Shown here one piece after another: positions 1 through 60,507 of a DNA stretch of 60,507 bases. The notes beneath the pieces were generated by a model. It made no database searches and had not been told where the DNA came from. It saw only the letters and a program-made list of their open reading frames with translations. Both the position numbers and the translations under genes were made by a program. Numbering within the stretch: position 1 is the first letter of the stretch; the number at the start of each line of letters is the position of its first letter. Origin of the DNA: Gemmatimonadota bacterium. GTDB taxonomy: Bacteria > Gemmatimonadota > Gemmatimonadetes > Gemmatimonadales > GWC2-71-9. The stretch covers positions 1 to 60,507 of the forward strand of contig JANRJZ010000166.1 in the NCBI GenBank assembly GCA_033763675.1, written 5' to 3'.

Positions 1-1179
1 AGCAGCTCGGTTGCCGTGCCCACCCCGCCCACCCACCGGGCGACGCTGCACATCGCCACCACGCGCGGGCCCGCCGGCATCGAGCTCGGCGGCATCTGGG
101 CCGGCGACACCAAGACGGGCGAGCTGTTCCAGGTGGTGGACGGCTCGCCGGGCAACTACACCGTCCTGGAGGACCGCGTCCGCCATTCGGACGCCTTCGG
201 CGCCAAGGCGAAGGTGACGGTCTCGCGGGGCCGGTGGAACTGGTACGCGCAGGGTGCGGGCATGGGCCTGGTGGCCGATGGCGGCCCGACGGCAACCCAG
301 ACCTTTACCGGGTGGTACCTCAAGGATACCGGCAGCGGCAACCAGTGGAACGCGATCACCGGGCTGACCTACACCGTGGGCAACCTGCAGATCGCCCCCA
401 ACTTCCTGTGGCAGAAGCCCATCGTCGGGCCGGTGCCACGCACCGCCCCGGCGCCGGGACGGCCGCGCAACATCCTTGACGACCCCTTCGCCGTGCGGGC
501 CAACCGGCAGACGACCGCCGGCGAGCTGCTGGTGACCTGGGACCCGACGCCGGCGACGTGGATGTACGCCTGGGACAGCGACCTGCGGGAAGACGCCAGG
601 CTGGCCGTCAGCGCCGGCTTCACCTACAAGCACCATTCGACCACCCAGGACGCGGCGATCGGCATCCTGGCCGACGGACGCACGACCTTCCCCTTCCCGG
701 GGGCTCCGCCCGCCCGGGATCTCTGGGAGGTGCGCGCACGCATCGCCTCCCGGCTCCGCCCGGACCTCCGCTTCATCGTGAACCTGTTCGGCGGCACCGG
801 CGAGCCGAATGGGGACAGCCCCCGGCTGGTGCGCCGGTACGGCGGCGACCTGCGCCTGGTGAAGAGCCAGTTCAAGCTGGTCACCTCGGCCCGGGTGAAC
901 GACTGGGGGCCCTACGACTACCACCGGGACTTCAACCTCACCTTCCCGCTGCAGTTGATGGGCGACCTCTCCTATTCGCTGGGTCAGCCGAAGTGGTGGG
1001 ATGTCCCGTCCACCCGGGTCGGGCTCCGGGGCACCTGGCGCTCGCTTGACCGGTTGTCGCCCCGGTATTGCCCCGCCCGGGTGACCGATCCGAGCGGCGC
1101 CCAGATCTGCGATCCGACCGCGCCGGGAGCCGATGGCCAGGAGTGGGAGATCCGGACCTACCTGACGGTGGGCTGGTAG
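1..1179 (+). CDS. 5'-truncated CDS; C-terminal beta-rich (probable outer-membrane beta-barrel) region of a protein associated with the beta-glucan locus
   Basis: The frame is open from position 1 to TAG at 1177-1179. It has alternating aromatic/hydrophobic strands and ends in EIRTYLTVGW (terminal aromatic, beta-signal-like). The N-terminus is outside the window. Confidence 0.55.
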   Translation, partial: SSSVAVPTPPTHRATLHIATTRGPAGIELGGIWAGDTKTGELFQVVDGSPGNYTVLEDRVRHSDAFGAKAKVTVSRGRWNWYAQGAGMGLVADGGPTATQTFTGWYLKDTGSGNQWNAITGLTYTVGNLQIAPNFLWQKPIVGPVPRTAPAPGRPRNILDDPFAVRANRQTTAGELLVTWDPTPATWMYAWDSDLREDARLAVSAGFTYKHHSTTQDAAIGILADGRTTFPFPGAPPARDLWEVRARIASRLRPDLRFIVNLFGGTGEPNGDSPRLVRRYGGDLRLVKSQFKLVTSARVNDWGPYDYHRDFNLTFPLQLMGDLSYSLGQPKWWDVPSTRVGLRGTWRSLDRLSPRYCPARVTDPSGAQICDPTAPGADGQEWEIRTYLTVGW

Positions 1180-1220
1180 GGTCGCGCCTGCGGGCGACGC
1201 ATATCCCGGCCCCACGCGCC

Positions 1221-3461
1221 ATGGCCCCGCACCTGGAGACTGCCCTGACCGTGCTGGACCTTGAAGCGGACGCGCTGGAGCAGCGGATCGCGGGGCTGTT
1301 GCAGCAGATGACCCTGGAGGAGAAGATCGGCCAGCTGGCCCTGGTGCCGGGCGCCAGCGGTCACGTCCCCGATGCCCTGGGCCAGGCCCTGCGGGAGGGA
1401 CGGGTCGGTTCCATCCTGAACGAAGTGGACCTCGACACCGTCAACGAACTGCAGCGCATCGCGGTCAAGGAAAGCCGCCTCGGCATCCCGCTGCTGATCG
1501 GCCGCGACGTCGTCCACGGATTCAAGACGGTCTTCCCGATTCCGCTGGGACAGGCGGCGACCTGGAATCCCCGGCTGGTGGCCCACGCCGCCCGGATCGC
1601 CGCGCTGGAGGCGGCGGCGGCGGGGGTCAACTGGACGTTCGCGCCGATGGTGGATATCGGCCGGGACCCGCGCTGGGGCCGGGTCGCCGAGGGCCTCGGC
1701 GAGGATCCCTGGCTGGCCGGCCTCCTCGCCGCGGCCATGGTGCGCGGCTTCCAGGGCAGCGACCTGGCCGAGCCCGGCAACATCGCCGCCTGCGCCAAGC
1801 ACTTCGCCGGCTACGGCGCGTGTGAGAGCGGCCGCGATTACAACACCACCTCGGTGCCCGAGCTGGAGCTGCGCAACGTGCACCTCCCACCCTTCAAGGC
1901 GGCCGTGGATGCCGGGGTCGCGAGCATCATGACCTCATTCAGCGATCTCAACGGCGTCCCCGCCACCGCCAACGAATGGCTGCTCCGCGACGTGCTCCGC
2001 CGGGAGTGGGGCTTCGACGGGCTGGTGGTGAGCGACTGGGAATCGGTGCGCCAGCTGTCGGTGCACGGGCTCACCACCGACGACCGGGCATCAGCCCGGG
2101 AGGCCGCTGCCGCCGGGTGCGACGTCGAAATGACCAGCGCCACTTACGCGGAGCACCTGCCATCGCTGGTGCGGGACGGCGAGGTGCCGCTGGAGCAGGT
2201 CGATGCGATGGTGGCCAACGTGCTGCGGCTGAAGCTCCGGCTCGGGCTCTTCGAGGATCCGTACACCGACGCCGCCCGCTTCCCGGCGGCGCTTAACGCC
2301 GAGCACCTCCACGCCGCCTACGAGGCCGCGGTGGAGAGTGTCGTCCTGCTCAAGAACGCACACGGGCTGCTCCCGCTCCATGCCGACCGGGCACGCGCCC
2401 TGGCGGTGATCGGCCCGCTGGCCGATGACCCGTATGAGCAGCTCGGCACCTGGGTCTTCGACGGCGTCCCCGAGGCGAGCCGCACTCCGCTCTCGGCGAT
2501 CCGGCAGCTGGTGGGTGACCGGGTGGTGCTTCATCACGCCCGTGGACTGGCGACGACCCGCAGCCGGGACCAGGAGGGGTTTGGCGAGGCGGTCGCCTGC
2601 GCCGCGGCCTCCGACGCGGTAATCCTCTTCCTGGGAGAGGAAGCCATCCTCTCGGGTGAGGCGCATTGCCGCGCCGATATCGGGCTGCCCGGCGGCCAGG
2701 AGGCGCTCCTCGACACGCTGGCCGGGACGGGCAAGCCCATTGTGCTGGTGCTGATGGCCGGCCGCCCCCTCGCGCTGGAGCGGGTCGTGGACCGGGTGTC
2801 GGCGCTGGTGTACGCCTGGCATCCCGGCACCATGGGCGGCCCGGCGATCGCGGACCTCCTGTTCGGCGGGGCCGCGCCCTCGGGCAAGCTGCCAGTCACG
2901 CTGCCCAGGGTCACCGGCCAGGTCCCGATCTACTATGCGCACAAGCACACCGGCAAGCCGCCGACCCCCGAAAGCTTCGTGCACATCGACGCGATCACGC
3001 CCCGGGCGCCGCAGGTGTCCGTCGGCAACACCTCGTACCATCTCGACGTATACTACACGCCGCTCTTCCCCTTCGGGTTCGGGCTCGGCTACACCGAGTT
3101 CGAGTACCAGGACATCGCGGTGAGCAGCCCGGAACTGACTCCGGAAGGCAGCATCACCGTGAGCGCCGTGGTGAGCAACGCGGGCGATCGGGAGGGGGAC
3201 GAGGTGGTCCAGCTCTACATCCGGGACCTCGCGGGCAGCACCACCCGGCCGGTGCGGGAGCTCAAGGGCTTTACCCGGGTCCGGCTGGCGCCCGGGGAGC
3301 GCCGCACCGTGGGCTTCACGCTCACGGCAGCCGACCTCGCCTTCACCGGCCGGGGCATGCGGTTCGGCGCGGAACCGGGCGGCTTCCACGCCTGGATCGG
3401 CGGCAGCTCCGAGGCCACGCTGCGGACCGCATTCGTGCTTGCCGAGGCCTCTTCCTCGTGA
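1221..3461 (+). CDS. bglX: GH3 beta-glucosidase (BglX-like, with C-terminal Fn3-like domain)
   Basis: Motifs MTLEEKIGQL, SRLGIPLL, RDPRWGR, CAKHFAGYG, VVSDW (nucleophile), GDEVVQLYIRD...RPVRELKGF. ATG 1221 was chosen over the ORF start at 1068. Confidence 0.92.
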   Translation: MAPHLETALTVLDLEADALEQRIAGLLQQMTLEEKIGQLALVPGASGHVPDALGQALREGRVGSILNEVDLDTVNELQRIAVKESRLGIPLLIGRDVVHGFKTVFPIPLGQAATWNPRLVAHAARIAALEAAAAGVNWTFAPMVDIGRDPRWGRVAEGLGEDPWLAGLLAAAMVRGFQGSDLAEPGNIAACAKHFAGYGACESGRDYNTTSVPELELRNVHLPPFKAAVDAGVASIMTSFSDLNGVPATANEWLLRDVLRREWGFDGLVVSDWESVRQLSVHGLTTDDRASAREAAAAGCDVEMTSATYAEHLPSLVRDGEVPLEQVDAMVANVLRLKLRLGLFEDPYTDAARFPAALNAEHLHAAYEAAVESVVLLKNAHGLLPLHADRARALAVIGPLADDPYEQLGTWVFDGVPEASRTPLSAIRQLVGDRVVLHHARGLATTRSRDQEGFGEAVACAAASDAVILFLGEEAILSGEAHCRADIGLPGGQEALLDTLAGTGKPIVLVLMAGRPLALERVVDRVSALVYAWHPGTMGGPAIADLLFGGAAPSGKLPVTLPRVTGQVPIYYAHKHTGKPPTPESFVHIDAITPRAPQVSVGNTSYHLDVYYTPLFPFGFGLGYTEFEYQDIAVSSPELTPEGSITVSAVVSNAGDREGDEVVQLYIRDLAGSTTRPVRELKGFTRVRLAPGERRTVGFTLTAADLAFTGRGMRFGAEPGGFHAWIGGSSEATLRTAFVLAEASSS

Positions 3462-3474
3462 ATCCCCGAGACCC

Positions 3475-5331
3475 ATGATGAGTGTCATGCCCCGCGATCG
3501 CGAGATCGCGCAGAAGGTCGACCAGCTGCTTGGCCGGATGACGGTCGACCAGAAGCTCGGCCAGATGATCCAGGCCGAACGGATGGCCGCCACGCCGGAG
3601 GATGTGAAGGCCCACCACCTGGGCTCGATCCTGAGCGGCGGGGGCTCCACCCCCGGGCAGAACCGCCCGGCAGACTGGATCGCCATGAACGACGCCTACT
3701 GGCTCGCCTCGGTCAGCGAGGAGGCCGGCCGGGTGCCCATCCCCCTGCTCTACGGGGTGGATGCCATTCACGGGCACGCGAACGTCCTGGGCGCCACCGT
3801 CTTCCCCCACAACATCGGCCTGGGCGCAGCGCACGATCACGACCTGCTGGCGCGGATCGGGCAGATCACCGCCCGGGAGATCCTCGCCACCGGCGTGGAA
3901 TGGACCTTTGCGCCCACCCTCGCCGTGGCCCGGAACATCTGCTGGGGCCGCACCTACGAGAGCTACTCCGAGGACACGGCCCTGGTTGCCTCCTACGCGG
4001 GGCGCTTCGTCCGCGGCCTGCAGGGCGACCTCGGCCGCGATGCGGTCGTGGCATGCGCCAAGCACTGGGTGGGCGATGGCGGCACCACCAACGGCGTGGA
4101 CCAGGGCGATACCGTGCTCCCCGAAGCGGAGCTGGAGCGGGTGCACATGGCGCCCTACCTGCCGGCACTCGAGGCGGGCGTCCTGACGGTCATGGCCTCG
4201 TTCAATAGCTGGAACGGACAGAAGTGCCACGGCCACCGCTACCTGCTCACCGATGTGCTGAAAGGGCGGCTGGGATTCTCCGGGTTCGTCATCTCCGACT
4301 GGGACGGCGCTGACTACCTCTCGAAGGACTTCAGCGAGGCAGTCGCCCTGGCGGCCAACGCGGGGATCGACATGTTCATGGTGTCGGCCGACTGGCGGCG
4401 CTGTCTCGCCACGCTGCAGAGGCTGGTGGGTGCGGGGGTGGTGCCGATGGAGCGCGTCGACGATGCGGTCCGACGCATCCTGACCGTGAAGCACCGCTAC
4501 GGGTTATTCGAGCGGCCTCGCCCCGCGGAGCGCTACTGGTCCCGCCAGGACTGCCTGGGTGCACCGGCGCACCGGGCGGTGGCACGGGAGGCGGTGCGCA
4601 AGTCGCTCGTCCTGCTCAAGAATGCGGGCAATCACCTCCCGCTCGACCGCCGGGCCCGGATCCTGGTGGCCGGGAAGAACGCTGACAATCGGGGGCACCA
4701 GTGCGGCGGCTTTACGGTCGCCTGGCAGGGGACCTCCGGCAACGACCACATCATCGGCGGTACCTCGATCTGGGAAGGGATCCGCGCGGTGGCTCCGGGG
4801 GCGGTCCTCAGCGTGGACGGCGGCGCAGCCGACCCGGCCGCGCATGACGTCGCCGTCGTGGTGATCGGGGAGCGCCCCTATGCGGAGGGGATGGGCGATA
4901 TCCGGACGGAGGAGGTGATCGGCGCCGGGTCCGGCCCGCGGACCGGACCCGGTGCGTCCTCAGCGGGTGACCCCGTCGGGGCCGGATCGGGTCCGGGAGG
5001 GATCACGGCCCGGCTGCCGGCCTACGGCAAGTCGCTGGAGCTTGCCACGCTCCATCCCGAGGACCTGGCAACCATTCGCGCCATCACCGCCCGGAAGATT
5101 CCGGTCGTTGCGGTGCTGGTGTCGGGGCGCCCGCTGGTGGTCACCCAGGAGCTCGCCGAGGCCTCCGCCTTCGTCGCGGCCTGGCTGCCTGGCTCCGAGG
5201 GGCAGGGAGTGGCGGACGTCCTGTTCGGAGACCACCACTTCCAGGGCAGGCTTCCCTTTTCCTGGCCCGCCGGCACCGGCCAGGCGGGGGGGCCGCTCTT
5301 CCCCCTCGGCTTCGGGCTCACGATCGGGTAG
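3475..5331 (+). CDS. GH3 beta-glucosidase / exo-1,3-1,4-beta-glucanase type
   Basis: Motifs GSILSGGGS, YGVDAIHGH, TVFPHNIGLGA, WGRTYESYSED, CAKHWVGDGGT, FVISDW, AAWLPGSEGQG. Confidence 0.9.
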   Translation: MMSVMPRDREIAQKVDQLLGRMTVDQKLGQMIQAERMAATPEDVKAHHLGSILSGGGSTPGQNRPADWIAMNDAYWLASVSEEAGRVPIPLLYGVDAIHGHANVLGATVFPHNIGLGAAHDHDLLARIGQITAREILATGVEWTFAPTLAVARNICWGRTYESYSEDTALVASYAGRFVRGLQGDLGRDAVVACAKHWVGDGGTTNGVDQGDTVLPEAELERVHMAPYLPALEAGVLTVMASFNSWNGQKCHGHRYLLTDVLKGRLGFSGFVISDWDGADYLSKDFSEAVALAANAGIDMFMVSADWRRCLATLQRLVGAGVVPMERVDDAVRRILTVKHRYGLFERPRPAERYWSRQDCLGAPAHRAVAREAVRKSLVLLKNAGNHLPLDRRARILVAGKNADNRGHQCGGFTVAWQGTSGNDHIIGGTSIWEGIRAVAPGAVLSVDGGAADPAAHDVAVVVIGERPYAEGMGDIRTEEVIGAGSGPRTGPGASSAGDPVGAGSGPGGITARLPAYGKSLELATLHPEDLATIRAITARKIPVVAVLVSGRPLVVTQELAEASAFVAAWLPGSEGQGVADVLFGDHHFQGRLPFSWPAGTGQAGGPLFPLGFGLTIG

Positions 5332-5353
5332 GGCCGGCCCGCCACCGGCACAC

Positions 5354-5383
5354 GAGAACCGCCGCACTCGCGGCGGTCTTCTC
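5354..5383. terminator. GC-rich hairpin between convergent genes (putative terminator)
   Basis: ACCGCCGC-ACTC-GCGGCGGT stem, extended by GAGA/TCTC, between the GH3 stop (5331) and the MFS stop (5391). Confidence 0.5.
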
Positions 5384-5390
5384 ATTTCCC

Positions 5391-6950
5391 TCAGACGGGG
5401 AACGTCGCGAGGGCGTCGCCCGGCTTGCCCCGCCGCTGTTCCAGCTGCCGCCGAACCTCGCGTGCCAGCTCCTCGGTGATCGGATAGGTGGCAATCGCCC
5501 AGATCGCCGCGCCGGACGTCACCAGCGGGACCAGGATGTCGAAGAGCCGCATCATGACAATTGTCTCTCCGGCCTGTGCTCCGGCCAGCGCCACATCGAA
5601 GCCGGTGGCGTTGAGCAGGAAGCCGCCCGCCGCGAGGGCCGCCGCCATCCCGACCTTCACCACCCACCAGAAGATGGATCCGAACATACCCTCGCGCCGC
5701 TGGTGGGTTTCGAGTTCGTCCACGTCCACCACATCCGCAACCATGGAGCCCATCAGGGTGAACAGGCCGCCGAGGCCGAAGGCCATGAGCGGTGCCGGCA
5801 GGAGGATCATCAGCGGATGCGCCGGGTTGTAGCAGAACCACTTCAGCGCATAGCCGACCATCGACACCGCGGTGGAGACGTAGAATGCCCGGCGCTTCCC
5901 GATCCGGGTGCCGAGCCAGGTGACGCAGAAGATCACCAGGAAGGTGGACGCGGCCCCCAGCGTCCCCGCGTAGCCGGCGTAGCGCGCCCCCGCTTCCTGG
6001 TCCCCGCCGAAGACATAGTAGATGATCACATAGAACTGGAACGACGAGATCATGATGAAGCCGTTGAACACCAGGAAGGTCGCGGCGCAGAGCTTCAGGA
6101 AGGGCTTCGAACGGAGGGTGGTGGCGAAGCCCTTGCCGAACTCCACCATGTTCCGGCGCAGGGCCGAGGTCCGGCTCTCCCTGGCGGCGGCCGCGTGCTC
6201 CGCGACCGCGATGGCACGGAAGCGCTCCCGGAGAAAGATCGCCGGCATCACCCCCAGCAGGATGACCACGCCACCGATCCACACGGAGAGCCCCGCCGCC
6301 CCGGCGACCATGTTCTCGAACCAGGGCTTGTGGGTCATGATCCAGAGGAACCATGGCGACACCAGGTAGGCGAGCTGCCCGATGAAGTTCTGGACGCCCA
6401 TGAGCCGGGTCCGCTCGTGGTAGTCGGGGGTCAGTTCGTAGCCCAGCGCGACCCACGGCGTGGCGAAGACCGTATAGGCCAGGTAGAAGATGATCGAGCC
6501 GATGAGGAAGAACCAGAAATAGAAGTTCTCGCTCCGGCCGGCCGGCAACTGCCACAGCAGGGCGAAGATGATCCCGGAGGCGATCGCGCCGGTGAAGATG
6601 TACGGCCGGCGCCGGCCCCAGCGCGATGCGGTGTTGTCCGAGATGTACCCCATGAGGGGGTCGGTCAGGGCATCGGTGATGCGCGGGATCGCTCCGAGCA
6701 GGCCGACCAGGGCGGGGTTCATCCCCAGGCCGAGGTTGAGCACGATGACCATCCCGCCGATCGCCGCCGCCAGCAGGTTGTTGACGAGCGCGCCCATCCC
6801 GTAGGCGAGCTTGCGCGGGAAGGTGATGCGGTCTTCCGGCGCCGTCTGGTAGTGGGCGATGCGGTGCTCGCCGGTGAGCGGCGGGATGCGCGCGTGCCAG
6901 GCGGCGAGCGCCAGCCGCCAGAGCCTGCCGAGCCGGGATTGGAGGCTCAA
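5391..6950 (-). CDS. MFS glycoside-pentoside-hexuronide (MelB/GPH family) sugar transporter
   Basis: Motifs KLAYGMG, DALTDPLMGYISD, RWGRRRPYI, ELTPDYHERT, DVDELETHQRREG; about 12 hydrophobic segments. The start is uncertain; TTG at 6950 overlaps the GH16 stop (TTGA). Confidence 0.88.
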   Translation of the reverse strand: MSLQSRLGRLWRLALAAWHARIPPLTGEHRIAHYQTAPEDRITFPRKLAYGMGALVNNLLAAAIGGMVIVLNLGLGMNPALVGLLGAIPRITDALTDPLMGYISDNTASRWGRRRPYIFTGAIASGIIFALLWQLPAGRSENFYFWFFLIGSIIFYLAYTVFATPWVALGYELTPDYHERTRLMGVQNFIGQLAYLVSPWFLWIMTHKPWFENMVAGAAGLSVWIGGVVILLGVMPAIFLRERFRAIAVAEHAAAARESRTSALRRNMVEFGKGFATTLRSKPFLKLCAATFLVFNGFIMISSFQFYVIIYYVFGGDQEAGARYAGYAGTLGAASTFLVIFCVTWLGTRIGKRRAFYVSTAVSMVGYALKWFCYNPAHPLMILLPAPLMAFGLGGLFTLMGSMVADVVDVDELETHQRREGMFGSIFWWVVKVGMAAALAAGGFLLNATGFDVALAGAQAGETIVMMRLFDILVPLVTSGAAIWAIATYPITEELAREVRRQLEQRRGKPGDALATFPV

Positions 6951-7786
6951 GTGCTCTGCCGATACACCCGGACGTAATCCACGACCATCGTCTGCGGGAA
7001 GACCGTTGACCCGTCCGGCGGGCCCGGCGGGCCACCGCCGACCGCCAGGTTGAGCAGCAGGTAGAACGTGTGGTCGAACACCCAGTCGCCCGGCACGTAG
7101 CTCTTCTTGATGGAGTGGTACAGCGTGCTGTCCACGAACCAGTTGATCCGGTCCGAGCTCCACTCCACGGCGAAGACATGGAAATCGTCATCGAAGCGGC
7201 CGGACGGGAGGTCATATCGCCGGCCGAGGCAATTCGACGCCGAATACCGTGGCCCGTGCAGGCAGGCAAACACCGAACTGGGTGTCCGGCCGAAGTTCTC
7301 CAGGATGTCGATCTCGCCGGCCTTCGGCCACCCGACCTGGGCGACGTTGGTGCCGAGCATCCAGAACGCCGGCCAGATCCCGCGGCTGACCGGGATCTTG
7401 ATCCGCGCCTCGAACCGGCCCATCTCCTGCTCGTGGAGACCCATGGTGGTCAGGCGGGCGGAGGTGTAGCTGTTGGACACGCAGGGAGCGGCGGCGCTGC
7501 CGCGGGTGGCCGTCGAGCTGTACGACTCCTGCCGGGCGGTGATCACCAGATTGCCGGCGCCATCGAGCGAGGCATTGCTGGCCCGGTCGGTGTAGCACTG
7601 CAACTCCTGGTTGCCCCAGTCGGTCCCCAGATCGAACTGCCAGTTCGCCGGATCGGGGAGCTGCCCCTGCGGCCCGTCGAACTCGTCCGCCCAGACGAGC
7701 GTCAGGTTGGAGAAGGCCTGGGGTTGGGTGAGGCAGCCACTGAGGCCAACCGCCGCCGTGGCGAGGAGGAGCGGGTGTAGTCGCAT
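6947..7786 (-). CDS. GH16 endo-beta-1,3-glucanase (laminarinase), lipoprotein
   Basis: Lipobox LSGC, LVWADEFDG, WGNQELQCYT, GIWPAFWMLG, catalytic GEIDILE, FYLLLNLAVGG. Confidence 0.92.
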   Translation of the reverse strand: MRLHPLLLATAAVGLSGCLTQPQAFSNLTLVWADEFDGPQGQLPDPANWQFDLGTDWGNQELQCYTDRASNASLDGAGNLVITARQESYSSTATRGSAAAPCVSNSYTSARLTTMGLHEQEMGRFEARIKIPVSRGIWPAFWMLGTNVAQVGWPKAGEIDILENFGRTPSSVFACLHGPRYSASNCLGRRYDLPSGRFDDDFHVFAVEWSSDRINWFVDSTLYHSIKKSYVPGDWVFDHTFYLLLNLAVGGGPPGPPDGSTVFPQTMVVDYVRVYRQST

Positions 7787-7808
7787 GGTGTGGCCGGTCG
7801 AAGGATGG

Positions 7809-9056
7809 TTAGCGTGCGCCGATCGTCGGAAACAGCGTCGGGTCGGTCAGGGCGGCGTCCAGCACCAGGGTCGCGGCCCCGATCGCGATGCCGCGAGGCC
7901 CCAGCTGGCTGGTCAGGATCTCCGAGGCGGCCACTGCGCTGACGAACGTCCGCCGGAGCACCGTCTCCCGGAGCGGCGTCAGCAGCCGGTCCTCCAGCCG
8001 CGAGAGGCCGCCCCCCAGGATCACGGCGGCCGGGTTGTTCAGGTTGAGCAGGCCCGCCACCGCGATGCCGAGGGACTCTGCCGCCGTCCGGACCACCTGC
8101 AGCGCCAGGGGATCATCCACCAGGGCCGCGTCCTCGATGGCGGTGATCGTGATCTCGCCGGCCCGGAGGACCGTCCCGGGGTAATCCGCCAGCAGCCGGG
8201 TGGCCAGGGCGACCAGCGCCTGGGTCCCGACGAAGGTGGCCAGGCATCCCCGGTTGCCACAGACGCACGGCTCCCCTCGGGGATCCACCGTCAGGTGGCC
8301 GATCTCCCCGGCCACGCCGCTGGATCCGCGGTAGATCCGGCCCGCGATCAGGTGCCCCAGCCCGATGCCGGTCGCCACCTTGATGTAGGCGAAGTCGTCG
8401 AGCCCCCGCCCGGCGCCCCACCAGTGCTCCGCCAGCGCGCCGAGGTTGGCGTCGTTGTCCACCAGGATCGGAACCCCGAACTCCCGGCGCAGGTCCTCGA
8501 AGCTGCTCTGCCCGCGCCATTGCGGCATCGCGATGGGGGAGAACCGGTCGGGATGCCGGGGGTCCACCGGGCTCGGGACGGCCACCCCGAGGCCGACCAG
8601 CCGCTGCCGCTTGCCCCCCCAGGCCCTGAGACAGGCCCGGCCGAACTCGGACACCAGCGCGAGGGTCCCCGTCGGGTCCGAGCGGACCGGGTGATCGCGA
8701 TGCTCCCAGGCCAGCACCTGGCCCCGCAGGTTGGTCAGCACCACCCCGACGTGGGTGGCGCCGATGTCCACCCCCAGGATCGCGCAGGCGTCGTCCTGGA
8801 ACTCCAGCACGATCGGGCGGCGGCCTCCCCGCGAGTCACCCTCGCCCGCCTCGGCGACCAGCCTGGTTGCCAGCAGCGCCGTGGCGACCTCTGACACCGT
8901 GGACCGTGACAGGTTGGCCCGGCGGGCGATCTCCGCCCGGGAGATCCGCCGCTCCTGCCAGATCAGGTGCAGCACCGCATCGGCCAGGGTCCGCGGGCGC
9001 GCCGAGCCCGCGCGCCACGCCACGGGGACCGGCGGAACGGTCTCTGTCATCGTCAC
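7809..9056 (-). CDS. ROK family transcriptional regulator (XylR/NagC-like)
   Basis: N-terminal HTH ISRAEIARRANLSRSTVS, GGRRP, VDIGAT, DNDANLGALAE, GEIGH, CVCGNRGCL. Confidence 0.93.
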   Translation of the reverse strand: MTMTETVPPVPVAWRAGSARPRTLADAVLHLIWQERRISRAEIARRANLSRSTVSEVATALLATRLVAEAGEGDSRGGRRPIVLEFQDDACAILGVDIGATHVGVVLTNLRGQVLAWEHRDHPVRSDPTGTLALVSEFGRACLRAWGGKRQRLVGLGVAVPSPVDPRHPDRFSPIAMPQWRGQSSFEDLRREFGVPILVDNDANLGALAEHWWGAGRGLDDFAYIKVATGIGLGHLIAGRIYRGSSGVAGEIGHLTVDPRGEPCVCGNRGCLATFVGTQALVALATRLLADYPGTVLRAGEITITAIEDAALVDDPLALQVVRTAAESLGIAVAGLLNLNNPAAVILGGGLSRLEDRLLTPLRETVLRRTFVSAVAASEILTSQLGPRGIAIGAATLVLDAALTDPTLFPTIGAR

Positions 9057-9199
9057 CTTTCACGGCGGCCAGTGGCCGCCCCGACGGTCGGGACTACTCG
9101 GGCAGGACAGCGTGCTCCGGATAGACCGTACGGGGGTCTCCCGAAATGATCAACTCCCGAGGTGCTGGCGCCGTGCGCCCCGCCGGTTCCGCGCTCCCC

Positions 9200-12100
9200 C
9201 TAGTTGTGGAAGTACACGTTGTCGATGTACAGCAGCGTCGGCCCCGCCGCGACGAACAGCAGCTGCTGCAGTTTGTCCCGTGCGGTCAGCCCGCTGAAGC
9301 TGGCGAGCGGGATCTCCAGGGAGACCCAGGTGCCGCCCGCGATCGCCCCGGCCTGGTACTTGCCGACGGCCGCGGTCCCGGCCGGGTCGTTGACCAGCTG
9401 GATCTCGAGATTCGCGGACGGGTTGGGCGACCAGACGTCCACGTGGAAATGGGTCATCGTGGTGGCGTTCACCGTGTTCGCCGGGTTCGCGATCCCGAAC
9501 TCGATACCCACGAAGTTGAAGAGCGAGTACTGCTTCACGGGGTGGGTATTGATCAGATAGGGATCGACCAGCTCGTTGCAGCAGGTGCTCCAGCCGGTCC
9601 GCCAGGTATCCACACCCTGATTGGTGTAGGCACTGCTGAACAGCGAGATCACGTTCGCCGGGTTCACCGCCGGCGTCGGGGCAATCGTGGTTGGGACCCC
9701 CAGCGGCGCGGTCACCGTCACGGGGGCGTTCCCCGGCACCGCGATGCCGTTCATCGTCGCGGTGATGGTGGCATTCCCGGCGGCCACGCCCGTCACCAGG
9801 CCGTCGACGCTGACCGTCGCGACGCTGGGATTGCTGGACGTCAGGGTGAACCACCGCCAGGCCACGTCGGTCAGCTTGCCGCCGTTGGGGAGCGCCGGCA
9901 CGGTCCAGTTGACCGTGTTCGGGGCGGGGTTGATCTGCTGCGGGGTGCCGACCGCCACGGTGAGGGTCGGCCAGTTCACGCCAGCCGCGGTGGGCGGCGC
10001 CACCTCGGAACCGGGCAGGAGCTCGTACTGCACGTCGTTGAACCAGACCGTGTAGTTGTTCGGCCCGTCGGCGAAGTGGAACAGCCCGTCATAGTTCACG
10101 AACTTGCTGGGGTCCGGCAGCGGGATGATGAACTTCTGGAACGTCGTGGTGAGCGGGATCCCGATCGCCTCGGCATTGAAGAGGTTATTCGCCGCGGAGT
10201 TGCCGATCCCAACCTTGAGCGTGCTCGTGGCCACGCTGCCCCTGGCCCAGAAGGTCAGGGCGTTGTAGGCGGAGAGGTCCCGCGGCGCCGACGCCACCAG
10301 GGCGCCGCCCGAGTAGCCGCCGCCGCTGGTGATGACCGCCTTCAGCGACGCGCGGCCATTGTTGGGCACGGTCGGGTCGACCGAAACCGCGTTGGTGGCG
10401 CCGCCGAAGTCGGCGAAGCTCACCCCGGAGGCGTAGCCGTCATAGAAGACCAGCCCGGGGCTGCCCCCACCGCCGCCGGTCTTGTAGAAGTAGACGTTGT
10501 CCACGTACAGCGTGCTGAGGCTGCCGGAGATGACCATCTGGGCGAGGTGCCCCTTCGTCACCAGGCCGGTGAACGCCGACAGGGGAACGTCGATGCCGAC
10601 CCAGCTCCCGGTCGCCAGCGCCGGGGTGGTGGTGGCGTCGAAGCTCACCTCATGTTCCACGTCGTCGCCACCGCCGAAGGCGCCGTCGGCCCCGAAGTCC
10701 ACCAGCTTGACCTTGAACACCGCCGGGGCGGCGGTGGGGTCGGGGGTCCAGATGTCCATGTGGAACCCGGTCATCGCCGAGGCGTCGACCGGCGCCGAGG
10801 TGAACTCGATGCCAGCGAACACCAGATTGCTGTATTTCTTGGTGTCGTTGCCCGCGATCAGGGTGTCCGCCACGTCGGCCACGTCCCATACCGCCGACCA
10901 GGTGTCCACGGTCACGTTGGGGTAGGCGTTGCTGTAGAGCGCAATGACGTCGGCCGCCAGCCTGGTCGGCGTGGGCGCCGGGACCGTCGGGCCGGTCGGC
11001 GGCGGGGGCGCCGCCCCCTGGAAGAAGTAGACGTTGTCCACGTACAGCGTGGGGCTCGACCCGGACAGGATCATCTGGGCCAGGTGCCCCCGCCCGGTCA
11101 GTCCGGCAAAGGCCGAGAGCGGGATATCGAGGCTGTTCCAGACATCGGTCGCGATGGACGGCGTGGAATTGGGCGTCAGCGTGATCTCATGCTCGGAGTC
11201 GTCGCCACCGCCAAAGGCGCCGTTGGCCCCAAAGTCCACCAGCTTCACCTTGAACTGGGTGGCGTTGCGGGTCAGCACATCGATGTGGAAATGGGTCATC
11301 GCCGAGGCATTGATCTGCTGGCTGATGAACTCGACTCCGGCAAAGGCCAGGCCGGTGTACTTCTTGGTGTCGTTGCCGGCGATCTGGATATCCGCCACGT
11401 CCGCCACGTCCCACACCGCCGACCAGGTGTCCACCGGCACGTTGGTGTAGGCGTTGCTGTACAGCGCAATGACGCTGGTGTCAGGGCGCGTCGGCGTCGG
11501 CGCGGCGGTGGTCGGCGGAGCCACGGCCAGCACCGAGACGGACCCGGTGGCGGCCGTTGACCCCAGCCGGGCCGTGACCGTGCTGCTGCCGTCACCGACC
11601 AGCGTGATCAGCCCGGTCGGGCTCACGGTGGCGACCGTGGAATCCGAGGAAGCGAAGGTGAAGTACCCCGGGGAGACCACCAGGGTCTGGTCGGTGCCCT
11701 CCACCGCGAACGTCACCGTCGTCCCCGACACGTTGACGGTGGCGCCGACCTCTTCGCTCACCGTGGCGGACGCCATGGCCGGCCGCGGGTTCTGGATCGT
11801 GTTCACCGTCTCGAACTGGATGTCGTCGAACCAGATCTCGTTGCCGACCCCGCCCTCCGGCCCCTCCGCAAAGAAGAAGAGCCCCCCCTCCCGCTCGAGC
11901 CGGGCGGCCAGGGGGATCGGGATGGTGTACTGCCGCCAGGCGGTGGTCAGTGCGAGGCCGGACCCCTGGGCCGAGTACTGCGAGGTGCCGGTGTTGTCGT
12001 TGCCGAGGCCGGCCACATCCAGGGTGGCCGGGACGCTGGCCCGGGCCCAGAAGGTCAGCGCGTTGTACCCGGAGAGATCGCGCGGCACGTTCGCGATGAA

Positions 12101-12391
12101 CGCTCCGCCGGCGTAGCTCCCGGAGGGATCCCCCGCGGCGGGCACCGTGACGCGCAGCGCGACCGTCCCGGAGCGGAAGATGGTGCCGTCCTCGCTGAGC
12201 GCATCCACCTTCGACCCGGCGAAGGCCTCGAACCGCACCCCGGGCGCGAAGCCCTCGGCGAACACCCCTGGGTCGCTCGGGAACCGCGCCGGCCCCAGTG
12301 AATCGGCGTCCCGGGAGCAGGCGACCACCGCCGCGCCGACGGCGACTCCCACTAGGGCCACGACGCGGATCGAGGAGGATCTCGGGGGCAT
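9200..12391 (-). CDS. Large modular surface lipoprotein with Ig-like (Big_2) and repeated CBM-like domains; probable glucan-binding protein
   Basis: Lipobox VVAC; two Ig-like segments (SSDSTVATVS / SSNPSVATVS); three copies of a VIxLxSxAY...VDTW...YxDNVYF module; two copies of a DLSxYNALTFWAR module. Confidence 0.75.
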   Translation of the reverse strand: MPPRSSSIRVVALVGVAVGAAVVACSRDADSLGPARFPSDPGVFAEGFAPGVRFEAFAGSKVDALSEDGTIFRSGTVALRVTVPAAGDPSGSYAGGAFIANVPRDLSGYNALTFWARASVPATLDVAGLGNDNTGTSQYSAQGSGLALTTAWRQYTIPIPLAARLEREGGLFFFAEGPEGGVGNEIWFDDIQFETVNTIQNPRPAMASATVSEEVGATVNVSGTTVTFAVEGTDQTLVVSPGYFTFASSDSTVATVSPTGLITLVGDGSSTVTARLGSTAATGSVSVLAVAPPTTAAPTPTRPDTSVIALYSNAYTNVPVDTWSAVWDVADVADIQIAGNDTKKYTGLAFAGVEFISQQINASAMTHFHIDVLTRNATQFKVKLVDFGANGAFGGGDDSEHEITLTPNSTPSIATDVWNSLDIPLSAFAGLTGRGHLAQMILSGSSPTLYVDNVYFFQGAAPPPPTGPTVPAPTPTRLAADVIALYSNAYPNVTVDTWSAVWDVADVADTLIAGNDTKKYSNLVFAGIEFTSAPVDASAMTGFHMDIWTPDPTAAPAVFKVKLVDFGADGAFGGGDDVEHEVSFDATTTPALATGSWVGIDVPLSAFTGLVTKGHLAQMVISGSLSTLYVDNVYFYKTGGGGGSPGLVFYDGYASGVSFADFGGATNAVSVDPTVPNNGRASLKAVITSGGGYSGGALVASAPRDLSAYNALTFWARGSVATSTLKVGIGNSAANNLFNAEAIGIPLTTTFQKFIIPLPDPSKFVNYDGLFHFADGPNNYTVWFNDVQYELLPGSEVAPPTAAGVNWPTLTVAVGTPQQINPAPNTVNWTVPALPNGGKLTDVAWRWFTLTSSNPSVATVSVDGLVTGVAAGNATITATMNGIAVPGNAPVTVTAPLGVPTTIAPTPAVNPANVISLFSSAYTNQGVDTWRTGWSTCCNELVDPYLINTHPVKQYSLFNFVGIEFGIANPANTVNATTMTHFHVDVWSPNPSANLEIQLVNDPAGTAAVGKYQAGAIAGGTWVSLEIPLASFSGLTARDKLQQLLFVAAGPTLLYIDNVYFHN

Positions 12392-12466
12392 CGGTCTACT
12401 CCGGGTTGGCTATGGAAGGCCCTGGGGCCGGGCGCCGGGAACCGGGCCGCCAGGCGAGTCGTTCAG

Positions 12467-12489
12467 CTTTGTTCGATGTGCGAACAAAG
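12467..12489. promoter_or_regulatory. Putative ROK-repressor operator (perfect 9-bp inverted repeat)
   Basis: CTTTGTTCG-ATGTG-CGAACAAAG is an AT-rich palindrome of XylR/ROK type. It overlaps the -10/start site of the minus-strand promoter. Confidence 0.7.
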
Positions 12490-12516
12490 TATGCCGCCCG
12501 GGCACCACCCTGTCAA
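12488..12516 (-). promoter_or_regulatory. Sigma70-type promoter of the lipoprotein-ROK-GH16-MFS operon
   Basis: Minus strand reads TTGACA (12516-12511), a 17-nt spacer, then CATACT (12493-12488). Confidence 0.7.
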
Positions 12517-12592
12517 GAACGGGCGGGCCGGGTGGCCGGCGCGGCCGTCGGGAGAAGCCGGAGTGCCGTGAAGAGGGTCGGGGCACCCTGGA

Positions 12593-12621
12593 TTGACACA
12601 ATAGAACGATCGTGCTTTTAT
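12593..12621 (+). promoter_or_regulatory. Sigma70-type promoter of tetR with TetR operator in the spacer
   Basis: TTGACA (12593-12598), 17 nt, then TTTTAT (12616-12621). The spacer contains the near-palindrome AGAACGA/TCGTGCT (12603-12616). ATG lies 5 nt after the -10. Confidence 0.62.
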
Positions 12622-12626
12622 GGGCC

Positions 12627-13232
12627 ATGTCCAAGGGCACCACGACCCGCCGTTCCATCCTCGACCACGCCATCGCCCTGGCCAGCGAGGTCGGGCTGGG
12701 CGGGCTCACCATCGGATCCCTGGCCGAGGAGCTGGACCTCTCCAAGAGCGGGCTGTACGCCCACTTCGGGTCCAAGGAGGCGCTGCAGATCCAGGTGCTG
12801 GACCACGCCGCCCTCAACTTCACCGAGGCGGTCGTCCGGCCGGCGCTCAAGGAACCCCGCGGCGCCCCCCGGATGCGGGCGCTGTTCGAGCGCTGGCTGG
12901 CGTGGGACCGGGACGGCGTCCTCCCGGGGGGCTGTCTCTTCGTCGCCGCGGCCTCGGAGCTGGACGACCGGGACGGCCCGGTCCGCGAACGGCTGGTGGA
13001 ACTGCAGCAGACCTGGATCGATGTGGTCCGGGTCTCGGTGGAGAAGGGAATCGAGTCGGGCGCCTTCCGCCGCGACGCGGACCCGGCGCAGTTCGCCCAG
13101 GACCTCCACGGCGTCATGCTCGGCTTCCACCACGGCGCGCGCCTGATGCGCGATCCCGACGCGGAGCCGCGCGCGCGGAAGGCCTTCGAGCGGTTGCTGG
13201 AGGCAGTGGCGGCGGTCCGGCAACTGCCGTAG
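12627..13232 (+). CDS. TetR/AcrR family transcriptional regulator
   Basis: HTH GLTIGSLAEELDLSKSGLYAHFGSKEAL; C-terminal GGCLF motif. Confidence 0.93.
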   Translation: MSKGTTTRRSILDHAIALASEVGLGGLTIGSLAEELDLSKSGLYAHFGSKEALQIQVLDHAALNFTEAVVRPALKEPRGAPRMRALFERWLAWDRDGVLPGGCLFVAAASELDDRDGPVRERLVELQQTWIDVVRVSVEKGIESGAFRRDADPAQFAQDLHGVMLGFHHGARLMRDPDAEPRARKAFERLLEAVAAVRQLP

Positions 13233-13270
13233 TTCGTCCCGTCGTCCGGTCGTTACCGTCAGGAGTTCAC

Positions 13271-14161
13271 ATGCTCGCACTCGCTCGGCTGGCGCTCGGG
13301 ACCGCGCAGCCCCTCGCACCGGACTTCGCCGCCTGGCTGGGCGAACGGCTCTTCTTCACCCCGCCGCGCCAGTCGCTCCCCGAGGGCGCCCGGCCGCTGC
13401 TCCACCGCGGGCGCCGGTTCCGGATCCTGGTGGACGGCCGCGAGATCCAGGGCTGGCGCTGGGGCCGCGGTCCCGCCGTCTACCTGCTGCACGGCTGGGG
13501 CGGGCGCGGCGGGCGGTACCTGCACTACATCGAGCCGCTCACAGAGCTGGGCCACTCCGTCGTGGTCTTCGATGCGCCGGGCCACGGCGCCAACCCGCAC
13601 GGCATGAGCTCGGCGCCGGAGTTCGCGCGGGCGCTCCAGGCGGTGGTCGACCTGTGCGGGCCGGCCCGTGCCGTGGTGGCCCACTCGCTGGGCGCGGCGG
13701 CGGCGGCGCTCGCGGTCCGCTGGGGCCTCCGGCCCGAGCGGCTCGTGCTGCTGGCGCCGCCCGCGGACGTGACCGAGTTCTTCGAGCCCTTTGCCCGGGC
13801 CGTGGGGCTGACGCAGGCCGTGATGGCGCGGCTGGTGGCCCGGAGTACCCGCCGGATCGGGCTTGCCTGGTCCGAGCTCGACATCCGGCGCCACGCCCCG
13901 AAGGAGCCGCTGCCGCTCCTCGTGGTGCATGACGTGGGCGACACGGTCGTGCCCTTCGCGGACGGCGTCGCGGTCGCGGAAGCCTGGGGCGGCCAGCTGC
14001 ACGCCACCCAGGGGCTGGGTCACAGCGGCCTGCTGCGGGACCGCGAGGTGCTGCGCACCGTGGCCGCCTTCGTCACTGGTGCCGCACCCGAGGATGTCGC
14101 GGCGGCAGTGGATCCGGCGGCGAAGGCGGAGCGGTGGTTGTGGGAGAGGTATCGGCGGTAG
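13271..14161 (+). CDS. Alpha/beta fold hydrolase
   Basis: RBS AGGAG upstream; LLHGWGG, FDAPGHG, AHSLG nucleophile, VHDVGDTVVP, GLGH. The TAG stop lies inside the 9-nt repeat. Confidence 0.88.
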   Translation: MLALARLALGTAQPLAPDFAAWLGERLFFTPPRQSLPEGARPLLHRGRRFRILVDGREIQGWRWGRGPAVYLLHGWGGRGGRYLHYIEPLTELGHSVVVFDAPGHGANPHGMSSAPEFARALQAVVDLCGPARAVVAHSLGAAAAALAVRWGLRPERLVLLAPPADVTEFFEPFARAVGLTQAVMARLVARSTRRIGLAWSELDIRRHAPKEPLPLLVVHDVGDTVVPFADGVAVAEAWGGQLHATQGLGHSGLLRDREVLRTVAAFVTGAAPEDVAAAVDPAAKAERWLWERYRR

Positions 14162-14188
14162 CGACGGTAGCGACGGTAGCGACGGTAG
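14156..14188 (+). repeat. Tandem 9-nt repeat (CGGTAGCGA) x ~3.7, left arm flanking the four-helix-bundle gene
   Basis: Read directly: cggtagcga cggtagcga cggtagcga cggtag. Confidence 0.95.
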
Positions 14189-14198
14189 GGTGGAGGGC

Positions 14199-14561
14199 TT
14201 ACGGACGCAGTTTCCCCACGACCTGGTACAAACGCCAGGTTACGATTCCGGCGCGATTCCGGAGCTCCTCAACCTCGGCGTGTGAGTCCGGCGGCAAGTA
14301 ACCCAGATCCTTCGACAGCCGAAGCAGATAGGTCAGCTCCGCGAGCGACCCGAGCGAAATATCGAGGAATCGCCGGAACTCCCTGCCACCTCGCTTCGCG
14401 GAGCCCTCCGCGATGTTGGTAGGAATGGATACAGCCGCGCGCCGGATCTGGCTGACCAACCCGAACCGTTCCTGGGCTGGCCACCCCTCCGTCAACCGGT
14501 ACACCTGCACCACTAGCGCATGGCAGAGCTGCCACGCCTCGAGCCGTTCAAAGGGAGCCAT
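14199..14561 (-). CDS. Four helix bundle protein (23S rRNA-IVS protein / Avd-like family)
   Basis: 120 aa with FERLEAWQ, ERFGLVSQIRRAAVSIPTNIAEG and FLDISLGSLAEL hallmark motifs. It is antisense to its neighbours and visibly more A/T-rich. Confidence 0.9.
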   Translation of the reverse strand: MAPFERLEAWQLCHALVVQVYRLTEGWPAQERFGLVSQIRRAAVSIPTNIAEGSAKRGGREFRRFLDISLGSLAELTYLLRLSKDLGYLPPDSHAEVEELRNRAGIVTWRLYQVVGKLRP

Positions 14562-14604
14562 GGCTCAGCATGGCGTCTCTCCGTCAACGCATCATCAACC
14601 GCTC

Positions 14605-14667
14605 CCGTTACCGTCGCTACCGTCGTTACCGTCGTTACCGTCGCTACCGTCACTACCGTCGCTACCG
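14605..14667 (-). repeat. Tandem 9-nt repeat (TCGYTACCG) x ~7, right arm; reverse complement of the left arm
   Basis: Read directly: ccgttaccg tcgctaccg tcgttaccg tcgttaccg tcgctaccg tcactaccg tcgctaccg. Confidence 0.95.
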
Positions 14668-14681
14668 TACATTCCCCCCTG

Positions 14682-15947
14682 ATGACCTCCCCCTCGCCAG
14701 CCCCGAATACCCCCGCCGATCTCGGTCGGTTGCGGATCAATCGTGACACCCCGCCCCCCGGCCTGCGGCGAGCGCTCTGGCGCAACCTGATCCTCGCGGC
14801 GGTGGCCCTGGCGCTGGTCGCGATCGTCCTCTACCTGCGGCGCGAGCAGGCGGTGCCGGTGGAGGTGTTCACCGTAACCTTGAACGGCGGCGGGGGCGCC
14901 GCGGGCGCCGCGAGCGCCAGCGTGACGGCCAACGGCTACGTGGTGGCGCGGACCCGAGCGGCGGTGTCGGCCAAGCTCGCGGGGCGGCTGGCGGAGCTGC
15001 GGGTGAGCGAGGGATCGCAGGTGCGCGCCGGCGAGGTGATCGCGCGGCTCGAGAACGACGAGTACGCGGCGCAGGTGAGTCAGGCCGAGGCGAATCTGGC
15101 CACCGCGCGGGCGGAGCTGATCGAGGCGACGGCGCGGCGGGACCAGCTGACCCGCGAGGCCCGGCGGGTCACTGACATCCGGCAGGAGAATCCCGACCTG
15201 GTGGCGGAGGAACAGGTGGAGGCGGCGCGGAGCGCGGCAGACCAGGCCGTGGCGCGGGTGGACGCCGCGGCGGCGCGGGTGCAGGCGGCGGAGGCGGAGC
15301 GGCGCTTCGCGGAGGCCACGCTCGAGTCCACGTTGATCCGGGCGCCGTTCACCGGCACCGTCCTGCGAAAGGAAGCGGAAGTGGGAGAAGTCGTGGCGCC
15401 TTCGGTCGGCGGTGGACTCACCCGCGGTGCGGTCGTCACCATGGCGGACTTCGCCACGCTCGAGGTGGAGGTGGACGTCAACGAGGCGTATATCGCGCGA
15501 GTGACGAACGGCCAGGGGGCCCGTATCACCCTCGACGCCTATCCCGACACCGGCTTCCGGGGTCGAGTGCGGCAGGTCGTCCCCACCGCCGACCGGCAGC
15601 GGGCCACGGTGCAGGTGAAGGTCGCGATCCTCGATCGCGACCGGCGCATCCTCCCCGAGATGGGGGCGCGGGTGGATTTCCTGGAGCCCGAGGCGCCGCG
15701 CCGTGACACCACGGCGGCCCGGACCCCGCGGATCCGGGTGCCCGCCGCCGCGGTACGCGTCCTGGAGGGGCAGTCGGTGGTCTGGCTGGTGCGGCAGGGC
15801 CGGCTGGTATCGAAGGTGGTGGACGCCGGCCCGGTGAGCGGCGGCTTTCGCGAGGTGCGCTCCGGCCTGGTGGGCGGCGAACAGCTGCTGACGGGGGGCG
15901 TGGAGGAGCCGAAGGAGGGGATGGCGGTGGTGGTGGCAGGGCGGTAG
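14682..15947 (+). CDS. Efflux periplasmic adaptor / membrane fusion protein (MacA/HlyD-like)
   Basis: N-terminal TM; VTANGYVVA, lipoyl halves (VSAKLAGRL...IRAPFTGTV), coiled coil, EVEVDVNEA, PTADRQRATV, ILPEMGARV. Confidence 0.9.
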   Translation: MTSPSPAPNTPADLGRLRINRDTPPPGLRRALWRNLILAAVALALVAIVLYLRREQAVPVEVFTVTLNGGGGAAGAASASVTANGYVVARTRAAVSAKLAGRLAELRVSEGSQVRAGEVIARLENDEYAAQVSQAEANLATARAELIEATARRDQLTREARRVTDIRQENPDLVAEEQVEAARSAADQAVARVDAAAARVQAAEAERRFAEATLESTLIRAPFTGTVLRKEAEVGEVVAPSVGGGLTRGAVVTMADFATLEVEVDVNEAYIARVTNGQGARITLDAYPDTGFRGRVRQVVPTADRQRATVQVKVAILDRDRRILPEMGARVDFLEPEAPRRDTTAARTPRIRVPAAAVRVLEGQSVVWLVRQGRLVSKVVDAGPVSGGFREVRSGLVGGEQLLTGGVEEPKEGMAVVVAGR

Positions 15948-15975
15948 CGACGGTACCGTCGCTACCGTCGTTACC
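15942..15975. repeat. Gene-less palindrome of the 9-nt repeat ('empty site')
   Basis: CGGTAGCGACGGT|ACCGTCGCTACCG is a perfect 26-bp palindrome (15942-15967), followed by a further TCGTTACC. It includes the adaptor gene's TAG. Confidence 0.92.
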
Positions 15976-16001
15976 AACGATCACAATACACCTGGAGCCC
16001 C

Positions 16002-16694
16002 GTGATGCCTCTCGTCGAAATCCGCGCCGTGGACAAGGCCTTCCAGCGCGACTCCGAGCGGGTGGAGATCTTCACCCGCCTCAACCTCGACATCGAGGAA
16101 GGCTCCTTCACCGCGCTGATGGGGCCGTCGGGGTCGGGGAAGTCCACCCTGCTCAACCTGGTGGCGGGGCTCGACCGGCCCACCAGCGGCAGCGTCCGGG
16201 TGGCCGGGGCGGAGGTGAGCGCCATGAGCCCGAACCAGCTGGCGCCGTGGCGGGCGCGGCACATCGGGTTCGTCTTCCAGCAGCTCAACCTGCTTCCGGT
16301 GCTCACCGCCTGGCAGAACGTGGAGCTACCGCTCCTGCTCACCAGCCTCTCGCGACGGGAGCGGGACGAACGGATCCGGCTGGCGCTCGGCGTGGTGGGG
16401 CTCGAGGACCGGATGAAGCACTTCCCCCGGCAGCTCTCGGGCGGGCAGGAGCAGCGGGTCGCGATCGCGCGGGCCATCGTGGCGGACCCGACCCTGGTAC
16501 TGCTGGATGAGCCCACCGGCCAGCTCGACGCGAAGAGCTCCCAGGACGTGCTGGCGCTGCTCAGCCGGCTCAACGACGAGTTCAAGAAGACCATCATCAT
16601 GGTGACCCACGACGCCCACGCGGCGGCGTCGGCGCGGACGGTGCTGCACCTCGAGAAGGGGCAGCTCATCGAGCGTCAGGGGGCGATGGCATGA
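16002..16694 (+). CDS. ABC transporter ATP-binding protein (LolD/MacB type)
   Basis: GPSGSGKST, LSGGQEQRVAIARA, LLDEPT, MVTHD. Confidence 0.94.
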   Translation: MMPLVEIRAVDKAFQRDSERVEIFTRLNLDIEEGSFTALMGPSGSGKSTLLNLVAGLDRPTSGSVRVAGAEVSAMSPNQLAPWRARHIGFVFQQLNLLPVLTAWQNVELPLLLTSLSRRERDERIRLALGVVGLEDRMKHFPRQLSGGQEQRVAIARAIVADPTLVLLDEPTGQLDAKSSQDVLALLSRLNDEFKKTIIMVTHDAHAAASARTVLHLEKGQLIERQGAMA

Positions 16695-17833
16695 AGTACC
16701 TCCATCTGGTGCTGGCCAACCTCGGCCGTCACAAGCGCCGCACCCTGCTCACGATCGCCAGCGTGGCGCTGGCGCTCTTCCTCTTTGCCTCGCTCCGCAC
16801 CGTGGTCACCACCCTTGCGGCGGCGGCGCAGTTCGGCAGCGCCCGGCGGCTGGTGAGCACCAACGCCACCGGGATCGTCTTCCCGCTCCCGCTCAGCTAC
16901 GCCAACAAGCTGCAGGCCACCCCGGGCGTCGAGGCCGTTTCCTGGGCCAACTGGTTCGGCGGCCGCTACGGGGACAACAAGCGGTTCTTCGCCCAGTTCG
17001 CGGTGGACCCCGCCTCCTACCTCGAGATGTACCCCGAGATCTCCCTGCCCGAGGACCAGAAGCAGGCCTTCATCCGGGAACGCTCGTCGGCGATCATCGG
17101 CCGGCGGCTGGTGGACATCTTTGGCTGGAAGCTGGGGCAGGACGTGACCATCCAGGGCACCATCTACCCCGGCGACTGGACCTTCACCATCCGCGGCATC
17201 TACACCCCGACCGACGCGGTCATCAACGACGACATGATGCTCTTCCAGCACGAGTACCTGGAGGAGCGGACCGGGCGGCCGGGGCAGGCGGGGTGGTACG
17301 TGCTCCGCATCGATGACGGCGACCAATCCGCCAGCATCGCCAAGGGCATCGACGACCAGTTCCGCAACTCGAATGCCGCCACCAAGACCGGCACCGAGCA
17401 GGCGTTCAACGCCAGCTTCGCCACGATGTGGGGCAACGTGAGCCTGCTGATGGGGACCATCGGCATGGCGGTGGTCTTCGCCATCCTGCTGGTCACCGCC
17501 AATGCCATGATGATGAGCGCCCGGGAGCGGACCCGGGAAGTGGCGGTGCTCAAGACCATCGGCTTCACCGACCGCACCCTCTTTGGGCTGGTCATGGTCG
17601 AGGCGGGGCTCATCGCCGGGATCGGCGCGGTGCTCGGGCTGGGCGGCGCCAAGCTGCTCTACAAGTCCACCAACTTCAACGCCGGCGGGTTCCTTCCCGG
17701 CTTCGACGTGACCACCTCCACCCTCCTCATCGGCGCCGGGGTGACCCTGCTGCTGATGCTGGCGAGCGGGCTGGTGCCGGCGGTGCGGGCGGCCCGGCTC
17801 CCGGTGGTGCAGGCGCTCCGGAGGGTCGAGTAA
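16691..17833 (+). CDS. ABC transporter permease (MacB/FtsX family)
   Basis: NLGRHKRRTLLT, a periplasmic core and RERTREVAVLKTIGF; ATGA overlap with the ATPase. Confidence 0.9.
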   Translation: MKYLHLVLANLGRHKRRTLLTIASVALALFLFASLRTVVTTLAAAAQFGSARRLVSTNATGIVFPLPLSYANKLQATPGVEAVSWANWFGGRYGDNKRFFAQFAVDPASYLEMYPEISLPEDQKQAFIRERSSAIIGRRLVDIFGWKLGQDVTIQGTIYPGDWTFTIRGIYTPTDAVINDDMMLFQHEYLEERTGRPGQAGWYVLRIDDGDQSASIAKGIDDQFRNSNAATKTGTEQAFNASFATMWGNVSLLMGTIGMAVVFAILLVTANAMMMSARERTREVAVLKTIGFTDRTLFGLVMVEAGLIAGIGAVLGLGGAKLLYKSTNFNAGGFLPGFDVTTSTLLIGAGVTLLLMLASGLVPAVRAARLPVVQALRRVE

Positions 17834-18999
17834 TGAAGATCCCCCTGATCTACAACCTGCGGAGCGTCATGCAGCGGCCCACCTCCACCGCCTTCACCGC
17901 GATCGGCATCGGGCTGGTGGTGGCGGTGTTCATCGGGATGCTGGCGCTGGCCAACGGCTTCCGCGCCGCGCTGACGCGCACAGGCTCCGACCGGAATGCG
18001 CTGGTGCTCCGTCGCGGCGCCGATTCCGAGCTTTCCAGCGGGCTCGACCGCGAGGCGGTGAGCATTCTCGCCGCCTCCCCCCACGTGGCCCCCGGGCCCG
18101 ATGGGCGGCCGCTCTTCTCGGCCGAGTCCTACCTGCTGATCCCGCTCTCCCGGCGCGGCGCCGACACCAATGCGGTGGCCAACGTGGTGGTGCGCGGCGT
18201 GGCGGCCGCCGCATGGCAGGTGCGGCAGAACCTGGTGATCACCGAAGGGCAGGCGCCGGTGCCGGGACGCAACGAGGTCTGCGTGGGCCGCACCATGGCG
18301 CTCAAGTTTCCCAACACCGATGTGGGGCAGGCGCTCCGCTTCGGCGGGCGGGACTGGGCGGTGGTCTGCCACTTCACCGCCGACGGCTCCTCCTTCGAAT
18401 CCGAGGTCTGGGGGGACGCGGAGCAGTTCCAGCCGGTCTTCCGGCGTGAGGGCTTTTCTTCCGCCAGCTTCCGGCTGGCCGATCCCGCCGCCTTCGAGGA
18501 GGCGAAGCGGGTCCTCGAGGCCGATCAGCGGCTGCAGGTGGATGTGTACCGCGAGGCCGCGTTCTACGCCGAGCAGTCCGAGGTGCTGGGCCGGATCCTG
18601 GAGATCCTCGCATTCCTCATCACCAGCATCATGGCGGTGGGCGCGATCTTCGGGGCGGTGAACACGATGTACGCCGCCGTGGCCGCGCGCGCGCCGGAGA
18701 TCGCGGTCCTCCTCACCCTGGGCTTCCACCCGCGGAGCGTGCTGCTCAGCTTCCTGGTGGAGTCGGCGCTGATCGCGCTGGTGGGCGGCGTGCTGGGGAT
18801 CCTCCTGGTGCTGCCGGTGAACGGAGTGGTCACCAGCACCACCAACTGGGCCAGCTTCAGCGAGATTGCCTTCAGCTTCCGCATTACCCCGGCGCTCCTG
18901 CTCTCCGGCGTGGTCTTCGCCGCGGTGATGGGGACCCTGGGCGGCTTCTTCCCGGCCTGGCGCGCCGCGCGGCGGCCGGTGGTGCAGGCGTTGAGATAG
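17833..18999 (+). CDS. ABC transporter permease (MacB/FtsX family)
   Basis: TAATG coupling with the upstream gene; YNLRSVMQRP, NTMYAAVAARAPEIAVLLTLGF, GGFFPAWRAAR. Confidence 0.9.
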   Translation: MKIPLIYNLRSVMQRPTSTAFTAIGIGLVVAVFIGMLALANGFRAALTRTGSDRNALVLRRGADSELSSGLDREAVSILAASPHVAPGPDGRPLFSAESYLLIPLSRRGADTNAVANVVVRGVAAAAWQVRQNLVITEGQAPVPGRNEVCVGRTMALKFPNTDVGQALRFGGRDWAVVCHFTADGSSFESEVWGDAEQFQPVFRREGFSSASFRLADPAAFEEAKRVLEADQRLQVDVYREAAFYAEQSEVLGRILEILAFLITSIMAVGAIFGAVNTMYAAVAARAPEIAVLLTLGFHPRSVLLSFLVESALIALVGGVLGILLVLPVNGVVTSTTNWASFSEIAFSFRITPALLLSGVVFAAVMGTLGGFFPAWRAARRPVVQALR

Positions 19000-19019
19000 G
19001 CGGTGGGGCGGTAGGGCGC

Positions 19020-19089
19020 GTGATGCGCGCGGGCGGGTGATGCGAGCGGGCGGGTGATGCGAGCGGGCGGGCACAAGGCCCGCCCGTAC
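19020..19089. repeat. 17-nt tandem repeat x3 ending in a REP-like palindrome
   Basis: GTGATGCG(C/A)GCGGGCGG at 19020, 19037 and 19054, then GGGCGGGC-ACAAG-GCCCGCCC-GTAC (19065-19089). Confidence 0.85.
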
Positions 19090-19286
19090 GGGATCCGCTT
19101 GCTGGGGCTCCTCTGCCGGATTCCCCTTCGCCGAGCCTGCCCCGCCCAATCGCCCAATCGGCCCTTGCCCTCCGGCGCCGCCTGACAGACTTTTCAGACG
19201 GATCCTGGCTGCGCCCCCGGAGAGCGCGCCGGCGATCCCCCGAGGCTCCCGGAGAGCCCGGCCCCCCCCTGCCAGCGAGTTACCTG

Positions 19287-20057
19287 ATGCGCCGCCGGAC
19301 CCTGTGGCTGTCCCTGCCGTTGTGCCTGTGTGTCTCGCTCATTCCCGCCTGCAGCAGCAAGACCCCTTCCCAGGAGGTCGTGCCGATCCAGACGATGGAC
19401 ACGCTGCGCGCCTCCGAGCCGACGGTCATTACCCGAGTGGACACCATTCGGGTGACGGACCCGGCGCTCGAGGCCCGCGTGGCGCGGCTGGACCTGGAAC
19501 TCGCCGAGCGGGAGGGGGAACTGAAGGAGATGGAGTCACGGCTGGCGGAGGCCCGGCTCGAGGTGGTCCGGACCATGGCCAAGCTGCAGACCGTCGCCAC
19601 CCGGGCGGAGGCGGCCTCGGCGATGGCCGAGGCGGAGATCGCGGTGCAGGGGCTCAAGGCCGTGGGGGGGACGGAACTGCGCGGCGCCGTGGCCGAGTCG
19701 CAGCAGATGCTGGCCCAGAGCGGCGAGGAGTTCGGGCGCCAGAATCATGGCGGGGCGCTTTACCTGGCCACCCAGGCCAAGAACATTGCCACGGCAGGGA
19801 GGGCCCGGGTGGCGGGGGTGGAGCGGGCTGGGCGGCGGCAGGGGGAGGTGCTGTTCGCCGCGCCGGTGCGGCTCGAGGTCACCAGCCGGGCCAACTTGCG
19901 TGACGCGCCAAGCACCGGCGCCCGGGTGGTTATCACCCTGGAGAAGGGGGCGCCGCTCATCGCGATTTCGCACGTCGGGAACTGGCTCCGGGTGACGGAC
20001 GGCAGCGGGCGGGAGGGGTGGATCTTTCAGGAACTGGTGAGCCGGGGCGGGAGGTAG
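19287..20057 (+). CDS. Lipoprotein with coiled-coil and C-terminal bacterial SH3 domain
   Basis: Signal peptide ending IPAC; ANLRDAPSTGARV...GNWLRV...GREGWI is an SH3b signature. Confidence 0.75.
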   Translation: MRRRTLWLSLPLCLCVSLIPACSSKTPSQEVVPIQTMDTLRASEPTVITRVDTIRVTDPALEARVARLDLELAEREGELKEMESRLAEARLEVVRTMAKLQTVATRAEAASAMAEAEIAVQGLKAVGGTELRGAVAESQQMLAQSGEEFGRQNHGGALYLATQAKNIATAGRARVAGVERAGRRQGEVLFAAPVRLEVTSRANLRDAPSTGARVVITLEKGAPLIAISHVGNWLRVTDGSGREGWIFQELVSRGGR

Positions 20058-20058
20058 G

Positions 20059-20131
20059 AGGCGATTAGACGATTGGGCGATTAGGCGATTGGGTGATTGG
20101 GCCGCCTAATCGCCCAATCGCCCAATCGTCC
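20059..20131. repeat. Inverted arrays of 8-nt tandem repeat (RGGCGATT x5 / AATCGCCC x3) between convergent genes
   Basis: Read directly; the two arms are reverse complements and can form a hairpin. Confidence 0.92.
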
Positions 20132-20132
20132 C

Positions 20133-21887
20133 TTACCGCCGCACCCGATCCCTTCCCTCCCGCTTGGCCCGGTACAGCGCCTCGTCCGCCGCGGCGACGA
20201 GGGATTCGGGGGTGAAGCCCTTCGAGGGCGACTGCGTGACGCCGACGCTGGCGGTGACGGTGCCGCCGTCGAAGTTCTCCGACCGGAGCCGGTCCCGGAG
20301 CCGCTCCGCCAGGTCCACCGCGCCGTCCACGCCGGTGTTGGGCAGGATCACGATGAACTCCTCCCCGCCGTACCGGGCCGCGCAGTCGCCGGCGCGGACC
20401 GTCTCCCGCAGCAGCTGCCCCACCTGGCGCAGCACCGCGTCCCCGGCGAGGTGCCCGTGGGTGTCGTTGTAGCGCTTGAAGTGGTCGATGTCGAGCAGCA
20501 GCAGCGAGACCGGGTGGCCGTGGCGCCGGGCACGCTCGCACTCCGTCGCGAGGGCGTGCTCCAGGTGGCGGCGGTTGTAGAGGCCGGTGAGCTGGTCGGT
20601 GATGGAGAGTTGCTCCAGCTCCTGCCGTCCTTCGCGGAGCCGGGTCACCATGGTGTTGAACACCCGGGTGAGCGCGCCCACCTCGCCGCCGATGGTCACC
20701 GGGAGGTCCACCGCGAGGTCACCGCCGGCCACCTTGGAGGCGCCCTGGATCAATCGGTCCAGCGGCCGCACGATGAAGAGCCCCACGCTGTAGGCCAGCC
20801 CGGAAACGACGAGCAGGATCCCTGCGATGAGCCAGAGGGTCATGAGCCGCAGCCGGTCCATCTGGTTGTAGGCCTCGTCGGCTGGGATATCCGCCACCAC
20901 CAGCCATGGGGTGCCGGGGACCGGCGTGGCGCGGGCGAAGTAACTGGTCCCCTCGCTGCCCTCGATCTCGATGGGCCCCTCGGAGGGGATGGAGGCTTCG
21001 GGCGGCTGGGTGGTCGTGGCGGTGGGAAGCAGCCGGGTCAGCCGGGCCGGCGGGTAGATGGGGTCGCCGGAGGTGGGCACCCGGTGGCCCGCGCCCAGGC
21101 GGAACTCGCCGTCCCGGGTCACCAGTGATACCCGGAGCAGCGAAGCCAGCGGGAGGTCGTGGATCAAGGCAGCGCCGCGGCGCAGGTCCACCACCGCGGT
21201 GAGACTGCCGAGGACCGCGCCGCGGGCGTCGGTCACGGGCACCGCCACCACCGTGCTCGCGACGGTATCGCTGTCGCGCCGCCCCGGCCCGACCACGGCG
21301 TCATTGAGGTTGACCCGTTCCAGCCAGTTCGGGGGCAATGCGCGGGCGTCGGGGATCGGTCCGGTGGAGGCCAGCGTCCGGCCGGCGGGGTCCAGCACCG
21401 CCAGGGCCCGGTACTCGCCGATCCGGCGCTGGATGGATGCGAGGTAGCCCGAGAGCCGGGTGTTGTCGCGTCGGCCGACGTTTTCCGAGACTTCGTAGGA
21501 GCTGGCGAAGACCCGGAGCTCGAGCACCCGCTCCTTGAGCCAGAGGTCGAGGGTGCGGGCTGCCTGCATGCTGGCGCCGTTGAGGTCTGCGGTGAGCCGG
21601 GCGGTGACGGCGCGCTGGCTCTGGGCGTAATAGATGATGGCGGTCAGCAGGGAGGGGAGGAGGGCCGCCCCGACTGCCAGCACCAGGATCTTCTTCCGCA
21701 GGCTGTCCAGGCTGAACACCCGCAACGCCCGGCCGATCTGCTCTTCCCAACCGCTCAACTGGGCTCCGGATGGCTCATGGGGGTGGGACGACTTCGGGGA
21801 ATGTGGCCGGGGACGGCGTGGAGGCCAAGGGCGGCTGGGGGGAGGACGGATGGCCAGGGGCTGGTTCCCGGCCGAATTAGTCCCCAT
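20133..21887 (-). CDS. Membrane diguanylate cyclase (Cache sensor - HAMP - GGDEF); true start probably ~21720-21760
   Basis: Two TM segments flank a sensor domain; HAMP (RPLDRL...GEVGAL); TDQLTGLYNRR; DIDHFKRYNDTHGHLAGD; I-site RAGD; active site GGEEF. Confidence 0.88.
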   Translation of the reverse strand: MGTNSAGNQPLAIRPPPSRPWPPRRPRPHSPKSSHPHEPSGAQLSGWEEQIGRALRVFSLDSLRKKILVLAVGAALLPSLLTAIIYYAQSQRAVTARLTADLNGASMQAARTLDLWLKERVLELRVFASSYEVSENVGRRDNTRLSGYLASIQRRIGEYRALAVLDPAGRTLASTGPIPDARALPPNWLERVNLNDAVVGPGRRDSDTVASTVVAVPVTDARGAVLGSLTAVVDLRRGAALIHDLPLASLLRVSLVTRDGEFRLGAGHRVPTSGDPIYPPARLTRLLPTATTTQPPEASIPSEGPIEIEGSEGTSYFARATPVPGTPWLVVADIPADEAYNQMDRLRLMTLWLIAGILLVVSGLAYSVGLFIVRPLDRLIQGASKVAGGDLAVDLPVTIGGEVGALTRVFNTMVTRLREGRQELEQLSITDQLTGLYNRRHLEHALATECERARRHGHPVSLLLLDIDHFKRYNDTHGHLAGDAVLRQVGQLLRETVRAGDCAARYGGEEFIVILPNTGVDGAVDLAERLRDRLRSENFDGGTVTASVGVTQSPSKGFTPESLVAAADEALYRAKREGRDRVRR

Positions 21888-21995
21888 TCCCCCAAGGTCG
21901 ACAGCAAGAAGGGCAGCCCCCCAAGTGGGAAGAGTAAAGACCGCTCCACGAGCCCCTTCACACTCGCTTCATGAGCGCCCCTTAACCTTGGTTCC

Positions 21996-22367
21996 ATGCG
22001 CCTACTGGTAGTGGAAGACGACCGCAAGGTCGCCGGCTTCCTGGAACAGGGGTTCCTGGAGGAGGGATACGATGTGGTCATTGCCCGCGACGGCGTGGAC
22101 GGCCTCAGCCGCGCCCGCGCCGGGGGCTTTGATCTCATCCTGCTGGATTTCATGCTGCCCGGCCGCTCCGGCCTGGAGGTCGTGGCCGCGCTGCGGGCGG
22201 AACGGGTGCACACCCCGATCCTGATGCTGACCGCCCTCGACGACCCCCGGGACGTGCACGCCGCCATTCAGGCCGGCGCCAACGCCTTCATGACCAAGCC
22301 GTTCCGCTTCGCGGACCTGCTGGATCGCATTTCGGCCCTGCTCTCCGAGCGTCGGCTCACCGCCTGA
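21996..22367 (+). CDS. Single-domain response regulator (OmpR-like receiver, no output domain)
   Basis: LLVVEDD, LILLDFMLPG, LMLTA, FMTKPF; ends at 123 aa. Confidence 0.88.
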   Translation: MRLLVVEDDRKVAGFLEQGFLEEGYDVVIARDGVDGLSRARAGGFDLILLDFMLPGRSGLEVVAALRAERVHTPILMLTALDDPRDVHAAIQAGANAFMTKPFRFADLLDRISALLSERRLTA

Positions 22368-22399
22368 CCCGCCCGCGCCACGGGGCGCGTGGATCCCCC

Positions 22400-23428
22400 A
22401 TGTACTCCCTGCAACGCACGCTGGCGCTGCGCTACGGCCTCACCATGCTGGTGGCGCTGGTGGCGATGGCCCTGATCGTGGATTTCGCCGCCGAGGGGGC
22501 GTTCCCCGGCCCCCATGACGGGCTGCTGCTGCGGCTGCTGGCCATCGCGGTGACCGGGGCGGGGCTCACCGGAGCCGGGGCGTGGTGGCTCACGCGCGCC
22601 TCGCTGGAGCCGGTCCGGGAGATCGCGGCGCAGGCCCGGGCCATCATGCCCACCGGGTGTGGCGCTCGCCAGATCACTGTCCACGCCGACGTGGCGGAAC
22701 TGCAGGACCTCCTCGCCACCCTCAACGGTTTGCTGGCGCGGCTGGACGCGGCGCTCCAGCACCAGCGCCGCATCATCTCCGACGTCGGACACGACCTCCG
22801 GACCCCGATCACCGCGATGCGGGGAGAGCTGGAGGTCGCGCTGCGGGCGGGGCGCTCGCCGGCGGAGTATGAGACCCTGCTGGCGAGCGTGCTGGAGGAG
22901 GTGGATCACCTCGCCCTGATGGGCGACGCCCTGATCACGCTGGCGCGGCTGGAATCGGTGGGAGCCGAGATAGAGCGCGCCCCGGTCGACCTGGCGCTGC
23001 TGGTGCGGGAGCGGGTGCGGCGCTTCACGACCACCCATCCCCCGTCGGCACCACGCGTCATCCCGGTGACGGGCACGGAGCCGGTCCTGGCCACGGTGGA
23101 CGCCCGGCTGGTGGCACTGGCGCTCGACCAGCTGGTGGAGAATGCGCTGCGCTATACCCCGCCCGGGACCAGGATCTGGGTCCGACTGGTGCCGGAACCG
23201 GAGCGGGTGGGGCTGGTGGTGGAAGACGCGGGGAGCGGGGTGCCGGAGGGTCAGATGGCGCAGCTCTTCGAGCCCTTCTTCCGGCCCGATCCCGCCCGCC
23301 CCCGCGGGGGGGCCGGCCTCGGCCTCACCCTGGTGCGCACCATCGCGGTGGCGCATGGGGGCCGCGCCACCGCCGACCGGAGCCCGCAGGGCGGGCTGCG
23401 CGTGACGCTCGACCTGCCGCTGGGCTGA
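22400..23428 (+). CDS. Sensor histidine kinase (HAMP-HisKA-HATPase, short periplasmic loop)
   Basis: Two close TM segments; H-box DVGHDLRTPI, ENALRY, EDAGSG, FEPFFR, GAGLGL. Confidence 0.9.
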   Translation: MYSLQRTLALRYGLTMLVALVAMALIVDFAAEGAFPGPHDGLLLRLLAIAVTGAGLTGAGAWWLTRASLEPVREIAAQARAIMPTGCGARQITVHADVAELQDLLATLNGLLARLDAALQHQRRIISDVGHDLRTPITAMRGELEVALRAGRSPAEYETLLASVLEEVDHLALMGDALITLARLESVGAEIERAPVDLALLVRERVRRFTTTHPPSAPRVIPVTGTEPVLATVDARLVALALDQLVENALRYTPPGTRIWVRLVPEPERVGLVVEDAGSGVPEGQMAQLFEPFFRPDPARPRGGAGLGLTLVRTIAVAHGGRATADRSPQGGLRVTLDLPLG

Positions 23429-23472
23429 GCCGCCAGACCCCTCCTCTGGCACCCGTCGCCACACTCGCAGCG

Positions 23473-24999
23473 TCAGGCCGGGACGTCCCGGCGCACCCGT
23501 TCCGCGAGACACTCGGCGGAGATCAGCACCATGGGGAGGCCACATCCGGGGTGGGTGCTCTGCCCCACGAAGTAGAGGTTCTTGTGGCGCCGGTGCCGGT
23601 TGTGGGGCCGGAAGTACCCGATCTGGCTCAGTCCGTGGTCGAGACCGAAGGCCTCGCCGCGCAGGTTGCCGTATCGCCGGGTGAAGGTGTCGGGGGTGAC
23701 CAGGTTGCGGGTGACGATGTGGCGCCGGAGGTTGGTGAGCCCGAACCGCTCCAGCCGCTCGATGGTCCTCGCCTCCACCTGCGGGCCCAGCGTGCTCCAG
23801 TCGAGCGGCCGCCGGGGGTCCTGGCTGGGCGCCAGCGCCAGCACGAACAGGTTTTCGCAGCCGGGAGGTGCCTGTCCGGGATCGGTCCGGGTGGAGGCCA
23901 CCAGGTAGAAGGGCGGCTCGTCCGGCATCTCGCGCCGCTGGAACAGCGCCTCGCAGCTCTCCCGCAGGTCGCTGGTCACCGCGAGGTTGTGGTGCAGCAC
24001 CTGGGGATACTGGCGGTTCACGCCGAGATAGAGCAGGACCACCGAGCAGCCGAACGACGGGGCCAGCAGGGTGGGGGTCTTCTCCCCCAGCAGGGCCTGG
24101 TAGGTCCAGGGCAAGTCGCTGTTGGCGACGAAGAGATCCGCCGTCAGGCGCCGGCCGTCCGAGGTGCGCGCCGCGATGATCCGGCCCGCATCCCGTTCCA
24201 GCCCGGTGATCTCGGTGTCGTAGAGGTACTCGACCCCCAGCTCACCGCCCAGCCGCTCGAGGGCCCGCGGGAGCTGGTGCATCCCCCCCATCGGGTAGTG
24301 GATCCCTCCGGCCATCTCCGCGTGCGCCAACAGGCCGTACACCCCGGGAGAGCGGTAGGGGGAGATGCCGAGATAGAGCGTCTGGAAGGTGATCGCCTGC
24401 TGCAGCCGCTCGTCGCGGAAGTGGCGCCGGGCCAGGCGCTGCAGATCGCCGAGCGCGGTGGCGCCGGCGCCCGGCCCGAGGGCACGGATGTCCATCATGG
24501 CCAGCGGGTTGTGCATGTTGCGCCGGATGAACCGCAGTCCTCCGTGATACAGCTTGCCGGTCTCGGCCAGCCACTCGGAGACCCGCGCGCCGGCGCCGGG
24601 CTCGAGCCGCTCGACGTTGTCCACCAGCCGGTTCATGGAGCTGGTCATCTCGAAGGTGCTGCCGTCGGTGAAGTGCAGCCGGTACGCCGGGTCGCACTGC
24701 ACCAAAGAGACGTAGTCCTCGAGGCGGCGTCCCGCCGTGCGGAAGAGATCGTGCCAGCACTCCAGCATCATCACCAGGGACGGGCCGGTGTCGAAGGTGA
24801 AGCCTTCCGAGCGCCAGACGCCGGCGCGGCCGCCGGGGACGTCATGCCGTTCGGCGAGTGTCACCCGGTAGCCGGCCTGCGCCAGCCGGACCGCGCTGGC
24901 CAGCCCGCCGATCCCGGCGCCGATAACGAGGACATGTGTCCGGCGGCGGCCGGAGGCGTTAGGGACGGCCGGCACGTGCGGGGCAACGACAATGGTCAT
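23473..24999 (-). CDS. crtI: Phytoene desaturase family protein
   Basis: FAD-binding VIGAGIGGL, GGRAG...GFTFDTGPS, YPMGGM, FRPHNR, LYFVGQSTHPGCGLPMVLISA. Confidence 0.88.
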   Translation of the reverse strand: MTIVVAPHVPAVPNASGRRRTHVLVIGAGIGGLASAVRLAQAGYRVTLAERHDVPGGRAGVWRSEGFTFDTGPSLVMMLECWHDLFRTAGRRLEDYVSLVQCDPAYRLHFTDGSTFEMTSSMNRLVDNVERLEPGAGARVSEWLAETGKLYHGGLRFIRRNMHNPLAMMDIRALGPGAGATALGDLQRLARRHFRDERLQQAITFQTLYLGISPYRSPGVYGLLAHAEMAGGIHYPMGGMHQLPRALERLGGELGVEYLYDTEITGLERDAGRIIAARTSDGRRLTADLFVANSDLPWTYQALLGEKTPTLLAPSFGCSVVLLYLGVNRQYPQVLHHNLAVTSDLRESCEALFQRREMPDEPPFYLVASTRTDPGQAPPGCENLFVLALAPSQDPRRPLDWSTLGPQVEARTIERLERFGLTNLRRHIVTRNLVTPDTFTRRYGNLRGEAFGLDHGLSQIGYFRPHNRHRRHKNLYFVGQSTHPGCGLPMVLISAECLAERVRRDVPA

Positions 25000-25300
25000 G
25001 GGGTGACAATCAGCAAGAGCAGTCCCGGGCGGCCCGACGAAGCTCCCGGCACTGGCGGCGAAGGATGGGTTGACGGCGTCGATCCGTGCAGCCTTCCTAC
25101 CACCCGTCCGGCGGAATGTTCCACGCGCCTGCGCCCTGCGTTTCGCCCGACGACTGGGCTGCGTTCAGCGTGGCTGGCGCGGCCGGTGTGCACCCGGTAA
25201 GTCGCTGACAATGGGAGGTTTAGCAGGAACTATCGACACGTCCTCGGGGCCGCTGGGCGAACCGGATGACCAAACCCTCAACTCGAGGCCGCCGGCGGGG

Positions 25301-25463
25301 AGGGTTCGCGGCGACGGCTGGTCGCTCAGCCTTTTCCATCCGGGATCGACATCCCGGTGGCCTGCACCAGCGGCTGATCGGGGCGCAGCAGTCATCGCAG
25401 CGCGACTCCTGGCGCATGCGCCCGCTCGAGACCCGGTATCGCCTCCTCTTCCAGGCATCCACC
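25301..25463 (+). pseudogene. Degraded fragment resembling PpsR/CrtJ (Q-linker region)
   Basis: Translation LHQRLIGAQQSSQRDSWRMRPLETRYRLLFQ resembles the PpsR segment LQQRLVxAQQxxERDYWRLRxxETRYRLLF (recognised from memory). The rest of the gene is absent. Confidence 0.55.
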
Positions 25464-25550
25464 AAGCCGGCGCGTGGGCGGCGCGGCGGCCCGCAGGGGC
25501 TGTTACCTTTCACCATCGTTCGCACGCTGCACCTCCCGCCACTTCCCGCC

Positions 25551-27179
25551 ATGACTCAGGCCCGCTCACCGCTCGACTACCTGCACGATCCACGGCTCAA
25601 CAAGGGCACGGGGTTTACCGAGGAGGAGCGCGACCGCCTCGGTCTCCGGGGCCTGCTCCCGCCCCGGGTGACCAACCTGGCGGACCAGAAGGAGCGGATT
25701 CTCGAGAACTTCCGCCGCAAGCCGACCCCGCTCGAGCAGTACATCTACCTCACCAGCCTCCAGGACCGGAACGAGCACCTGTTCTACCAGGTGCTGATGG
25801 AGCACATCGAGGAGATGATGCCGGTCATTTATACCCCGACGGTGGGCGAGGCGTGCGTCCGATTCGGGCACATCTTCCGCCGCCCCCGCGGGCTGTATGT
25901 GACCGCGCGTGACCGCGGCCGGGTGCGGACCCTGCTGGGGCACTGGCCGGAGCCCGACGTCGCGATGCTCGTGGTGACCGACGGCGAGCGGATCCTCGGC
26001 CTCGGCGACCTCGGCGCCAATGGCATGGGCATCCCGATCGGCAAGCTCGCACTCTACACCGCCTGCGCCGGGGTCGATCCCGCCCGGTGCCTGCCCGTGG
26101 CCATTGATGTCGGCACCGACCGCGCCGACCTGCTGGACGATCCCCTGTACCTCGGGTTGCACCAGCCCCGGCTCCGCGGCCCGGCCTATGACGAGCTGCT
26201 GGAAGAGTTCATGGTGGCGGTGTCGGAGGTGTTTCCTCGCGCGGTCATCCAGTTCGAGGACTTTGCCACCGACAACGCGGTCCGGCTGCTGGCCAGGTAC
26301 CGCGCCCGCGCCTGCTGCTTCAACGATGACATTCAGGGGACCGCCGGCGTGGTGCTCGCGGGCCTGCTCTCCGCTGGCCGGGTGACAGGCCAGCCGCTGG
26401 TGGAGCAGCGCGTGCTGTTTCTCGGGGCCGGGGCGGCGGCCACCGGAATCGCCCAGCTGGTGACGGCGGCGATGATCCGCGACGGACTGCCGGAGACGGA
26501 GGCGCGCGCCCGCTGCTGGCTGGTGGATGAGCACGGGCTGCTGACCGCGGACCGGCCGGGGCTTCCCGAGTTTCGCCGGCGCTGGGCCCATCCCCACGCC
26601 CCGGTCTCCGACCTCACCGGCGCGGTCGAGGCGCTCCGCCCGACCGCGCTGATCGGCGTATCGGGGGCGGCGGGGGCCTTCAGCGAGACCGTCATCCGGG
26701 CCATGGCGCGAGCCAATCCGCGCCCGATCATCTTTCCGCTTTCCAACCCCACCAGCAAGGCCGAGTGCACGGCGGAGCAGGCATACGCATGGTCGGAAGG
26801 CCAAGCCATCGTGGCCACCGGCAGTCCCTTCGGCCCGGTCGAGTGGGGGGGACGGCGATTCATCCCGGGGCAGGGGAACAACGCCTACATCTTTCCCGGG
26901 GTCGGGCTGGGCGTGATCGTGTCGGGAGCACGGCGGGTGACGGACGCGATGTTCCACGCCGCCGCGCGCACCCTGGCCGGGGCGGTGCAGGAAACGGAGC
27001 TGGCGGACGGGCGCCTGTTCCCACCGCTGCGGGAGATTCGCGCGGTCTCCGCCACGATCGCGGCGGCGGTGGCGGAGGTGGCCTATGCGGACGGACTCGC
27101 GACCGTGCCGCGGCCGGCCGATCTTGCCCAGGCCGTGGCGGCGAGCATGTACGATGGCTCCTATCCCGCCTATGCCTGA
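25551..27179 (+). CDS. maeA: NAD(P)-dependent malic enzyme (large, SfcA type)
   Basis: LNKGTGFT, PVIYTPTVGEAC, VTDGERILGLGDLG, QFEDF, FNDDIQGT, PLSNPTSKAEC, QGNNAYIFPG. Confidence 0.93.
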   Translation: MTQARSPLDYLHDPRLNKGTGFTEEERDRLGLRGLLPPRVTNLADQKERILENFRRKPTPLEQYIYLTSLQDRNEHLFYQVLMEHIEEMMPVIYTPTVGEACVRFGHIFRRPRGLYVTARDRGRVRTLLGHWPEPDVAMLVVTDGERILGLGDLGANGMGIPIGKLALYTACAGVDPARCLPVAIDVGTDRADLLDDPLYLGLHQPRLRGPAYDELLEEFMVAVSEVFPRAVIQFEDFATDNAVRLLARYRARACCFNDDIQGTAGVVLAGLLSAGRVTGQPLVEQRVLFLGAGAAATGIAQLVTAAMIRDGLPETEARARCWLVDEHGLLTADRPGLPEFRRRWAHPHAPVSDLTGAVEALRPTALIGVSGAAGAFSETVIRAMARANPRPIIFPLSNPTSKAECTAEQAYAWSEGQAIVATGSPFGPVEWGGRRFIPGQGNNAYIFPGVGLGVIVSGARRVTDAMFHAAARTLAGAVQETELADGRLFPPLREIRAVSATIAAAVAEVAYADGLATVPRPADLAQAVAASMYDGSYPAYA

Positions 27180-27188
27180 TCGCCCGCC

Positions 27189-27842
27189 TCAGGTCAGGCG
27201 AGTCTCGCTAGTACCGTCAAACCAGTGCCAGCCACTCGCCGGCACGGCGAATTCCATCGCCTCCCCCCGGCTGACCACAACCAGGCCGTCAATCCGCACG
27301 GTGAGCGCCACCCTGGCCGCATCCAGCGTGAGCAGGGTCTCGCTGCCGAGCGGCACGACTTCCTCCACCCGGGCGGTGAAGGCGCCCTGACCCTTCCCCC
27401 GGAGCAGCAGCGCCTCGGGGCGGAGCCCCAGGATGACCACCTGCCCGTCGGCCACCGCGGGCCTGGGCGCGTCGGCCTCGAGGCCGAACTCGGCCACGGC
27501 CGCCCGGTAGCCGCGCAGCCGTTCGGCGGCGTCGAAGTTCTGCCCCGCACCCCGGATGATCGCGATCCGCCGGTGTCCGAGCCCCGCGAGGTGCCGGACC
27601 ATGGCATGGGCGCCGTCGAAGTTCGCGATGCCCAGGCTGTCGTAGCCGCTGTTGCTCGGCGGCGAGTGGTATGGGTGCGGCTGGTGATCAGGCTGCGGGC
27701 GGCACCGTGCGGGCTGTAGCCCAGCTGCTGGACCACCTGCCGCACCCGCGCGCGGGTATCCTCGCGGACGAGATGACTGTCGTTGTAGACCCGGGAAACG
27801 GTAGCGACGGAGACCCCCGCCAGCCGGGCTGGCGTCCTTCAC
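27189..27842 (-). pseudogene. Chimeric relic: frameshifted LacI-family regulator fused to a sugar-ABC ATPase TOBE domain
   Basis: One frame gives ARLAGVSVATVSRV...LGYSPHGAARSLITSRTHT (LacI HTH). Another gives GAHAMVRHLAGLGHRRIAII...AERLRGY (LacI sensor), running into LGLRPEAL...EEVVPLGSETLL...HWFD (MalK/UgpC C-terminus). Confidence 0.8.
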
Positions 27843-27934
27843 ATTTTCGCCAGATTTGTCAAAGCCCGACGACGGCGCTCCCAACCCGCACGGCCCGGGC
27901 TACATTCTCCCCCCCCCTTTTCCGCCGACTCCCG

Positions 27935-29032
27935 ATGACCCGCCCCCTGACCCTCGCTCTCGCGATGCTCTGTCCTTCCCTGCTGGCTGCCCAAGGCGAT
28001 TCCGGGGACCGCGTCATCCTCGTCACTTTCGATGGGGTCCGGGTCGAGGAGTTCTTCGGCGGCCTGGACACGGTGGTGAGCGCCCGGGAGGAGGACAGCG
28101 GGATCTACGACCTGGAGCGCCTGCGGCGGGACTACTGGCGCGACACGCCGGAGGCCCGCCGCCGGGCGGTCATGCCGTTCTTCTGGGATTCGCTCGCGCC
28201 GCACGGCATGGTCCTGGGGAACCCCGCCGGTGGTGGCGGTGTGCGGATCACCAACACCCACGGGTTCTCCGCCCCGGGGTATCAGGAGCTCCTCACCGGG
28301 CGGGCCCGGCCCGACGTGACGTCCAATGACCCCGTTCGCTATCCCCACCAGACCGTCCTCGAGTACGTGCGCGAGCGGCTGCGGCTTCCGGCGCACCGGG
28401 TGGCGCTGTTCGGCTCGTGGGAGAACTTCCGGCACTATGCCGCCAGCCGGGAGGGCGCCGTGCTGGTGAATGCCGGGTACGACACCCTCCCCGCGGCCCT
28501 CCGCACGCCGGAAATGGAGCGGCTGGCGGAGCTGGAGCGTCGCGCCCTGGCCCTGTGGGAGGGTAGCCGGCTCGACGCGTTCACCGGCGCCCTGGGACTG
28601 GCCTGGCTTCGCCAGCATGACCCGCGGGTGCTGTACTTCGCCTTCAACGACACCGACGACCTTGCCCACGCCCGGCGCTACGACCGCGTGCTCGATGCCC
28701 TGCACGCACTCGATGGCTTCCTGGCGGAGCTGTGGCGCACGGTGGAATCGCTCCCGGCCTATCGGGGGCGCACCACCCTGATCCTTACCACGGACCATGG
28801 GCGCGGCCACACCCCACGGGACTGGACCGATCATGGCCAGGGGGTACCGGGCTCCGAATCCATGTGGCTCGCGGTGATCGGCCCGCGGACGCCGGACCGC
28901 GGGGAGGTGCCCGGCCTCTCCGCGACCCAGGCCAGCATCGCGGCCACCCTGCTCACCTGTCTGGGTCTCGCCCCCGAGGACTGGGCGGGCGCGCACGCGC
29001 CGCCGGTTCCCGGCGCCTGCGGGCCCCGCTAG
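27935..29032 (+). CDS. Secreted alkaline phosphatase / phosphoglyceromutase-superfamily metalloenzyme
   Basis: Signal peptide; VILVTFDGVR, FSAPGYQELLTG, DTDDLAH, LTTDHGRG. Confidence 0.8.
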   Translation: MTRPLTLALAMLCPSLLAAQGDSGDRVILVTFDGVRVEEFFGGLDTVVSAREEDSGIYDLERLRRDYWRDTPEARRRAVMPFFWDSLAPHGMVLGNPAGGGGVRITNTHGFSAPGYQELLTGRARPDVTSNDPVRYPHQTVLEYVRERLRLPAHRVALFGSWENFRHYAASREGAVLVNAGYDTLPAALRTPEMERLAELERRALALWEGSRLDAFTGALGLAWLRQHDPRVLYFAFNDTDDLAHARRYDRVLDALHALDGFLAELWRTVESLPAYRGRTTLILTTDHGRGHTPRDWTDHGQGVPGSESMWLAVIGPRTPDRGEVPGLSATQASIAATLLTCLGLAPEDWAGAHAPPVPGACGPR

Positions 29033-29141
29033 GGGTGGCCGACCCTGCCAGGAGCCGGGCGGCCGGCCCGGCGGGTGCTCCGCGCCGGGCTGCATTATTA
29101 TGCGACTGGTCAGCTAACACTTCCGTCGAAGCAGGACAGCA

Positions 29142-30272
29142 ATGAGGCTCTCCCCGCGATGGGTCCGGGGCGCCGAGGTCGCGTGCGCCCTCCTGGCGGC
29201 TTCCTCCTGCCGGGAGGAGACCGGGCCGGTCCGCCTTGGCGTGGCGTTATCCCTCTCGGAGCCGGGGGTCATGCCCATGGTGCTCGGGGCGCGGCTGGCC
29301 GCCCGTGAGATCAATGCCGCCGGGGGCATCGGCGGCCGGACCCTGGAACTGGTCGAGCGCGACGATTTCGGCGACAGCGATTCCGCGGTCGGTGTCGCGG
29401 CGGGCCTCTACGCCTCGGACGTCTCGGCGGTCATCGGCGGGGCCTACTCCGGGCTGACCCTCGCCGCGGCGCCGGTGTACAACGGCGGCCGGGAGCCGGT
29501 GGTGCAGCTGTCCCCTTCGGCATCCTCCCCGCTCCTGTCCGGCGCCGGCGACTACACCTTCCGGCTCTGCCCCAGCGACCTGGCCTATGGGGCGGCGCTC
29601 GCGAGCTTCGCGCTGGAACGCGGGCTCGGTCGGGTGGCGCTGCTCTACGTCAATGACGAATACGGCCGGGGCTTCCGCCAGACGTTTACCGCCGAGTTCC
29701 TGCGGCTGGGCGGAAAGGTGGAGGAGGCCGATCCGTTCCTGGCCGAGGATCCCGATGTCCGACCGTACCTCGCGCGGATGGTGCGGCAACGGCGGGTGGA
29801 TGCCATCGTCCTCGCGGCCAACCAGGCGGAGGGGCTTCGGGTCGTGGCCCAGATCCGGGCCGCCGGGCTCAGGCTGCCTATCCTGGCCGGAGACGGAATG
29901 GTCGGGGCGGAACGGACCGAGCCGGTGACCATGGAGGGCACCTTCATCGTTTCGGGGTACGTCATCGGCGCCCCGCATCTCCGGAACCGGGCCTTCGTGA
30001 CGGCATACCGGCGGGCCTTCCCCGAGGCGGGGCCGCCCGACCAGGGCGCGGCGGCGACCTACGACGCGGTGCACCTGCTGGCCCAGGTGCTGGAGCGGGA
30101 GGGACCCGCGCGGGAGCGGGTCCGGGGGGGCCTGGCGGAGATCGGGGGAGTTCGGGCCCCCTATGAGGGGGTGGTGGGAACGGTGGCCTTCGACGCCGCG
30201 GGAGACGTCCCGACGCTCCAGGCGACCGTCGGCGTGGCCCGCGGAGGCCTGCTCCAACCGGCCCGGCCGTAG
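29142..30272 (+). CDS. Branched-chain amino acid ABC substrate-binding protein (LivJ/K-like), orphan
   Basis: [54 protein letters not shown]; no permease is adjacent. Confidence 0.85.
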
Positions 30273-30381
30273 GGGGCCGGAGGGGTCCTGCGCTCCGCTT
30301 GTTCCCTCGGTTCCGCTGGTTATCTTCCCCGCCGCCAGTCCGCGCCCCCGTGCGCGACACCTTTGCCTGAGGGCTCCCCCG

Positions 30382-32523
30382 GTGACCACCCCTGCAACGA
30401 GCGGCCAGCTCGAACCCGTGGACGCATTGTACAGCCGCGACGTCTTCTCCCGTGCGGTGATGCGTCAGCGGCTCCCCAAGGACGTCTTCAAGCGCCTGAT
30501 CAAGACGATCGACCAGGGCGCGCCGCTCGACCATGGCGTCGCGGATGTGGTCGCGAACGCCATGAAGGACTGGGCGATCGAGAACGGGGCCACTCACTAC
30601 ACGCACTGGTTCCAGCCGCTCACCGGCCTCACGGCCGAGAAGCATGACAGCATGATCTCCCCCGACGGGCAGGGTGGGGTGATCTTCAATTTCTCCGGCG
30701 ATGAACTGGTCCAGGGCGAGCCGGACGCTTCCAGCTTCCCGTCGGGCGGCCTCCGCGCGACCTTCGAAGCCCGCGGCTACACCGCCTGGGACGTAACCAG
30801 CCCGGCGTTCCTCGTCCGCGGCACCGGCACCGTCACCCTCGTCATCCCGACCGCGTTCGTCTCCTGGACCGGCGAGGCGCTGGACACCAAGATCCCGCTG
30901 CTCCGCTCCATGGAAGCGCTGTCGCAGCAGGCCCTCCGCATTCTCAACATCTTCGGCACCAGCCACGGCGCCACCCGGGTGTTCACCACCGTGGGCCCGG
31001 AGCAGGAGTACTTCCTGATCGACCGGGAGCTGTACTGGAAGCGGCCGGACCTGGTGATCTGCAACCGGACCCTCTTCGGCGCCAAGCCGCCGAAGGGGCA
31101 GCAGCTCGAGGACCAGTACTTCGGGACCATCCCGGCCCGGGTACTCGCCTGCATGGCGGAGGTGGAGCGGGAGTTGTGGGCCCTCGGCGTGCCGGTCAAG
31201 ACCCGGCATAACGAGGTGGCCCCGTCGCAGTACGAGATCGCGCCGATTTTCGAGATGAGCCAGCTCGGCAGCGACCACCAGATGCTGACCATGGAGACGC
31301 TGCGCCGGGTGGCGCCGCGCCACGGCCTGGCTGCCATCCTGCACGAGAAGCCCTTCGCCGGCGTGAACGGCTCGGGCAAGCACAACAACTGGTCGATGGC
31401 CACCGACAAGGGCCACAACCTGCTGGACCCGCAGGACGACACCCACACCAACCTGCAGTTCCTGGTGTTCCTCTGTTCCGTGATCCGGGCGGTGGATCTC
31501 CATGCCGAGCTGCTGCGCGGCTCGATCGCCTCGGCGGCCAACGATCACCGGCTCGGCGCCAACGAGGCCCCGCCGGCGATCATCTCCATCTTCCTCGGCG
31601 ACATGCTGCAGGACATCCTGGACCAGGTGGAGAAGGGCCAGCTCAAGCGCACCCTGAAGGGCGGCACGATCGACCTCGGCGCCAGCACCCTGCCCATGCT
31701 GCCGCGCCATTCCGGGGACCGCAACCGCACCAGCCCCTTCGCCTTCACCGGCAACAAGTTCGAGTTCCGCGCGGTGGGCTCGAGCCAGTCCATCGCCTTC
31801 CCCAACACGGTGCTCAACACCATTGTGGCGGAGTCGCTGGACGTGGTGGCCACCGAACTGGAGCGGGCGGTGGGCAAGACCCCGACGCCCGCCCGGGTGC
31901 AGGCCGCGGCGATGGCCCTGCTCAAGAAGCTGGTGAAGCAGCACAAGCGGGTGATCTTCGGCGGGGACGGCTACTCCCAGGCCTGGCACGAGGAGGCCGA
32001 GCGGCGCGGGCTGCCGCACCTGCGGGACACGGTGGATGCCCTGGCCGCCCTGAAGACGCGGAAGTACAGCGACCTGTTCCGGAAGTACGGCGTGCTCAAC
32101 AAGTCGGAGTACGATAGCCGGCTGCTGATCGCCTACGAGAAGTACAACAAGGAACTGGCCATCGAAGCCGAGACCATGGTCACGATCGGCCGGACCCAGA
32201 TCCTGCCGGCGGCGCTGGCCTACCAGCGGCGGATCGCGGAGGCGGTGACGGCCACCGAGGGGGCCGGGGTCAAGTGCAACGACACCGTGGCCTCGCTGGG
32301 CGAGTTCGTGAACCTCGTCTCCCGGCTGCAGGAGTCGCTGGCCACGCTGGAAAAGGTCGCTGGCCACCACGACGACGACCCGGCTCGCCACGCCACCTGG
32401 ATCCGGGACAAGGTCAAGCCGGCCATGGCCGAGGTGCGCACCTTTGCCGATGCGCTCGAGGCCCACGTGGCGGCGGATCTCTGGCCCCTGCCGAGCTACC
32501 GCGAGATGCTGTTCCTCAAGTAG
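30382..32523 (+). CDS. glnN: Glutamine synthetase type III
   Basis: [92 protein letters not shown]. Confidence 0.95.
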
Positions 32524-32554
32524 GCGGCTCGCCGTTCCCCTTCCGCCGTACGCG

Positions 32555-32580
32555 CCGGGGCCGCAGCGATGCGGCCCCGG
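32555..32580. terminator. 11-bp GC stem with GNRA loop between convergent genes
   Basis: CCGGGGCCGCA-GCGA-TGCGGCCCCGG. Confidence 0.55.
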
Positions 32581-32604
32581 TTGCATTGGGTGGGGCGGTG
32601 GGGC

Positions 32605-33018
32605 TCAGTCGGGGTAGGTGGCGGGCACCGCCGCGAACGTGAGCACCAGCTCCTTGGCGGCGTGCACATGCGGCAGCAGTTCCGCCAGCGCTCCCTTGGT
32701 GAGCCGGATCCGGCCGGTCATCAGGGCCATCAGCGGGGCGATCCCGCCGGTCAGGACCTGCTGCCAGGCCGCCGCCGTTCCGCTCATGGTGTAACGCGCC
32801 AGCGCCTCGTCCGCGGGGGTGGCGGCCCGCGCCGCCCGGCACTCCCCATGCCAGAGGTCGAAGTAGACCAGCCGGGCGTCTTCGGGTCCGCCCGCCGGGG
32901 TCAACCGCAGCAGCACCGCTCCCTCCCAGCTGCGGGCGGCCTCCCGGTAGGCGGCGTTCTGGTTGAGCGCCGCCCCGCAGGCCATCGCCCATTCCTCCGA
33001 AAAGACCGGCGGCGTCAC
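32605..33018 (-). CDS. SCP2 sterol-binding domain protein
   Basis: GTGA overlap with aguA; VFSEEW, WEGAV, DLWHGEC, ALMTGRIRL. Confidence 0.78.
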   Translation of the reverse strand: MTPPVFSEEWAMACGAALNQNAAYREAARSWEGAVLLRLTPAGGPEDARLVYFDLWHGECRAARAATPADEALARYTMSGTAAAWQQVLTGGIAPLMALMTGRIRLTKGALAELLPHVHAAKELVLTFAAVPATYPD

Positions 33019-34070
33019 GGGGTGAGCGCCGGCCACTGCTGGGTGACGCAATGGAAGCTGCCCAGGCCCCACACCAGGTCGCGGGAGTCCACCATCCGGA
33101 TGTCGCGTCCGGGGAAGCAGCGGGCCAGGGTCTCCCGCGCGATCGCGTCGGTCGGCGGATGATAGGCCGGCACCAGGACCACCCCGTTGGCGATGTAGAA
33201 GTTCGCGTAGCTCGCCGGCAGCCGCTGGTCGTCCTGGTACATCGCGGGCGGCATGGGGAGGGTCAGGACCCGGAGCGGGCGGCCGTCCTGGTCGCTCATC
33301 CGGCGCAGCCGCTCGAGGTTCTCCCGGAGCGGCGCGTAGTTGGGGTCGCGGGGATCCTCTTCCACCACGGTGACCACGCTCGACTCGTCCACGAAGCGGG
33401 TCAGGTCGTCCACGTGGCCGTCGGTGTCGTCCCCCTCGATGCCGTCGCCCAGCCACAGGATCTTGGTGACCCCGAGGTAGTCGCGGAGATACCCCTCGAT
33501 CTGTTCCCGGGTGAGGCCGGGGTTCCGGTTGGGATTGAGGAGGCAGCTCTCGGTCGTGAGCAGGGTGCCCCGCCCGTTGACGTCGATGCTGCCCCCCTCC
33601 ATCACGATGCCGGGGCACACCACCCTGATCCCGAACCGGCTGGCGATGCGGGTGGGCACGACGTCATCGCGGTCGAACGGAGGGTACTTGCCGCCCCAGG
33701 CGTTGAAGCCCCAGTCCACGATCACCTCTTCGCGGCGGCCGGAGGCGGTCTCCCGCTGCACGAAGATGGGACCGTGATCCCGGCACCAGGCGTCGTTGGT
33801 GGGATTGTGATGGAACTGCACCCGGCCCGTCACCCCGCCGGCCGTGAGCAGCCCCCGCACCGACGCCTCCATCTCCGGGTCGGTCACGTTGATGTGCACC
33901 TCCTCCTGGGGCAGGAGGTGGCGGACGATCTCGACGAACACGGCGGGGACCGGGGCGAAGCGCCCGGGCCAGGAGGACTCCCGGTGGGGCCAGCTGAGCC
34001 AGGTCCCGCGGTGCGGGGCCCATTCAGCCGGCATCCGGAACCCCTGGGCGGCAAGGGAAGATCGGGTCAT
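33015..34070 (-). CDS. aguA: Agmatine deiminase
   Basis: RMPAEW, NDAWCRDHGP, FNAWGGKY, EGGSIDVNG, DDTDGHVD, ASYANF, GSFHCVTQQ. Confidence 0.93.
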   Translation of the reverse strand: MTRSSLAAQGFRMPAEWAPHRGTWLSWPHRESSWPGRFAPVPAVFVEIVRHLLPQEEVHINVTDPEMEASVRGLLTAGGVTGRVQFHHNPTNDAWCRDHGPIFVQRETASGRREEVIVDWGFNAWGGKYPPFDRDDVVPTRIASRFGIRVVCPGIVMEGGSIDVNGRGTLLTTESCLLNPNRNPGLTREQIEGYLRDYLGVTKILWLGDGIEGDDTDGHVDDLTRFVDESSVVTVVEEDPRDPNYAPLRENLERLRRMSDQDGRPLRVLTLPMPPAMYQDDQRLPASYANFYIANGVVLVPAYHPPTDAIARETLARCFPGRDIRMVDSRDLVWGLGSFHCVTQQWPALTP

Positions 34071-34124
34071 GGTCTCGAAGCCGGGGGACGCACGGGCCGC
34101 CTGGCCCGCCGCGCCTCCCTGGGG

Positions 34125-35012
34125 TCAGTCGATGTAGCGGCGGGTGAGGTCGCCGTAGGACTCGACCCGGCGGTCGCGGAGGAAGGGCCAGTGGGTGCGG
34201 GCGAAGTCCACCTTCCGGGTGTCGATCGGGACGATCAGCGTCTCCTCGCCGGTGCCCGCCTTCGCGAGGATCTCGCCGTTGGGGGCGCAGACGAAGCTGC
34301 CGCCCCAGAACTCGATCCCCTGGTTGGGGCCCGGCTCCAGCCCCACCCGGTTCACCGCGGCGACGTACACCCCGTTGGCGATCGCGTGGCTGCGCTGGAT
34401 CGTCTCCCACGACTGCTGCTGGCTGGCACCGAATTCCGCCTTCTCCGGCACCAGCCACCCGATGGCGGTCGGGTAGAAAAGCATCTGGGCGCCGCTGAGT
34501 GCGGTGAGCCGCGCCGCCTCCGGGTACCACTGGTCCCAGCAGATCAGCACTCCCGCCTTCGCGAACTTCGTGTCCCAGGAGCGGAAGCCGAGGTCACCGG
34601 GGGTGAAGTAGAACTTCTCGTAGTAATTCGGGTCGTCGGGGATGTGCATCTTGCGGTACTTGCCGAGGTAGCGCCCGTCGGCGTCCAGCACCGCGGTGGT
34701 GTTGTGATACAACCCCTCGGCCCGCTTCTCGAACAGCGAGGCGATGATCACCACGCCCAGCTCGCCGGCGAGGGCCGCGAGCCGCTCGGTGCTGGGGCCC
34801 GGGACCGGCTCCGCCAGCTTGAAGAACTCGTGGTCCTCCGTCTGGCAGAAGTAGTAGCTCCGGAACAGCTCCGGCAGGCAGATCACCTGCGCGCCGCGCC
34901 GGGCGGCGTCGCGGACGCGGGCGACGGCGGCGGCGAAGTTCGCCTCCGGGTCCGCGGTCATGCGCATCTGCACCAGGCCCAGCGTGACCTGGGCGGGGAG
35001 GGTCGTGGCCAT
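34125..35012 (-). CDS. aguB: Carbon-nitrogen hydrolase (N-carbamoylputrescine amidase)
   Basis: LPELF, YRKMHIPDDP, YYEKFYFTPGD, ICWDQWYPE, YPTAIGW, WPFLRDRR. Confidence 0.92.
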   Translation of the reverse strand: MATTLPAQVTLGLVQMRMTADPEANFAAAVARVRDAARRGAQVICLPELFRSYYFCQTEDHEFFKLAEPVPGPSTERLAALAGELGVVIIASLFEKRAEGLYHNTTAVLDADGRYLGKYRKMHIPDDPNYYEKFYFTPGDLGFRSWDTKFAKAGVLICWDQWYPEAARLTALSGAQMLFYPTAIGWLVPEKAEFGASQQQSWETIQRSHAIANGVYVAAVNRVGLEPGPNQGIEFWGGSFVCAPNGEILAKAGTGEETLIVPIDTRKVDFARTHWPFLRDRRVESYGDLTRRYID

Positions 35013-35183
35013 GGGGCGGAAAGATAAGCCACGCGCCCCGGGGGGAAAGCGGTGGTGACGGGGCACGTTTCCGGCCGGCGCGACGGCGTCGGGGTGAATC
35101 CGGCGCTACATTCCGGGCGTAGCGTTTCCTGATTCTCCGCGATGTCGCCCGCAACCCCTCGACCCCTCGACCCGCCAGGTGGG

Positions 35184-37145
35184 ATGTCCCCCATGCTCAC
35201 GCTTCTCCTTGCCCTGATCCAGGCCCCGGCCCAGACCCCGATCGCCCGCGTGGAAGTGACCCCCGCGACCCCCGAAGTGACCGTGGGCCAGACGCTGCAG
35301 TTGTCCGCCCGGGCACTGGACGGCGCCGGCCAGGTGGTGTCCGGGGCCCGGATCCAGTGGTTCGGGGACGGCGAGGGCAATGTGGACTCCATGGGCGTCG
35401 TGACCGGCGGCTACCAGGGCTACATCCAGGTCACCGCCGCGGCCTCCGTGGCCGGGATGCCCCGGCCGGTATTCGGGTTCGCCCGGGTGCGGGTGCTGCC
35501 GGGCGGTCCGGTCCGGGTGGCCGTGCCGGCCCTGGCCGGGCCGCTGCTGGTTGGGAGCCGCCTGACCTTGTCCGCCACCGCCTACAGCGCGGAGAACGAC
35601 CGGCGGGACGACCCGGTGACCTGGACCTCCAGCAACAGCCGGGTGGCGCAGGTGACCGCCGACGGCCGGCTCCGCGCCGTGGCCCCCGGCCGCGCCACCC
35701 TGACCGGCCGGGCGGGGACCGCCAGCGCGGCGCTGGCGGTACAGGTGATCCCGGCCGCGCTCTCGAGGCTGGAGGTGGAGCCGGGAAGCTCCCAGGCCCG
35801 TACCGGCGACGTGATCCGGTTCCGGGCGACCGGGCGGAGCGCCACCGGCCGAGACGTCAGCGGCTTCGCGGTGCGCTGGTCGGTGGCGGGGGGTGAGGGT
35901 GTGGCCACCATCGATGATGCCGGCGCGTTCGTGGCAGAGCGGCCGGGCCGCTACACCGTGACCGCCACCGCGGGGAACTTCACCGCCGATGCCGTCGTCA
36001 CGGTCTCCCTCCGGCGCGTGACCCGCGGCATGGAGGTGCTGGGCCGGGTGCCGCTCCAGTTCCGCGGCGCCGAGATCTGGGTGCACCCGAGCGGCACGTG
36101 CGCGTACATGTCCACCATCGCCGACCGGGTGTACGTGATCAACGTGGAGAACCCCCGCGCCCCGAAGATCGTGGACTCGATGATGGTGGACGCGCAGATC
36201 GTCAACGACATCATGACCACCGAGGACGGGAAGTACGGGGTCTTCTCCCGCGAGGGGGCGAGCAACCGCAGGAACGGCCTCAAGATCTTCGAGGCCAGCG
36301 ACCCCTGCCACCCAAAGGTGATCGCCGACTACACCGAGACGGTGACCGGCGGCGTGCACTCGAGCTACGTCTACCAGGGCCACGCCTACATCACCGACGA
36401 TGCCACCGGCTCGATGCGGGTGATCGACATCCGGGACCCCTACAAGCCGAAGGAAGTGGCCCGGTGGCAGACGGAGCAGACCGAGGTGGGGCGCTACGTG
36501 CACGATATCGCCGTGCAGGACGGGTTGGCGTACCTCTCCTACTGGAACGACGGGCTCATCATCCTGGACGTGGGGAACGGGATCAAGGGCGGGAGCCCGG
36601 CGAAGCCGGTGTTCGTGTCGCAGTTCAAGTATGACCTCAACGAGGAGTACGCCCGGATCGACCAGCTCTACGGGCTGGGCGCCCGGGGGACCCACACCGC
36701 GTGGCGCGCCGGGAAGTACGTCTTCGTCGGGGACGAGGTCTACGCCGCCCGCGCCGCCCGCGGGCTCGAAGACGGCAACGACCTGACTTGGGGCAAGCTG
36801 CACGTCATTGACGTCTCCGACATCGCCCACCCGAAGAAGGTGGCGTGGTACGAGCCCACCGACGGCGGGGTGCACAACGTGTGGGTCGAAGGCGACACGC
36901 TCTACCTCGGCAACTACCATGGCGGCGCCCGGGTCCTCGACATCTCGGGCGAACTCAAGGGCGACCTGCTGCGCCAGGGGCGCGAGATCAGCTGGATCTG
37001 GACCGCCGATTCCATGGGCGCCCGGGCCCGCTCCCCCTTTGCCTGGGGCGTGGTGGTGAAGCAGGGGATCATGTACGTCCCGGACATCAACACCGGCCTC
37101 TGGATCATGCGGGTGGAGCCGAAGCAGGAGCAGTTCACCCCGTAG
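35184..37145 (+). CDS. Secreted Ig-like (Big_2) repeat + LVIVD beta-propeller protein
   Basis: Signal peptide; WTSSNSRVAQV Ig motifs; repeated xxVIDxxDPxxP LVIVD-type units. Confidence 0.75.
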   Translation: MSPMLTLLLALIQAPAQTPIARVEVTPATPEVTVGQTLQLSARALDGAGQVVSGARIQWFGDGEGNVDSMGVVTGGYQGYIQVTAAASVAGMPRPVFGFARVRVLPGGPVRVAVPALAGPLLVGSRLTLSATAYSAENDRRDDPVTWTSSNSRVAQVTADGRLRAVAPGRATLTGRAGTASAALAVQVIPAALSRLEVEPGSSQARTGDVIRFRATGRSATGRDVSGFAVRWSVAGGEGVATIDDAGAFVAERPGRYTVTATAGNFTADAVVTVSLRRVTRGMEVLGRVPLQFRGAEIWVHPSGTCAYMSTIADRVYVINVENPRAPKIVDSMMVDAQIVNDIMTTEDGKYGVFSREGASNRRNGLKIFEASDPCHPKVIADYTETVTGGVHSSYVYQGHAYITDDATGSMRVIDIRDPYKPKEVARWQTEQTEVGRYVHDIAVQDGLAYLSYWNDGLIILDVGNGIKGGSPAKPVFVSQFKYDLNEEYARIDQLYGLGARGTHTAWRAGKYVFVGDEVYAARAARGLEDGNDLTWGKLHVIDVSDIAHPKKVAWYEPTDGGVHNVWVEGDTLYLGNYHGGARVLDISGELKGDLLRQGREISWIWTADSMGARARSPFAWGVVVKQGIMYVPDINTGLWIMRVEPKQEQFTP

Positions 37146-37205
37146 GGCGGCCCTGAAGCCCTCTTCATTCGCGCCTCACGCTGACCGGCGGGGCGGTGCC
37201 GTAGG

Positions 37206-37265
37206 GTAGGGGTGACCCGTGGCGGACGGGCCGGCCAACCGGTCGTCCGGGCCGCGGGTCACCCC
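37206..37265. repeat. GTAG-initiated long hairpin (REP-like)
   Basis: GGGGTGACCCG (37209-19) pairs with CGGGTCACCCC (37255-65), with inner GGACG/CGTCC and CCGG/CCGG stems. Confidence 0.6.
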
Positions 37266-37291
37266 GATCCCTTCTCCCCCCGGGGGCGGCC

Positions 37292-38821
37292 GTGATCCCT
37301 CATCCGCCGTTCGCCAGCCAGCTCACGCTCGAGGAGGAACTCGCCCGCTTCGAACGGCTCAAGCCGCGGCTGCGCGAGGTCTGGCGGCTGCTGGCCCACG
37401 ACGAGGACGCCCCCTGCACCACGGTGGTGGTCCCCTCCCTGACCCTGGACCAGCGGGAGCTGGCCCACCTCGAGGGGGCCATCCACTACGAAGAGCGGCT
37501 TCTCTTCATGCTCATCCGGCTCCGCAACCCGCGGTCCCGCGTGGTGTACGTGACCAGCCAGCCGATCCACCCGATGATCCTGGACTACCTGCTCAACCTG
37601 CTCCTCGGGATCCCGGCCAGCCACGCGCGCGCCCGGCTCACGATGCTCTCGGCGTACGACTGCTCCCCGCGTTGCCTCACCGAGAAGATCCTGGAGCGGC
37701 CCCGGCTCATCGAGCGGATCCGGGCCGCCATCCCCGACCCCGCCTGCGCGTATCTCTCGGTGTTCACGGCCACCGCGCTGGAGCGGAAGCTCGCAGTGCT
37801 GCTCGGGATCCCGCTCAACGGCGTGGATCCCGCGCTGGCGCCGCTCGGCAACAAGTCGGGGGGGCGGAAGCTGTTCCGCGATGCCGGGGTCCCCGCGCCG
37901 TACGGCTTCGAGGACCTGGGCAGCGAGCGGGACGTCCTGGACGCCCTCTACCACCTCCGCCGCGCCCGGCCCGGGCTCCGCCACGCGGTCATCAAGCTGA
38001 ACGAGGGGTTTTCCGGGGAAGGGAATGCGCTGCTGCGGTATCCGCTGGCGGAAGACCGGCTCTCTCTGGAGCGAGCCTTCCGCCGGATCCGCTTCGTGGC
38101 GCCCGGGGAGCGACGGGAGCGGTTCTTCGTGAAGCTCTCGGAGATGGGGGGGGTCGTCGAGGAGTTCATCGAGGGCGGGGAGACCCGATCACCCAGTGCC
38201 CAGCTCCGGACCGGCCCCGAGGGCGAGGTGCTCCCGCTCTCCACGCATGACCAGATCCTGGATCCGGAGACGGGGCAGGTCTTTCTGGGCTGCCGCTTCC
38301 CGGCGGCGGATGACTACCGCCTGGCGGTGCAGGAGGCGGGGGCGGCGGTGGGCCGCGCGCTCGCGGCACGGGGGGTCGTGAGTCGCTACGGCGTGGACTT
38401 CATGGCGCGGCGGGAGGCGCCGGGGATGCCGTGGCAGCTCTTCGCGATCGAGATCAACCTGCGGCTCGGCGGGACCACCCATCCGTTCCTGGCGCTGCGC
38501 TTCCTGTGCGGCGGCGGGGTGGAGCCGGAGACTGCCCTCTACCGGTCGGTCAGCGGCCGGCACAAGTACTACCGGGCCACCGACAACCTGCGCTCGCCGC
38601 GCTATCACGGCCTCCTCCCCGAGGACGCGATCGAGCTCATCACCTACAACCAGCTCGGTTTCAGCCACCGGACGGAAACCGGGGTGCTGTTCCACATGAT
38701 CGGGGCGCTGTCGCAGTACGGAAAGGTGGGTCTGACCGCCATCGGAAACAGTCACGCCGAGGCCGATGCGGTGTACCAGCAGGCCATGGAGGTGCTGGAG
38801 GCGGAGACGCGGTACGGGTAG
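37292..38821 (+). CDS. PGM1-related ATP-grasp peptide ligase family protein
   Basis: VVVPSLTLD, HYEERLLF, VYVTSQPI, KLNEGFSGEGNA, SPSAQLR, STHDQIL, FLGCRFPA, EINLRLGGTTHP. Confidence 0.8.
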   Translation: MIPHPPFASQLTLEEELARFERLKPRLREVWRLLAHDEDAPCTTVVVPSLTLDQRELAHLEGAIHYEERLLFMLIRLRNPRSRVVYVTSQPIHPMILDYLLNLLLGIPASHARARLTMLSAYDCSPRCLTEKILERPRLIERIRAAIPDPACAYLSVFTATALERKLAVLLGIPLNGVDPALAPLGNKSGGRKLFRDAGVPAPYGFEDLGSERDVLDALYHLRRARPGLRHAVIKLNEGFSGEGNALLRYPLAEDRLSLERAFRRIRFVAPGERRERFFVKLSEMGGVVEEFIEGGETRSPSAQLRTGPEGEVLPLSTHDQILDPETGQVFLGCRFPAADDYRLAVQEAGAAVGRALAARGVVSRYGVDFMARREAPGMPWQLFAIEINLRLGGTTHPFLALRFLCGGGVEPETALYRSVSGRHKYYRATDNLRSPRYHGLLPEDAIELITYNQLGFSHRTETGVLFHMIGALSQYGKVGLTAIGNSHAEADAVYQQAMEVLEAETRYG

Positions 38822-38938
38822 AGCGATTGGGCGATTGGGCGATTGGGCGATTAGGCGATAGGGCGATTGGGCGATTGGGCGATAGGTTCGTACCGCCCTA
38901 CCGCCCTACCGCCCTACCGCCCTACCGCCCTACCGCCC
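38821..38938. repeat. 8-nt tandem repeats: GGGCGATT x8 then TACCGCCC x6 (imperfect inverted arms)
   Basis: Read directly between convergent genes; the GH57 TAG stop lies in the right arm. Confidence 0.95.
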
Positions 38939-40873
38939 CCCCGGGACCAGCTCCAGCCGCGCCTGGCCCGTCGCGGCGGGCCAGAGGAAGCATGCCGCAC
39001 GGCCCTGCAGGGTCCGTTCCAGCTCCTTCTCCGACTTGGCCACGGTGACGATGCCATAGGTCCAGGCCGCGGCGGAGGGCTCGGCGGTGATCTCCAGGGG
39101 GCCGCCGTAGCTCACCTCCGCGGTGAAGCGCGCCTCGGGCCCGATGGCGGCCGGGTGCCAGCGGTACTCGGCGACGATCCCCCCGCCGCTCCGGAAGTGA
39201 TAACTCTTCTCGAATACCGGCACCCCGGCCTCGACCGCACGGAACCGGGCCACCACGCCCGCCCCCTCCCGTTCCACTTCCATGGCCAGCCGGGCGCGGG
39301 AGACCGACCAGACGGGATCGTAGTCTCCCCGCTCGAACATGGCCTGGTCCAGCAGGGCATCGAGGCCCCGCTCCCGGATCAGGGTGCGGGGCTCCGGGTC
39401 GAGCGGGGGCAATTCGTTCTGGCGCATCTGGGCGTCGAGCTCGTCGATGCGAGGAGCGCCGCCGGCGTCGTGGTGGCTGACCCGCGGCTCCAGCCCGGCC
39501 GGGGGCTCGTGGTAGCCCTCCCGCACCCGGGTGAGGGTATTGGCGTAGTTGATCCCGTGCGCGAACACGGTGTACTCCTCGATGACGCCGCCCCGAGCGG
39601 GACTGAGCAGGGCGGAGAAGGTGGCGTCGTGGATCCACAGCTCCGCCTGGCCATCGCCGTCGAGGTCCCGCAGCTCCCAGGTCAGCCCCTCCCCGGCGCG
39701 GAGCAGCTGCTCGGCCCGGGCCAGCTCCCGCCAGATGGCGTCCCGAAGATGCGGCAGATAGAGTCCGCCGAAGACCCCGTGCCAATAGGCGTCATTGCAC
39801 TGGGCCCGCCCCACGGCGCGGCGGGCCTCGTGCGGGTTGCCCGCCGCGCGGCAGAGGGCGGAGAGGGCCAGCATCTTCTTGTGCATCCGGTTGGCCTCGA
39901 CGTACTTCACCATGAAGTTCCGCCAGTGCGCGCCGCGGACCAGCGCCCCCTCCGGGCCGGCCAGGCGTTCCTCCCCCAGCTCCCGTTCCAGGGCGTGCAG
40001 CCGCCGGGCCGCCGCCGCGGGGAGCGACCAGGACTCCATCTCCCGGTAGGAGGCGGTGGGGAGGTAGGCCAGCCCCGCCGGGGGCACGGCGGCCAGCGCC
40101 TCCGCGCAGGTGGTGAGCAGGACCTCGCCGCCGTCCACCAGCCCCGCCATGGTGCTCAGGAACTGGTCGAGCCACCCGTCCTCATACACCCATTTCCGGG
40201 TCCCCGGCCAGCCGCCGAACTTCTCGCCATCATCCGCCAGCACCGCGAGCGCCTGCCCCCGCGCCGCCAGGCCCCGCAGGTAGGTGGCGGTCTCGGCGGG
40301 GGGGCGGAACGGGATCAGGTAGCGCAGCCGCTCGTCGATCGGGATGAGCGCGAGCTGGCGTCCGTCGTGCTCGGTCATGTACGGCGCGTGGAGGCGGTCC
40401 CGCTCGAATCCGCTCACCAGGAAGTGGCGGTCGTCCACCAGGGCGTAGCGGACGCCCGCGTCCGCCAGGTCGGCCGCGAGGTCCGGTTCCCACACCCGCT
40501 CGGTGAGCCAGAGCCCGGTCGCGTTCACCCCGAACCGGTGGGCGATCGTATCCCGCAGCCAGCCGATCTGCTCCACCCGGTCTTGCCGGGGCAGGGCCGC
40601 GAGCACCGGCTCGTACATCCCGGCGCAGAGCAGCTCCACCTTGCCATCCGCCGCCAGCCGGCCCACGAGGTCGAGGTAGTCCCCTCCCTTCCGCTCCAGC
40701 CACTCGAGCAGTGGCCCGGAGAGGTGCAGCACCACCGGGAGAAAGCCGCGTTCGTCCACCTTCTCGAGGAAGGGGCGGTATACCTCCTCCAGGTGCTGTT
40801 CAAAGACGGAGTCGAAGTTCCCCACCGGCTGATGCAGGTGGACGCCGAAGACGAGCCGGATGCTGTTGGGCAT
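38930..40873 (-). CDS. GH57 alpha-amylase / 4-alpha-glucanotransferase
   Basis: HLHQPVGNF, LWLTERVWEP, DDGEKFGGWP, SYREMESW, QCNDAYWHGVFGGLYLPHLR. Confidence 0.9.
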   Translation of the reverse strand: MPNSIRLVFGVHLHQPVGNFDSVFEQHLEEVYRPFLEKVDERGFLPVVLHLSGPLLEWLERKGGDYLDLVGRLAADGKVELLCAGMYEPVLAALPRQDRVEQIGWLRDTIAHRFGVNATGLWLTERVWEPDLAADLADAGVRYALVDDRHFLVSGFERDRLHAPYMTEHDGRQLALIPIDERLRYLIPFRPPAETATYLRGLAARGQALAVLADDGEKFGGWPGTRKWVYEDGWLDQFLSTMAGLVDGGEVLLTTCAEALAAVPPAGLAYLPTASYREMESWSLPAAAARRLHALERELGEERLAGPEGALVRGAHWRNFMVKYVEANRMHKKMLALSALCRAAGNPHEARRAVGRAQCNDAYWHGVFGGLYLPHLRDAIWRELARAEQLLRAGEGLTWELRDLDGDGQAELWIHDATFSALLSPARGGVIEEYTVFAHGINYANTLTRVREGYHEPPAGLEPRVSHHDAGGAPRIDELDAQMRQNELPPLDPEPRTLIRERGLDALLDQAMFERGDYDPVWSVSRARLAMEVEREGAGVVARFRAVEAGVPVFEKSYHFRSGGGIVAEYRWHPAAIGPEARFTAEVSYGGPLEITAEPSAAAWTYGIVTVAKSEKELERTLQGRAACFLWPAATGQARLELVPGGR

Positions 40874-40990
40874 GGGTGGAAAGGTAGGGGGAGGGGGGGC
40901 ATGGAGGAACGGCCGATTCGGGATAGATTGTCCCCGGTCCGGAACGGGGACCGCCCGTTCCGCCCGAACCCCCGATCCCGTCCTCCCCAC

Positions 40991-41710
40991 ATGCATCACG
41001 AAACGGTCTCCTGGCACAGCCCGCAGCTCGGGCGTGAGATGACCATGCAGGTCATCGGACACGCCGGCGCGCGGGTGCTGGTCTTTCCCACCAGCATGGG
41101 CACCCATTCGGAGTGGCCCGACCGCCGGATGCACCAGGTGCTGGAGGACCACCTCGAGCAGGGCTGGCTCCAGCTGTACTGCCTCGACCAGCCGCACCAC
41201 GAGAACTGGGGCAATGAGGCCTGCTCGCCGGGGCACCGGGCCTGGACCCACGTGCAGTACTGCCGCTACGTGCGGGAGGAGGCGCTGCCCTTCTCCGCCT
41301 GGCGCAATCCCAATCCCTTCGTCATCGCCACCGGCGCCTCCCTCGGCGCCAGCCACGCGGTCACCTTCGGGCTCAAGTACCCCGAATCGGTGCACCGGAT
41401 CCTCGGCATGAGCGGGCTCTACGACATCACCCGGATGACCGGCGGCTACACCGATGGCAACGTGTACCAGGTCAACCCGATGCAGTTCATGCCCAACGAG
41501 CATGACCCCGCGCGGCTCGACGCCTTCCGCCGGCAGGACATCATCCTGGTGATCGGCCGGGACGACCCGATGTACCAGAACAACCACGACTTCTCGGCCA
41601 TCCTGTGGCAGAAGGGGATCGGCAACGCGCTCCGGGTATGGGACGGCTCGGCGCACGACTGGCCCTACTGGGAGCGGATGGCACGGCTGTACCTGCAGGG
41701 GCACGACTAG
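40991..41710 (+). CDS. Esterase family alpha/beta hydrolase
   Basis: WHSPQLGREM, VFPTSMG, GASLG nucleophile, MSGLYD, HDWPYW. Confidence 0.85.
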   Translation: MHHETVSWHSPQLGREMTMQVIGHAGARVLVFPTSMGTHSEWPDRRMHQVLEDHLEQGWLQLYCLDQPHHENWGNEACSPGHRAWTHVQYCRYVREEALPFSAWRNPNPFVIATGASLGASHAVTFGLKYPESVHRILGMSGLYDITRMTGGYTDGNVYQVNPMQFMPNEHDPARLDAFRRQDIILVIGRDDPMYQNNHDFSAILWQKGIGNALRVWDGSAHDWPYWERMARLYLQGHD

Positions 41711-41711
41711 G

Positions 41712-41739
41712 CGGTAGCGACGGTAGCGACGGTATCGTC
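41712..41739 (+). repeat. Third locus of the 9-nt repeat (CGGTAGCGA x ~3)
   Basis: cggtagcga cggtagcga cggtatcgtc, immediately after the esterase TAG. Confidence 0.88.
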
Positions 41740-41780
41740 CGCGCAGGCCAATTCTCACCGATACACGGACCGGATTGCAC

Positions 41781-42713
41781 ATGACGAAACGCGTCGGACT
41801 GATCGTGGGCCGCGAGTGGAGCTTCCCCCCCAAGTTCATCGAGGAGGTGAACCGCCGGGACGCCGGGGTGGTGGCGGAGATGGTCTCCATCGGCGCCGTC
41901 CGGATGGACCAGCCCTGTCCCTGGGACGTGATCGTGGACCGGATCTCCCACGAGGTGCCGTTCTACCGGACCTACCTCAAGCAGTGCGTGCTGGAGGGGG
42001 TGGCAGTGGTCAACAACCCCTTCATGTGGACCGCCGACGACAAGTTCTTCGGCGCGGGCCTGATCACCAAGCTCGGCGTCGCCAGCCCCAGGACCTTCGC
42101 GCTCCCCAACAAGGAGTACGTCAAGGGGATCGTCCACGAGGAGAGCCTCAAGAACCTGCAGCTGATTGACTGGGAGGGGCTGGTCCGGGAGCTCGGGCTC
42201 CCCTGCATCCTCAAGGACGCGCACGGCGGCGGCTGGCGCGACGTCTACGTCTGCCACACCCTCGAGGAACTGCTGCGGAACTACGACCAGTCCGCGCTGC
42301 TCACCATGGTGGCGCAGGAGTTCATCCACTTCCAGCAGTTCGTGCGCTGCATGTGCCTGGGCCAGGAGGAGATCCTGGTCATGCCCTATGACCCCAAGGG
42401 GCGCAAGTACGTCCCGGACGATGATTACCTCGCCCCGGCCCTGCGGGAGCGGGTGATCCGCGACTGCCGGACCATCGTGCGCGCGCTGGGCTACGACATG
42501 AACTCGATCGAATTCGCCATCCGGGATGGCATCCCCTGCGCGATCGACTTCATGAACCCCGCCCCCGACATGGACATCTACTCCCTCACCCCGCGCTACT
42601 TCGAGTGGGTGGTGACCCACATGGCGAACATGGTGATCCGCCTGGCGCAGGGGGGCCGGCGGCAGGTGGACCAGATGGGCTGGGCGGGGCTGTTTGCGCA
42701 GAGCCGGCGCTGA
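41781..42713 (+). CDS. ATP-grasp ligase (RimK/GshB-like fold)
   Basis: DRISHEVPFYR, VNNPFMWTADDKFF, LKDAHGGGWRDV, QEFIHF, EFAIRDG, IDFMNPAPD. Confidence 0.82.
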   Translation: MTKRVGLIVGREWSFPPKFIEEVNRRDAGVVAEMVSIGAVRMDQPCPWDVIVDRISHEVPFYRTYLKQCVLEGVAVVNNPFMWTADDKFFGAGLITKLGVASPRTFALPNKEYVKGIVHEESLKNLQLIDWEGLVRELGLPCILKDAHGGGWRDVYVCHTLEELLRNYDQSALLTMVAQEFIHFQQFVRCMCLGQEEILVMPYDPKGRKYVPDDDYLAPALRERVIRDCRTIVRALGYDMNSIEFAIRDGIPCAIDFMNPAPDMDIYSLTPRYFEWVVTHMANMVIRLAQGGRRQVDQMGWAGLFAQSRR

Positions 42714-44065
42714 TGGACGCGATCGCCCGGTACCACGAGATCCTGGCCGAGCCGGAGGTCGCCGAGGCGAGCCACGCCATGCTGGACGCGGAGCTCCGCC
42801 GCCACAACATGGTTTTCGGCGGGCGGCCGCTCTGCACCGTGCTCCGGCCCCGGTTCCTCTCCGGCGACGGGTACCGGGTCCTTGCCGGCCGGATGCAGGA
42901 CCTGATGCGGGTCTTCGGCCGGGCCCACGCGGCCGCCATGGCCGACCCGGTGCTCCGGGCCCAGTTCCGCCTCGCGGACTGGGAAGAGACGCTGGTGCTC
43001 GCCGACCCGGGGTACCAGAGCGCGAGCCCCCACGGCCGGCTCGACTGCTTCGAGGACCCGGCCACCGGGGGGATCAGCCTCACGGAATACAACGCCGAGA
43101 CCCCGGCGGGCGCCGGGTTCAACGACCTGCTGACCGAGGCCTTCGCGGCCATTCCGGTGATGCGCCGGTTCCGCCGCCAGTGGGACATCCGCCCCTTGCC
43201 GGCCCGGGCCGGGGTGGTGTCGGTGCTGCTCGACGCCTGGCGCGAGTTCTCAGGGCGGTGGGAGCGGCCGCGCATTGCCATCGTGGACTGGGACGATGTC
43301 CCGACGGTGGTGGAATTCGAGATCTTCCGGGCCTGCTTCGAGTCCTACGGCCTGGAGACCGTCATCGTAGACCCCCGGACTATGGAGTATCGCGGCGGCC
43401 GCCTGTACGGCGGGGGTGCGCCGGTGGACCTGATCTACAAGCGGGTGCTGATCAACGAACTGGTGGAGCGCGAGGGAATGGAGCACCCGATCGTCCGGGC
43501 GGTGCGGGATCGCGCCGTCTGCATGGTCAACCCCTTTCGCTGCAAGCTGCTGCACAAGAAGGCCAGCCTCGCCGTGCTCTCCGACGAGCGTAACGCGAAG
43601 CTGTTCAGCGCCCGGGAGCGGCAGGTGATCGCCGACCTGGTCCCCTGGACCCGGCTGGTCGAGGAGCGCCATACCGTGCACCGGGACGAGCGGATTGACC
43701 TCGTCCCCTGGATCGTGGAGCAGCGCGACCGGCTGGTGCTCAAGCCCAACGACGACTACGGCGGCGCCGGCGTCGTGCTGGGCTGGACCGTCTCCGCGGA
43801 AGAATGGCAGGCGGAGGTGCGGAAGGCGCTGGCGGCGCCCAGTATCGTGCAGGAGCGGGTGGTCATCCCGTCGGAGCCGTATCCGACCTGGGCCGACGGC
43901 CGGCTGCACCTGATCGACCGGATGCAGGACACGGCGCCGTTCATGCTGCATGGCGCCGCCATGGACGGCTGCCTCACCCGGCTGTCCACTGCGGCGCTGC
44001 TCAATGTCACGGCCGGCGGCGGCAGCACGGTGCCGGTGTTCGTGGTCGAGCCGCGCTCGGCTTGA
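42713..44065 (+). CDS. Circularly permuted ATP-grasp (type 2) protein
   Basis: TGATG coupling; [58 protein letters not shown]. Confidence 0.8.
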
Positions 44066-44070
44066 CCGCC

Positions 44071-44170
44071 AGGGAAGGGGGAAGAGGGAAGCGGGTGCCG
44101 GCGGTGCTTCCCCCTTCACACTTCCCGCTTCCCGCTTCCCGTTTCCCGTTTCCCGTTTCCCGTTTCCCGG
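44071..44170. repeat. 7-nt tandem repeat (TTCCCGY x7) preceded by a degenerate complementary arm (RGGGAAG x3)
   Basis: ttcccgc x2, ttcccgt x4 and ttcccgg at 44122-44170; agggaag/ggggaag/agggaag at 44071-44091. Confidence 0.9.
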
Positions 44171-44193
44171 TTTTCCCCAGCCCTGAGTCCCCG

Positions 44194-45300
44194 ATGAAAG
44201 CCCCCAGCCTGACCCTCGGCGTCGAGGAAGAGTACCAGATCATCGACCCGAAGACCGGCGAGCTTCGCAGCTATATCACCGAGATCCTCAAGGAGGATTC
44301 GGTGGTCCTGGGCGAGGTGAAACCGGAGCTCCACCAGTCTATGGTCGAAGTGGGGACCCGGGTCTGCCACCACCCCTCCGAGGTGCGCGCCGAGCTGGTC
44401 CGGCTCCGGCGGCTGGTGATGGACCTCGCCGCCAAGCAGGGGCTGCAGGTCATCGCCGCCGGCAGCCACCCGTTCTCCTCGTGGCTGGAGCAGCAGATCA
44501 CCCCGCTCGAGCGCTACATGGGCGTGAAGGAGGACCTGCAGGAGCTGGCCCAGCGGCTGCTCATCTTCGGGACCCACGTGCATATCGGCATCGAGGACCG
44601 GGAGTTCCTGATCGACGCCATGAACGTGTCGCGGTACCTCCTGCCCCACGTGCTCACCCTTTCCACCAGTTCCCCGTTCTGGATGGGCCGGAACACCGGG
44701 CTCAAGAGCTACCGGAGCATCGTGTTCCGCGACTTCCCGCGGACCGGCATCCCCCGCTCGCTGCACAGCTGGTCGGAGTTCGAGGGGCTGGTGAACACGA
44801 TGGTGGGCACCAACTGCATCCCCAACGCCTCCAAGATCTGGTGGGACGTACGGCCCAGCTGGAGCTACCCCACCCTGGAGTTCCGGGTCTGCGACGTCTG
44901 CACCCGGGTGGACGAGGCGGTGTGCATCGCGGCGCTCTTCCAGGCCATCATCGCCAAGCTGTGGAAGCTGCGGCGCGATAACCTTACTTTCCGGGTCTAC
45001 CCCGCGGCGCTCATCGACGAGAACAAGTGGCGGGCGGTGCGCTACGGGCTGGACGGCAAGCTGATCGACTTCGGCAAGAGCCAGGAGCTGCCCGCGCGGG
45101 AGCTGATCCGCGAGATGATCGAGTGGTTCCTCGATGATGTGCTCGACGAACTGGGCACCCGGAAGGAGGTGGAGTACGCCTACCGGATCCTGGCCGAGGG
45201 GACCAGTGCGGACCGCCAGCTGGAAGTGTTCAAGCGGACCGGGGACATGAAGGCGGTGGTGGACCACCTGGTCCGGGAAACGGCCGAGGGGATCGAGTAG
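44194..45300 (+). CDS. ybdK: Carboxylate-amine ligase (YbdK / glutamate-cysteine ligase-2 family)
   Basis: [64 protein letters not shown]. Confidence 0.9.
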
Positions 45301-45317
45301 GGGAACCGGCAGGCCCG

Positions 45318-45333
45318 TGGCGCGGTTGTTGCC
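45318..45333 (+). promoter_or_regulatory. Putative sigma54 (-24/-12) promoter
   Basis: TGGCGCG-GTTG-TTGC has the spacing of TGGCACG-N4-TTGC. It also sits within an 8-bp inverted repeat (CCCGTGGC/GCCACGGG). Confidence 0.45.
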
Positions 45334-45403
45334 ACGGGTAAATGAAGGAAACTTGCCCGGTTTCTCATGGAAATTCGGCCCCGGACTCGATAGCTACGAG
45401 CAT

Positions 45404-46183
45404 ATGCCAGAACGCCCCAGCCGCCCCGTCATCGGGGTGACGACCCAGACCCTGCATTCCATCGACGGCATCCCCCAGGGGCTGCCGGAATCCTGGGTCA
45501 TGAACCAGCGCTACTTCCTCGCCACCACCATCGTGGGCGGGGTGCCGTGGATGGTGCCCCTCTTCGACGATGACCTCGAGACGCTCTTCGAGATCTACCA
45601 GCGGCTCGACGGCATCCTGATTCCCGGCGGCGTGGACATGGACCCCGCCACCTTCGGGGAGCCCCGGCACCAGAAGCTGGGCGCGGTGGACCCGGCCCGA
45701 GACCGGGTGGAACTGCAGCTCACCCGCTGGGCCATCGAGGACCGGAAGCCGGTCCTGGGCCTGTGCCGCGGCATCCAGGTCATCAACGTGGCGCTGGGCG
45801 GCACGCTGTACCAGGACATCGCCGACCAGGTCCCCGAGGCCATCAAGCACGACTATTTCCCGACCGCCGGCTTCGAGCGGGATCACCTGGCCCACGACGT
45901 CACCGTCGCGGCGGGGACCCGGCTCCACGCCGTGATGGAGCGGCGCTCGTTCCGGGTCAACAGCATGCATCACCAGGCCATCAAGACCCTGGCCCCGTCG
46001 CTGGTGCCCTCGGCCACCTCGCCCGACGGGCTGATCGAGGCGGTGGAGGGCGGGGCGGATCACTTCCTGGTGGGCGTGCAGTGGCACCCGGAGGTCTTCG
46101 AACTCTCCGATCCCCACACCCGTCACCTGTTCCGGGAGTTCATCACCGCCGCGCGGGACTGGCGACGGCTTCGGGCCGGCTGA
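45404..46183 (+). CDS. Gamma-glutamyl-gamma-aminobutyrate hydrolase family (peptidase C26, PuuD-like)
   Basis: PVIGVT, DGILIPGGVD, LGLCRGIQ, NVALGGTLYQD, VNSMHHQA, GVQWHPE. Confidence 0.88.
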   Translation: MPERPSRPVIGVTTQTLHSIDGIPQGLPESWVMNQRYFLATTIVGGVPWMVPLFDDDLETLFEIYQRLDGILIPGGVDMDPATFGEPRHQKLGAVDPARDRVELQLTRWAIEDRKPVLGLCRGIQVINVALGGTLYQDIADQVPEAIKHDYFPTAGFERDHLAHDVTVAAGTRLHAVMERRSFRVNSMHHQAIKTLAPSLVPSATSPDGLIEAVEGGADHFLVGVQWHPEVFELSDPHTRHLFREFITAARDWRRLRAG

Positions 46184-46187
46184 CGCG

Positions 46188-48194
46188 CTAGCTGGTGGCG
46201 AATCCCATGCGGTGGGCGAGGTGCGCCATGGCGCCCTCGTCCGCCGCGTTGGCTTTCCAGATCCGGTAGAAGGCGGTCTGGGCGTCGAACGGGACCGCCT
46301 GGCCCAGATGCTCGAGGATCACCAGCAGCTCCACCACCGCCCCCCGGGCCGCCTCCCCCTGATCGGTCGCCAGCGCCTGCACATGGCGGAGCAGTGCCCG
46401 CCGGATGAGTGGGCGGAGCTCCATCCCCTGGTCCAGCTGCCCCCGCTCCTCGGGGGAAAGGCGCCGCGCCAGGGCCGCGCCCCGCAGGACGGTGGCGATC
46501 GCGGTGCGCTGCCGCTCCGGCAGGTCCCTCAGCGACAGCTCCGCCGCGCCAATCCCGGGGGCGCGTACCCCGACCCCCAGCTCCAGCCCCAGCCCGGTCA
46601 GGTGGACCGCCATCTGGTACTCCCGGCCGGTGCGGCGGTCGGTCAGGGTCAGCCGCTCCTCCGGCCCCTCCAGCCGCCAGGCGGGGCTGGTGGCGGCGCC
46701 GGGCGCCAGGTGCCGTGCCGCTGCCAGCCCGGCCCCGATCTGGAGCGGTGGCGGGAGCTGCGGCCGGGCACGCTGCAGGTAGATCTCGCGGCCTGAACCC
46801 AGCGTCCGCGCATTCGACTCCGCCGCGGCCAGCCGCTGGCTGAAGCCATCCTCCAGCCGGGGACCATCGTCGCCCGCGAGGGCCACCACTCGCGCGGCGT
46901 AGCGCAGCACCTGCAGCGCCTCGATGCCGCCGATGTCGTCGAAGAACCAGGCGCAGGAGGTCAGCGAGCGGAGCGCTCCCCGCTCCAGCTCCAGCAGCTC
47001 GGCGGCGCGCACCTGGGCATCGGGGTCGAGCCCCTCGCGGGCGGCACGGCGGGCATAGTCCCGGAGACCGTCCGGACCCAGGCCGAGGGCACCGCCATAA
47101 CCCGCCAGCGCCGCCGCGGGCTCGGGGAAGAGGGCGGGGGCCTCACGGTCGTAGCGGCTGTGCGCTTCCTGGGTGAGCCAGGCGATCGCCTCGCGCAACG
47201 GGGCCCGCCAGCGCTGCTGGGTGGGCCGGTCCGGCGCCATCTTGCAGCCGCAATCGCTGCGCCAGCGTTCCACGCCATGGCTGCAGCTCCAGGAGCTGGG
47301 CGCCACCAGCCGGACCTCGTGGGTCACCCCGTGACGGGCCAGGAAGCTGGCACAGTTCTCCACCACCATCCCCGGCGTCTGCCGCAGCCGCTCCAGGGTG
47401 AGCGCCAGCGCCATCTCCCCGAAGGCATGGTGATGGCCGTAGGTCTCGCCATCGGTCGCGACGGTGATCAGCGCCGGCGGCGTGGCGCCCGGCGGCTGCT
47501 CCAGCACCCGGGCACTCCAGGCCATCCCGTCCCGGACCAGCGGCCCGAAGGCGACGTCGTGGGACATCGGGCCGTCGTAGGGGAACACCGCGAGGCTCCG
47601 GCCCGAGGCGGTCCGCACCAGCCCCGGCAACCCGCCCGGGGGCAGGGGGTCCACCTGGTGCGGCGCCAAGATGGTGAACCGGATCCCCTCCTGTGCCAGC
47701 ACGTCCAGGGTCTCTTCGTCCACCGCGGTCTCGGGCAGCCACATCCCCTCGGGCTCCCGCCCGAAGCGGCGGCGGAAGTCGGCGATCCCCCAGCGGACCT
47801 CGATGGTCTTCTCGCGGCGGGTGGACAGCGGCAGGATGGCGTGGTGGTAGGGCATTGCGAGGGCGTTGCCGTGCCCGAGGCGCGCGGCGCTGGCGCGGTC
47901 CGCGTCCAGCAGGAGGGCGTAGGTGTCCGGCGCGGCATGCTCGAGCCATTCGAGCAGCGTCGGCCCCACGTTGAAGCTGAGCCACTCGTAGCAGTTCACG
48001 ATCCGGGCGATGCGCCCCCCCGCTCCCGGGATCCGGGCCGCCCCGACCGCGCGGTAGCACTCCTGCTCGATCCGCTCGTTCCAGTCGTGGAAGGGGGCCG
48101 CGCCGGGGTCGGCGGCCAGCTCCTCCAGCCAGGGATCCTCGCGCGGCGGCTGGTAGAAGTGCCCGTGAATCACCACCGAACGCGGGGGAATCAC
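46188..48194 (-). CDS. GH57 / DUF3536 domain protein
   Basis: IHGHFYQPPREDPW, PFHDWNERI, SFNVGPTLL, GMWLPETA, TDGETYGHH, SWSCSHGVERW; GTGA overlap with the upstream gene. Confidence 0.85.
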   Translation of the reverse strand: MIPPRSVVIHGHFYQPPREDPWLEELAADPGAAPFHDWNERIEQECYRAVGAARIPGAGGRIARIVNCYEWLSFNVGPTLLEWLEHAAPDTYALLLDADRASAARLGHGNALAMPYHHAILPLSTRREKTIEVRWGIADFRRRFGREPEGMWLPETAVDEETLDVLAQEGIRFTILAPHQVDPLPPGGLPGLVRTASGRSLAVFPYDGPMSHDVAFGPLVRDGMAWSARVLEQPPGATPPALITVATDGETYGHHHAFGEMALALTLERLRQTPGMVVENCASFLARHGVTHEVRLVAPSSWSCSHGVERWRSDCGCKMAPDRPTQQRWRAPLREAIAWLTQEAHSRYDREAPALFPEPAAALAGYGGALGLGPDGLRDYARRAAREGLDPDAQVRAAELLELERGALRSLTSCAWFFDDIGGIEALQVLRYAARVVALAGDDGPRLEDGFSQRLAAAESNARTLGSGREIYLQRARPQLPPPLQIGAGLAAARHLAPGAATSPAWRLEGPEERLTLTDRRTGREYQMAVHLTGLGLELGVGVRAPGIGAAELSLRDLPERQRTAIATVLRGAALARRLSPEERGQLDQGMELRPLIRRALLRHVQALATDQGEAARGAVVELLVILEHLGQAVPFDAQTAFYRIWKANAADEGAMAHLAHRMGFATS

Positions 48195-49912
48195 GAGGCG
48201 GGGGCCGGTCGCTTCGCCAGCACCTGGGCCACGGTGTCCAGCACGTTGGGGAAGACATGGTCGCGGCGCCACTGCTCGGCGGCGCTGGCCTGGGCGGCGG
48301 GCAGGAGGCTGGCGTCCCCCTCGAGCGCGGCGAGCAGCCCCTCGGCGTCTTCACAATGCTCAGTGAAGCGCTTCACGGCGTAGTCGGTCACCGCCCCGGT
48401 CGAGATGATGAACTGCCAGTCGGAGCCCATGGCGAGGAGCATGGCGCGGGCGGCCTGGGCCAGCACCGGCCGGGTGGCTTCCGCGGCGAGCGCGGCCGGC
48501 GCCGCCCGCCAGAACCGTTCCTCGATGGCCCACAGCCGCGGCCAGGTCCAGGCCGTCTCGCCGTTGAGCCACATGCTGAAATCGCCGTTGGCGCCCCAGG
48601 AGCCGGTGGTGAGGTGTATGGCCCGGTCGCCGGCGGCGCCGGCGAGGTGCTGGGTGGCGGTCACCGGGCGCACTTCCGGATGCGCCCGCACCGCGCGGTA
48701 CACCTGCGACAGGAATTCCACTCCCTCGAACCACCAGTGGCCGAACAGCTCGGTGTCGAACGGCACGGCAACGAGGTGCCCGGCGGCTCGGCGACTCGGC
48801 GACTCGGCGATCCTGCCGAGCAGCGAGGCAAAGTGCCGGGCATGCCCCCCGACCCGTTCGATGGCCCGGCTCGGGTCATAGGGCTCCTTCTGGCCCAGGT
48901 CGGATCCCGGCGCGCTGACCCGCCAGTACTTGAGCCCGCCCGGCCAGCGGATCTTGTGGAACTCGAGGTACCACTCGTCGCCGGGGTAGCCCTCCTGCTT
49001 GCTCCATACCTGCCGGGAGGCCACCGGGTCGCGCACGAAGGCGCTGACGGGCGTGGGTCCGTCGGCCCCCGCGACCCGATAGGCCTCGTACGGCGTGTTC
49101 GGCGCGTCGGGCTGCTCCGCCGAGGCGCCGGGCCGCCGAGCCGCCGAGTCGGCGAGTTTCCCCTCCACCTCCATGCGCCACTCGCCCCAGTCCGCGCCGT
49201 AGAACTTGAACGCCTGGCCCGCGGCGGCGAGGTGGCTGTCCACGAAGAAGTACCGGAACCCCGCCTCGGTCACGTGCTCCTCGATGCCGGCCCGGATGCC
49301 CGGGTTCGGGGCGGAGGGCAGGGGGGCCCAGTGGCCCTGCGGGCGGTAGGCGCACTCGGGCAGCCAGAGTCCCTGCGGAGCGCGGCCGAAGATGCGGCGG
49401 TGTTCGGCGTGCCCCAGCTGGAGCTGCAGCCGGATGCTCTCGTCCCGCGCCAGCAGCGGCAGGAAGCCGTGGGTGGCGCCGCAGGAGATGAGCTCCACCC
49501 GGCCCGCCTCCTCCATCCGCCGGAAGGCGCGGGCCAGGTTGCCGCCCGCGTTCCGGAACACCTGCCGCAGCCCCAGCAGGTGGCCCCGCCAGAACTCGGC
49601 CAGGGGGATCAGGTGGGCGTCGCCGGTGCTGGTGAGCGACTCGACCGCCTCGTCGCAGGTGGTCAGCTTCTGGAAGAAGTACGCCTCCAGCTCGGCCACG
49701 AAGTCGGGGCTCTCGAGCTGGTTGGCGAGGATCGGGGTGATGCCGATGGTGAGCGGCGCCGCCACCGCTTCCGCCTCCAGCCGCTGCAGGGCGTCGAGGA
49801 GCGGCAGGTAGGTGTCGATGGCCGCTTCGCAGATCCAGTCGCTGCCGTGGGGCCAGCGCCCGTGGTTCAGCACGTAGGGGAGGTGGCTGTGCAGCGCGAG
49901 CACGAAGTCCAT
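48191..49912 (-). CDS. GH57 1,4-alpha-glucan branching enzyme (DUF1957)
   Basis: LHSHLPYV, ATHGFLPLL, GLWLPECAY, PFDTELFGHWWFEG, SDWQF. Confidence 0.88.
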   Translation of the reverse strand: MDFVLALHSHLPYVLNHGRWPHGSDWICEAAIDTYLPLLDALQRLEAEAVAAPLTIGITPILANQLESPDFVAELEAYFFQKLTTCDEAVESLTSTGDAHLIPLAEFWRGHLLGLRQVFRNAGGNLARAFRRMEEAGRVELISCGATHGFLPLLARDESIRLQLQLGHAEHRRIFGRAPQGLWLPECAYRPQGHWAPLPSAPNPGIRAGIEEHVTEAGFRYFFVDSHLAAAGQAFKFYGADWGEWRMEVEGKLADSAARRPGASAEQPDAPNTPYEAYRVAGADGPTPVSAFVRDPVASRQVWSKQEGYPGDEWYLEFHKIRWPGGLKYWRVSAPGSDLGQKEPYDPSRAIERVGGHARHFASLLGRIAESPSRRAAGHLVAVPFDTELFGHWWFEGVEFLSQVYRAVRAHPEVRPVTATQHLAGAAGDRAIHLTTGSWGANGDFSMWLNGETAWTWPRLWAIEERFWRAAPAALAAEATRPVLAQAARAMLLAMGSDWQFIISTGAVTDYAVKRFTEHCEDAEGLLAALEGDASLLPAAQASAAEQWRRDHVFPNVLDTVAQVLAKRPAPAS

Positions 49913-49922
49913 GAGCCGCTCC

Positions 49923-51401
49923 TTACGCGACGGGGTGCTGCGCCAGGACCCGGCGGTACACCGCGAGATACTTCTCCGCCGAGCGGTCCCAGGAGAAGTC
50001 CTTCTGCATCGCGTTGCGCATCAGCTGGTCCCAGGCGGGGGGCTCGTGGTAGCGGTCCATCACGTGCCGCGCCACCCGCAGCAGGTCCTCGGAGCTGTAC
50101 TCGTCGAACAGGAAGCCGGTGGAGCCGTCCTCGATGGTATCGGCCAGGCCCCCGACCCGCCGGGCGAGCGGCACCGCGCCGTAGCGCTCCGCCCGCAGCT
50201 GGGCCAGCCCGCAGGGCTCGTACAGGGACGGCATCAGGTAGATGTCGGCGCCGGCCATCAGCCGGTGCTCCAGCCGCTCGGAGAACCCGAGGTGGACGCT
50301 GATCCGCTCCGGCCAGCGGGACTCGTACATCTTGAGCAGCGCCTCATACTTCGCCTCGCCGGTGCCGAGGAAGATGAACTGCGCCTCCAGCATGAACAGC
50401 GAGTATTCCCCGGTGATCAGCTCCAGCCCCTTCTGGTGGGTCATCCGCGCCGTCATCGCGAACAGCGGGATCCGCCGCCGCTGGGGCAGCCCGAAGCTGC
50501 GCTGCAGCGCCGCCTTGCAGCGCGCCTTGCCGGAGAGGTCCCCGATCGAGTAGGTCGCGGTGATGTGCGGATCCTGGGCCGGGTTCCACTCCTTCATGTC
50601 GATCCCGTTCACGATGCCGGTGAACCGCTCCCCGAGCCACAGGAAGACGTCATGCAGCCCGAAGCCGCCCACCGGGGTGCGCAGCTCGTGCGCATGCGTC
50701 GGGCTCACGGTGGTCACCGCGTCGGCGAACTTGAGCCCGCCCTTGAGCAGGTTGAGCTTGTCGTGCCACTCGAGGTGCTGCCAGGTATAGAGCTCCCAGG
50801 GGAGCCCGATCTCCGGCATCCCGCTGGCGGGGAAGTGGCCCTGGAACCCGGCGTTGTGCACCGTGAGCACGCTCCGGATCCCGCGGGCAAACGGCTGGTC
50901 GCCGTGATAGGTCCGCAGGTAGACCGCCGCCAGCGCGGTGTGCCAGTCGTGGCAGTGCAGCACCAGCGGGCTCCGCGCCACCCGCGGCAGGCTTTCGAGC
51001 GCGGCGCGGCAGAAGAAGGCCCAGCGGTGCAGGTTGTCGGCATAGTCCATCCCCGACTCGCCGTAGAGCCCCGCCCGGTCGAAGTAGGGGTGTTCGATGC
51101 AGTAGATCTTGGGCTTGCCCGGCTCGCTCGGGATGCGGAACAGCCGGGTTTCCTCCGTCCGCGGCCCCACCTGCACGTGGAACGGCCCCGCCACCCGCTC
51201 CAGCGCCGGCGCGGCGCTCCGGACCGAGCGGTGCAGGGGAATGATCACCGCCACCGGGATCCCCGCCGCGGCCTGGGTCGCCGCCAGCCCGGCCACGGCC
51301 TCGGCCAGGCCGCCGGTCCGGGCCAGCCAGCCGAATTCGGCCGCCAGGTGGACCACCCCGATGGGTTGGCCGTCATGGATGCCCAAGGGGGCGTCGGTCA
51401 C
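49923..51401 (-). CDS. glgA: Glycogen synthase (GT5)
   Basis: RTGGL (variant of KTGGL), HCHDWHT, TVHNAGFQG, TVSPT, GIVNGID, MPSLYEPCGL, GGLADT. GTG start 51401 (ORF open to 51443). Confidence 0.9.
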   Translation of the reverse strand: MTDAPLGIHDGQPIGVVHLAAEFGWLARTGGLAEAVAGLAATQAAAGIPVAVIIPLHRSVRSAAPALERVAGPFHVQVGPRTEETRLFRIPSEPGKPKIYCIEHPYFDRAGLYGESGMDYADNLHRWAFFCRAALESLPRVARSPLVLHCHDWHTALAAVYLRTYHGDQPFARGIRSVLTVHNAGFQGHFPASGMPEIGLPWELYTWQHLEWHDKLNLLKGGLKFADAVTTVSPTHAHELRTPVGGFGLHDVFLWLGERFTGIVNGIDMKEWNPAQDPHITATYSIGDLSGKARCKAALQRSFGLPQRRRIPLFAMTARMTHQKGLELITGEYSLFMLEAQFIFLGTGEAKYEALLKMYESRWPERISVHLGFSERLEHRLMAGADIYLMPSLYEPCGLAQLRAERYGAVPLARRVGGLADTIEDGSTGFLFDEYSSEDLLRVARHVMDRYHEPPAWDQLMRNAMQKDFSWDRSAEKYLAVYRRVLAQHPVA

Positions 51402-51426
51402 CAGAGGCTCTCCGGAAGCACGCACG

Positions 51427-53577
51427 TCAGGTGGGCGGGGCACTGGCCGGGGTCTCTCCCCGCATGGCCGGGGCGTAGTATCCGCTCACGTAGTCCTGCA
51501 CCATCCGGCGCGAGGTGAAGTGCTGGCCCGCGTGTCGCAGCGCGTGCTTCATCCGCTGCAGCCATTCGATGGGCAAGCCCCGCGCGTCGCGCTTGTAGTA
51601 CAACGGCACCACCTCGTCCTCGAGGAGGTCGTACAGCCGTCCCGCGTCCACCTCGTCCGCCGCCTCGTCCGGCAAGGGGGTGGGGATGGCCCAGCCGTTC
51701 ATCCCCATGTAGCCCTCCGCCCACCATCCGTCCAGAGTGGAGAGTTGGGGAACCGCGTTGAGCGCCGCCTTCATGCCGCTGGTGCCGCAGGCCTCCAGCG
51801 GCACCCGCGGCACGTTGAGCCAGAGGTCCACTCCCTGCACCAGCCGGTGGGCCAGGTGCATCTCGTAGTCCTCGATGAATGCTACCCGGCCCTCGAGCCG
51901 GGGATCCCGGGTGAAGGTGTACACCTGCTGCAGCACTTCCTTCCCCGGCTGGTCCTCCGGGTGCGCCTTCCCGGCGAACACGAGCTGCACCGGGCGCCAG
52001 GGGTTCACCAGCAGGTCGTGCAGCCGGTCGAAGTCGGAGAACAGCAGGGAGGCCCGCTTGTAGGTGGCGAACCGGCGGGCGAACCCGATGGTCAACGCCC
52101 CGGGGGAGAGCAGGGTTCCGGCGCCCACCACGTGGGCGGCCTCCTTCCACCGCTCGGTCCACCGGCGCCGGGCATCTTCCCGGATGAAGGTGAACAGGCC
52201 CAGCTTCATCTCGGTGTGCAGGTTCCACAGTTCGTGGTCATCGACCGAGAGCACGGCGTCCCAGAAGTGGGGCTCGTCCCGGCGTTCCATCCACCCTTCG
52301 CCCAGGTGCCGGTCCAGCAGCTGGCGCATGTGGCCCGACATCCAGGTGGGGAGGTGCACGCCGTTGGTCACCGCGCCGATCGGCACCTGGCCGGCCTCGA
52401 GCCCCGGCCACAGCGGGCGCCAGATCTCGCGGGAGACCTCCCCGTGCTTCTGGGCCACGCCGTTCACCCGGGCGGAGAGCCGGATGGCGGTCGACGTCAT
52501 GTGGAAGAGCGGGTGCTCATCCTCCGGGTGGCTGCCGATGGCCACGAACTGCTCCGGCGTGAGGCCCAGCTCCTGCCAAACCGGGCCGGCGCAGGCCAGC
52601 ACCTGGTCCACGTCGAACCGGTCGTGGCCCGCGGGGACCGGGGTGTGGGTGGTGAAGATGCTCCGGGCCCGCACCTCGGCCCACGCCTCGGCGAAGGGCC
52701 GGCCCGCCGCGACCAGCTCCCGCAACCGCTCGACCAGCATGAACGCGGCGTGGCCCTCATTGGCATGCCAGGCGGCCGGCTCCACCCCCGCCGCGCGCAG
52801 CACCCGGACGCCGCCCACGCCGAGGATCCACTCCTGCCGCAGCCGCATCGCGGGGCCGCCTGCGTAGAGCTTGGCCGAGAGGTCCCGGTCCGCGGGATCG
52901 TTCTCCTCGAGGTTGGTGTCGAGCAGGTAGACCGGCACCCGTCCCACCTGCATCCGCCAGGCGCCGACGTGCACCGGCCGGCCGAAGGTCTCCACCACCG
53001 TGAGGAAGGGCTCGCCGCCCGCGTCCTGCACCCGCTCCAGCGGCGTGGTGTCCACCTCGAAGCGGACGTCACTGTCCTCCTGCCACCCGTCGATCCGGAG
53101 CTGCTGGTCGAAGTAGCCCTTGGTGTAGAACAGCCCCACGCCCACCAGCGGCAGCCCCAGGTCCGAGGCGGTCTTGAGGTGGTCGCCCGCCAGGATGCCG
53201 AGGCCGCCGGAGTAGATCGGCACCGAGTTGTGCAGGCCGAACTCGGCACAGAAGTATGCCACCGGCCGCGTCAGCTCGGGGTAGTGCCGGTGGAACCAGG
53301 TGTCGGGGGCGCCCAGCGCCCGCCGGGCGGAGTCCATGACCCGGTCGTAGAGCGCCAGGAAGCCGGGATCGTTGGCGCACGCCGCCAGCCGGGCCGGATC
53401 CACCCGCCGCAGCAGCGCCAGCGGGTTGTGCTTGGTCAGGTGCCAGAGGGGCTCGTCCACCTTGCGGAAGACGTTCCGGGCATCGGGGGACCAGCTCCAC
53501 CAGAGGTTGCTGGCGAGGGCGGCGAGCCCCTCGATCCGCGGAGGAAGGTAGGGGAGTCGGAGTCGTGGCTGGTTCAT
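51427..53577 (-). CDS. glgP: Alpha-glucan (glycogen) phosphorylase
   Basis: NLWWSW, YSGGLGILAGD, NEGHAAF, FARRFATYKR, EACGTSGMK, DGWWAEG. Confidence 0.93.
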   Translation of the reverse strand: MNQPRLRLPYLPPRIEGLAALASNLWWSWSPDARNVFRKVDEPLWHLTKHNPLALLRRVDPARLAACANDPGFLALYDRVMDSARRALGAPDTWFHRHYPELTRPVAYFCAEFGLHNSVPIYSGGLGILAGDHLKTASDLGLPLVGVGLFYTKGYFDQQLRIDGWQEDSDVRFEVDTTPLERVQDAGGEPFLTVVETFGRPVHVGAWRMQVGRVPVYLLDTNLEENDPADRDLSAKLYAGGPAMRLRQEWILGVGGVRVLRAAGVEPAAWHANEGHAAFMLVERLRELVAAGRPFAEAWAEVRARSIFTTHTPVPAGHDRFDVDQVLACAGPVWQELGLTPEQFVAIGSHPEDEHPLFHMTSTAIRLSARVNGVAQKHGEVSREIWRPLWPGLEAGQVPIGAVTNGVHLPTWMSGHMRQLLDRHLGEGWMERRDEPHFWDAVLSVDDHELWNLHTEMKLGLFTFIREDARRRWTERWKEAAHVVGAGTLLSPGALTIGFARRFATYKRASLLFSDFDRLHDLLVNPWRPVQLVFAGKAHPEDQPGKEVLQQVYTFTRDPRLEGRVAFIEDYEMHLAHRLVQGVDLWLNVPRVPLEACGTSGMKAALNAVPQLSTLDGWWAEGYMGMNGWAIPTPLPDEAADEVDAGRLYDLLEDEVVPLYYKRDARGLPIEWLQRMKHALRHAGQHFTSRRMVQDYVSGYYAPAMRGETPASAPPT

Positions 53578-53657
53578 GTCACTCGAAAGCTGGCGGGGCG
53601 CGAACTGGCCCGGGGAAGGTACTCACATGCGGGAGGGGAGGAAACCCGCGCGGCCGT

Positions 53658-54086
53658 TCACCCGGCCGCGCGCAGGAGCAGGCTCGCCACGACGGCCCGG
53701 GCGGTCCAGAGCAGGGTGCGGATCCAGTTGGTGAGGACCAGGCGGCGGTGGGCCCGCGAGTCCGACCCGGCGAGGAGCCGGCCGTGCATCGGCATGATCA
53801 GCATCGCGGTCGAGGCCCAGATGAACACCAGCATCGCGAGGCCGAATCCGGGGAGCATCCGGCCGGTGCCGTCGGGGGGGCTCGCCAGGAGCCCCACGGC
53901 GGTGATCGCCTCGAGCAGCATCACCGGGATCACGACCAGCGACACCCGCCGCTGGTGCGCCGCGGCGTAGCCCGCCGCTTCGGTGCGACCCACCTGTCCC
54001 ATGAGCGGGTAGTGCACCACCTGCACGAACCAGATGAGGCCGGTCATGAACCAGGTCGCGGCGGCGTGGAGGATGGGCAGGGCCAT
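53658..54086 (-). CDS. Conserved hypothetical membrane protein
   Basis: Four hydrophobic segments; GLIWFVQVVHYP, NWIRTLLW; a -10-like TACCTT lies 6 nt before the ATG. Confidence 0.75.
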   Translation of the reverse strand: MALPILHAAATWFMTGLIWFVQVVHYPLMGQVGRTEAAGYAAAHQRRVSLVVIPVMLLEAITAVGLLASPPDGTGRMLPGFGLAMLVFIWASTAMLIMPMHGRLLAGSDSRAHRRLVLTNWIRTLLWTARAVVASLLLRAAG

Positions 54087-54105
54087 GGCGGGAAGGTACA
54101 CCGGC

Positions 54106-54153
54106 GGGCGATTGGGCGATTGGGCGATTGGGCAATTGGGCGGTTGGGCGATT
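54106..54153. repeat. 8-nt tandem repeat GGGCRRTT x6 downstream of ettA
   Basis: gggcgatt x3, gggcaatt, gggcggtt, gggcgatt. Confidence 0.92.
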
Positions 54154-54179
54154 GGAGGATCTCCGAGCCGCCGAGCCGC

Positions 54180-55856
54180 CTACCGGTGCAGCGGCTTGAA
54201 CTTGACCCGGTGCGGCTGGCTGGCATCCACGCCCTTCCGCTTCCTGAAGTCGGCGGCGTAGTCCTGGTAGTTCCCTTCGAACCAGGTCACTTCGCTGTTG
54301 CCCTCGAAGGCGAGGATGTGGGTGGCGATGCGGTCCAGGAACCAGCGGTCGTGGCTGATCACCACGGCGCACCCCGCGAACCCGAGCAGGGCATCCTCGA
54401 GGGCGCGCAGCACGTCCACGTCGAGGTCATTGGTGGGCTCGTCCAGCAGCAGCAGGTTGCCGCCGGTCTTGAGCAGCTTGGCCATGTGCAGCCGGTTGCG
54501 CTCGCCTCCGGAGAGATCCTTCACCCGCTTCTGCTGGTCGGCCCCGCGGAAGTTGAACCCGGTGCAGTAGGCCCGGGCGTTGACCTTGCGGGTGCCGAAC
54601 AGCAGCTCGTCCTGGCCGCCCGAAATCTCCTCGTAGACGGTCTTGCTGCCGTCGAGGCTGTCCCGGGACTGGTCCACGTAGGACAGCCGGACGGTCTTCC
54701 CGATCACCAGTTCGCCGCTGTCGGGCGTCTCCTGCCCGGCGATCATCCGGAACAGGGTGGTCTTGCCGGCGCCGTTGGGGCCGATCACCCCGACGATGCC
54801 GCCGCGCGGCAGGGCGAAGTTGAGGTTCTCGAACAGCAGCCGGTCGCCGTAGCCCTTGCTCACGTCCTTGGCGATGACCACCTCGTCGCCCAGCCGCTCG
54901 GGGACCGGGATCATGATCTCGACCGTGCCCTCGCTCTGCCGCTCCGCCTCCTCCCGCAGCTGCTCGAACCGCTGCAGCCGGGCCTTGCTCTTGGCCTGGC
55001 GCGCCTTGGGGGCCATCCGTACCCACTCGAGCTCCCGCTCCAGGGTCTTCTGCCGGGCGCTGGCCTGCTTCTCCTCGACGGCCATCCGCTTGGCCTTCTG
55101 CGCCAGCCAGCTGGAGTAGTTCCCCTCCCAGGGGATCCCCGCGCCGCGGTCCAGCTCCAGGATCCACTTGGCCACGTTGTCGAGGAAGTACCGGTCGTGG
55201 GTGATCGCCACCACGGTCCCGGGGAAGGTCTCCAGGTACTTCTCCAGCCACGCGACGCTCTCGGCGTCGAGGTGGTTGGTGGGCTCGTCCAGCAGCAGCA
55301 TGTCGGGCTCGGAGAGCAGCAGGCGGCAGAGCGCCACCCGGCGCCGCTCGCCGCCCGAGAGCCGGGTCACGTCCGCGTCCCCCGGCGGGAGCCGGAGCGC
55401 ATCCATGGCCAGGTCGAGCTTGTGGTCCAGCTCCCAGAGGTTCAGGTGGTCGATCTGCTCCTGCAGGCGCCCCTGCTTCTCCAGCAGCTTCGTCATCTCG
55501 TCGTCGCCCATCGGCTCGGCGAACTGCATCGAGATCTCGTTGAAGTCATCCAGCAGCTTGCGCAGGTGCGCCACGCCGTCCTCCACGTTGCCCCGGACGT
55601 CCTGCGCGGGGTCGAGCTGCGGCTCCTGCGGCAGGGACCCGATCCGGGTCCCCGCGAGCGGCTTCGCCTCGCCCTGGAAGTCCTTGTCCACCCCCGCCAT
55701 GATGCGCAGCAGGGTGGATTTCCCCGCGCCGTTCGCGCCCAGCACGCCGATCTTGGCGCCGGGGTAGAACGACAGGTAGATGCCCTTGAGGATCTCTTTG
55801 CTGGGGGGCACGACCTTGCGGAGGTCGCGCATCGTGAAGATGTATTCGCCGGCCAT
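54180..55856 (-). CDS. ettA: Energy-dependent translational throttle protein EttA (ABC-F)
   Basis: [41 protein letters not shown]...[34 protein letters not shown]. Confidence 0.95.
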
Positions 55857-55891
55857 AGGGCGGGGAATATGGCCGGGGCGCCCCCGCGTGT

Positions 55892-55975
55892 GTAGGGGCG
55901 ACCCTTGGGGTGGCCCCGGCACACGCGAAGGGCGCCCCGGGAAACGCGAAGGGCGCCCCGACGGGGGCGCCCTAG
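55892..55975. repeat. REP-like doublet (GTAG family) with internal 17-nt direct repeat
   Basis: GTAGGGGCGACCC-TTG-GGGTGGCCCC, then ACGCGAAGGGCGCCCCG x2, then GGGCGCCCC-GACG-GGGGCGCCC-TAG. Confidence 0.65.
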
Positions 55976-55998
55976 GTCACGCGTCGGGCGGAACCGGG

Positions 55999-56304
55999 TT
56001 AGCTGAGGTTCTTGTTGGCGATCTTCGCCAGGTCGAACATCGTCACCTGGTCCTTCTTGAACAGCGGCTTGAGCTTGGCGTCGGCGTTGATCGCGCGGCG
56101 GTTCTTCTTGTCCTGCAGGTTATGGCGCTTGATGTACTGCCACAGCTTCTTGATCACCTCGGTCCGGGCAAGGGGCTTCTCGCCCACCACCGCCGCGAGC
56201 GTGGCCGACGGCGTCAGGGCCTTCATAAACGCCGCATTCGGCTTCCGCTTCGTGGCCTTCTTCGCGGCCTTCTTCTTGGCCGGAGCCTTCTTCTTCGTGG
56301 CCAT
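55999..56304 (-). CDS. Stand-alone SWIB/MDM2 domain protein with Lys/Ala-rich N-terminal tail
   Basis: PNAAFMKALTPS, RTEVIKKLWQYIKRHNLQD, INADAKL, VTMFDL; RBS GGAGG. Confidence 0.9.
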   Translation of the reverse strand: MATKKKAPAKKKAAKKATKRKPNAAFMKALTPSATLAAVVGEKPLARTEVIKKLWQYIKRHNLQDKKNRRAINADAKLKPLFKKDQVTMFDLAKIANKNLS

Positions 56305-56482
56305 CAGGTGCCTCCGTCAGGGGTGATTGGAACCTCCGCGCGCGGGTACCGCGCGGCATGCGAAACCCAAAGTAAGGGGTTGCCTCCCACGTGCAAGAGG
56401 GAAAATGCCCTTTTCCCCTCTGGAAACACCCCCGCACCGGGCTATCTTCCCTCGGCAATCACCCTGATCGTGGAGCCGTGCC

Positions 56483-57736
56483 ATGCCTTTCCTCGCGCTC
56501 GCCGCCCTCACGGGAGTCGCGTTTTCCCTCGGAATCCGCACCCCTGCCGTCCCCGACACCCTCACCCGCCGCCCCCCGTCCCCCCCCTGCACCCGGGAGA
56601 GCGGACTCGTCCTCCCCGAGGGGTTCTGCGCCGTGGTCGTAGCCGAACGCCTCGGCCGCGTGCGGCAGCTCGCCGTCCTCCCCAATGGTGACGTCGTCGC
56701 CGCCCTCGGCGGTGCCCAGGGCGGCGTGGTCCTCCTGCGGGACGCCGACGGGGACGGCGCGGCCGAGACCCGGAAGCAGTTCGGCGAGGAGGGAGGCACC
56801 GGCATCGGCTACCGGGACGGATTCCTCTATTTCGCCGCGGCGACCCGGGTGCTCCGCTGGCGCTGGACCCCCGGCGACCTGCTCCCCCAGGGGAGCCCCG
56901 AGACCGTGGTGGACCGTCTCCCCGCGGGCGGCCACGGCGCCAAGACCTTCGCCTTCCTCGGCGGCGATACCCTGATCGTCAACATCGGCTCCGCCACCAA
57001 CAGCTGCCAGCGGGAGGACCGCGCCACCCGCTCCCCCGGCGAGGATCCCTGCACCGAGCTCGAGACCCGCGCCGGCCTGTGGCGCTTCAGCGCCTCCCGC
57101 CCGGGGCAGCGCCCGGCCGACGGGGTGCGGTACGCCACCGGGCTCCGCAACGCGATGGCCCTCGGGGTACACCCGGCCACCGGGGCCCTCTACGCCGCTC
57201 CCCACGGCCGGGACCAGCTCGGTGCCAACTGGGGCTTCACCGACCAGCAGAACGCGGAACTGCCGGCGGAGGAGTTCGTGCGGGTGAATGCCGGCGACGA
57301 CTTCGGGTGGCCCTACTGCTACTACGATCCCCAGCAGCGGAAGAAGGTCCTCGCCCCCGAGTACGGGGGGGATGGCCGGAAGATCGGCCGCTGCGAGAGC
57401 ACCCGGGACCCGCTGGTCGCCTTCCCGGGCCACTGGGCGCCGATGGCCATCGCCTTCTACGACGGCACCCAGTTTCCCGAGCGGTACCGGGGCGGGGCCT
57501 TCGTGGCCTTCCACGGCTCCTGGAACCGGGCGCCCCTCCCGCAGCAGGGGTTCCGCATCGCCTTCGTCCCCTTCGACGCCCGGGGCACCCCCACCGGGAG
57601 CTACGAGACCTTCGCCTCGTCGAGCCGGGGGGCCACGGCCCTCCGGACCGCCGGGGTGGCGGTGGGACCGGAGGGATCGCTGTACATTGGGGACGAGAAC
57701 AGCGGCACCATCTGGCGGGTCATGACTACGCGGTAA
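56483..57736 (+). CDS. PQQ-dependent sugar / sorbosone dehydrogenase family (beta-propeller), secreted
   Basis: LVLPEGFCA, GSATNSC, YATGLRN, HGRDQL, DFGWPYCY, GHWAPM, AFHGSWNR. Confidence 0.85.
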   Translation: MPFLALAALTGVAFSLGIRTPAVPDTLTRRPPSPPCTRESGLVLPEGFCAVVVAERLGRVRQLAVLPNGDVVAALGGAQGGVVLLRDADGDGAAETRKQFGEEGGTGIGYRDGFLYFAAATRVLRWRWTPGDLLPQGSPETVVDRLPAGGHGAKTFAFLGGDTLIVNIGSATNSCQREDRATRSPGEDPCTELETRAGLWRFSASRPGQRPADGVRYATGLRNAMALGVHPATGALYAAPHGRDQLGANWGFTDQQNAELPAEEFVRVNAGDDFGWPYCYYDPQQRKKVLAPEYGGDGRKIGRCESTRDPLVAFPGHWAPMAIAFYDGTQFPERYRGGAFVAFHGSWNRAPLPQQGFRIAFVPFDARGTPTGSYETFASSSRGATALRTAGVAVGPEGSLYIGDENSGTIWRVMTTR

Positions 57737-57752
57737 CCTGGAAGGCCCTGCA

Positions 57753-58310
57753 ATGGCACCACGATGGCTCAGGGCGGCGGCACTGGCCGCGCCCCTCATG
57801 GCGGCCCCGCTCGCGGCCCAGGAGCGGCCCACGCCGCTGGCGGTCGGCGCGGTGGCCCCCGACTTCGCGCTCACCGGCGCCACGCGGGAGGGCGTCCTCG
57901 AACGACCGGTGCGGCTCTCGGATTTCCGTGACCAGACCCTGGTGATCGCCTTCTTCTACCGGGCCCGGACCAAGGGCTGAACCGTCCAAATGGATGCGTA
58001 CCGTGATCAGTACGCGACGCTCATTCCCGAAGGCCGGAAGGTCACCCTGCTGGCCGTCAGCGTGGACTCCGCGGCGGCCCTGGCCGGCTGGGCCCGGGAC
58101 GCGGACTACCCGTTCGGGTTTCTCAGCGACCCCGACGGCGCGATGGGCCGGGCCTACGGCGCCTGGGATCCGAACTACAAGGTGGACAACCGCACCCTCT
58201 ACGTGATCGGGCCCGACGGACGGATCGCCCATGTCATGGCGCCGTTCCGCGAGGTGGACCCGCAGGCCTACCGGGAGCTGGCGGCGGCGATCGCGAAGGC
58301 CAGTCGGTAG
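57753..58310 (+). CDS. Secreted peroxiredoxin-like (AhpC/TSA, BCP-type) selenoprotein, Sec at TGA 57978-57980
   Basis: ORFs 57753-57980 and 57990-58310 are in frame. The joined sequence reads APDF...FFYRARTKG-U-TVQ...LSDPDG...RTLYVIGPDG, with TGA at the peroxidatic TxxC position. There is no other Cys. Confidence 0.85.
57981..58019 (+). promoter_or_regulatory. Putative bacterial SECIS hairpin
   Basis: GCGTAC (57996-58001), loop CGTGATCA, GTACGC (58010-15), plus a lower CGTC/GACG pair. The loop starts 22 nt after the UGA with G at its second position. Confidence 0.65.
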
Positions 58311-58403
58311 GGCGATTGGGCGATTAGGCGATTGGGCGATTGGGCGATTAGGCGATTGGGCGATTAGCCTGCCGCCCTACCGCCCTACCGCCCTACCGCC
58401 TAC
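58310..58403. repeat. 8-nt tandem repeats RGGCGATT x7 then TACCGCCC x3 between convergent genes
   Basis: Read directly; the array starts at the Prx CGG-TAG and ends at the dps TAG. Confidence 0.95.
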
Positions 58404-58879
58404 TGCAGGTGCGACTCCACGAACCACAGTCCCTTGTCCGCCCCGCGGGAGATCTCGGTAAAGAGATCCGCGGTGTCCTTGTCGCCCGCCTTGTCGGCGG
58501 TGTCGATTGCGGCCCGCACCGCCTTGCCGAATCCGGCCAGCGCCTCCGCCACCGCCTTCACCACGCCGGGGGTGCTTTGCGGCCGGGTGGGGTAGGGAGA
58601 GAGGCTGGTCGCCGCGCTCACCGCCCCGAGCGTCCCCATCGCGGTTCCGCCCAGCTGCACGCAGCGCTCGGCCAGGTCGTCAACGTACCCCTTGGTCTCC
58701 TCATGCAGCTTGTCGAACAGCTCGTGCAGCATGAGGAACGTCGTGCCCTTGATGTTCCAGTGCGCCTGCTTGAGTTGCAGGGCCAGGTCGATCGCGTCGG
58801 CCAGCCGGGCGTTGAGCAGGTCCACCATTGCCGCGCGCGTCTTCGCCGGCAAGTCGTTGCGTGTCGGATTCAGTGCCAT
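58400..58879 (-). CDS. dps: DNA starvation/stationary phase protection protein Dps
   Basis: KQAHWNIKG, LHELFD, DDLAER...LGG, DTADLFTEISR..DKGLWFVESH. Confidence 0.95.
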   Translation of the reverse strand: MALNPTRNDLPAKTRAAMVDLLNARLADAIDLALQLKQAHWNIKGTTFLMLHELFDKLHEETKGYVDDLAERCVQLGGTAMGTLGAVSAATSLSPYPTRPQSTPGVVKAVAEALAGFGKAVRAAIDTADKAGDKDTADLFTEISRGADKGLWFVESHLQ

Positions 58880-58934
58880 GGGAGCTCTCTCTGGTTCTAG
58901 TTAGCGCGGGCTCGCGTGCCCGCGTATGCCTCGC

Positions 58935-58990
58935 CCTGCCGTCCTGCCGTCCTGCCGTCCTGCCGTCCTGCCGCCCTACCGCCCTATCGC
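58935..58990. repeat. Morphing 8-nt tandem repeat CCTGCCGT x4 > CCTGCCGC > CCTACCGC > CCTATCGC
   Basis: Read directly; the last unit contains the thrC TAG. Confidence 0.9.
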
Positions 58991-60252
58991 CCCATCACCC
59001 GCTCCACCGCCCGCAGGTCCGCCTCGATCTCCACCGGCCGGTTGGCTCGGGCAGGCGCCGGTTCCATCTCCTGGTGATAGGTGATCAGCGCCCCCGGATC
59101 CTTGAGCACATGCCCGGTGAGCACCGCCACTACCTGCGCGTCCAGTGGGATGATACGCTCCTCCCGGAGCCTGCGGGCGCCCGCCACGCTGGCGGCGCTT
59201 GCCGGCTCGCAGCCGACGCCCGCCGCGTCGATCACCGCCTTGGCCTCGAGGATCTCGGCGTCGGTCACCTGGGTCACGACGCCATCGGTCTCCCGGATGG
59301 TGCGCACCCCGCGGTCCCAGCTTGCCGGGTCCCCGATCTTGATCGCCGTCGCGATGGTCTCCGCCTTGACCGTGCGCCGCGCCGCGAACCCCTCGCGGAA
59401 GCCCCGCGCGAACGGCGCCGCCCCGGCCGCCTGCACCGCGGCGATGCGCGGCAGCCGGTCAATGAGCCCCAGCGCCCGCGCTTCCAGCAGCGCCTTCCCG
59501 AACGCCGCGGTATTCCCGAGGTTGCCGGCGGGCAGCACGATCCAGTCGGGGACCTGCCAGGCGAGCTGGTGCAGCAGCTCGAGGACGATGGTCTTCTGCC
59601 CCTCGAGCCGGAACGGGTTGATGGAATTGAGCAGGTAGACGCCGAGCTGGTCCGCCGCCTCCTGCACCAGCCGGAGGCAGGCGTCGAAGTCACCCCGCAC
59701 CAGCAGGGTCCGCGCGCCGTACGCCAGGGACTGGGACAGCTTTCCCAGCGCCACCTGGCCCGCGGGAACGAAGACCAGCGCCGGAATCCCGGCCTGGGCG
59801 CCGTACGCGGCCAGCGCGGCGGAGGTATTCCCCGTCGAGGCGCAGGCGATGGCCCGGGCGCCGATCCGCCGCGCCTGGGTGACCCCCACGGTCATGCCCC
59901 GGTCCTTGAAGGAGCCGGTGGGATTGTGTCCCTCGTGCTTGAGCCGGAGGTCCGGCAGGCCCGCCCACTCGGCGATCGGCAGCCGGCGGAGCAGGGGGGT
60001 GTTTCCCTCGGGATGCGTGACGATGTGTCCACCGGCGCTGGGTAGTACCAGCTCCCGGTAGCGCCAGACGCCGGAGCGGTTCGCCTCCTCCCGGTCGGCG
60101 AGGCGCCCCTCGAACAGCCGACGCAGGCTGGCGCCATCCTCGGCGGGCGGGTCGTGGCGCAGCTCGAGCAGCCCGCCGCAGGGGCAGCGCACCGCCGGGT
60201 CCAGCTCGGAGAACCGGTCGTCGCAGGCGGCGCAGACTTGCAGGGTGGCCAT
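58984..60252 (-). CDS. thrC: Threonine synthase
   Basis: Zn-ribbon CxxC/CxCGG, EGNTPL, EGHNPTGSFKDRG, CASTGNT, NSINPFRLEGQKT, LTGHVLKD. Confidence 0.93.
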   Translation of the reverse strand: MATLQVCAACDDRFSELDPAVRCPCGGLLELRHDPPAEDGASLRRLFEGRLADREEANRSGVWRYRELVLPSAGGHIVTHPEGNTPLLRRLPIAEWAGLPDLRLKHEGHNPTGSFKDRGMTVGVTQARRIGARAIACASTGNTSAALAAYGAQAGIPALVFVPAGQVALGKLSQSLAYGARTLLVRGDFDACLRLVQEAADQLGVYLLNSINPFRLEGQKTIVLELLHQLAWQVPDWIVLPAGNLGNTAAFGKALLEARALGLIDRLPRIAAVQAAGAAPFARGFREGFAARRTVKAETIATAIKIGDPASWDRGVRTIRETDGVVTQVTDAEILEAKAVIDAAGVGCEPASAASVAGARRLREERIIPLDAQVVAVLTGHVLKDPGALITYHQEMEPAPARANRPVEIEADLRAVERVMGR

Positions 60253-60507
60253 CAGCCGCCCTCGAGCAGGTGGCAGCCCCGGGCCGCCACGCCGGTCACC
60301 CGCGTCGCGCAGCGAAGCCCCGCGGCGCCGTAGGCCCGTTCCATCGCGGCGGCGATCGCGGCGCCCGCCGCGTCATCCGCCGCAAAGGCAAAGGCGCTGG
60401 GCCCGCTGCCGGAGATGGAGCAGCCCAGGGCGCCCGCGGCCAGCGCCGCCGCCTTGGCCGCCGCGAATCCCGGCAGGAGCGGCGCCCGCGCCGGCTCGGC
60501 GATCCGG
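60252..60507 (-). CDS. thrB: Homoserine kinase, C-terminal part (truncated by window end)
   Basis: Translation IAEPARAPLLPGF...GALGCSISGSGPSAFA...; TGA is coupled to the thrC ATG. Confidence 0.85.
   Translation of the reverse strand, partial: RIAEPARAPLLPGFAAAKAAALAAGALGCSISGSGPSAFAFAADDAAGAAIAAAMERAYGAAGLRCATRVTGVAARGCHLLEGG

Follow-up and report, generated by a model that had tools for sequence, protein, structure and literature searches.

Inverted arrays of short tandem repeats enclose a four-helix-bundle gene family in Gemmatimonadales and in several other phyla

Why does a small antisense gene lie between two complementary arrays of a 9-nt tandem repeat, in the middle of an operon for a hydrolase and an exporter? 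The window analysed here, a stretch of 60,507 nucleotides from a Gemmatimonadales genome (G000), raises this question, and the first-pass annotation had answered it by proposing a self-contained unit, comparable either with REPIN/RAYT or with the intervening sequences (IVSs) of 23S rRNA. We followed the arrangement from this locus to the gene family, to the genome-wide distribution of the repeats and to related genomes.

The cassette in the window

The gene belongs to the four-helix-bundle family (4HB, PF05635/TIGR02436). Its product scores above the curated cut-offs of both profiles (PF05635: E 1.6e-33, 115.5 bits where 33.8 is required; TIGR02436: 107.7 bits where 24 is required); the Pfam scan returned PF05635 and bAvd only, with no match to Y1_Tnp, and no nuclease or recombinase motif was recognisable in the protein. 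The AF2 model (pLDDT 97.1) has four long helices and aligns with PDB 2GSC and 2RLD at TM 0.94 and 0.81, a fold like that of Xcc0516 and BT_0352, and a profile match to 2GSC reached E 3e-38. Xcc0516 of Xanthomonas campestris, the closest solved relative, is 43% identical to the window protein and was deposited with five chains. The fold is also shared with DGR Avd, as had been claimed (TM 0.78 to chains of 4DWL and 8UBE), and there are weak matches to bAvd, PHROG 3206 and NF033474 (Avd), the last at 23.7 bits, below its cut-off of 80. To our knowledge, the family, named 'four helix bundle / S23 / IVS protein', has a wide distribution, often with several copies per genome; structures have been solved, and no function is known. 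An alignment of 29 proteins shows N49, E52 and G53 without exception and R41 and S45 in at least 90%, and the window protein carries GxxRxxxSxxxNxxE, the conserved motif of the family (PMC3936711).

The gene runs antisense to the operon around it and is poorer in G and C than its surroundings (GC 0.628; GC3 0.760 vs 0.91-0.96 in five neighbours), which bears out the earlier description of an antisense, A/T-richer 120-aa gene. Its neighbours encode a TetR regulator, an alpha/beta hydrolase, a HlyD-type adaptor, an ABC ATPase and two FtsX/MacB permeases; as the first-pass annotation stated, no transposase, integrase or reverse transcriptase (RT) was found among them. The features of the locus are listed in Table 1. 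Enclosure of the gene by inverted 9-nt arrays was confirmed, but the copy numbers first given, about 3.7 and about 7, were not: TRF finds 4.6 copies on the left (93% matches) and 6.7 on the right (92% matches). Taken together the arms form an inverted repeat of 40-41 nt with 88-90% complementarity and a 16-nt perfect core. The last Arg codon of the hydrolase and its TAG stop (14159-14161) fall inside the first full unit of the left arm, and the right arm ends 13 nt before the ATG of the adaptor gene.

Table 1. Features of the cassette and of related sites in the window
Feature	Position	Strand	Remarks
Left arm, (GGTAGCGAC)x4.6	14148..14188	.	G-rich on + strand; TRF, inverted-repeat search, sequence
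Spacer, 4HB stop codon to left arm	14189..14198	-	
4HB gene, 120 aa, PF05635/TIGR02436	14199..14561	-	conserved R41-S45-N49-E52 motif
Upstream 47-nt spacer inside loop	14562..14608	-	TTGATG...TTGACG motif
Right arm, (TACCGTCGC)x6.7, reverse complement of left arm	14609..14668	.	TRF, inverted-repeat search, sequence
Flanking alpha/beta hydrolase gene	13271..14161	+	
Flanking HlyD-family membrane-fusion (adaptor) gene, MacB-type exporter	14682..15947	+	
Further short 9-mer array, (TACCGTCGC)x2.4, between adaptor and ABC ATPase genes	15954..15975	.	TRF
Further 9-mer array, (CGGTAGCGA)x2.6, same family as arms	41712..41734	.	TRF
Site after second permease gene	19014..19234	.	8-mer and 17-mer arrays; no 4HB gene in G000

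Pairing of the arms around the whole gene, as first suggested, is predicted by RNA folding of 14130-14700, which gives an array-to-array closing stem of about 36 bp at -255.9 kcal/mol; shuffles of the same region gave -215.9 +/- 7.3 kcal/mol (z -5.5), and 0 of 100 was as good. A motif of the form TTGAYG...TTGA is found again ahead of related 4HB genes, and its version here may be the gene's own promoter; a scan of 13900-14900 for sigma-70 promoters and intrinsic terminators returned nothing. The spacer between stop codon and array has a median of 6 nt in the family. A PADLOC search for defence systems gave no match. In a CRISPR array, unique spacers alternate with repeats of about 24-48 nt; the window repeats were rejected as such an array, being 9-nt units set head to tail with no spacers.

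Public sequencing runs were compared with the locus. Logan contigs from three DNA runs span the interior of the 4HB cassette and stop at the arrays; the contigs assembled from RNA run X16, the only form in which it was used, give no cover over the cassette, and no run contig yielded RNA ends. Joints from 14187 to 14618/14627, with 20 other letters between, occur in run contigs; we rejected them as excision products, since their simplest source is other hairpin loci that belong to this 9-mer family.

Matched inverted repeats enclose the gene family

The arrangement in the window is the rule for the family. All seven TIGR02436 genes of G000 lie between inverted arrays, each with a different unit, and arrays with complementary units stand on both sides of 55 of the 76 4HB loci in 41 genomes of the order Gemmatimonadales. 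Loci were counted as paired if the flanking units were complementary within 2 mismatches; among the 55, 33 match exactly and 21 with one mismatch, so that the arms differ by at most one mismatch in 54/55 paired loci, vs 5.6% of cross-locus pairs. The unit is 7-9 nt long and each 4HB gene has its own. A generic inverted-repeat test gave the same picture, with at least 30 bits at 60/72 4HB loci, 2/29 hydrolase loci and 3/14 RAYT-like loci. The check first suggested, of the flanks of PF05635/TIGR02436 genes for inverted short tandem repeats, has borne the observation out. No array pair was called at 21 of the 76 loci, and 12 of the 72 lack an inverted repeat of at least 30 bits; one 4HB clade has no arrays and carries non-tandem inverted repeats of 28-115 nt instead.

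The pattern extends beyond the order. Among named genomes, 38/51 loci of Gemmatimonadota and 9/29 loci of other phyla are paired, and 7-8-mer arrays occur at most of 22 loci from Chryseobacterium, Dyadobacter, Saccharicrinis, one Poribacteria and one Anaerolineales genome. The phyla concerned are Poribacteria, Bacteroidota and Chloroflexota, together with finished cyanobacterial plasmids; complementary arms were present at 4/6 finished plasmid loci. Protein clades separate 7-mers from 8/9-mers. Between syntenic orthologues of different species the unit differs and both arms are altered together, a concerted change that gene conversion could produce without any selection. GC and GC3 lie below those of the flanks in 33/35 4HB loci; low GC3 is a family-wide trait and was therefore discarded as proof of recent transfer. 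Cassettes are found wedged inside operons, cas operons included (for example between cmr2 and cmr3). Because they break short-read assemblies and many loci sit at contig ends, they are probably under-counted in metagenome-assembled genomes (MAGs).

Dispersed arrays and movement of the cassette

Units found beside 4HB genes also build dispersed array families, in G000 and in two other phyla. Of 657 arrays in G000, 449 lie within 1 mismatch of the seven 4HB-flanking units, which are the seven commonest array families of the genome (147, 119, 63, 51, 33, 18 and 18 arrays; largest other family 13). One 4HB gene in each of the top seven has a probability of about 6e-5 under abundance-weighted random placement. 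The 9-mer family of the window accounts for 33 arrays (7-9 nt, at least 3 copies). Elsewhere, all 56 matches to (AGTTATA)3 fall in one Poribacteria genome, where AGTTATA flanks the 4HB gene, all 17 matches to (TTGAATGA)3 are in the Dyadobacter genome, (AGGCGTTG)3 was found in G020 only, and in G031 a 62-nt arm recurs 13 times, gene-less doublets included. Dispersal is not universal, since in G034 the unit is confined to the cassette. Arrays are also present where no 4HB gene was detected: G001 has 28 matches to (GGGCGATT)3 and 70 arrays per Mb, and G013 has 45 arrays per Mb. For the 20 (AGTACCG)3 matches in G016 and the 8 (AGTGCCC)3 matches in G020, a cognate gene was not identified among the loci examined.

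The dispersed arrays lie mostly at gene 3' ends, single or as gene-less hairpins. The density in G000 is about 166 arrays per Mb, and the same 9-mer is found in neighbouring gaps of the gene cluster. There are 59 adjacent inverted array pairs without a gene, and small stem-loops that resemble terminators lie inside some of the 9-mer hairpins; 551 of the 657 arrays are solitary, and pairing cannot explain these. Convergent gaps hold 132 arrays vs 26 in divergent gaps (baseline 516 vs 507), a contrast that is the only gene-context result used, because the crude GC-frame gene caller mis-calls some strands (the hydrolase among them) and over-extends 5' ends, which makes its count of 236 arrays 'inside gene' unreliable. 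No sense/antisense bias was seen (44 vs 37), and RNA-level strand specificity of the arrays was rejected on this ground.

With the hydrolase gene as query for the orthologous junction, the cassette was found to be absent between hydrolase and adaptor in the two closest relatives. In the closest of these, G042, an orthologous gene (88% aa identity) sits between arms of the same 9-mer elsewhere in the gene cluster, in an intergenic site 4.8 kb away that corresponds to the one behind the second permease gene of G000 (Table 1). At the hydrolase-adaptor junction G042 carries a 9-mer hairpin that contains no gene; the interior of the G000 cassette starts at the position of its apex. In Picosynechococcus, the site is filled in PCC 7003 and empty, without arrays, in PCC 7002, so at this site the arrays accompany the gene. 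Relocation affects one of five G042 cassettes and many cassettes are syntenic across species; as most are syntenic, movement is rare. Orthologues keep complementary arms despite the change of unit, and close relatives carry the cassette at different sites: gene and arms belong together, and the idea of a self-contained unit has stood up.

Interpretation and comparison with known systems

We consider it probable that the window holds a cassette of the IVS type that lies outside rRNA and resembles RAYT/REPIN in its organisation, with a 4HB as its protein. The arms would pair, and if transcription reads through them, the RNA would be a substrate for RNase III, as experiments have shown for rRNA IVSs; alternatively, they may pair in single-stranded DNA. 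The 4HB protein, putatively pentameric, would recognise its own unit and help to maintain or spread it, and the cassette may enter at, or leave, the apex of a cognate hairpin beside the unit-like stop codon. A wider version, which we hold tentatively and with less conviction, makes PF05635 proteins the missing partners of dispersed 7-9 nt repeat families (cyanobacterial STRR, Xanthomonas GGGAATC, Geobacter paired octamers). Each pentamer would recognise its own unit in a heritable, occasionally mobile partnership, parallel to RAYT/REPIN on a non-enzymatic nucleic-acid-binding fold, and 23S rRNA IVSs would be such cassettes that landed in rRNA. If true, this would join a 4HB family that lacks a function with heptamer and octamer repeats that lack a function or an origin, and the rule itself, a gene with its own repeat as inverted arms and as dispersed copies, yields a testable hypothesis of cognate binding, stem processing and repeat maintenance.

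The arrays might instead be the targets of a resident, non-mobile dsDNA binder, an autoregulated global regulator whose flanking arrays are its own operators and whose solitary arrays are a regulon or roadblocks at gene ends. The predominance of solitary arrays, their indifference to the strand of transcription, their preference for convergent gaps and the vertical inheritance of many cassettes at syntenic sites would all suit such a protein, and 'unidentified global regulators' have been proposed for the paired tandem octamer and heptamer sites of Geobacter metallireducens in the available part of PMC2700814. We regard it as unlikely; it is opposed by a whole clade with long non-tandem inverted repeats in place of arrays, by filled and empty sites and site-to-site variation, by cassettes wedged into operons such as that of cmr2 and cmr3, by GC lower than the flanks and by unit turnover between close species.

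Rated lower again is the view that 4HB genes are cargo, inserting and surviving at the apices of hairpins that slippage and the extension of palindromes at terminators had already produced, and having no effect in trans on the repeats. It draws on the G042 hairpin, at whose apex the G000 interior exactly begins, on the terminator-like stem-loops, on the gene-less inverted pairs and on the arrays in genomes with no detected 4HB gene; against it stand the array-free empty site of PCC 7002, the cassette-only unit of G034, the one-to-one match of seven genes to seven top families, the tracking of period and unit by protein clades, and the lack of the pattern in the other gene families tested (hydrolase and RAYT-like loci). 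That a small gene fell by chance between two arrays in array-rich intergenic regions is very improbable: the density of arrays and the recurrence of the 9-mer in neighbouring gaps would favour it, but matched arms at every locus in G000 and most in the order, few in the controls, and the same architecture in AT-rich genomes of other phyla and on finished plasmids, do not. Faintest of all is a role as DGR accessory protein (Avd) working with an RT. Shared fold and weak profile matches notwithstanding, the NF033474 score is far below its cut-off, no template/variable repeat pair is present, and the whole 95%-complete genome has no match to RVT_1 (PF00078), so this role was set aside. RAYT was likewise dismissed as general driver, 0/17 homologous loci in relatives having an inverted array pair. 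In G000 the one array-enclosed RAYT-like gene (C178:117-617) scores 19.6 bits for Y1_Tnp, below the cut-off of 23, and the only clear Y1_Tnp gene (C224) has an array at one end but not at the other.

We found no link of the 4HB family to tandem repeats in open-access papers or on bioRxiv, and the cassette is best placed by comparison with four systems. With DGR Avd (4DWL, 8UBE) the protein shares the four-helix-bundle fold and distant sequence similarity, but the window cassette has no RT, template repeat or variable repeat, and the match is below the family cut-off.

The 23S rRNA IVSs of Leptospira, Coxiella and others resemble the window cassette in three ways: an S23p/PF05635 ORF occupies the loop, inverted repeats at the termini form a closing stem around it (here arms of 40 nt at 90% complementarity, with a predicted stem of about 36 bp), and the GC content is under that of the host. 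The available part of PMC4990558 describes tandem heptamers at the RNase III site of the Coxiella IVS (GACAGAT x3, copy number variable among strains) and its excision by RNase III at the first of them, which lends the IVS comparison made at the outset support by analogy. The window cassette differs in lying between protein-coding genes (hydrolase, HlyD-type) and not in rRNA, in arms that are wholly a 9-nt tandem array, in a gene antisense to the flanking operon and in a unit that is also dispersed in the genome; an Rfam search of 12500-16500 gave no match at E 0.1 or better.

In the REPIN/RAYT system, as reportedly described by Bertels and Rainey and by Nunvar et al., the gene is single-copy and has its own repeat in inverted orientation on either side, the repeat is dispersed as extragenic singlets and inverted doublets near gene 3' ends, there is one gene per repeat family, and inheritance is largely vertical. 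The 4HB gene, too, has a repeat in inverted orientation on both sides that also occurs elsewhere as singlets and inverted doublets (G000, G031, two other phyla), seven 4HB genes of G000 correspond to seven top families, and cassettes are mostly syntenic across species. The protein, however, is a 120-aa four-helix bundle without HUH/Y1 motifs, the repeats are tandem 7-9-mers (one clade has REP-like arms of about 60 nt), and RAYT-like genes of these genomes are array-flanked in 1/18 only. The early analogy thus holds for the architecture, a cognate dispersed unit per gene, and not for the actual RAYT-like family, which is not array-flanked save for that copy.

Closest in the repeats themselves are the bacterial heptamer and octamer families (STRR, Xanthomonas GGGAATC, Geobacter octamers, Beggiatoaceae TAACTGA), which the available parts of PMC4692102, PMC2700814 and PMC4679880 describe as 7-8 nt long and intergenic, often in convergent inverted pairs, with species-specific units and copy numbers that vary between relatives. 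As far as these parts go, period, intergenic location, inverted pairing and species-specific units are common to the 4HB arrays. The available parts of the three papers tie no gene to the repeats, whereas here each repeat family has a cognate 4HB gene.

Gene and arms of the window cassette

The first-pass annotation described a four-helix-bundle (4HB) gene between inverted arrays of a 9-nt tandem repeat, and this arrangement is borne out: the array-enclosed gene is real and lies far above chance expectation. The ORF belongs unambiguously to PF05635/TIGR02436. The predicted fold of its product is a four-helix bundle nearly superimposable on Xcc0516 (PDB 2GSC; TM 0.94, 43% identity), with DGR Avd as a more distant structural match. 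The cassette (gene plus arms) is hosted by a TetR/hydrolase/MacB-type exporter cluster and occupies an entire intergenic gap, since the first repeat unit of the left arm contains the hydrolase stop codon and the HlyD-type adaptor gene starts 13 nt past the end of the right arm. RNA folding predicts a stem of about 36 bp closed by the arms around the gene (z -5.5), in agreement with the pairing proposed earlier. The gene is, as first noted, more A/T-rich than its neighbours, with a lower GC content and a GC3 of 0.76 versus 0.91-0.96; no transposase, integrase or reverse transcriptase (RT) adjoins it, and no RT was found across the genome holding the window (G000).

Arms and gene of the cassette, and other repeat structures in the window
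Feature	Position	Strand	Basis
Left arm, 9-nt tandem array, 4.6 copies	14148-14188		Sequence and repeat finding
4HB ORF, 120 aa	14199-14561	minus	PF05635/TIGR02436 profiles
Right arm, reverse complement of left arm, 6.7 copies	14609-14668		Sequence and repeat finding
Gene-less hairpins of other families (GGCGATTG with CGCCCAAT; AGGGAAG with GCTTCCC) and abutting arrays of differing families	20060-20128; 44071-44169; 38823-38938; 58310-58400; 58935-59000		

Array enclosure across the 4HB family

All seven TIGR02436 genes of G000 (3.96 Mb, 70.8% GC) are enclosed by inverted short-repeat arrays, with a different unit for each. The flank test suggested at first pass was run on 76 4HB loci, drawn from 41 genomes in the order Gemmatimonadales. 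Arrays were present on both sides at 59 loci, and at 55 of these the arm units were complementary within two mismatches (33 exactly, 21 with one mismatch), giving repeat enclosure at 55/76 loci, with loops of 397-586 nt. In a cross-locus null, an equally good arm match occurred in just 5.6% of pairs, and a generic inverted-repeat test (at least 30 bits) identified 60/72 4HB loci versus 2/29 hydrolase and 3/14 RAYT-like control loci. Array-less 4HB loci fall mostly in one clade, from another family of the order, where non-tandem inverted repeats of 28-115 nt flank the gene; what stays constant is therefore the long inverted repeat, most commonly built from tandem arrays.

In another family of the order (G031; loci L077, L080, L083, L092, L101), 4HB genes lie between REP-like, non-tandem inverted repeats of about 60 nt, which also pair up as inverted doublets that enclose no gene and have loops of about 70 nt; in G031 the 62-nt arm was found 13 times, gene-less inverted doublets among them. 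Two further structures were observed in G000. A 4HB copy with an in-frame TAG (C87:5037-5354, L004), which may be a pseudogene, has well-matched arms (GGCGGTTC x3.1 with GCCGAACC x10.4). A 167-aa RAYT-like HUH gene (C178:1-777, L188; motif NHFHAIL; Y1_Tnp 19.6 bits, below cut-off) is enclosed by (GCTCGGCG)x6 and (CCGCCGAG)x9.6, the repeat family of the 4HB cassette on contig C30; such enclosure was found at none of 17 homologous loci in relatives.

Among 80 named loci, matched arrays were found at 38/51 in Gemmatimonadota and 9/29 in other phyla, and in Bacteroidota and Chloroflexota many loci carry a 7-mer array on one or both sides. Five whole genomes (Chryseobacterium, Dyadobacter, Saccharicrinis, one Poribacteria and one Anaerolineales) contained 22 4HB loci, most of them with 7-8-mer arrays, for example AATTTGAA with AATTTTCA, TTGAATGA with TCAATCAT, and AGTTATA with AACTTAT. 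On finished cyanobacterial plasmids, arrays directly adjoin the 4HB start and stop codons (N. punctiforme TCAGGAG with CTGACTC; T. variabilis TCAGAAT with ATTCTGA; Picosynechococcus AGGAGATA with ATCTCCTA); at one of six plasmid loci, on pGamma of Nostoc PCC 7120, the arrays are not complementary. The G-rich arm is the upstream one on the coding strand in 86/102 pairs. On a Calothrix PCC 7716 plasmid (L293), the 4HB gene sits between HlyD-like secretion and ABC exporter genes, a window-like context that may be coincidence.

The protein tree separates 7-mer units from 8/9-mer units by clade, and the units of closely related proteins are identical or similar. Many orthologous cassettes have outer flanks common across species and different units, both arms having changed jointly (TAGTGCC versus AGTACTT; AGGGTGT versus TAGGGGC). 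The joint change fits selection that favours pairing or a common recognition partner, and could also be explained by gene conversion between the arms.

Cognate repeat families and empty sites

G000 contains 657 arrays (units of 7-9 nt, at least three copies; about 166 per Mb), and 449 of these lie within one mismatch of the seven 4HB-flanking units (147, 119, 63, 51, 33, 18 and 18); the biggest family outside those seven has 13 arrays. The probability that seven abundance-weighted random placements would fall one apiece in the seven top families is about 6e-5. Adjacent inverted pairs (gene-less hairpins) account for 106 arrays and 551 are solitary. With genes called by a crude method, arrays favour convergent gaps (132) over divergent ones (26), the baseline being 516 and 507. 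In 66 cases across the genome, two neighbouring arrays of unrelated unit are separated by at most 30 nt. Some 9-mer hairpins (C27:5342-5457; C178:54835-54951) enclose a small GC-rich, terminator-like stem-loop, CCCTCCGG...CCGGAGGG.

The cognate relation recurs elsewhere. Among the five whole genomes, (AGTTATA)3 matched only the Poribacteria one, 56 times, where it flanks the 4HB gene. All 17 matches of (TTGAATGA)3 were in the Dyadobacter genome; controls with reversed patterns gave none. Within the genus, repeat families are patchy and mostly track the cognate gene, and array density in 200-kb samples was 145 and 100 per Mb in two 4HB-rich genomes versus 30, 45 and 70 in three without a 4HB match. 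Exceptions are G001 and G013, which hold arrays with no 4HB gene detected, G016 and G020, with repeat families for which no cognate gene was identified among the loci examined, and G034, whose unit is confined to its cassette. Cassettes are probably under-counted in MAGs, because contigs break at arrays.

Alignment of the hydrolase-adaptor junction, also suggested at first pass, showed that the two nearest relatives, whose hydrolases are 92-93% identical to the window's, have a homocysteine S-methyltransferase gene there and no 4HB gene. This gene is shorter in the closest relative, G042 (L040 686-1432, 248 aa), than in G015 (L039 2482-3420, 312 aa), and may be decaying in G042, which fits its absence in G000. 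Immediately past the hydrolase stop, G042 has a perfect gene-less 9-mer hairpin whose apex (GGTA/CC) is the exact start point of the G000 interior. The orthologous 4HB gene lies elsewhere in G042 (88% aa identity; 81% nt over 490 nt including arms, the 9-mer arms identical in unit), past the second permease gene, at a site that corresponds to 19014-19234 in the window, and in opposite orientation relative to the operon. In the window, 19014-19071 of that site is a 17-nt tandem array, GGGCGGGTGATGCGAGC x3.4. At both 9-mer cassette sites the upstream host gene closes with an Arg codon and a stop codon (CGG TAG / CGG TAA; window 14156-14161, G042 L295 ~1920-1925), and the first repeat unit opens with these codons, which suggests entry where host sequence resembles the unit.

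Three of the remaining four G042 cassettes are syntenic with G000. The fourth (L297 versus L003 on G000 contig C182) occupies a syntenic site with 4HB proteins only 58% identical and interiors without a blastn match; one flank maps beside the G000 cassette at about 95% identity and the other to C132, since C182 ends in an arm. This points to rapid divergence or in-place cassette replacement. A filled/empty pair was found in the type III-B cmr operon of Picosynechococcus: the PCC 7003 plasmid (L291) has a cassette between cmr2 and cmr3, and PCC 7002 pAQ6 (L294) has 12 nt and no arrays, so at that site the arrays arrived with the gene. The final 8 nt of cmr2 (GAATTTGA) are repeated within the upstream array of the PCC 7003 cassette.

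Proposed mechanism and known systems

The architecture, cognate relation, rare relocation and pairing potential established here frame the mechanism we propose. A read-through transcript of the window operon would, by homology, form a stem like the RNase III substrate of intervening sequences (IVSs): elements that carry this ORF family and end in inverted repeats are removed from 23S rRNA by RNase III, which in Coxiella cuts at the initial copy of three tandem heptamers (PMC4990558). From the architecture, the 4HB protein may act on its own repeats. The closest solved relative was deposited with five chains and is described as a toroidal homopentamer (PMC4990558). A recurring TTGAYG...TTGA motif in the upstream spacer (median 66 nt), with a median of 6 nt from 4HB stop codon to downstream arm, suggests that cassettes of this order have their own promoter inside the loop; cyanobacterial cassettes have no space for one.

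In the accessible text of earlier work, the 4HB family is noted in cas loci (PMC3936711, PMC10910872), and heptamer or octamer repeats of Xanthomonas and Nostoc (PMC4692102), Geobacter (PMC2700814) and Beggiatoaceae (PMC4679880) are described with no gene assigned to them. No link between the family and the repeats was found in the accessible open-access literature and bioRxiv, and subscription journals or supplements could hold one; as far as found, the family-wide rule revealed by this locus is undescribed. The locus itself is an IVS-type cassette of a variant not described before. The early proposal of a self-contained unit analogous to RAYT/REPIN or an IVS is right in outline, and its mechanism is putative. 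IVSs have the same ORF family, terminal inverted repeats and, in Coxiella, tandem heptamers (PMC4990558); the window cassette shares the family and the inverted arms, and as a self-contained unit it is validly compared with RAYT/REPIN, a HUH gene with dispersed repeats.

Follow-up and report, generated by a model that had tools for sequence, protein, structure and literature searches.

A perfect palindrome between macA and macB is a gene-less member of a lineage-specific hairpin family in a Gemmatimonadota bacterium

We found that the short palindrome lying between macA and macB carries no gene and belongs to a lineage-specific hairpin family, in which each element begins with a tandem array of G-rich units and continues with the reverse complement of that array. 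The same arms bracket a PF05635 gene 1.3 kb upstream in the window, that is, in the whole stretch of 60,507 nucleotides that was analysed. The palindrome is thus a selfish repeat of a kind that has received little study. Comparison with related genomes shows that the element is an insertion at the end of macA, where it has overwritten the last codons and supplies the stop. It was inherited from a common ancestor with the closest relative (G162), with whole units gained or lost between strains, while in the next relative, G015, the same spot is occupied by other unit families. Taken as a whole, the reading of the site as a gene-less family member reshaped by homology-guided repair or replacement is the explanation that we favor and hold to be probable. 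The coordinates of all features are collected in Table 1.

Table 1. Features of the palindrome, of the gene-holding cassette and of the other hairpin loci, in window coordinates.
Feature	Positions	Strand	Remarks
G-rich (5') arm of palindrome	15942..15954	+	CGGTAGCGA + CGGT; macA stop TAG (15945-15947) inside
C-rich (3') arm of palindrome	15955..15975	+	ACCG + TCGCTACCG + TCGTTACC; last unit is a variant outside the perfect palindrome
HlyD/MacA-type membrane-fusion gene (macA)	14682..15947	+	last codons and stop within the repeat
ABC ATPase, MacB-type operon partner	16002..16694	+	27 nt 3' of the hairpin; FtsX-type permease genes follow
G-rich arm of gene-holding member	14156..14190	+	(CGGTAGCGA)x3 + CGGTAGGG; begins at hydrolase CGG-TAG stop; 35 nt
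PF05635/TIGR02436 four-helix-bundle ("23S rRNA intervening-sequence") protein gene, in loop	14199..14561	-	120 aa
Direct repeat TTGA-N7-TTGA	14584..14598	-	37 nt upstream of PF05635 start; promoter- or operator-like
C-rich arm of gene-holding member	14608..14669	+	~6.5 units of TACCGTCGN; ends 13 nt before macA start; 62 nt
Zero-loop hairpin, GGCGATTR family	20060..20128	.	G162 has a 9-mer-family palindrome within the same outer boundaries
Third 9-nt family locus in window	41712..41737	+	lone G-rich array, ~2.9 units, immediately 3' of TAG
7-mer (GGGAAGN) hairpin	44071..44169	.	no counterpart in G015/G162, whose intergenic stretches are short and array-free
Chimeric hairpin	54106..54180	.	one arm of six GGGCGATT units, the opposite arm of two GAGCCGCC

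The palindrome, CGGTAGCGACGGT|ACCGTCGCTACCG, is perfect over 26 bp (15942-15967), and a variant unit, TCGTTACC, extends the repeat of the right arm beyond the perfect symmetry to 15975. It has no loop content and carries no gene. Its sequence corresponds to 1.4 units of the left arm of the upstream cassette and 1.4 units of the right arm, connected through GGTACC. The preliminary description had already characterized it as a perfect palindrome equal to the cassette arms joined without an insert and starting at the CGG-TAG stop of the upstream gene, and all three statements proved accurate. The macA reading frame ends with the TAG at 15945-15947, which is preceded by CGG, and both lie inside the first repeat unit; the hydrolase frame (12620-14161) ends with the same CGG-TAG at 14156-14161, which is the start of the left arm of the cassette.

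Perfect zero-spacer palindromes with arms of at least 13 nt occur eight times in the 3.96-Mb genome but not once in a block-shuffled copy. Within the window, the 9-nt unit was found 31 times with at most one mismatch, compared with 18.2 +/- 4.7 expected, and none of 100 shuffles reached this number. Because both counts exceed those of the shuffled sequences, a chance origin of the palindrome is excluded. The RNA fold of the site is predicted at -37 kcal/mol (z = -5.4), a value equaled by none of 200 shuffles, and the perfect stem of 13 bp is lengthened in this predicted fold, the exact hairpin length being possibly under-called in short-read assemblies. A metagenome contig (X3) that is identical across the palindrome provides independent support for the sequence, while another (X5), identical to the window, stops within the palindrome at 15971.

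At the RNA level, a stem-loop would be expected to form between macA and macB, but it would not be terminator-like; its likeliest effect would be mRNA processing or 3'-end protection, or there may be none. RNA runs contained only 5-10% of the words sampled. A stem of this stability, placed 27 nt ahead of the macB start with the macB GGAG close downstream of it, would suit an ordinary macAB regulatory hairpin (terminator, attenuator, or stabilizer) selected at this site. However, the T-run is missing, the sequence is absent or different in nine of the ten relatives that have the operon, and the same repeat is present at about 25 unrelated loci. The regulatory reading is therefore largely refuted, and we give it very little credence. 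The stem is followed by AACGATCACAAT, which contains no T-run, and no terminator-like sites were found in 13900-16200. The palindrome is no conserved terminator: it lacks a T-run, its length varies in G162 and in metagenome strains, G015 carries a 7-mer array instead, and the repeat is absent from five more distant relatives. The search for Rfam families yielded no match at the palindrome, and no rRNA matches were found in 13000-20500. Sub-threshold matches to miRNA hairpins, the only ones obtained with Rfam, fall on the hairpin at 20.06-20.13 kb.

The 9-nt unit is built of a core, GACGGTA, and two looser positions. Position 8 is nearly free (0.40 bits), whereas G1, G4, and G5 hold 1.7-1.8 bits each. 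The unit GACGGTAGC contains a single GG and no G-tracts of at least three, as needed for a G-quadruplex; GGCGATTG and GGCGGCTC are units non-cognate to it. The genome contains 42 arrays of at least two units. A genome-wide search for such arrays, with each classified as filled or empty, had been suggested in the preliminary description, and it yielded about 25 loci of the family, with at least eight zero-loop palindromes through GGTACC and a single locus that holds PF05635. The pattern GACGGTANNGACGGTA had 94 matches in the genome studied here (G000), whereas 120 further genomes of the taxonomic family contained 0-1 apiece. Across 39 genomes of the genus, the matches were concentrated in G162 (286), G000 (94), G013 (59), G020 (30), G005 (13), and G004 (8), with 0-4 in the others.

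Units of many families have GRCGG and a variable tail in common. The two arms of one hairpin may differ in unit number, for example 4 versus 18, and arms of different families are found within one hairpin. Hairpins of the CACGGAAG family are bounded on the outside by conserved inverted ends that are not made of the repeat, which resembles a classical MITE and gives a hint that this family, at least, may use a transposase-like route. We also considered whether short-loop 9-mer hairpins are deletion derivatives of the cassette, an idea that was not supported because their loops, inspected by eye, hold small GC-rich stem-loops and no TTGA-TTGA. The hairpins are located preferentially near gene ends, with 44 of 82 found no more than 25 nt from the stop of a long ORF, against 4.3 expected. 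Their polarity is strict: among the 70 hairpins of G000 with a gap below 150, 61 are G-first, none is C-first, and 9 are ambiguous, while unrelated neighboring arrays in the same genome were split 13 versus 14. Descent or homology would explain this polarity, and so would a dedicated enzyme. Writing of the G-rich repeats from the C-rich 3' arm of the cassette by a telomerase- or DGR-like reverse transcriptase was an attractive candidate because it predicts G-first polarity; it was rejected, as PF00078 was found in none of six hairpin-rich genomes (G000 and five relatives).

The coding content of the gene-holding cassette is limited to the 120-aa PF05635 protein, and no transposase is encoded. 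The protein matched PF05635 (E 1.6e-33), TIGR02436 (107.7 bits), and the PDB entry 2gsc (XCC0516; E 2.8e-25), a homologue with five chains, while both Avd models, PF22296 (23.1 bits) and NF033474 (23.7 bits), scored below their cut-offs. The TTGA-N7-TTGA repeat is conserved in 40 of 96 cassettes of the genus. Its two boxes lie 9 and 20 nt from a -10-like hexamer, and we therefore label it only as promoter- or operator-like. A sigma-70 promoter was sought for the PF05635 gene, and no consensus match was found.

The association of PF05635 genes with inverted arrays extends beyond this cassette. In G000, all seven PF05635 genes lie, as judged by eye, between inverted arrays, with a different unit at each. 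Using a script, we detected paired inverted arrays at 65 of 96 loci of the genus and at 18 of 27 further loci of the phylum, the latter obtained by a Pfam search of 151 phylum genomes. These cassettes were G-first rather than C-first in 47 versus 3 cases in the genus and in 15 versus 1 in the phylum. In 100-kb samples from nine genomes, hairpins were present in four of five PF05635-positive but in none of four PF05635-negative genomes; G117 has two PF05635 genes and no hairpins in 100 kb. G013 showed the 9-mer matches listed above and no PF05635 match, which suggests that arrays can be maintained in the absence of the gene, unless the cassette of this genome is unassembled. For several families of G000, CACGGAAG, GGGAAGA, and GGGCGGTA, no cognate gene is present in the assembly. 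Across 34 locus groups without flank homology, protein identity correlated negatively with unit distance (Spearman -0.31; none of 2000 label shuffles was as negative), with the reservations that kin are not independent in this correlation and that the flank-based orthology test may miss orthologous loci. Plain co-descent could account for it. Our literature search found no publications that tie PF05635 to tandem repeats. The link between the hairpins and the PF05635 protein is a candidate one.

The orthologous macA-macB junctions show how the site differs between relatives. In G162 the hairpin is likewise gene-less and keeps its outer boundaries, with 3+3 units and a 4-nt loop, and G162 is the only one among ten relatives with the operon to carry this hairpin. 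The preliminary description had named, as what would speak against its model, the lack of any filled version together with conservation as an ordinary terminator across distant taxa; as no such conservation was found, this test does not refute it. G015, with 95% aa identity, has an array of the 7-mer GAGACGG at the same TAG. Other units are found at the junction in G016, G020, and G038, and short repeats only in G036, while the more distant G004, G034, G032, G040, and G026 have no repeat there. Relative to these more distant genomes, the palindrome itself is an insertion. In metagenome contigs, the site was ~42 nt longer in X4 and measured 138 nt in X9 where the window has 70. None of the differences at the site in the four metagenome runs was big enough for the ~420-nt interior of the cassette.

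An insert at the center of the palindrome, which the preliminary description had proposed to look for in orthologous sites and metagenomic reads, was found in neither G162 nor G015 nor the four runs, nor in any other genome or metagenome examined. Of its three suggestions, the pre-insertion target and the excision scar are therefore unsupported, and the non-autonomous copy is the sole one that fits. The accompanying model of filled and empty sites held in that gene-holding and gene-less versions coexist; it found no support at this site, where no filled allele was found. Read joints that skip 418-439 nt had the appearance of cassette excision alleles, but they trace to other loci of the family: their sides measure only 21-36 nt, all within arrays, and the inserted letters match, for example, the loop C76:20355-20385.

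Other sites provide further clues on how hairpins arise. At 54.1 kb, G162 has a clean empty site, CATGGC|CGCCTA, with microhomology of at most 2 nt, while G015 has a shorter GGCGGCTC-type hairpin. The hairpin at 44.1 kb replaces ~35-45 nt and alters the last two codons of a gene. At junctions J1 and J4, hairpins appear to have been replaced within fixed outer boundaries and without target duplications. On the basis of three genomes compared at six sites, we tentatively suggest that host recombination or repair may seed hairpins, change their length, overwrite them, and occasionally equip them with the PF05635 cassette. Other arrays with a similar core (GRCGG) might serve as template or homology in this process, probably triggered by breaks at hairpin or cruciform tips, and the route might involve neither transposase-type cut-and-paste nor reverse transcription. 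The cassette and its arms may descend and diverge together, and each PF05635 paralogue would therefore have its own unit family.

Alternatively, zero-loop palindromes, in which a G-arm directly adjoins a C-arm, might act as landing pads into whose center gene conversion or a double crossover would copy a cassette bearing cognate arms. At J1, two elements are present in G162, a zero-loop 9-mer palindrome at the stop of the hydrolase gene and, apart from it, a C-arm at the start of macA; in G000, exactly the same outer boundaries are occupied by a G-arm and a C-arm that enclose PF05635. At J4, identical boundaries hold complete hairpins that belong to different families, and within one syntenic block the cassette is found at J1 in G000 and at J3 in G162, where the PF05635 orthologue, 88% identical, has the same 9-mer arms at a different intergenic site ~4.9 kb away. 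Such differences in content between close genomes lend indirect support to the idea in its generalized form. However, the palindrome site has no filled version in G162, G015, or the four metagenome runs, and the change at J1 additionally requires the loss of a methyltransferase gene. Moreover, the two PF05635 copies are 81-83% identical in DNA, below the 88-93% of their flanks, and therefore do not demonstrate a recent hop. We regard this route as possible but doubtful. A post-excision scar, left when a PF05635 cassette departed and its arms rejoined, has in its favor only that the palindrome is formally identical to the joined arms. When inverted repeats recombine, the intervening segment is inverted, not deleted, and the orthologue in G162, with its 4-nt loop, is likewise gene-less; together with the tracing of the apparent excision joints to other loci, this makes a scar highly improbable.

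The dispersed families, the strict polarity of the ends, the single gene type with cognate arms, the restriction of hairpins to PF05635-positive 100-kb samples, and the extra outer inverted ends of the CACGGAAG family are all consistent with a MITE- or REPIN-like non-autonomous element moved in trans by the RAYT of the genome, an unknown transposase, or a PF05635-containing complex. Against it, the sole clean pair of empty and filled sites (54.1 kb) shows no target-site duplication, sequence was replaced upon insertion at 44.1 kb, and arms are unequal or even of different families; we also know of no transposase chemistry for a 120-aa four-helix bundle. Movement in trans thus seems unlikely to us. 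The arrays could also be binding sites for the PF05635 protein, which by homology would form an Avd-like pentamer, with each paralogue recognizing its own 7-nt core in single-stranded RNA or DNA, so that the protein would act on the hairpins as its substrate. The family-specific units, the co-variation of protein and unit, the constrained and free positions of the 9-mer, the shared GRCGG with its variable tail, and the five chains of 2gsc point in this direction. The co-variation is, however, equally explained by co-descent, and neither the arrays of G013 nor the families without a cognate gene in the G000 assembly would be expected, so that we consider binding a rather remote prospect. Equally speculative is a further reading, in which PF05635 proteins would confer specificity on a system that propagates repeats with neither a transposase nor a reverse transcriptase: each paralogue would recognize the unit with its particular heptamer core and direct host repair at the tips of hairpins, and arrays of its family would in this way be written, extended, and copied to the ends of further genes. 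If so, gene-less hairpins, among them the palindrome and the stems of classical rRNA intervening sequences (IVSs), would be the footprints of this system, which would amount to a symbiosis of the REPIN-RAYT type with an Avd-like pentamer at its base. Homology-guided repair and replacement of a gene-less family member remains the reading that we prefer.

Several known systems resemble these elements in part. REP/BIME sequences with their RAYT (REPINs) are dispersed intergenic hairpin repeats, several families of which may occur in one genome, with a single-copy gene flanked by inverted cognate repeats. The copies described here are likewise dispersed, intergenic, and hairpin-forming; in contrast, the flanked gene encodes a four-helix-bundle PF05635 protein and not a RAYT (HUH Y1 transposase), and the arms, in place of a fixed imperfect palindrome, consist of tandem arrays that vary in length. 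As in MITEs, short non-coding copies with inverted-repeat ends share these ends with a gene-carrying relative, but there is no target-site duplication, insertions replace sequence, arms can be unequal or chimeric, and the gene-carrying form has no transposase. Avd of diversity-generating retroelements belongs to the same fold family as the PF05635 protein, whose scores fall below the Avd cut-offs; of the features that accompany Avd in those elements, no reverse transcriptase was found in G000 or in the five hairpin-rich relatives, and a pair of template and variable repeats is absent here.

ORF-bearing 23S rRNA IVSs, such as that of Coxiella burnetii with S23p, are regarded as selfish, and RNase III cuts their stem (PMC4990558); they resemble the gene-holding member described here in that the paired ends of the element form a long stem around a small ORF of the PF05635 type. 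The palindrome has such complementary ends, whereas the PF05635/S23p ORF is found in its sister element at 14156-14669 and not in the palindrome itself. It also differs in being located between macA and macB rather than in helix 45 of 23S rRNA, in having stems made of inverted arrays of short tandem repeats, and in that most copies are ORF-less. The G-rich heptamers of Xanthomonas and Nostoc occur, according to the parts of the article at hand, in 2-26 copies within ~50 bp or less of stop codons, with 70-75 convergent inverted pairs per Xanthomonas genome and with strains that differ in unit number but keep the repeat type (Rehm et al. 2015, PMC4692102). They were read there as G-quadruplex formers, and those parts, supplements aside, report no associated gene or mobile element and contain no mention of S23 or xcc0516. 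The elements studied here share the G-rich tandem units near gene ends, the convergent pairs, and the variable copy number. They differ in that the unit has 9 nt (with a 7-nt core) and GG runs only, without G-tracts of three or more, and in the association of the arrays with a PF05635 gene and with a strict G-first polarity.

Because such hairpin elements rewrite gene termini and intercistronic regions and break short-read assemblies, they matter for annotation and for the reading of operons in Gemmatimonadota and beyond. To our knowledge, neither an origin nor a mechanism has been offered for 23S IVSs and for the 7-nt-type repeats found in Xanthomonas and cyanobacteria in the decades over which they have been described. 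The hairpins analysed here bring into one frame inverted arrays, a four-helix-bundle gene with cognate arms, strict polarity, and nucleotide-exact family replacement at gene ends, and they raise two testable questions, namely whether the protein binds its own unit and whether hairpin tips are recombination hot spots.

The perfect palindrome and its CGG-TAG start, both claimed in the preliminary description, were borne out by direct reading of the window (see table). As also claimed there, the palindrome equals the two arm kinds of the cassette lying 1.3 kb upstream; the match is exact, with the arms joined through GGTACC, and the cassette likewise begins at the stop of its upstream gene. A chance origin is excluded. 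Zero-spacer perfect palindromes with arms of at least 13 number eight in the 3.96-Mb genome and none in a shuffled copy; the repeat unit, at one mismatch or fewer, has 31 matches in the window versus 18.2 expected, a count reached by 0 of 100 shuffles; and the RNA fold of the palindrome is -37 kcal/mol (z = -5.4). The palindrome carries no terminator-like or sigma-70-like consensus and matched no Rfam family.

Positions of the palindrome, the cassette and their adjoining genes in the window (slash, palindrome centre)
Feature	Position	Strand	Details
Cassette G-arm (G-rich, 5')	14156-14190		(CGGTAGCGA)x3 + CGGTAGGG; from CGG-TAG stop of alpha/beta-hydrolase gene
120-aa ORF	14199-14561	minus	PF05635
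Cassette C-arm (C-rich, 3')	14608-14669		~6.5 units of TACCGTCGN
HlyD/MacA-type gene	ORF end at 15947		CGG-TAG; palindrome begins within gene's end
Perfect 26-bp palindrome	15942-15967		CGGTAGCGACGGT/ACCGTCGCTACCG
Extra variant unit beyond palindrome	to 15975		TCGTTACC
MacB-type ABC ATPase gene	start 16002		27 nt 3' of hairpin

We compared the macA-macB site among 10 genomes in which a macA orthologue is present. In the closest relative (G162, flanks 93% identical in DNA), the same hairpin lies within identical outer boundaries (…GGGCGGTAG and GTTACCAACGATCAC…); each of its arms has three units and its loop is GAAG. The next relative (G015, 95% amino acid identity) carries a GAGACGG 7-mer array starting from the same TAG, where its contig breaks. 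More distant genomes have a CACAGAG-type hairpin (G016), other single arrays (G020 and G038) or short repeats only (G036), and G004, G034, G032, G040 and G026 have no array at this site. Among metagenome contigs from four studies, one was identical across the site (X3), one matched the window identically and terminated within the palindrome (X5), one had ~42 extra nt there (X4), and in one 138 nt replaced 70 (X9). By these comparisons, the element is recent, heritable and length-variable. The preliminary description had taken the site for a pre-insertion target, a post-excision scar or a non-autonomous copy, in support of a filled/empty mobile-unit model. Gene-holding and gene-less members do both exist, but a role as target or scar is unsupported, as the cassette was seen at this site in none of the relatives or metagenome contigs compared. 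We conclude that the palindrome represents a 9-mer-family hairpin, recent and without a gene.

The cassette itself was found in all four metagenome runs; joints that appeared to skip it had sides of 21-36 nt and were assigned to other loci. Its ORF matches PF05635, '23S rRNA intervening-sequence protein' (E 1.6e-33), and is named TIGR02436, 'four helix bundle protein', by NCBIfam (107.7 bits, cut-off 24). Among solved structures, XCC0516 from Xanthomonas campestris is its closest relative (2gsc, an entry with five chains; E 2.8e-25). A direct repeat, TTGA-N6-9-TTGA, lies 5' of the PF05635 start (window 14584-14598, minus strand) and at 40 of 96 loci of the genus; in 28 loci it stands at a fixed 36-39 nt (none in the reverse complement or in shuffles). 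Its spacing to a -10-like hexamer is non-canonical, and its short distance to the start suggests either an operator or that the mRNA is leaderless.

In the source genome (95% complete, 314 contigs, G+C 70.8%), Tandem Repeats Finder detected 1143 non-redundant arrays (period 7-9, at least 2.5 copies), which group into a handful of unit families: GGCGGCTC-type (167 arrays), GGGCGATT (155), GACGGCAG (63), GGGGAAAC (61), GGGGAAC (38), the 9-mer (35), CACGGAAG (27) and GGGAAGA (23). There are 124 inverted array pairs; 68 have gaps below 100 nt and are hairpins, and a distinct class, whose gaps measure 420-466 nt, has PF05635 genes inside. By eye, all seven PF05635 genes lie between inverted arrays (six by script), each with a different unit (CGGTAGCGA, GACGGCAR, GGGCGATT, GGCGGCTC, GGCGGTTC, GGGGAARC and GGRGAAC). 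Of 82 hairpins, 44 have their start or end no more than 25 nt from the stop of a long ORF, compared to a mean of 4.3 and a maximum of 11 upon random placement (200 trials). Hairpins of the CACGGAAG family have additional conserved outer inverted ends (CTGCACGA … TCGTGCAG; C27:28084-28855, C55:5744-5813, C292:13502-13582 and other loci), a MITE-like look absent from other families. Two further perfect palindromes recur, GTAGGGGCGACCGG/CCGGTCGCCCCTAC and GGGGGGCCAAGGCA/TGCCTTGGCCCCCC (C143:18483-18518, C76:3906-3933, C3:10647-10670; C42:62493-62524, C46:899-928), and are possibly REP sequences of a RAYT.

The 9-mer family comprises 42 arrays with at least two units, at ~25 real loci. Zero-loop palindromes through GGTACC occupy at least eight (C111, the window 15942 palindrome, C178:45492, C197, C211, C220, C56 and C76:18630), ~6 have 11-55 nt loops containing small GC-rich stem-loops, one holds PF05635, and many consist of a lone arm, frequently at the end of a contig. 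Such a stem-loop is present in each of three hairpins, at C132:9483-9583, C178:54836-54935 and C27:5339-5457, making them hairpins nested in hairpins; two of the three look alike (CCCTCCGG…CCGGAGGG type). Across 154 units, G1, G4 and G5 carry 1.7-1.8 bits and position 8 carries 0.40 bits. Within a hairpin, the two arms do not mirror each other but differ in unit number and variant units. The GACGGTANNGACGGTA pattern occurs 94 times in the source genome versus 0-1 times in each of 120 others of its taxonomic family, only two of which share its genus. Among 39 genomes of the genus, counts were 286 in G162, 94 in the source genome, 59 in G013, 30 in G020, 13 in G005, 8 in G004 and 0-4 in the others. 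The closest PF05635 orthologue (88% amino acid identity), in G162, also lies between 9-mer arms. No PF05635 was found in G013, which counts against strict dependence of the arrays on the gene, although its assembly is in 270 contigs, from which a repeat-flanked gene of 450 bp could easily drop out. G162 also has an array of at least six 9-mer units (C6:26626-26677) that appears to fall within the coding sequence of its hydrolase orthologue; its counterpart in the window (~13250) is a single near-unit, 13250-13258.

Neighboring junctions show replacement rather than simple insertion, and arms can be overwritten jointly or singly. At the hydrolase-macA junction of G015, a homocysteine S-methyltransferase gene (PF02574) stands intact between the two copies of a ~55-nt non-tandem inverted repeat (stretch L043, ~3060-3130 and 4170-4240), followed by an 8-mer TACCGCCC array; therefore, long loops here can also hold genes other than PF05635. 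In G162, the hydrolase stop carries a 9-mer palindrome without a loop; the same methyltransferase gene is present but internally deleted, and a C-arm of nine units has the same end base before macA. In the source genome, a G-arm and a C-arm at the same outer boundaries enclose PF05635, and the methyltransferase gene is absent. After the permease genes, G162 has a PF05635 cassette, the source genome a degenerate GGCGGTRG remnant and other repeats, and G015 arrays of GGGGAAC and CCCGTCGG. At this G162 cassette site, window 19019-19075 holds a 17-nt unit (GGGCGGGTGATGCGAGC) repeated ~3 times in tandem and then a GC-rich stem-loop. At 20.06-20.13 kb, outer boundaries identical in all three genomes enclose a GGCGATTR hairpin in the source genome, a 9-mer palindrome in G162 and two-family arms in G015. 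At 54.1 kb, G162 has a clean empty site (CATGGC/CGCCTA), G015 ~60 nt of GGCGGCTC-type hairpin, and the source genome ~85 nt in which the G-arm has become GGGCGATT x6; no target duplication above 2 nt was found there. At 44.1 kb, a 99-nt hairpin in the source genome takes the place of ~35-45 nt of spacer present in both relatives and alters the last two codons. Two segments found in both relatives are missing from the source genome: ~250 bp at window ~27666, part of an open reading frame in the relatives, so that the gene is probably broken in the source genome, and a 1.6-kb gene-bearing segment at ~34095, the edges of which have no repeat arrays.

PF05635 loci number 96 in 35 of the 39 genus genomes. 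The automatic test detected paired inverted arrays at 65; most of the rest have a one-sided array or arrays of unequal period, and ~7, with longer, more divergent proteins, have no nearby array. The gene occurs in 96 of 151 phylum genomes, and 18 of 27 further phylum loci (one from the unpublished genome G200) have paired arrays. Most units share a GRCGG core and a variable tail. For locus pairs without flank homology, units were similar (within one change) in 2/2 pairs at 80% protein identity or above, 13/43 at 65-80%, 35/332 at 55-65%, 41/944 at 45-55% and 14/2239 below 45%. When a single locus stood for each of the 34 flank-homology groups, Spearman rho was -0.31, and 0 of 2000 label shuffles were as negative. 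Because kin are not independent, this correlation shows co-divergence, not recognition. Hairpins per 100-kb sample were 0 in each of four PF05635-negative genomes and 0, 11, 1, 2 and 1 in the positive G117, G170, G195, G245 and source genome; from such small samples of related genomes, the co-occurrence is suggestive only.

A hairpin is identical on both strands, and therefore the order of its arms, G-rich first, is a real property. Hairpins of the source genome with gaps below 150 were G-first in 61 cases, C-first in none and ambiguous in nine; gaps of 150-300 gave 4 versus 0, and unrelated adjacent arrays (gaps above 520) 13 versus 14. Cassettes were G-first in 47 versus 3 cases in the genus and 15 versus 1 in the phylum, and hairpins of sampled relatives in 12 versus 1. 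Either descent from a common G-first ancestor or homology-guided replacement keeps this polarity. A reverse transcriptase that extends each 3' end at a break with G-strand, templated by the C-rich 3' arm of the cassette, was also considered; this reading was dropped because PF00078 (reverse transcriptase) was not found in the source genome or five hairpin-rich relatives. For want of a reverse transcriptase we likewise rejected DGR membership; the likeness of the cassette ORF to DGR Avd is weak, both Avd models scoring below cut-off. A REP/RAYT pair was rejected because the gene between the arms is not a transposase, and a classical MITE because there is neither target duplication nor transposase. 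The 9-mer family and its PF05635 cassette behave as a selfish repeat system whose parts co-evolve and turn over rapidly. It may spread through repair at hairpin sites that is guided by homology or microhomology, the route that we tentatively favor.

Our literature search found no published work joining heptamer-type arrays to S23p/IVS genes. The consulted part of Rehm et al. 2015 (PMC4692102) describes GGGAATC-type heptamer arrays in Xanthomonas, with 70-75 convergent pairs per genome, near stop codons and of strain-dependent length; it reads them as G-quadruplex formers and names no linked gene. In Coxiella, according to the part consulted of PMC4990558, the IVS has an S23p ORF inside and is excised by RNase III.

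Follow-up and report, generated by a model that had tools for sequence, protein, structure and literature searches.

An in-frame UGA in Gemmatimonadota very probably encodes the selenocysteine of a predicted exported peroxiredoxin

PrxU of Eubacterium acidaminophilum, reported by Sohling et al. in 2001, is said to be the prototype of the selenocysteine (Sec)-containing peroxiredoxins (Sec-Prx). In the table of a 2026 review that cites Sohling 2001, Prx with the motif TxxU (PF00578) stands as a bacterial selenoprotein family, and the known members are described there with a conserved PxxxTxxU motif (PMC13188914). Sec-Prx were known in 78 organisms in 2016 (PMC5029168), and 253 GOS sequences have been reported (PMC2398784). 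Our literature search, which was of limited coverage, returned neither a description of the Sec-Prx family presented here in Gemmatimonadota nor any exported Sec-peroxiredoxin.

Peroxiredoxins that use cysteine provide further points of comparison. AhpE (Rv2238c) of M. tuberculosis is a cytoplasmic 1-Cys enzyme that keeps the Pro of the PxxxTxxC motif (FFPLAFTGIC in our alignment). BCP/PrxQ proteins, such as E. coli Bcp (PRK09437), generally carry a CxxxxC motif. In Caulobacter crescentus, the periplasmic peroxiredoxin PprX is recycled by a TlpA-type protein via the DsbD-family protein ScsB, and this ScsB - TlpA - PprX route is an experimentally shown pathway of peroxide reduction in the envelope (PMC3322552).

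The locus described here lies in a stretch of 60,507 nucleotides, hereafter the window, from a Gemmatimonadota bacterium whose assembly comprises 314 contigs and is 95% complete. The features of the locus are as follows.

56483..57736, plus strand: GSDH-family (glucose/sorbosone dehydrogenase-like) gene, upstream neighbour (PF07995, 1.1e-9), ending 16 nt before the prx ATG
57753..58310, plus strand: predicted complete Sec-peroxiredoxin CDS, 185 aa with U76 and a TAG stop (one frame with one TGA, AhpC-TSA match across the TGA, AlphaFold2 model, peroxiredoxin fold)
57753..57818, plus strand: predicted signal peptide, residues 1-22, with probable cleavage after ...PLAA and before QE (own heuristic, conservation of A22/Q23, low pLDDT)
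57957..57959, plus strand: codon of Tyr69, at the conserved-Pro position of PxxxTxxC (frame, residue counts in the family)
57969..57971, plus strand: codon of Thr73, the T of TxxU (94% Thr among 49 Sec forms at alignment column 59)
57978..57980, plus strand: predicted UGA Sec codon, U76, at the peroxidatic position (column conservation; genome with selA, tRNA-Sec, selB and selD)
57995..58016, plus strand: predicted SECIS hairpin, stem 57995-58001 / 58010-58016, loop 58002-58009 (CGUGAUCA) (RNAalifold, codon invariance, MFE, published model)
58191..58193, plus strand: codon of Arg147, the conserved active-site Arg of peroxiredoxins (Arg in 49/49, column 137)
58310..58400, no strand: intergenic octamer arrays, GGGCGATT x7 then CCTACCGC x4, separating prx from the convergent dps (TRF)
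58400..58879, minus strand: Dps/ferritin-like gene, convergent (PF00210, 1.6e-26)

A single frame runs on the plus strand from the ATG at 57753 to the TAG at 58308-58310 and contains exactly one internal stop, the TGA at 57978-57980 (codon 76). Under translation table 11 this frame falls apart into an ORF of 75 aa (57753..57980) and another of 106 aa (57990..58310). When the TGA is read as U, the product has 185 aa and zero Cys, and U76 lies in the context FFYRARTKG-U-TVQ. When the motif PxxxTxxC is counted back from U76, its T falls on Thr73, and the Pro position is taken by Tyr69 (TAC). The original prediction had read the two ORFs as one frame split by a single TGA at the peroxidatic position (RARTKG-U-TVQ, with Pro replaced by Tyr), encoding a protein of 185 aa without any Cys, which would carry a signal peptide (...APLAA-QE) and would lie 16 nt downstream of a dehydrogenase gene and convergent with dps. 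These points were borne out, the signal peptide as a putative one: the frame and the AhpC-TSA match span the TGA, the read-through translation gives the same protein, the upstream gene ends at 57736, the Dps match lies on the opposite strand, and the basic-hydrophobic-AQ pattern of a putative leader was seen with a home-made rule. From comparison of sequences, we consider it very probable that the bacterium has here an intact gene whose product is an exported one-Sec peroxiredoxin.

The distribution of the gene was surveyed in 61 related genomes, which were searched in six frames with the read-through protein as query. An orthologue with exactly one in-frame TGA was found in 49 of the 61 genomes, at identities down to 47% and in three families of one order. 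Among the 55 aligned loci from these genomes, the same column holds TGA in 49 and TGC in 6. A scan of further contigs added 80 loci, all of them titled Gemmatimonadota (Gemmatimonadales, Gemmatimonadaceae and a few Longimicrobiales), and the 135 loci together have TGA in 129 and TGC in 6 at this column, which answers the prediction's question of whether homologues carry TGA or Cys codons there. Removal of identical copies left 117 unique Sec genes. Of 401 genomes drawn evenly from the phylum, a tally that takes in the unpublished genomes G198 and G222, 310 gave a match at E <= 1e-42; among the 150 matches listed, 147 have one TGA and 3 have none, and 176 further matches lie outside this list. 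Five families (27 genomes) of the draw had no match. Judged from these alignments, the recurrence of the TGA column is far beyond chance.

The joined protein is assigned to the peroxiredoxins by both sequence and predicted structure. The Pfam AhpC-TSA model (PF00578) matches residues 31-160, across the TGA, with 95.1 bits against a gathering cut-off of 26 (3.9e-27). An AlphaFold2 model built with 46 family members reached a pLDDT of 91.4, with low values (52-64) at residues 1-20. All matches listed by Foldseek were peroxiredoxins, headed by eleven chains of M. tuberculosis AhpE (TM 0.83-0.89 on target, 27-30% identity), and AhpE was also the best solved match by sequence (7e-10). A resolving Cys is absent from both proteins. 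AhpE differs in being a cytoplasmic Cys enzyme with the Pro kept. The best NCBIfam match was BCP (NF006960), a label that is also used for database fragments of the protein, yet its 62.9 bits are below the cut-off of 140. Unlike BCP, the protein has no Cys five residues past the peroxidatic position; CxxxxC is present in the cytosolic BCPs of its relatives. With PrxU (NF040737) it shares Sec in place of the peroxidatic Cys in T-x-x-U, the AhpC/TSA domain and a SECIS directly downstream, but it differs from PrxU by a signal-peptide-like leader, by Tyr or Phe at the Pro position and by a score of 60.7 bits against a cut-off of 270. Since it falls below the cut-offs of both BCP and PrxU, we file the protein as a peroxiredoxin subfamily of its own. 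Three other AhpC/TSA matches in relatives that were flagged for a TGA proved to be ordinary 2-Cys BCPs, in which the TGA is the gene's own stop.

Thr73, U76 and Arg147 are all present at the predicted active site, and the Arg is invariant in 46 sequences. A second Cys is absent from this protein and also from the mature part of the Cys homologues, so the enzyme would be of the one-Sec (1-Cys) type. The Pro of PxxxTxxC is lost, and this holds for nearly all Sec forms: of the 118 that remain after de-duplication, 65 have Tyr and 48 have Phe at this position, and the others have Pro (3), Ser (1) or Ile (1). All 80 Cys forms in the de-duplicated set have Pro there. The association was examined on a tree from which the trait columns and the SECIS-encoded residues had been masked. 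Sec/Cys changes occurred at least 11 times on this tree; the well-supported contrasts numbered four, of which three went the same way, none the opposite way and one showed no difference (p = 0.25). With only four supported contrasts, the association of Sec with the loss of Pro is suggestive and not established. Two other types of Sec-Prx in the relatives (L145-L148), both leaderless, retain PxxxTxxU, and the loss of Pro thus appears to be a peculiarity of the exported family.

Because Tyr occupies the position of a "universal" Pro, peroxidase chemistry is not guaranteed. The protein might be a real selenoprotein of another kind, namely a periplasmic thiol/selenol oxidoreductase or a redox sensor in which the Pro was lost. 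The Tyr or Phe found in 113 of the 118 de-duplicated Sec forms fits such a function, and PrxL, a peroxiredoxin-like protein of Caulobacter, is reported to have no detectable peroxidase activity (PMC3322552). On the other hand, conservation extends to the other catalytic residues, Thr73 and Arg147, the predicted fold matches AhpE, and the Cys orthologues retain the complete PxxxTxxC motif. We therefore regard a function other than that of a peroxidase as unlikely and continue with the peroxiredoxin reading.

The N-terminus, MAPRWLRAAALAAPLMAAPLAA followed by QE, contains two Arg, an Ala/Leu-rich stretch and an A-Q junction, of which A22 and Q23 are nearly invariant in the family. A home-made rule for signal peptides (K/R, then a hydrophobic 12-residue window) was passed by 101 of 115 unique N-termini, including that of this protein, and failed by 14. 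A twin-Arg pair was present in 19 of the 115. Export by the Sec pathway is likelier given the scarcity of such pairs, and we infer a signal-peptide-like N-terminus that would direct the protein to this route.

The absence of a resolving Cys, and indeed of any Cys, means that recycling of the enzyme would need an external thiol. Gene neighbours were scored by targeted tblastn; an all-against-all clustering of stop-to-stop neighbour ORFs was dropped on account of spurious frames in DNA with 71% G+C. Genes for a TlpA-like protein and/or CcdA (DsbD_TM) lie immediately downstream and convergent in 43 of the 117 unique Sec loci, with both present in 38. Being convergent, they are not co-transcribed with prx. 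In 10 of 11 f3 loci, the Sec form lies less than 1.5 kb from tblastn matches to TlpA or CcdA, and a search of the f3 genomes with this query gave no further match except a leaderless Sec-Prx. The genome under study has its CcdA/TlpA genes apart from the Sec gene, in an operon on contig C42 that encodes CcdA, a TlpA-like protein (WCSNC) and an exported Cys-Prx paralogue with 39% identity. Neither a GSDH nor a TlpA/CcdA neighbour was found in 25 of the 117 loci, 3 of which have less than 100 nt of downstream flank. Together with the experimentally shown Caulobacter pathway, this neighbourhood makes a CcdA-fed, TlpA-like thioredoxin the likelier reductant, over the GSDH-type dehydrogenase. The arrangement differs from that in Caulobacter in that a short CcdA type (DsbD_TM only) takes the place of ScsB, the peroxiredoxin contains Sec, and the link is one of neighbourhood between convergent genes. 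Pfam searches with eight candidate conserved neighbours matched only DinB_2 and Peptidase_M28, each in a cluster of 13-14 loci, and these were not taken as partners.

The original prediction had instead proposed that the upstream PQQ-type dehydrogenase is co-transcribed with the peroxiredoxin and could be its redox partner, a proposal to be checked by the conservation of the gene pair. The 16-nt gap on the same strand speaks for it, and the GSDH gene is directly upstream in the same orientation in 48 of the 117 unique Sec loci. Among the loci from the 61 searched genomes, however, the pairing occurs only in genus g1 (L007-L035, L038 and L052) and in none of the f2 or f3 loci; those from the added contig scan lack family labels and stand outside this comparison. 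In g1 the pair always sits inside a conserved housekeeping block of an ABC-F ATPase gene, a small gene, GSDH, prx, sometimes Dps, and threonine synthase. L011 has prx in the orientation opposite to that of GSDH, and the ABC-F gene and prx occur without GSDH in L127, L134 and L141. Moreover, the PF07995 match covers only the C-terminal part of the neighbour (residues 215-410), and we know of no electron path from a GSDH protein to a peroxiredoxin. With 43 loci placed beside CcdA/TlpA genes instead, the proposed partnership is poorly supported, and we consider it improbable. Dps was beside prx in 10 of 135 loci.

Taking the peroxiredoxin with a TlpA-like donor as the working model, SelB and Sec-tRNA(Sec) would bind the hairpin and insert Sec at the UGA. 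The pre-protein would then be exported by the Sec pathway and lose its signal peptide of about 22 residues by cleavage behind Ala22. In the periplasm, Thr73 and Arg147 would activate the selenolate, which would reduce peroxide and be converted to a selenenic acid. The most likely donor for its recycling would be a TlpA-like thioredoxin of the periplasm that receives its electrons from the membrane carrier CcdA, with the GSDH-type dehydrogenase as a less likely donor. A more far-reaching proposal combines an active site remodelled around selenium, in which Cys was replaced by Sec and the Pro given up, with a role as terminal peroxidase of the CcdA to TlpA path; this would amount to a defence of the envelope against peroxide that depends on selenium and is typical of soil Gemmatimonadota. 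We put this combination forward tentatively and regard it as rather doubtful.

The insertion of Sec at the UGA is suggested by the sequence that follows it. Starting 15 nt past the TGA, the codons GCG TAC CGT GAT CAG TAC do not differ at any of their 18 bases among the 49 Sec forms. The other residues that never change in this alignment have entropies of 0.25-1.5 bits at their third codon positions. This six-codon block differs in the Cys forms. Its CGT and GAT are unusual, as the other Arg and Asp columns of the alignment mainly hold CGC/CGG and GAC; the genome has a G+C content of 70.8%. The exact 20-mer 15 nt past the TGA is present in 124 of 129 loci, and the remaining five have one loop change. 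RNAalifold predicted a stem of 7 bp with an 8-nt loop from 112 unique 54-nt fragments, and no pair was broken in any of them. The six inner stem pairs are unvarying, and the closing pair covaries (CG 77, UA 27, GC 7, UG 1), the single U-G wobble being that of the gene analysed here.

The stem starts 14 nt downstream of the TGA. A published model of the bacterial SECIS (PMC13188914, Fig. 2 legend) has a loop of 3-9 nt on a stem of 4-16 bp, a G within the first two loop bases, a UGA-to-loop distance of 16-37 nt and an MFE at or below -7.5. The hairpin lies within all four constraints of this model, with its 8-nt loop, 7-bp stem, UGA-to-loop distance of 21 nt and MFE of -8.5 kcal/mol, and its second loop base is G, followed by U. 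Folding statistics were modest: for the hairpin alone z was -1.92, and 9 among 200 shuffled sequences folded equally well; a 63-nt segment starting at the TGA did no better than its shuffles (z -0.37). An Rfam search of 57700-58400 at E <= 10 returned no SECIS family. The fold statistics alone are unremarkable; the hairpin is recognised by comparison, and on this comparative evidence it fits the bacterial SECIS model.

The genome has the means to decode this signal. It contains selA, selB, selD and a tRNA-Sec; the latter (98 nt, anticodon tca) is on a contig other than that of the gene, and a tRNA scan of the window itself found none. The selD gene carries an in-frame TGA of its own, at GAG-U-ACK, with a hairpin after it. 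Of the 49 genomes with a Sec form, 46 gave a SelA match, the three misses being 58%, 85% and 85% complete; the two genomes with a Cys orthologue (G049 and G057, 99-100% complete) gave none. The original prediction, which named the Sec genes as one of its checks, is thus in line with the genome on selA, selB, selC and selD, and its core, a hidden selenoprotein with Sec at the peroxidatic position, agrees with the TGA column, the SECIS and the machinery alike. The selenoprotein genes found so far in this genome are two, this prx and selD; a search for selenoproteins of the formate dehydrogenase and AhpD types gave 2 Molybdopterin and 4 CMD matches, all without an internal stop.

The UGA could in principle be decoded otherwise, as Trp, Cys or Gly by read-through or under a variant code, or be a site of regulated termination. 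One public protein (P0029) has W at the Sec position; the pipeline behind it evidently translated TGA as Trp. Long open frames in this genome, however, end most often with TGA (1104 of the 1902 that have at least 500 codons), and in several relatives the prx gene itself ends with TGA; a variant genetic code is not the explanation, because TGA is otherwise an ordinary stop. An internal stop is also absent from 10 of 11 AhpC-TSA matches and from the genes of the Sec machinery except selD. In view of the dedicated tRNA-Sec with selA, selB and selD, the way in which SelA follows the Sec form, and the invariant hairpin that fits the SECIS model, another decoding or a regulated stop seems very unlikely, and insertion of Sec remains our reading of the codon.

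The frame beyond the TGA evolves as coding sequence. In the 49 Sec forms, the Arg of column 137 is encoded by three codons (CGC/CGG/CGA), and the Gly of column 146, likewise kept in 49 of 49, also by three. We conclude that the frame is probably translated beyond the TGA, since downstream residues are kept through synonymous change. A nonsense mutation or sequencing error, leaving a pseudogene or two unrelated ORFs, would agree with the splitting of the gene by gene callers and with databases that carry only C-terminal pieces of the Sec forms, but it is excluded by the comparisons, with an identical TGA column in 129 of 135 loci at identities down to 47%, conserved amino acids with synonymous changes on both flanks of the TGA, and, in the relative L044, a CTG in place of the internal ATG needed to start the second ORF.

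The gene is thus almost certainly, as far as sequences can tell, a genuine, mis-annotated selenoprotein gene of lineage-wide occurrence, and it belongs to the long-known Sec-Prx kind. In public protein sets, the Sec forms are present only as C-terminal pieces of 106-107 aa under the names "redoxin domain-containing protein" or "peroxiredoxin Q/BCP", and the present reading mends this systematic error of annotation. Of the Cys homologues, the protein database has 76 at full length. What may be new is the CcdA/TlpA neighbourhood and the pattern of Sec with loss of Pro. As one of the two selenoprotein genes found so far, the Sec-Prx may be a main reason why the lineage retains the Sec machinery. 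The family also offers a natural series of Cys/Sec and Pro/Tyr forms that bears on what selenium buys a peroxiredoxin in an oxidising cell envelope.

Downstream of the gene, the octamer arrays can pair into a long hairpin, as is visible in the cmscan alignments. Rfam matches to miRNA and snoRNA families fell on this intergenic repeat and were dismissed as chance. Such octamer arrays were counted 94 times genome-wide, and the hairpin formed by this one may act as a terminator.

The selD gene of the window's genome is a selenoprotein gene too, and its Sec codon was located as follows:

C143:817-819 (locus L003), in-frame TGA of selD, Sec context GAG-U-ACK

A long hairpin begins directly 3' of this TGA, but it is unlike the hairpin of the exported Sec-peroxiredoxin gene (prx) of the same genome in shape.

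Two more types of Sec-peroxiredoxin, both leaderless, were found among the relatives, at loci L145, L146 and L147 (genomes G048, G056 and G050) and at L148 (G041). With the motifs YPGNNTPG-U and FPKADTPG-U, both types retain the Pro of PxxxTxxU, a position occupied by Tyr69 in the window protein. They were absent from the window's genome, in which only one of 11 AhpC-TSA matches contained a TGA. The public database entry P0029 represents a Sec form at full length with W at the TGA position, evidently because some translation pipeline used a code in which TGA is Trp.

A peroxiredoxin paralogue in its Cys form, predicted to be exported, is encoded in an operon on contig C42 (locus L142) of the window's genome:

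3115-3831, minus strand, CcdA (DsbD_TM)
2609-3307, minus strand, TlpA-like thioredoxin
2015-2605, minus strand, Cys peroxiredoxin paralogue

The TlpA-like thioredoxin bears WCSNC, and the three genes are a candidate for a full envelope peroxide-reduction pathway.

Two prx loci in relatives were irregular. At L011 (G031:C1), prx was flipped relative to its GSDH (glucose/sorbosone dehydrogenase-like) and threonine synthase neighbours, unlike at all other loci of the genus. At L052 (G036:C6), the orthologue match was split near residue 60 into two pieces in different frames, which is a frameshift or an assembly error; genome G036 is 59% complete. A DinB_2-superfamily gene was observed 5' of Sec-prx on the same strand at L093:1686-2345 and 13 similar loci (cluster of 14).

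The window also contains intergenic tandem octamer arrays:

20060-20102, octamer array
38823-38938, octamer array
54106-54155, octamer array
58310-58400, octamer array
58935-58985, octamer array

They are built of GGGCGATT-type units, and in many cases an array of the TACCGCCC/CCTACCGC type comes next; pairing within them could form long hairpins. A regex search of the genome requiring at least three GGGCGATT-type units returned 94 arrays. They look like an intergenic repeat family spread genome-wide, possibly acting as terminators.
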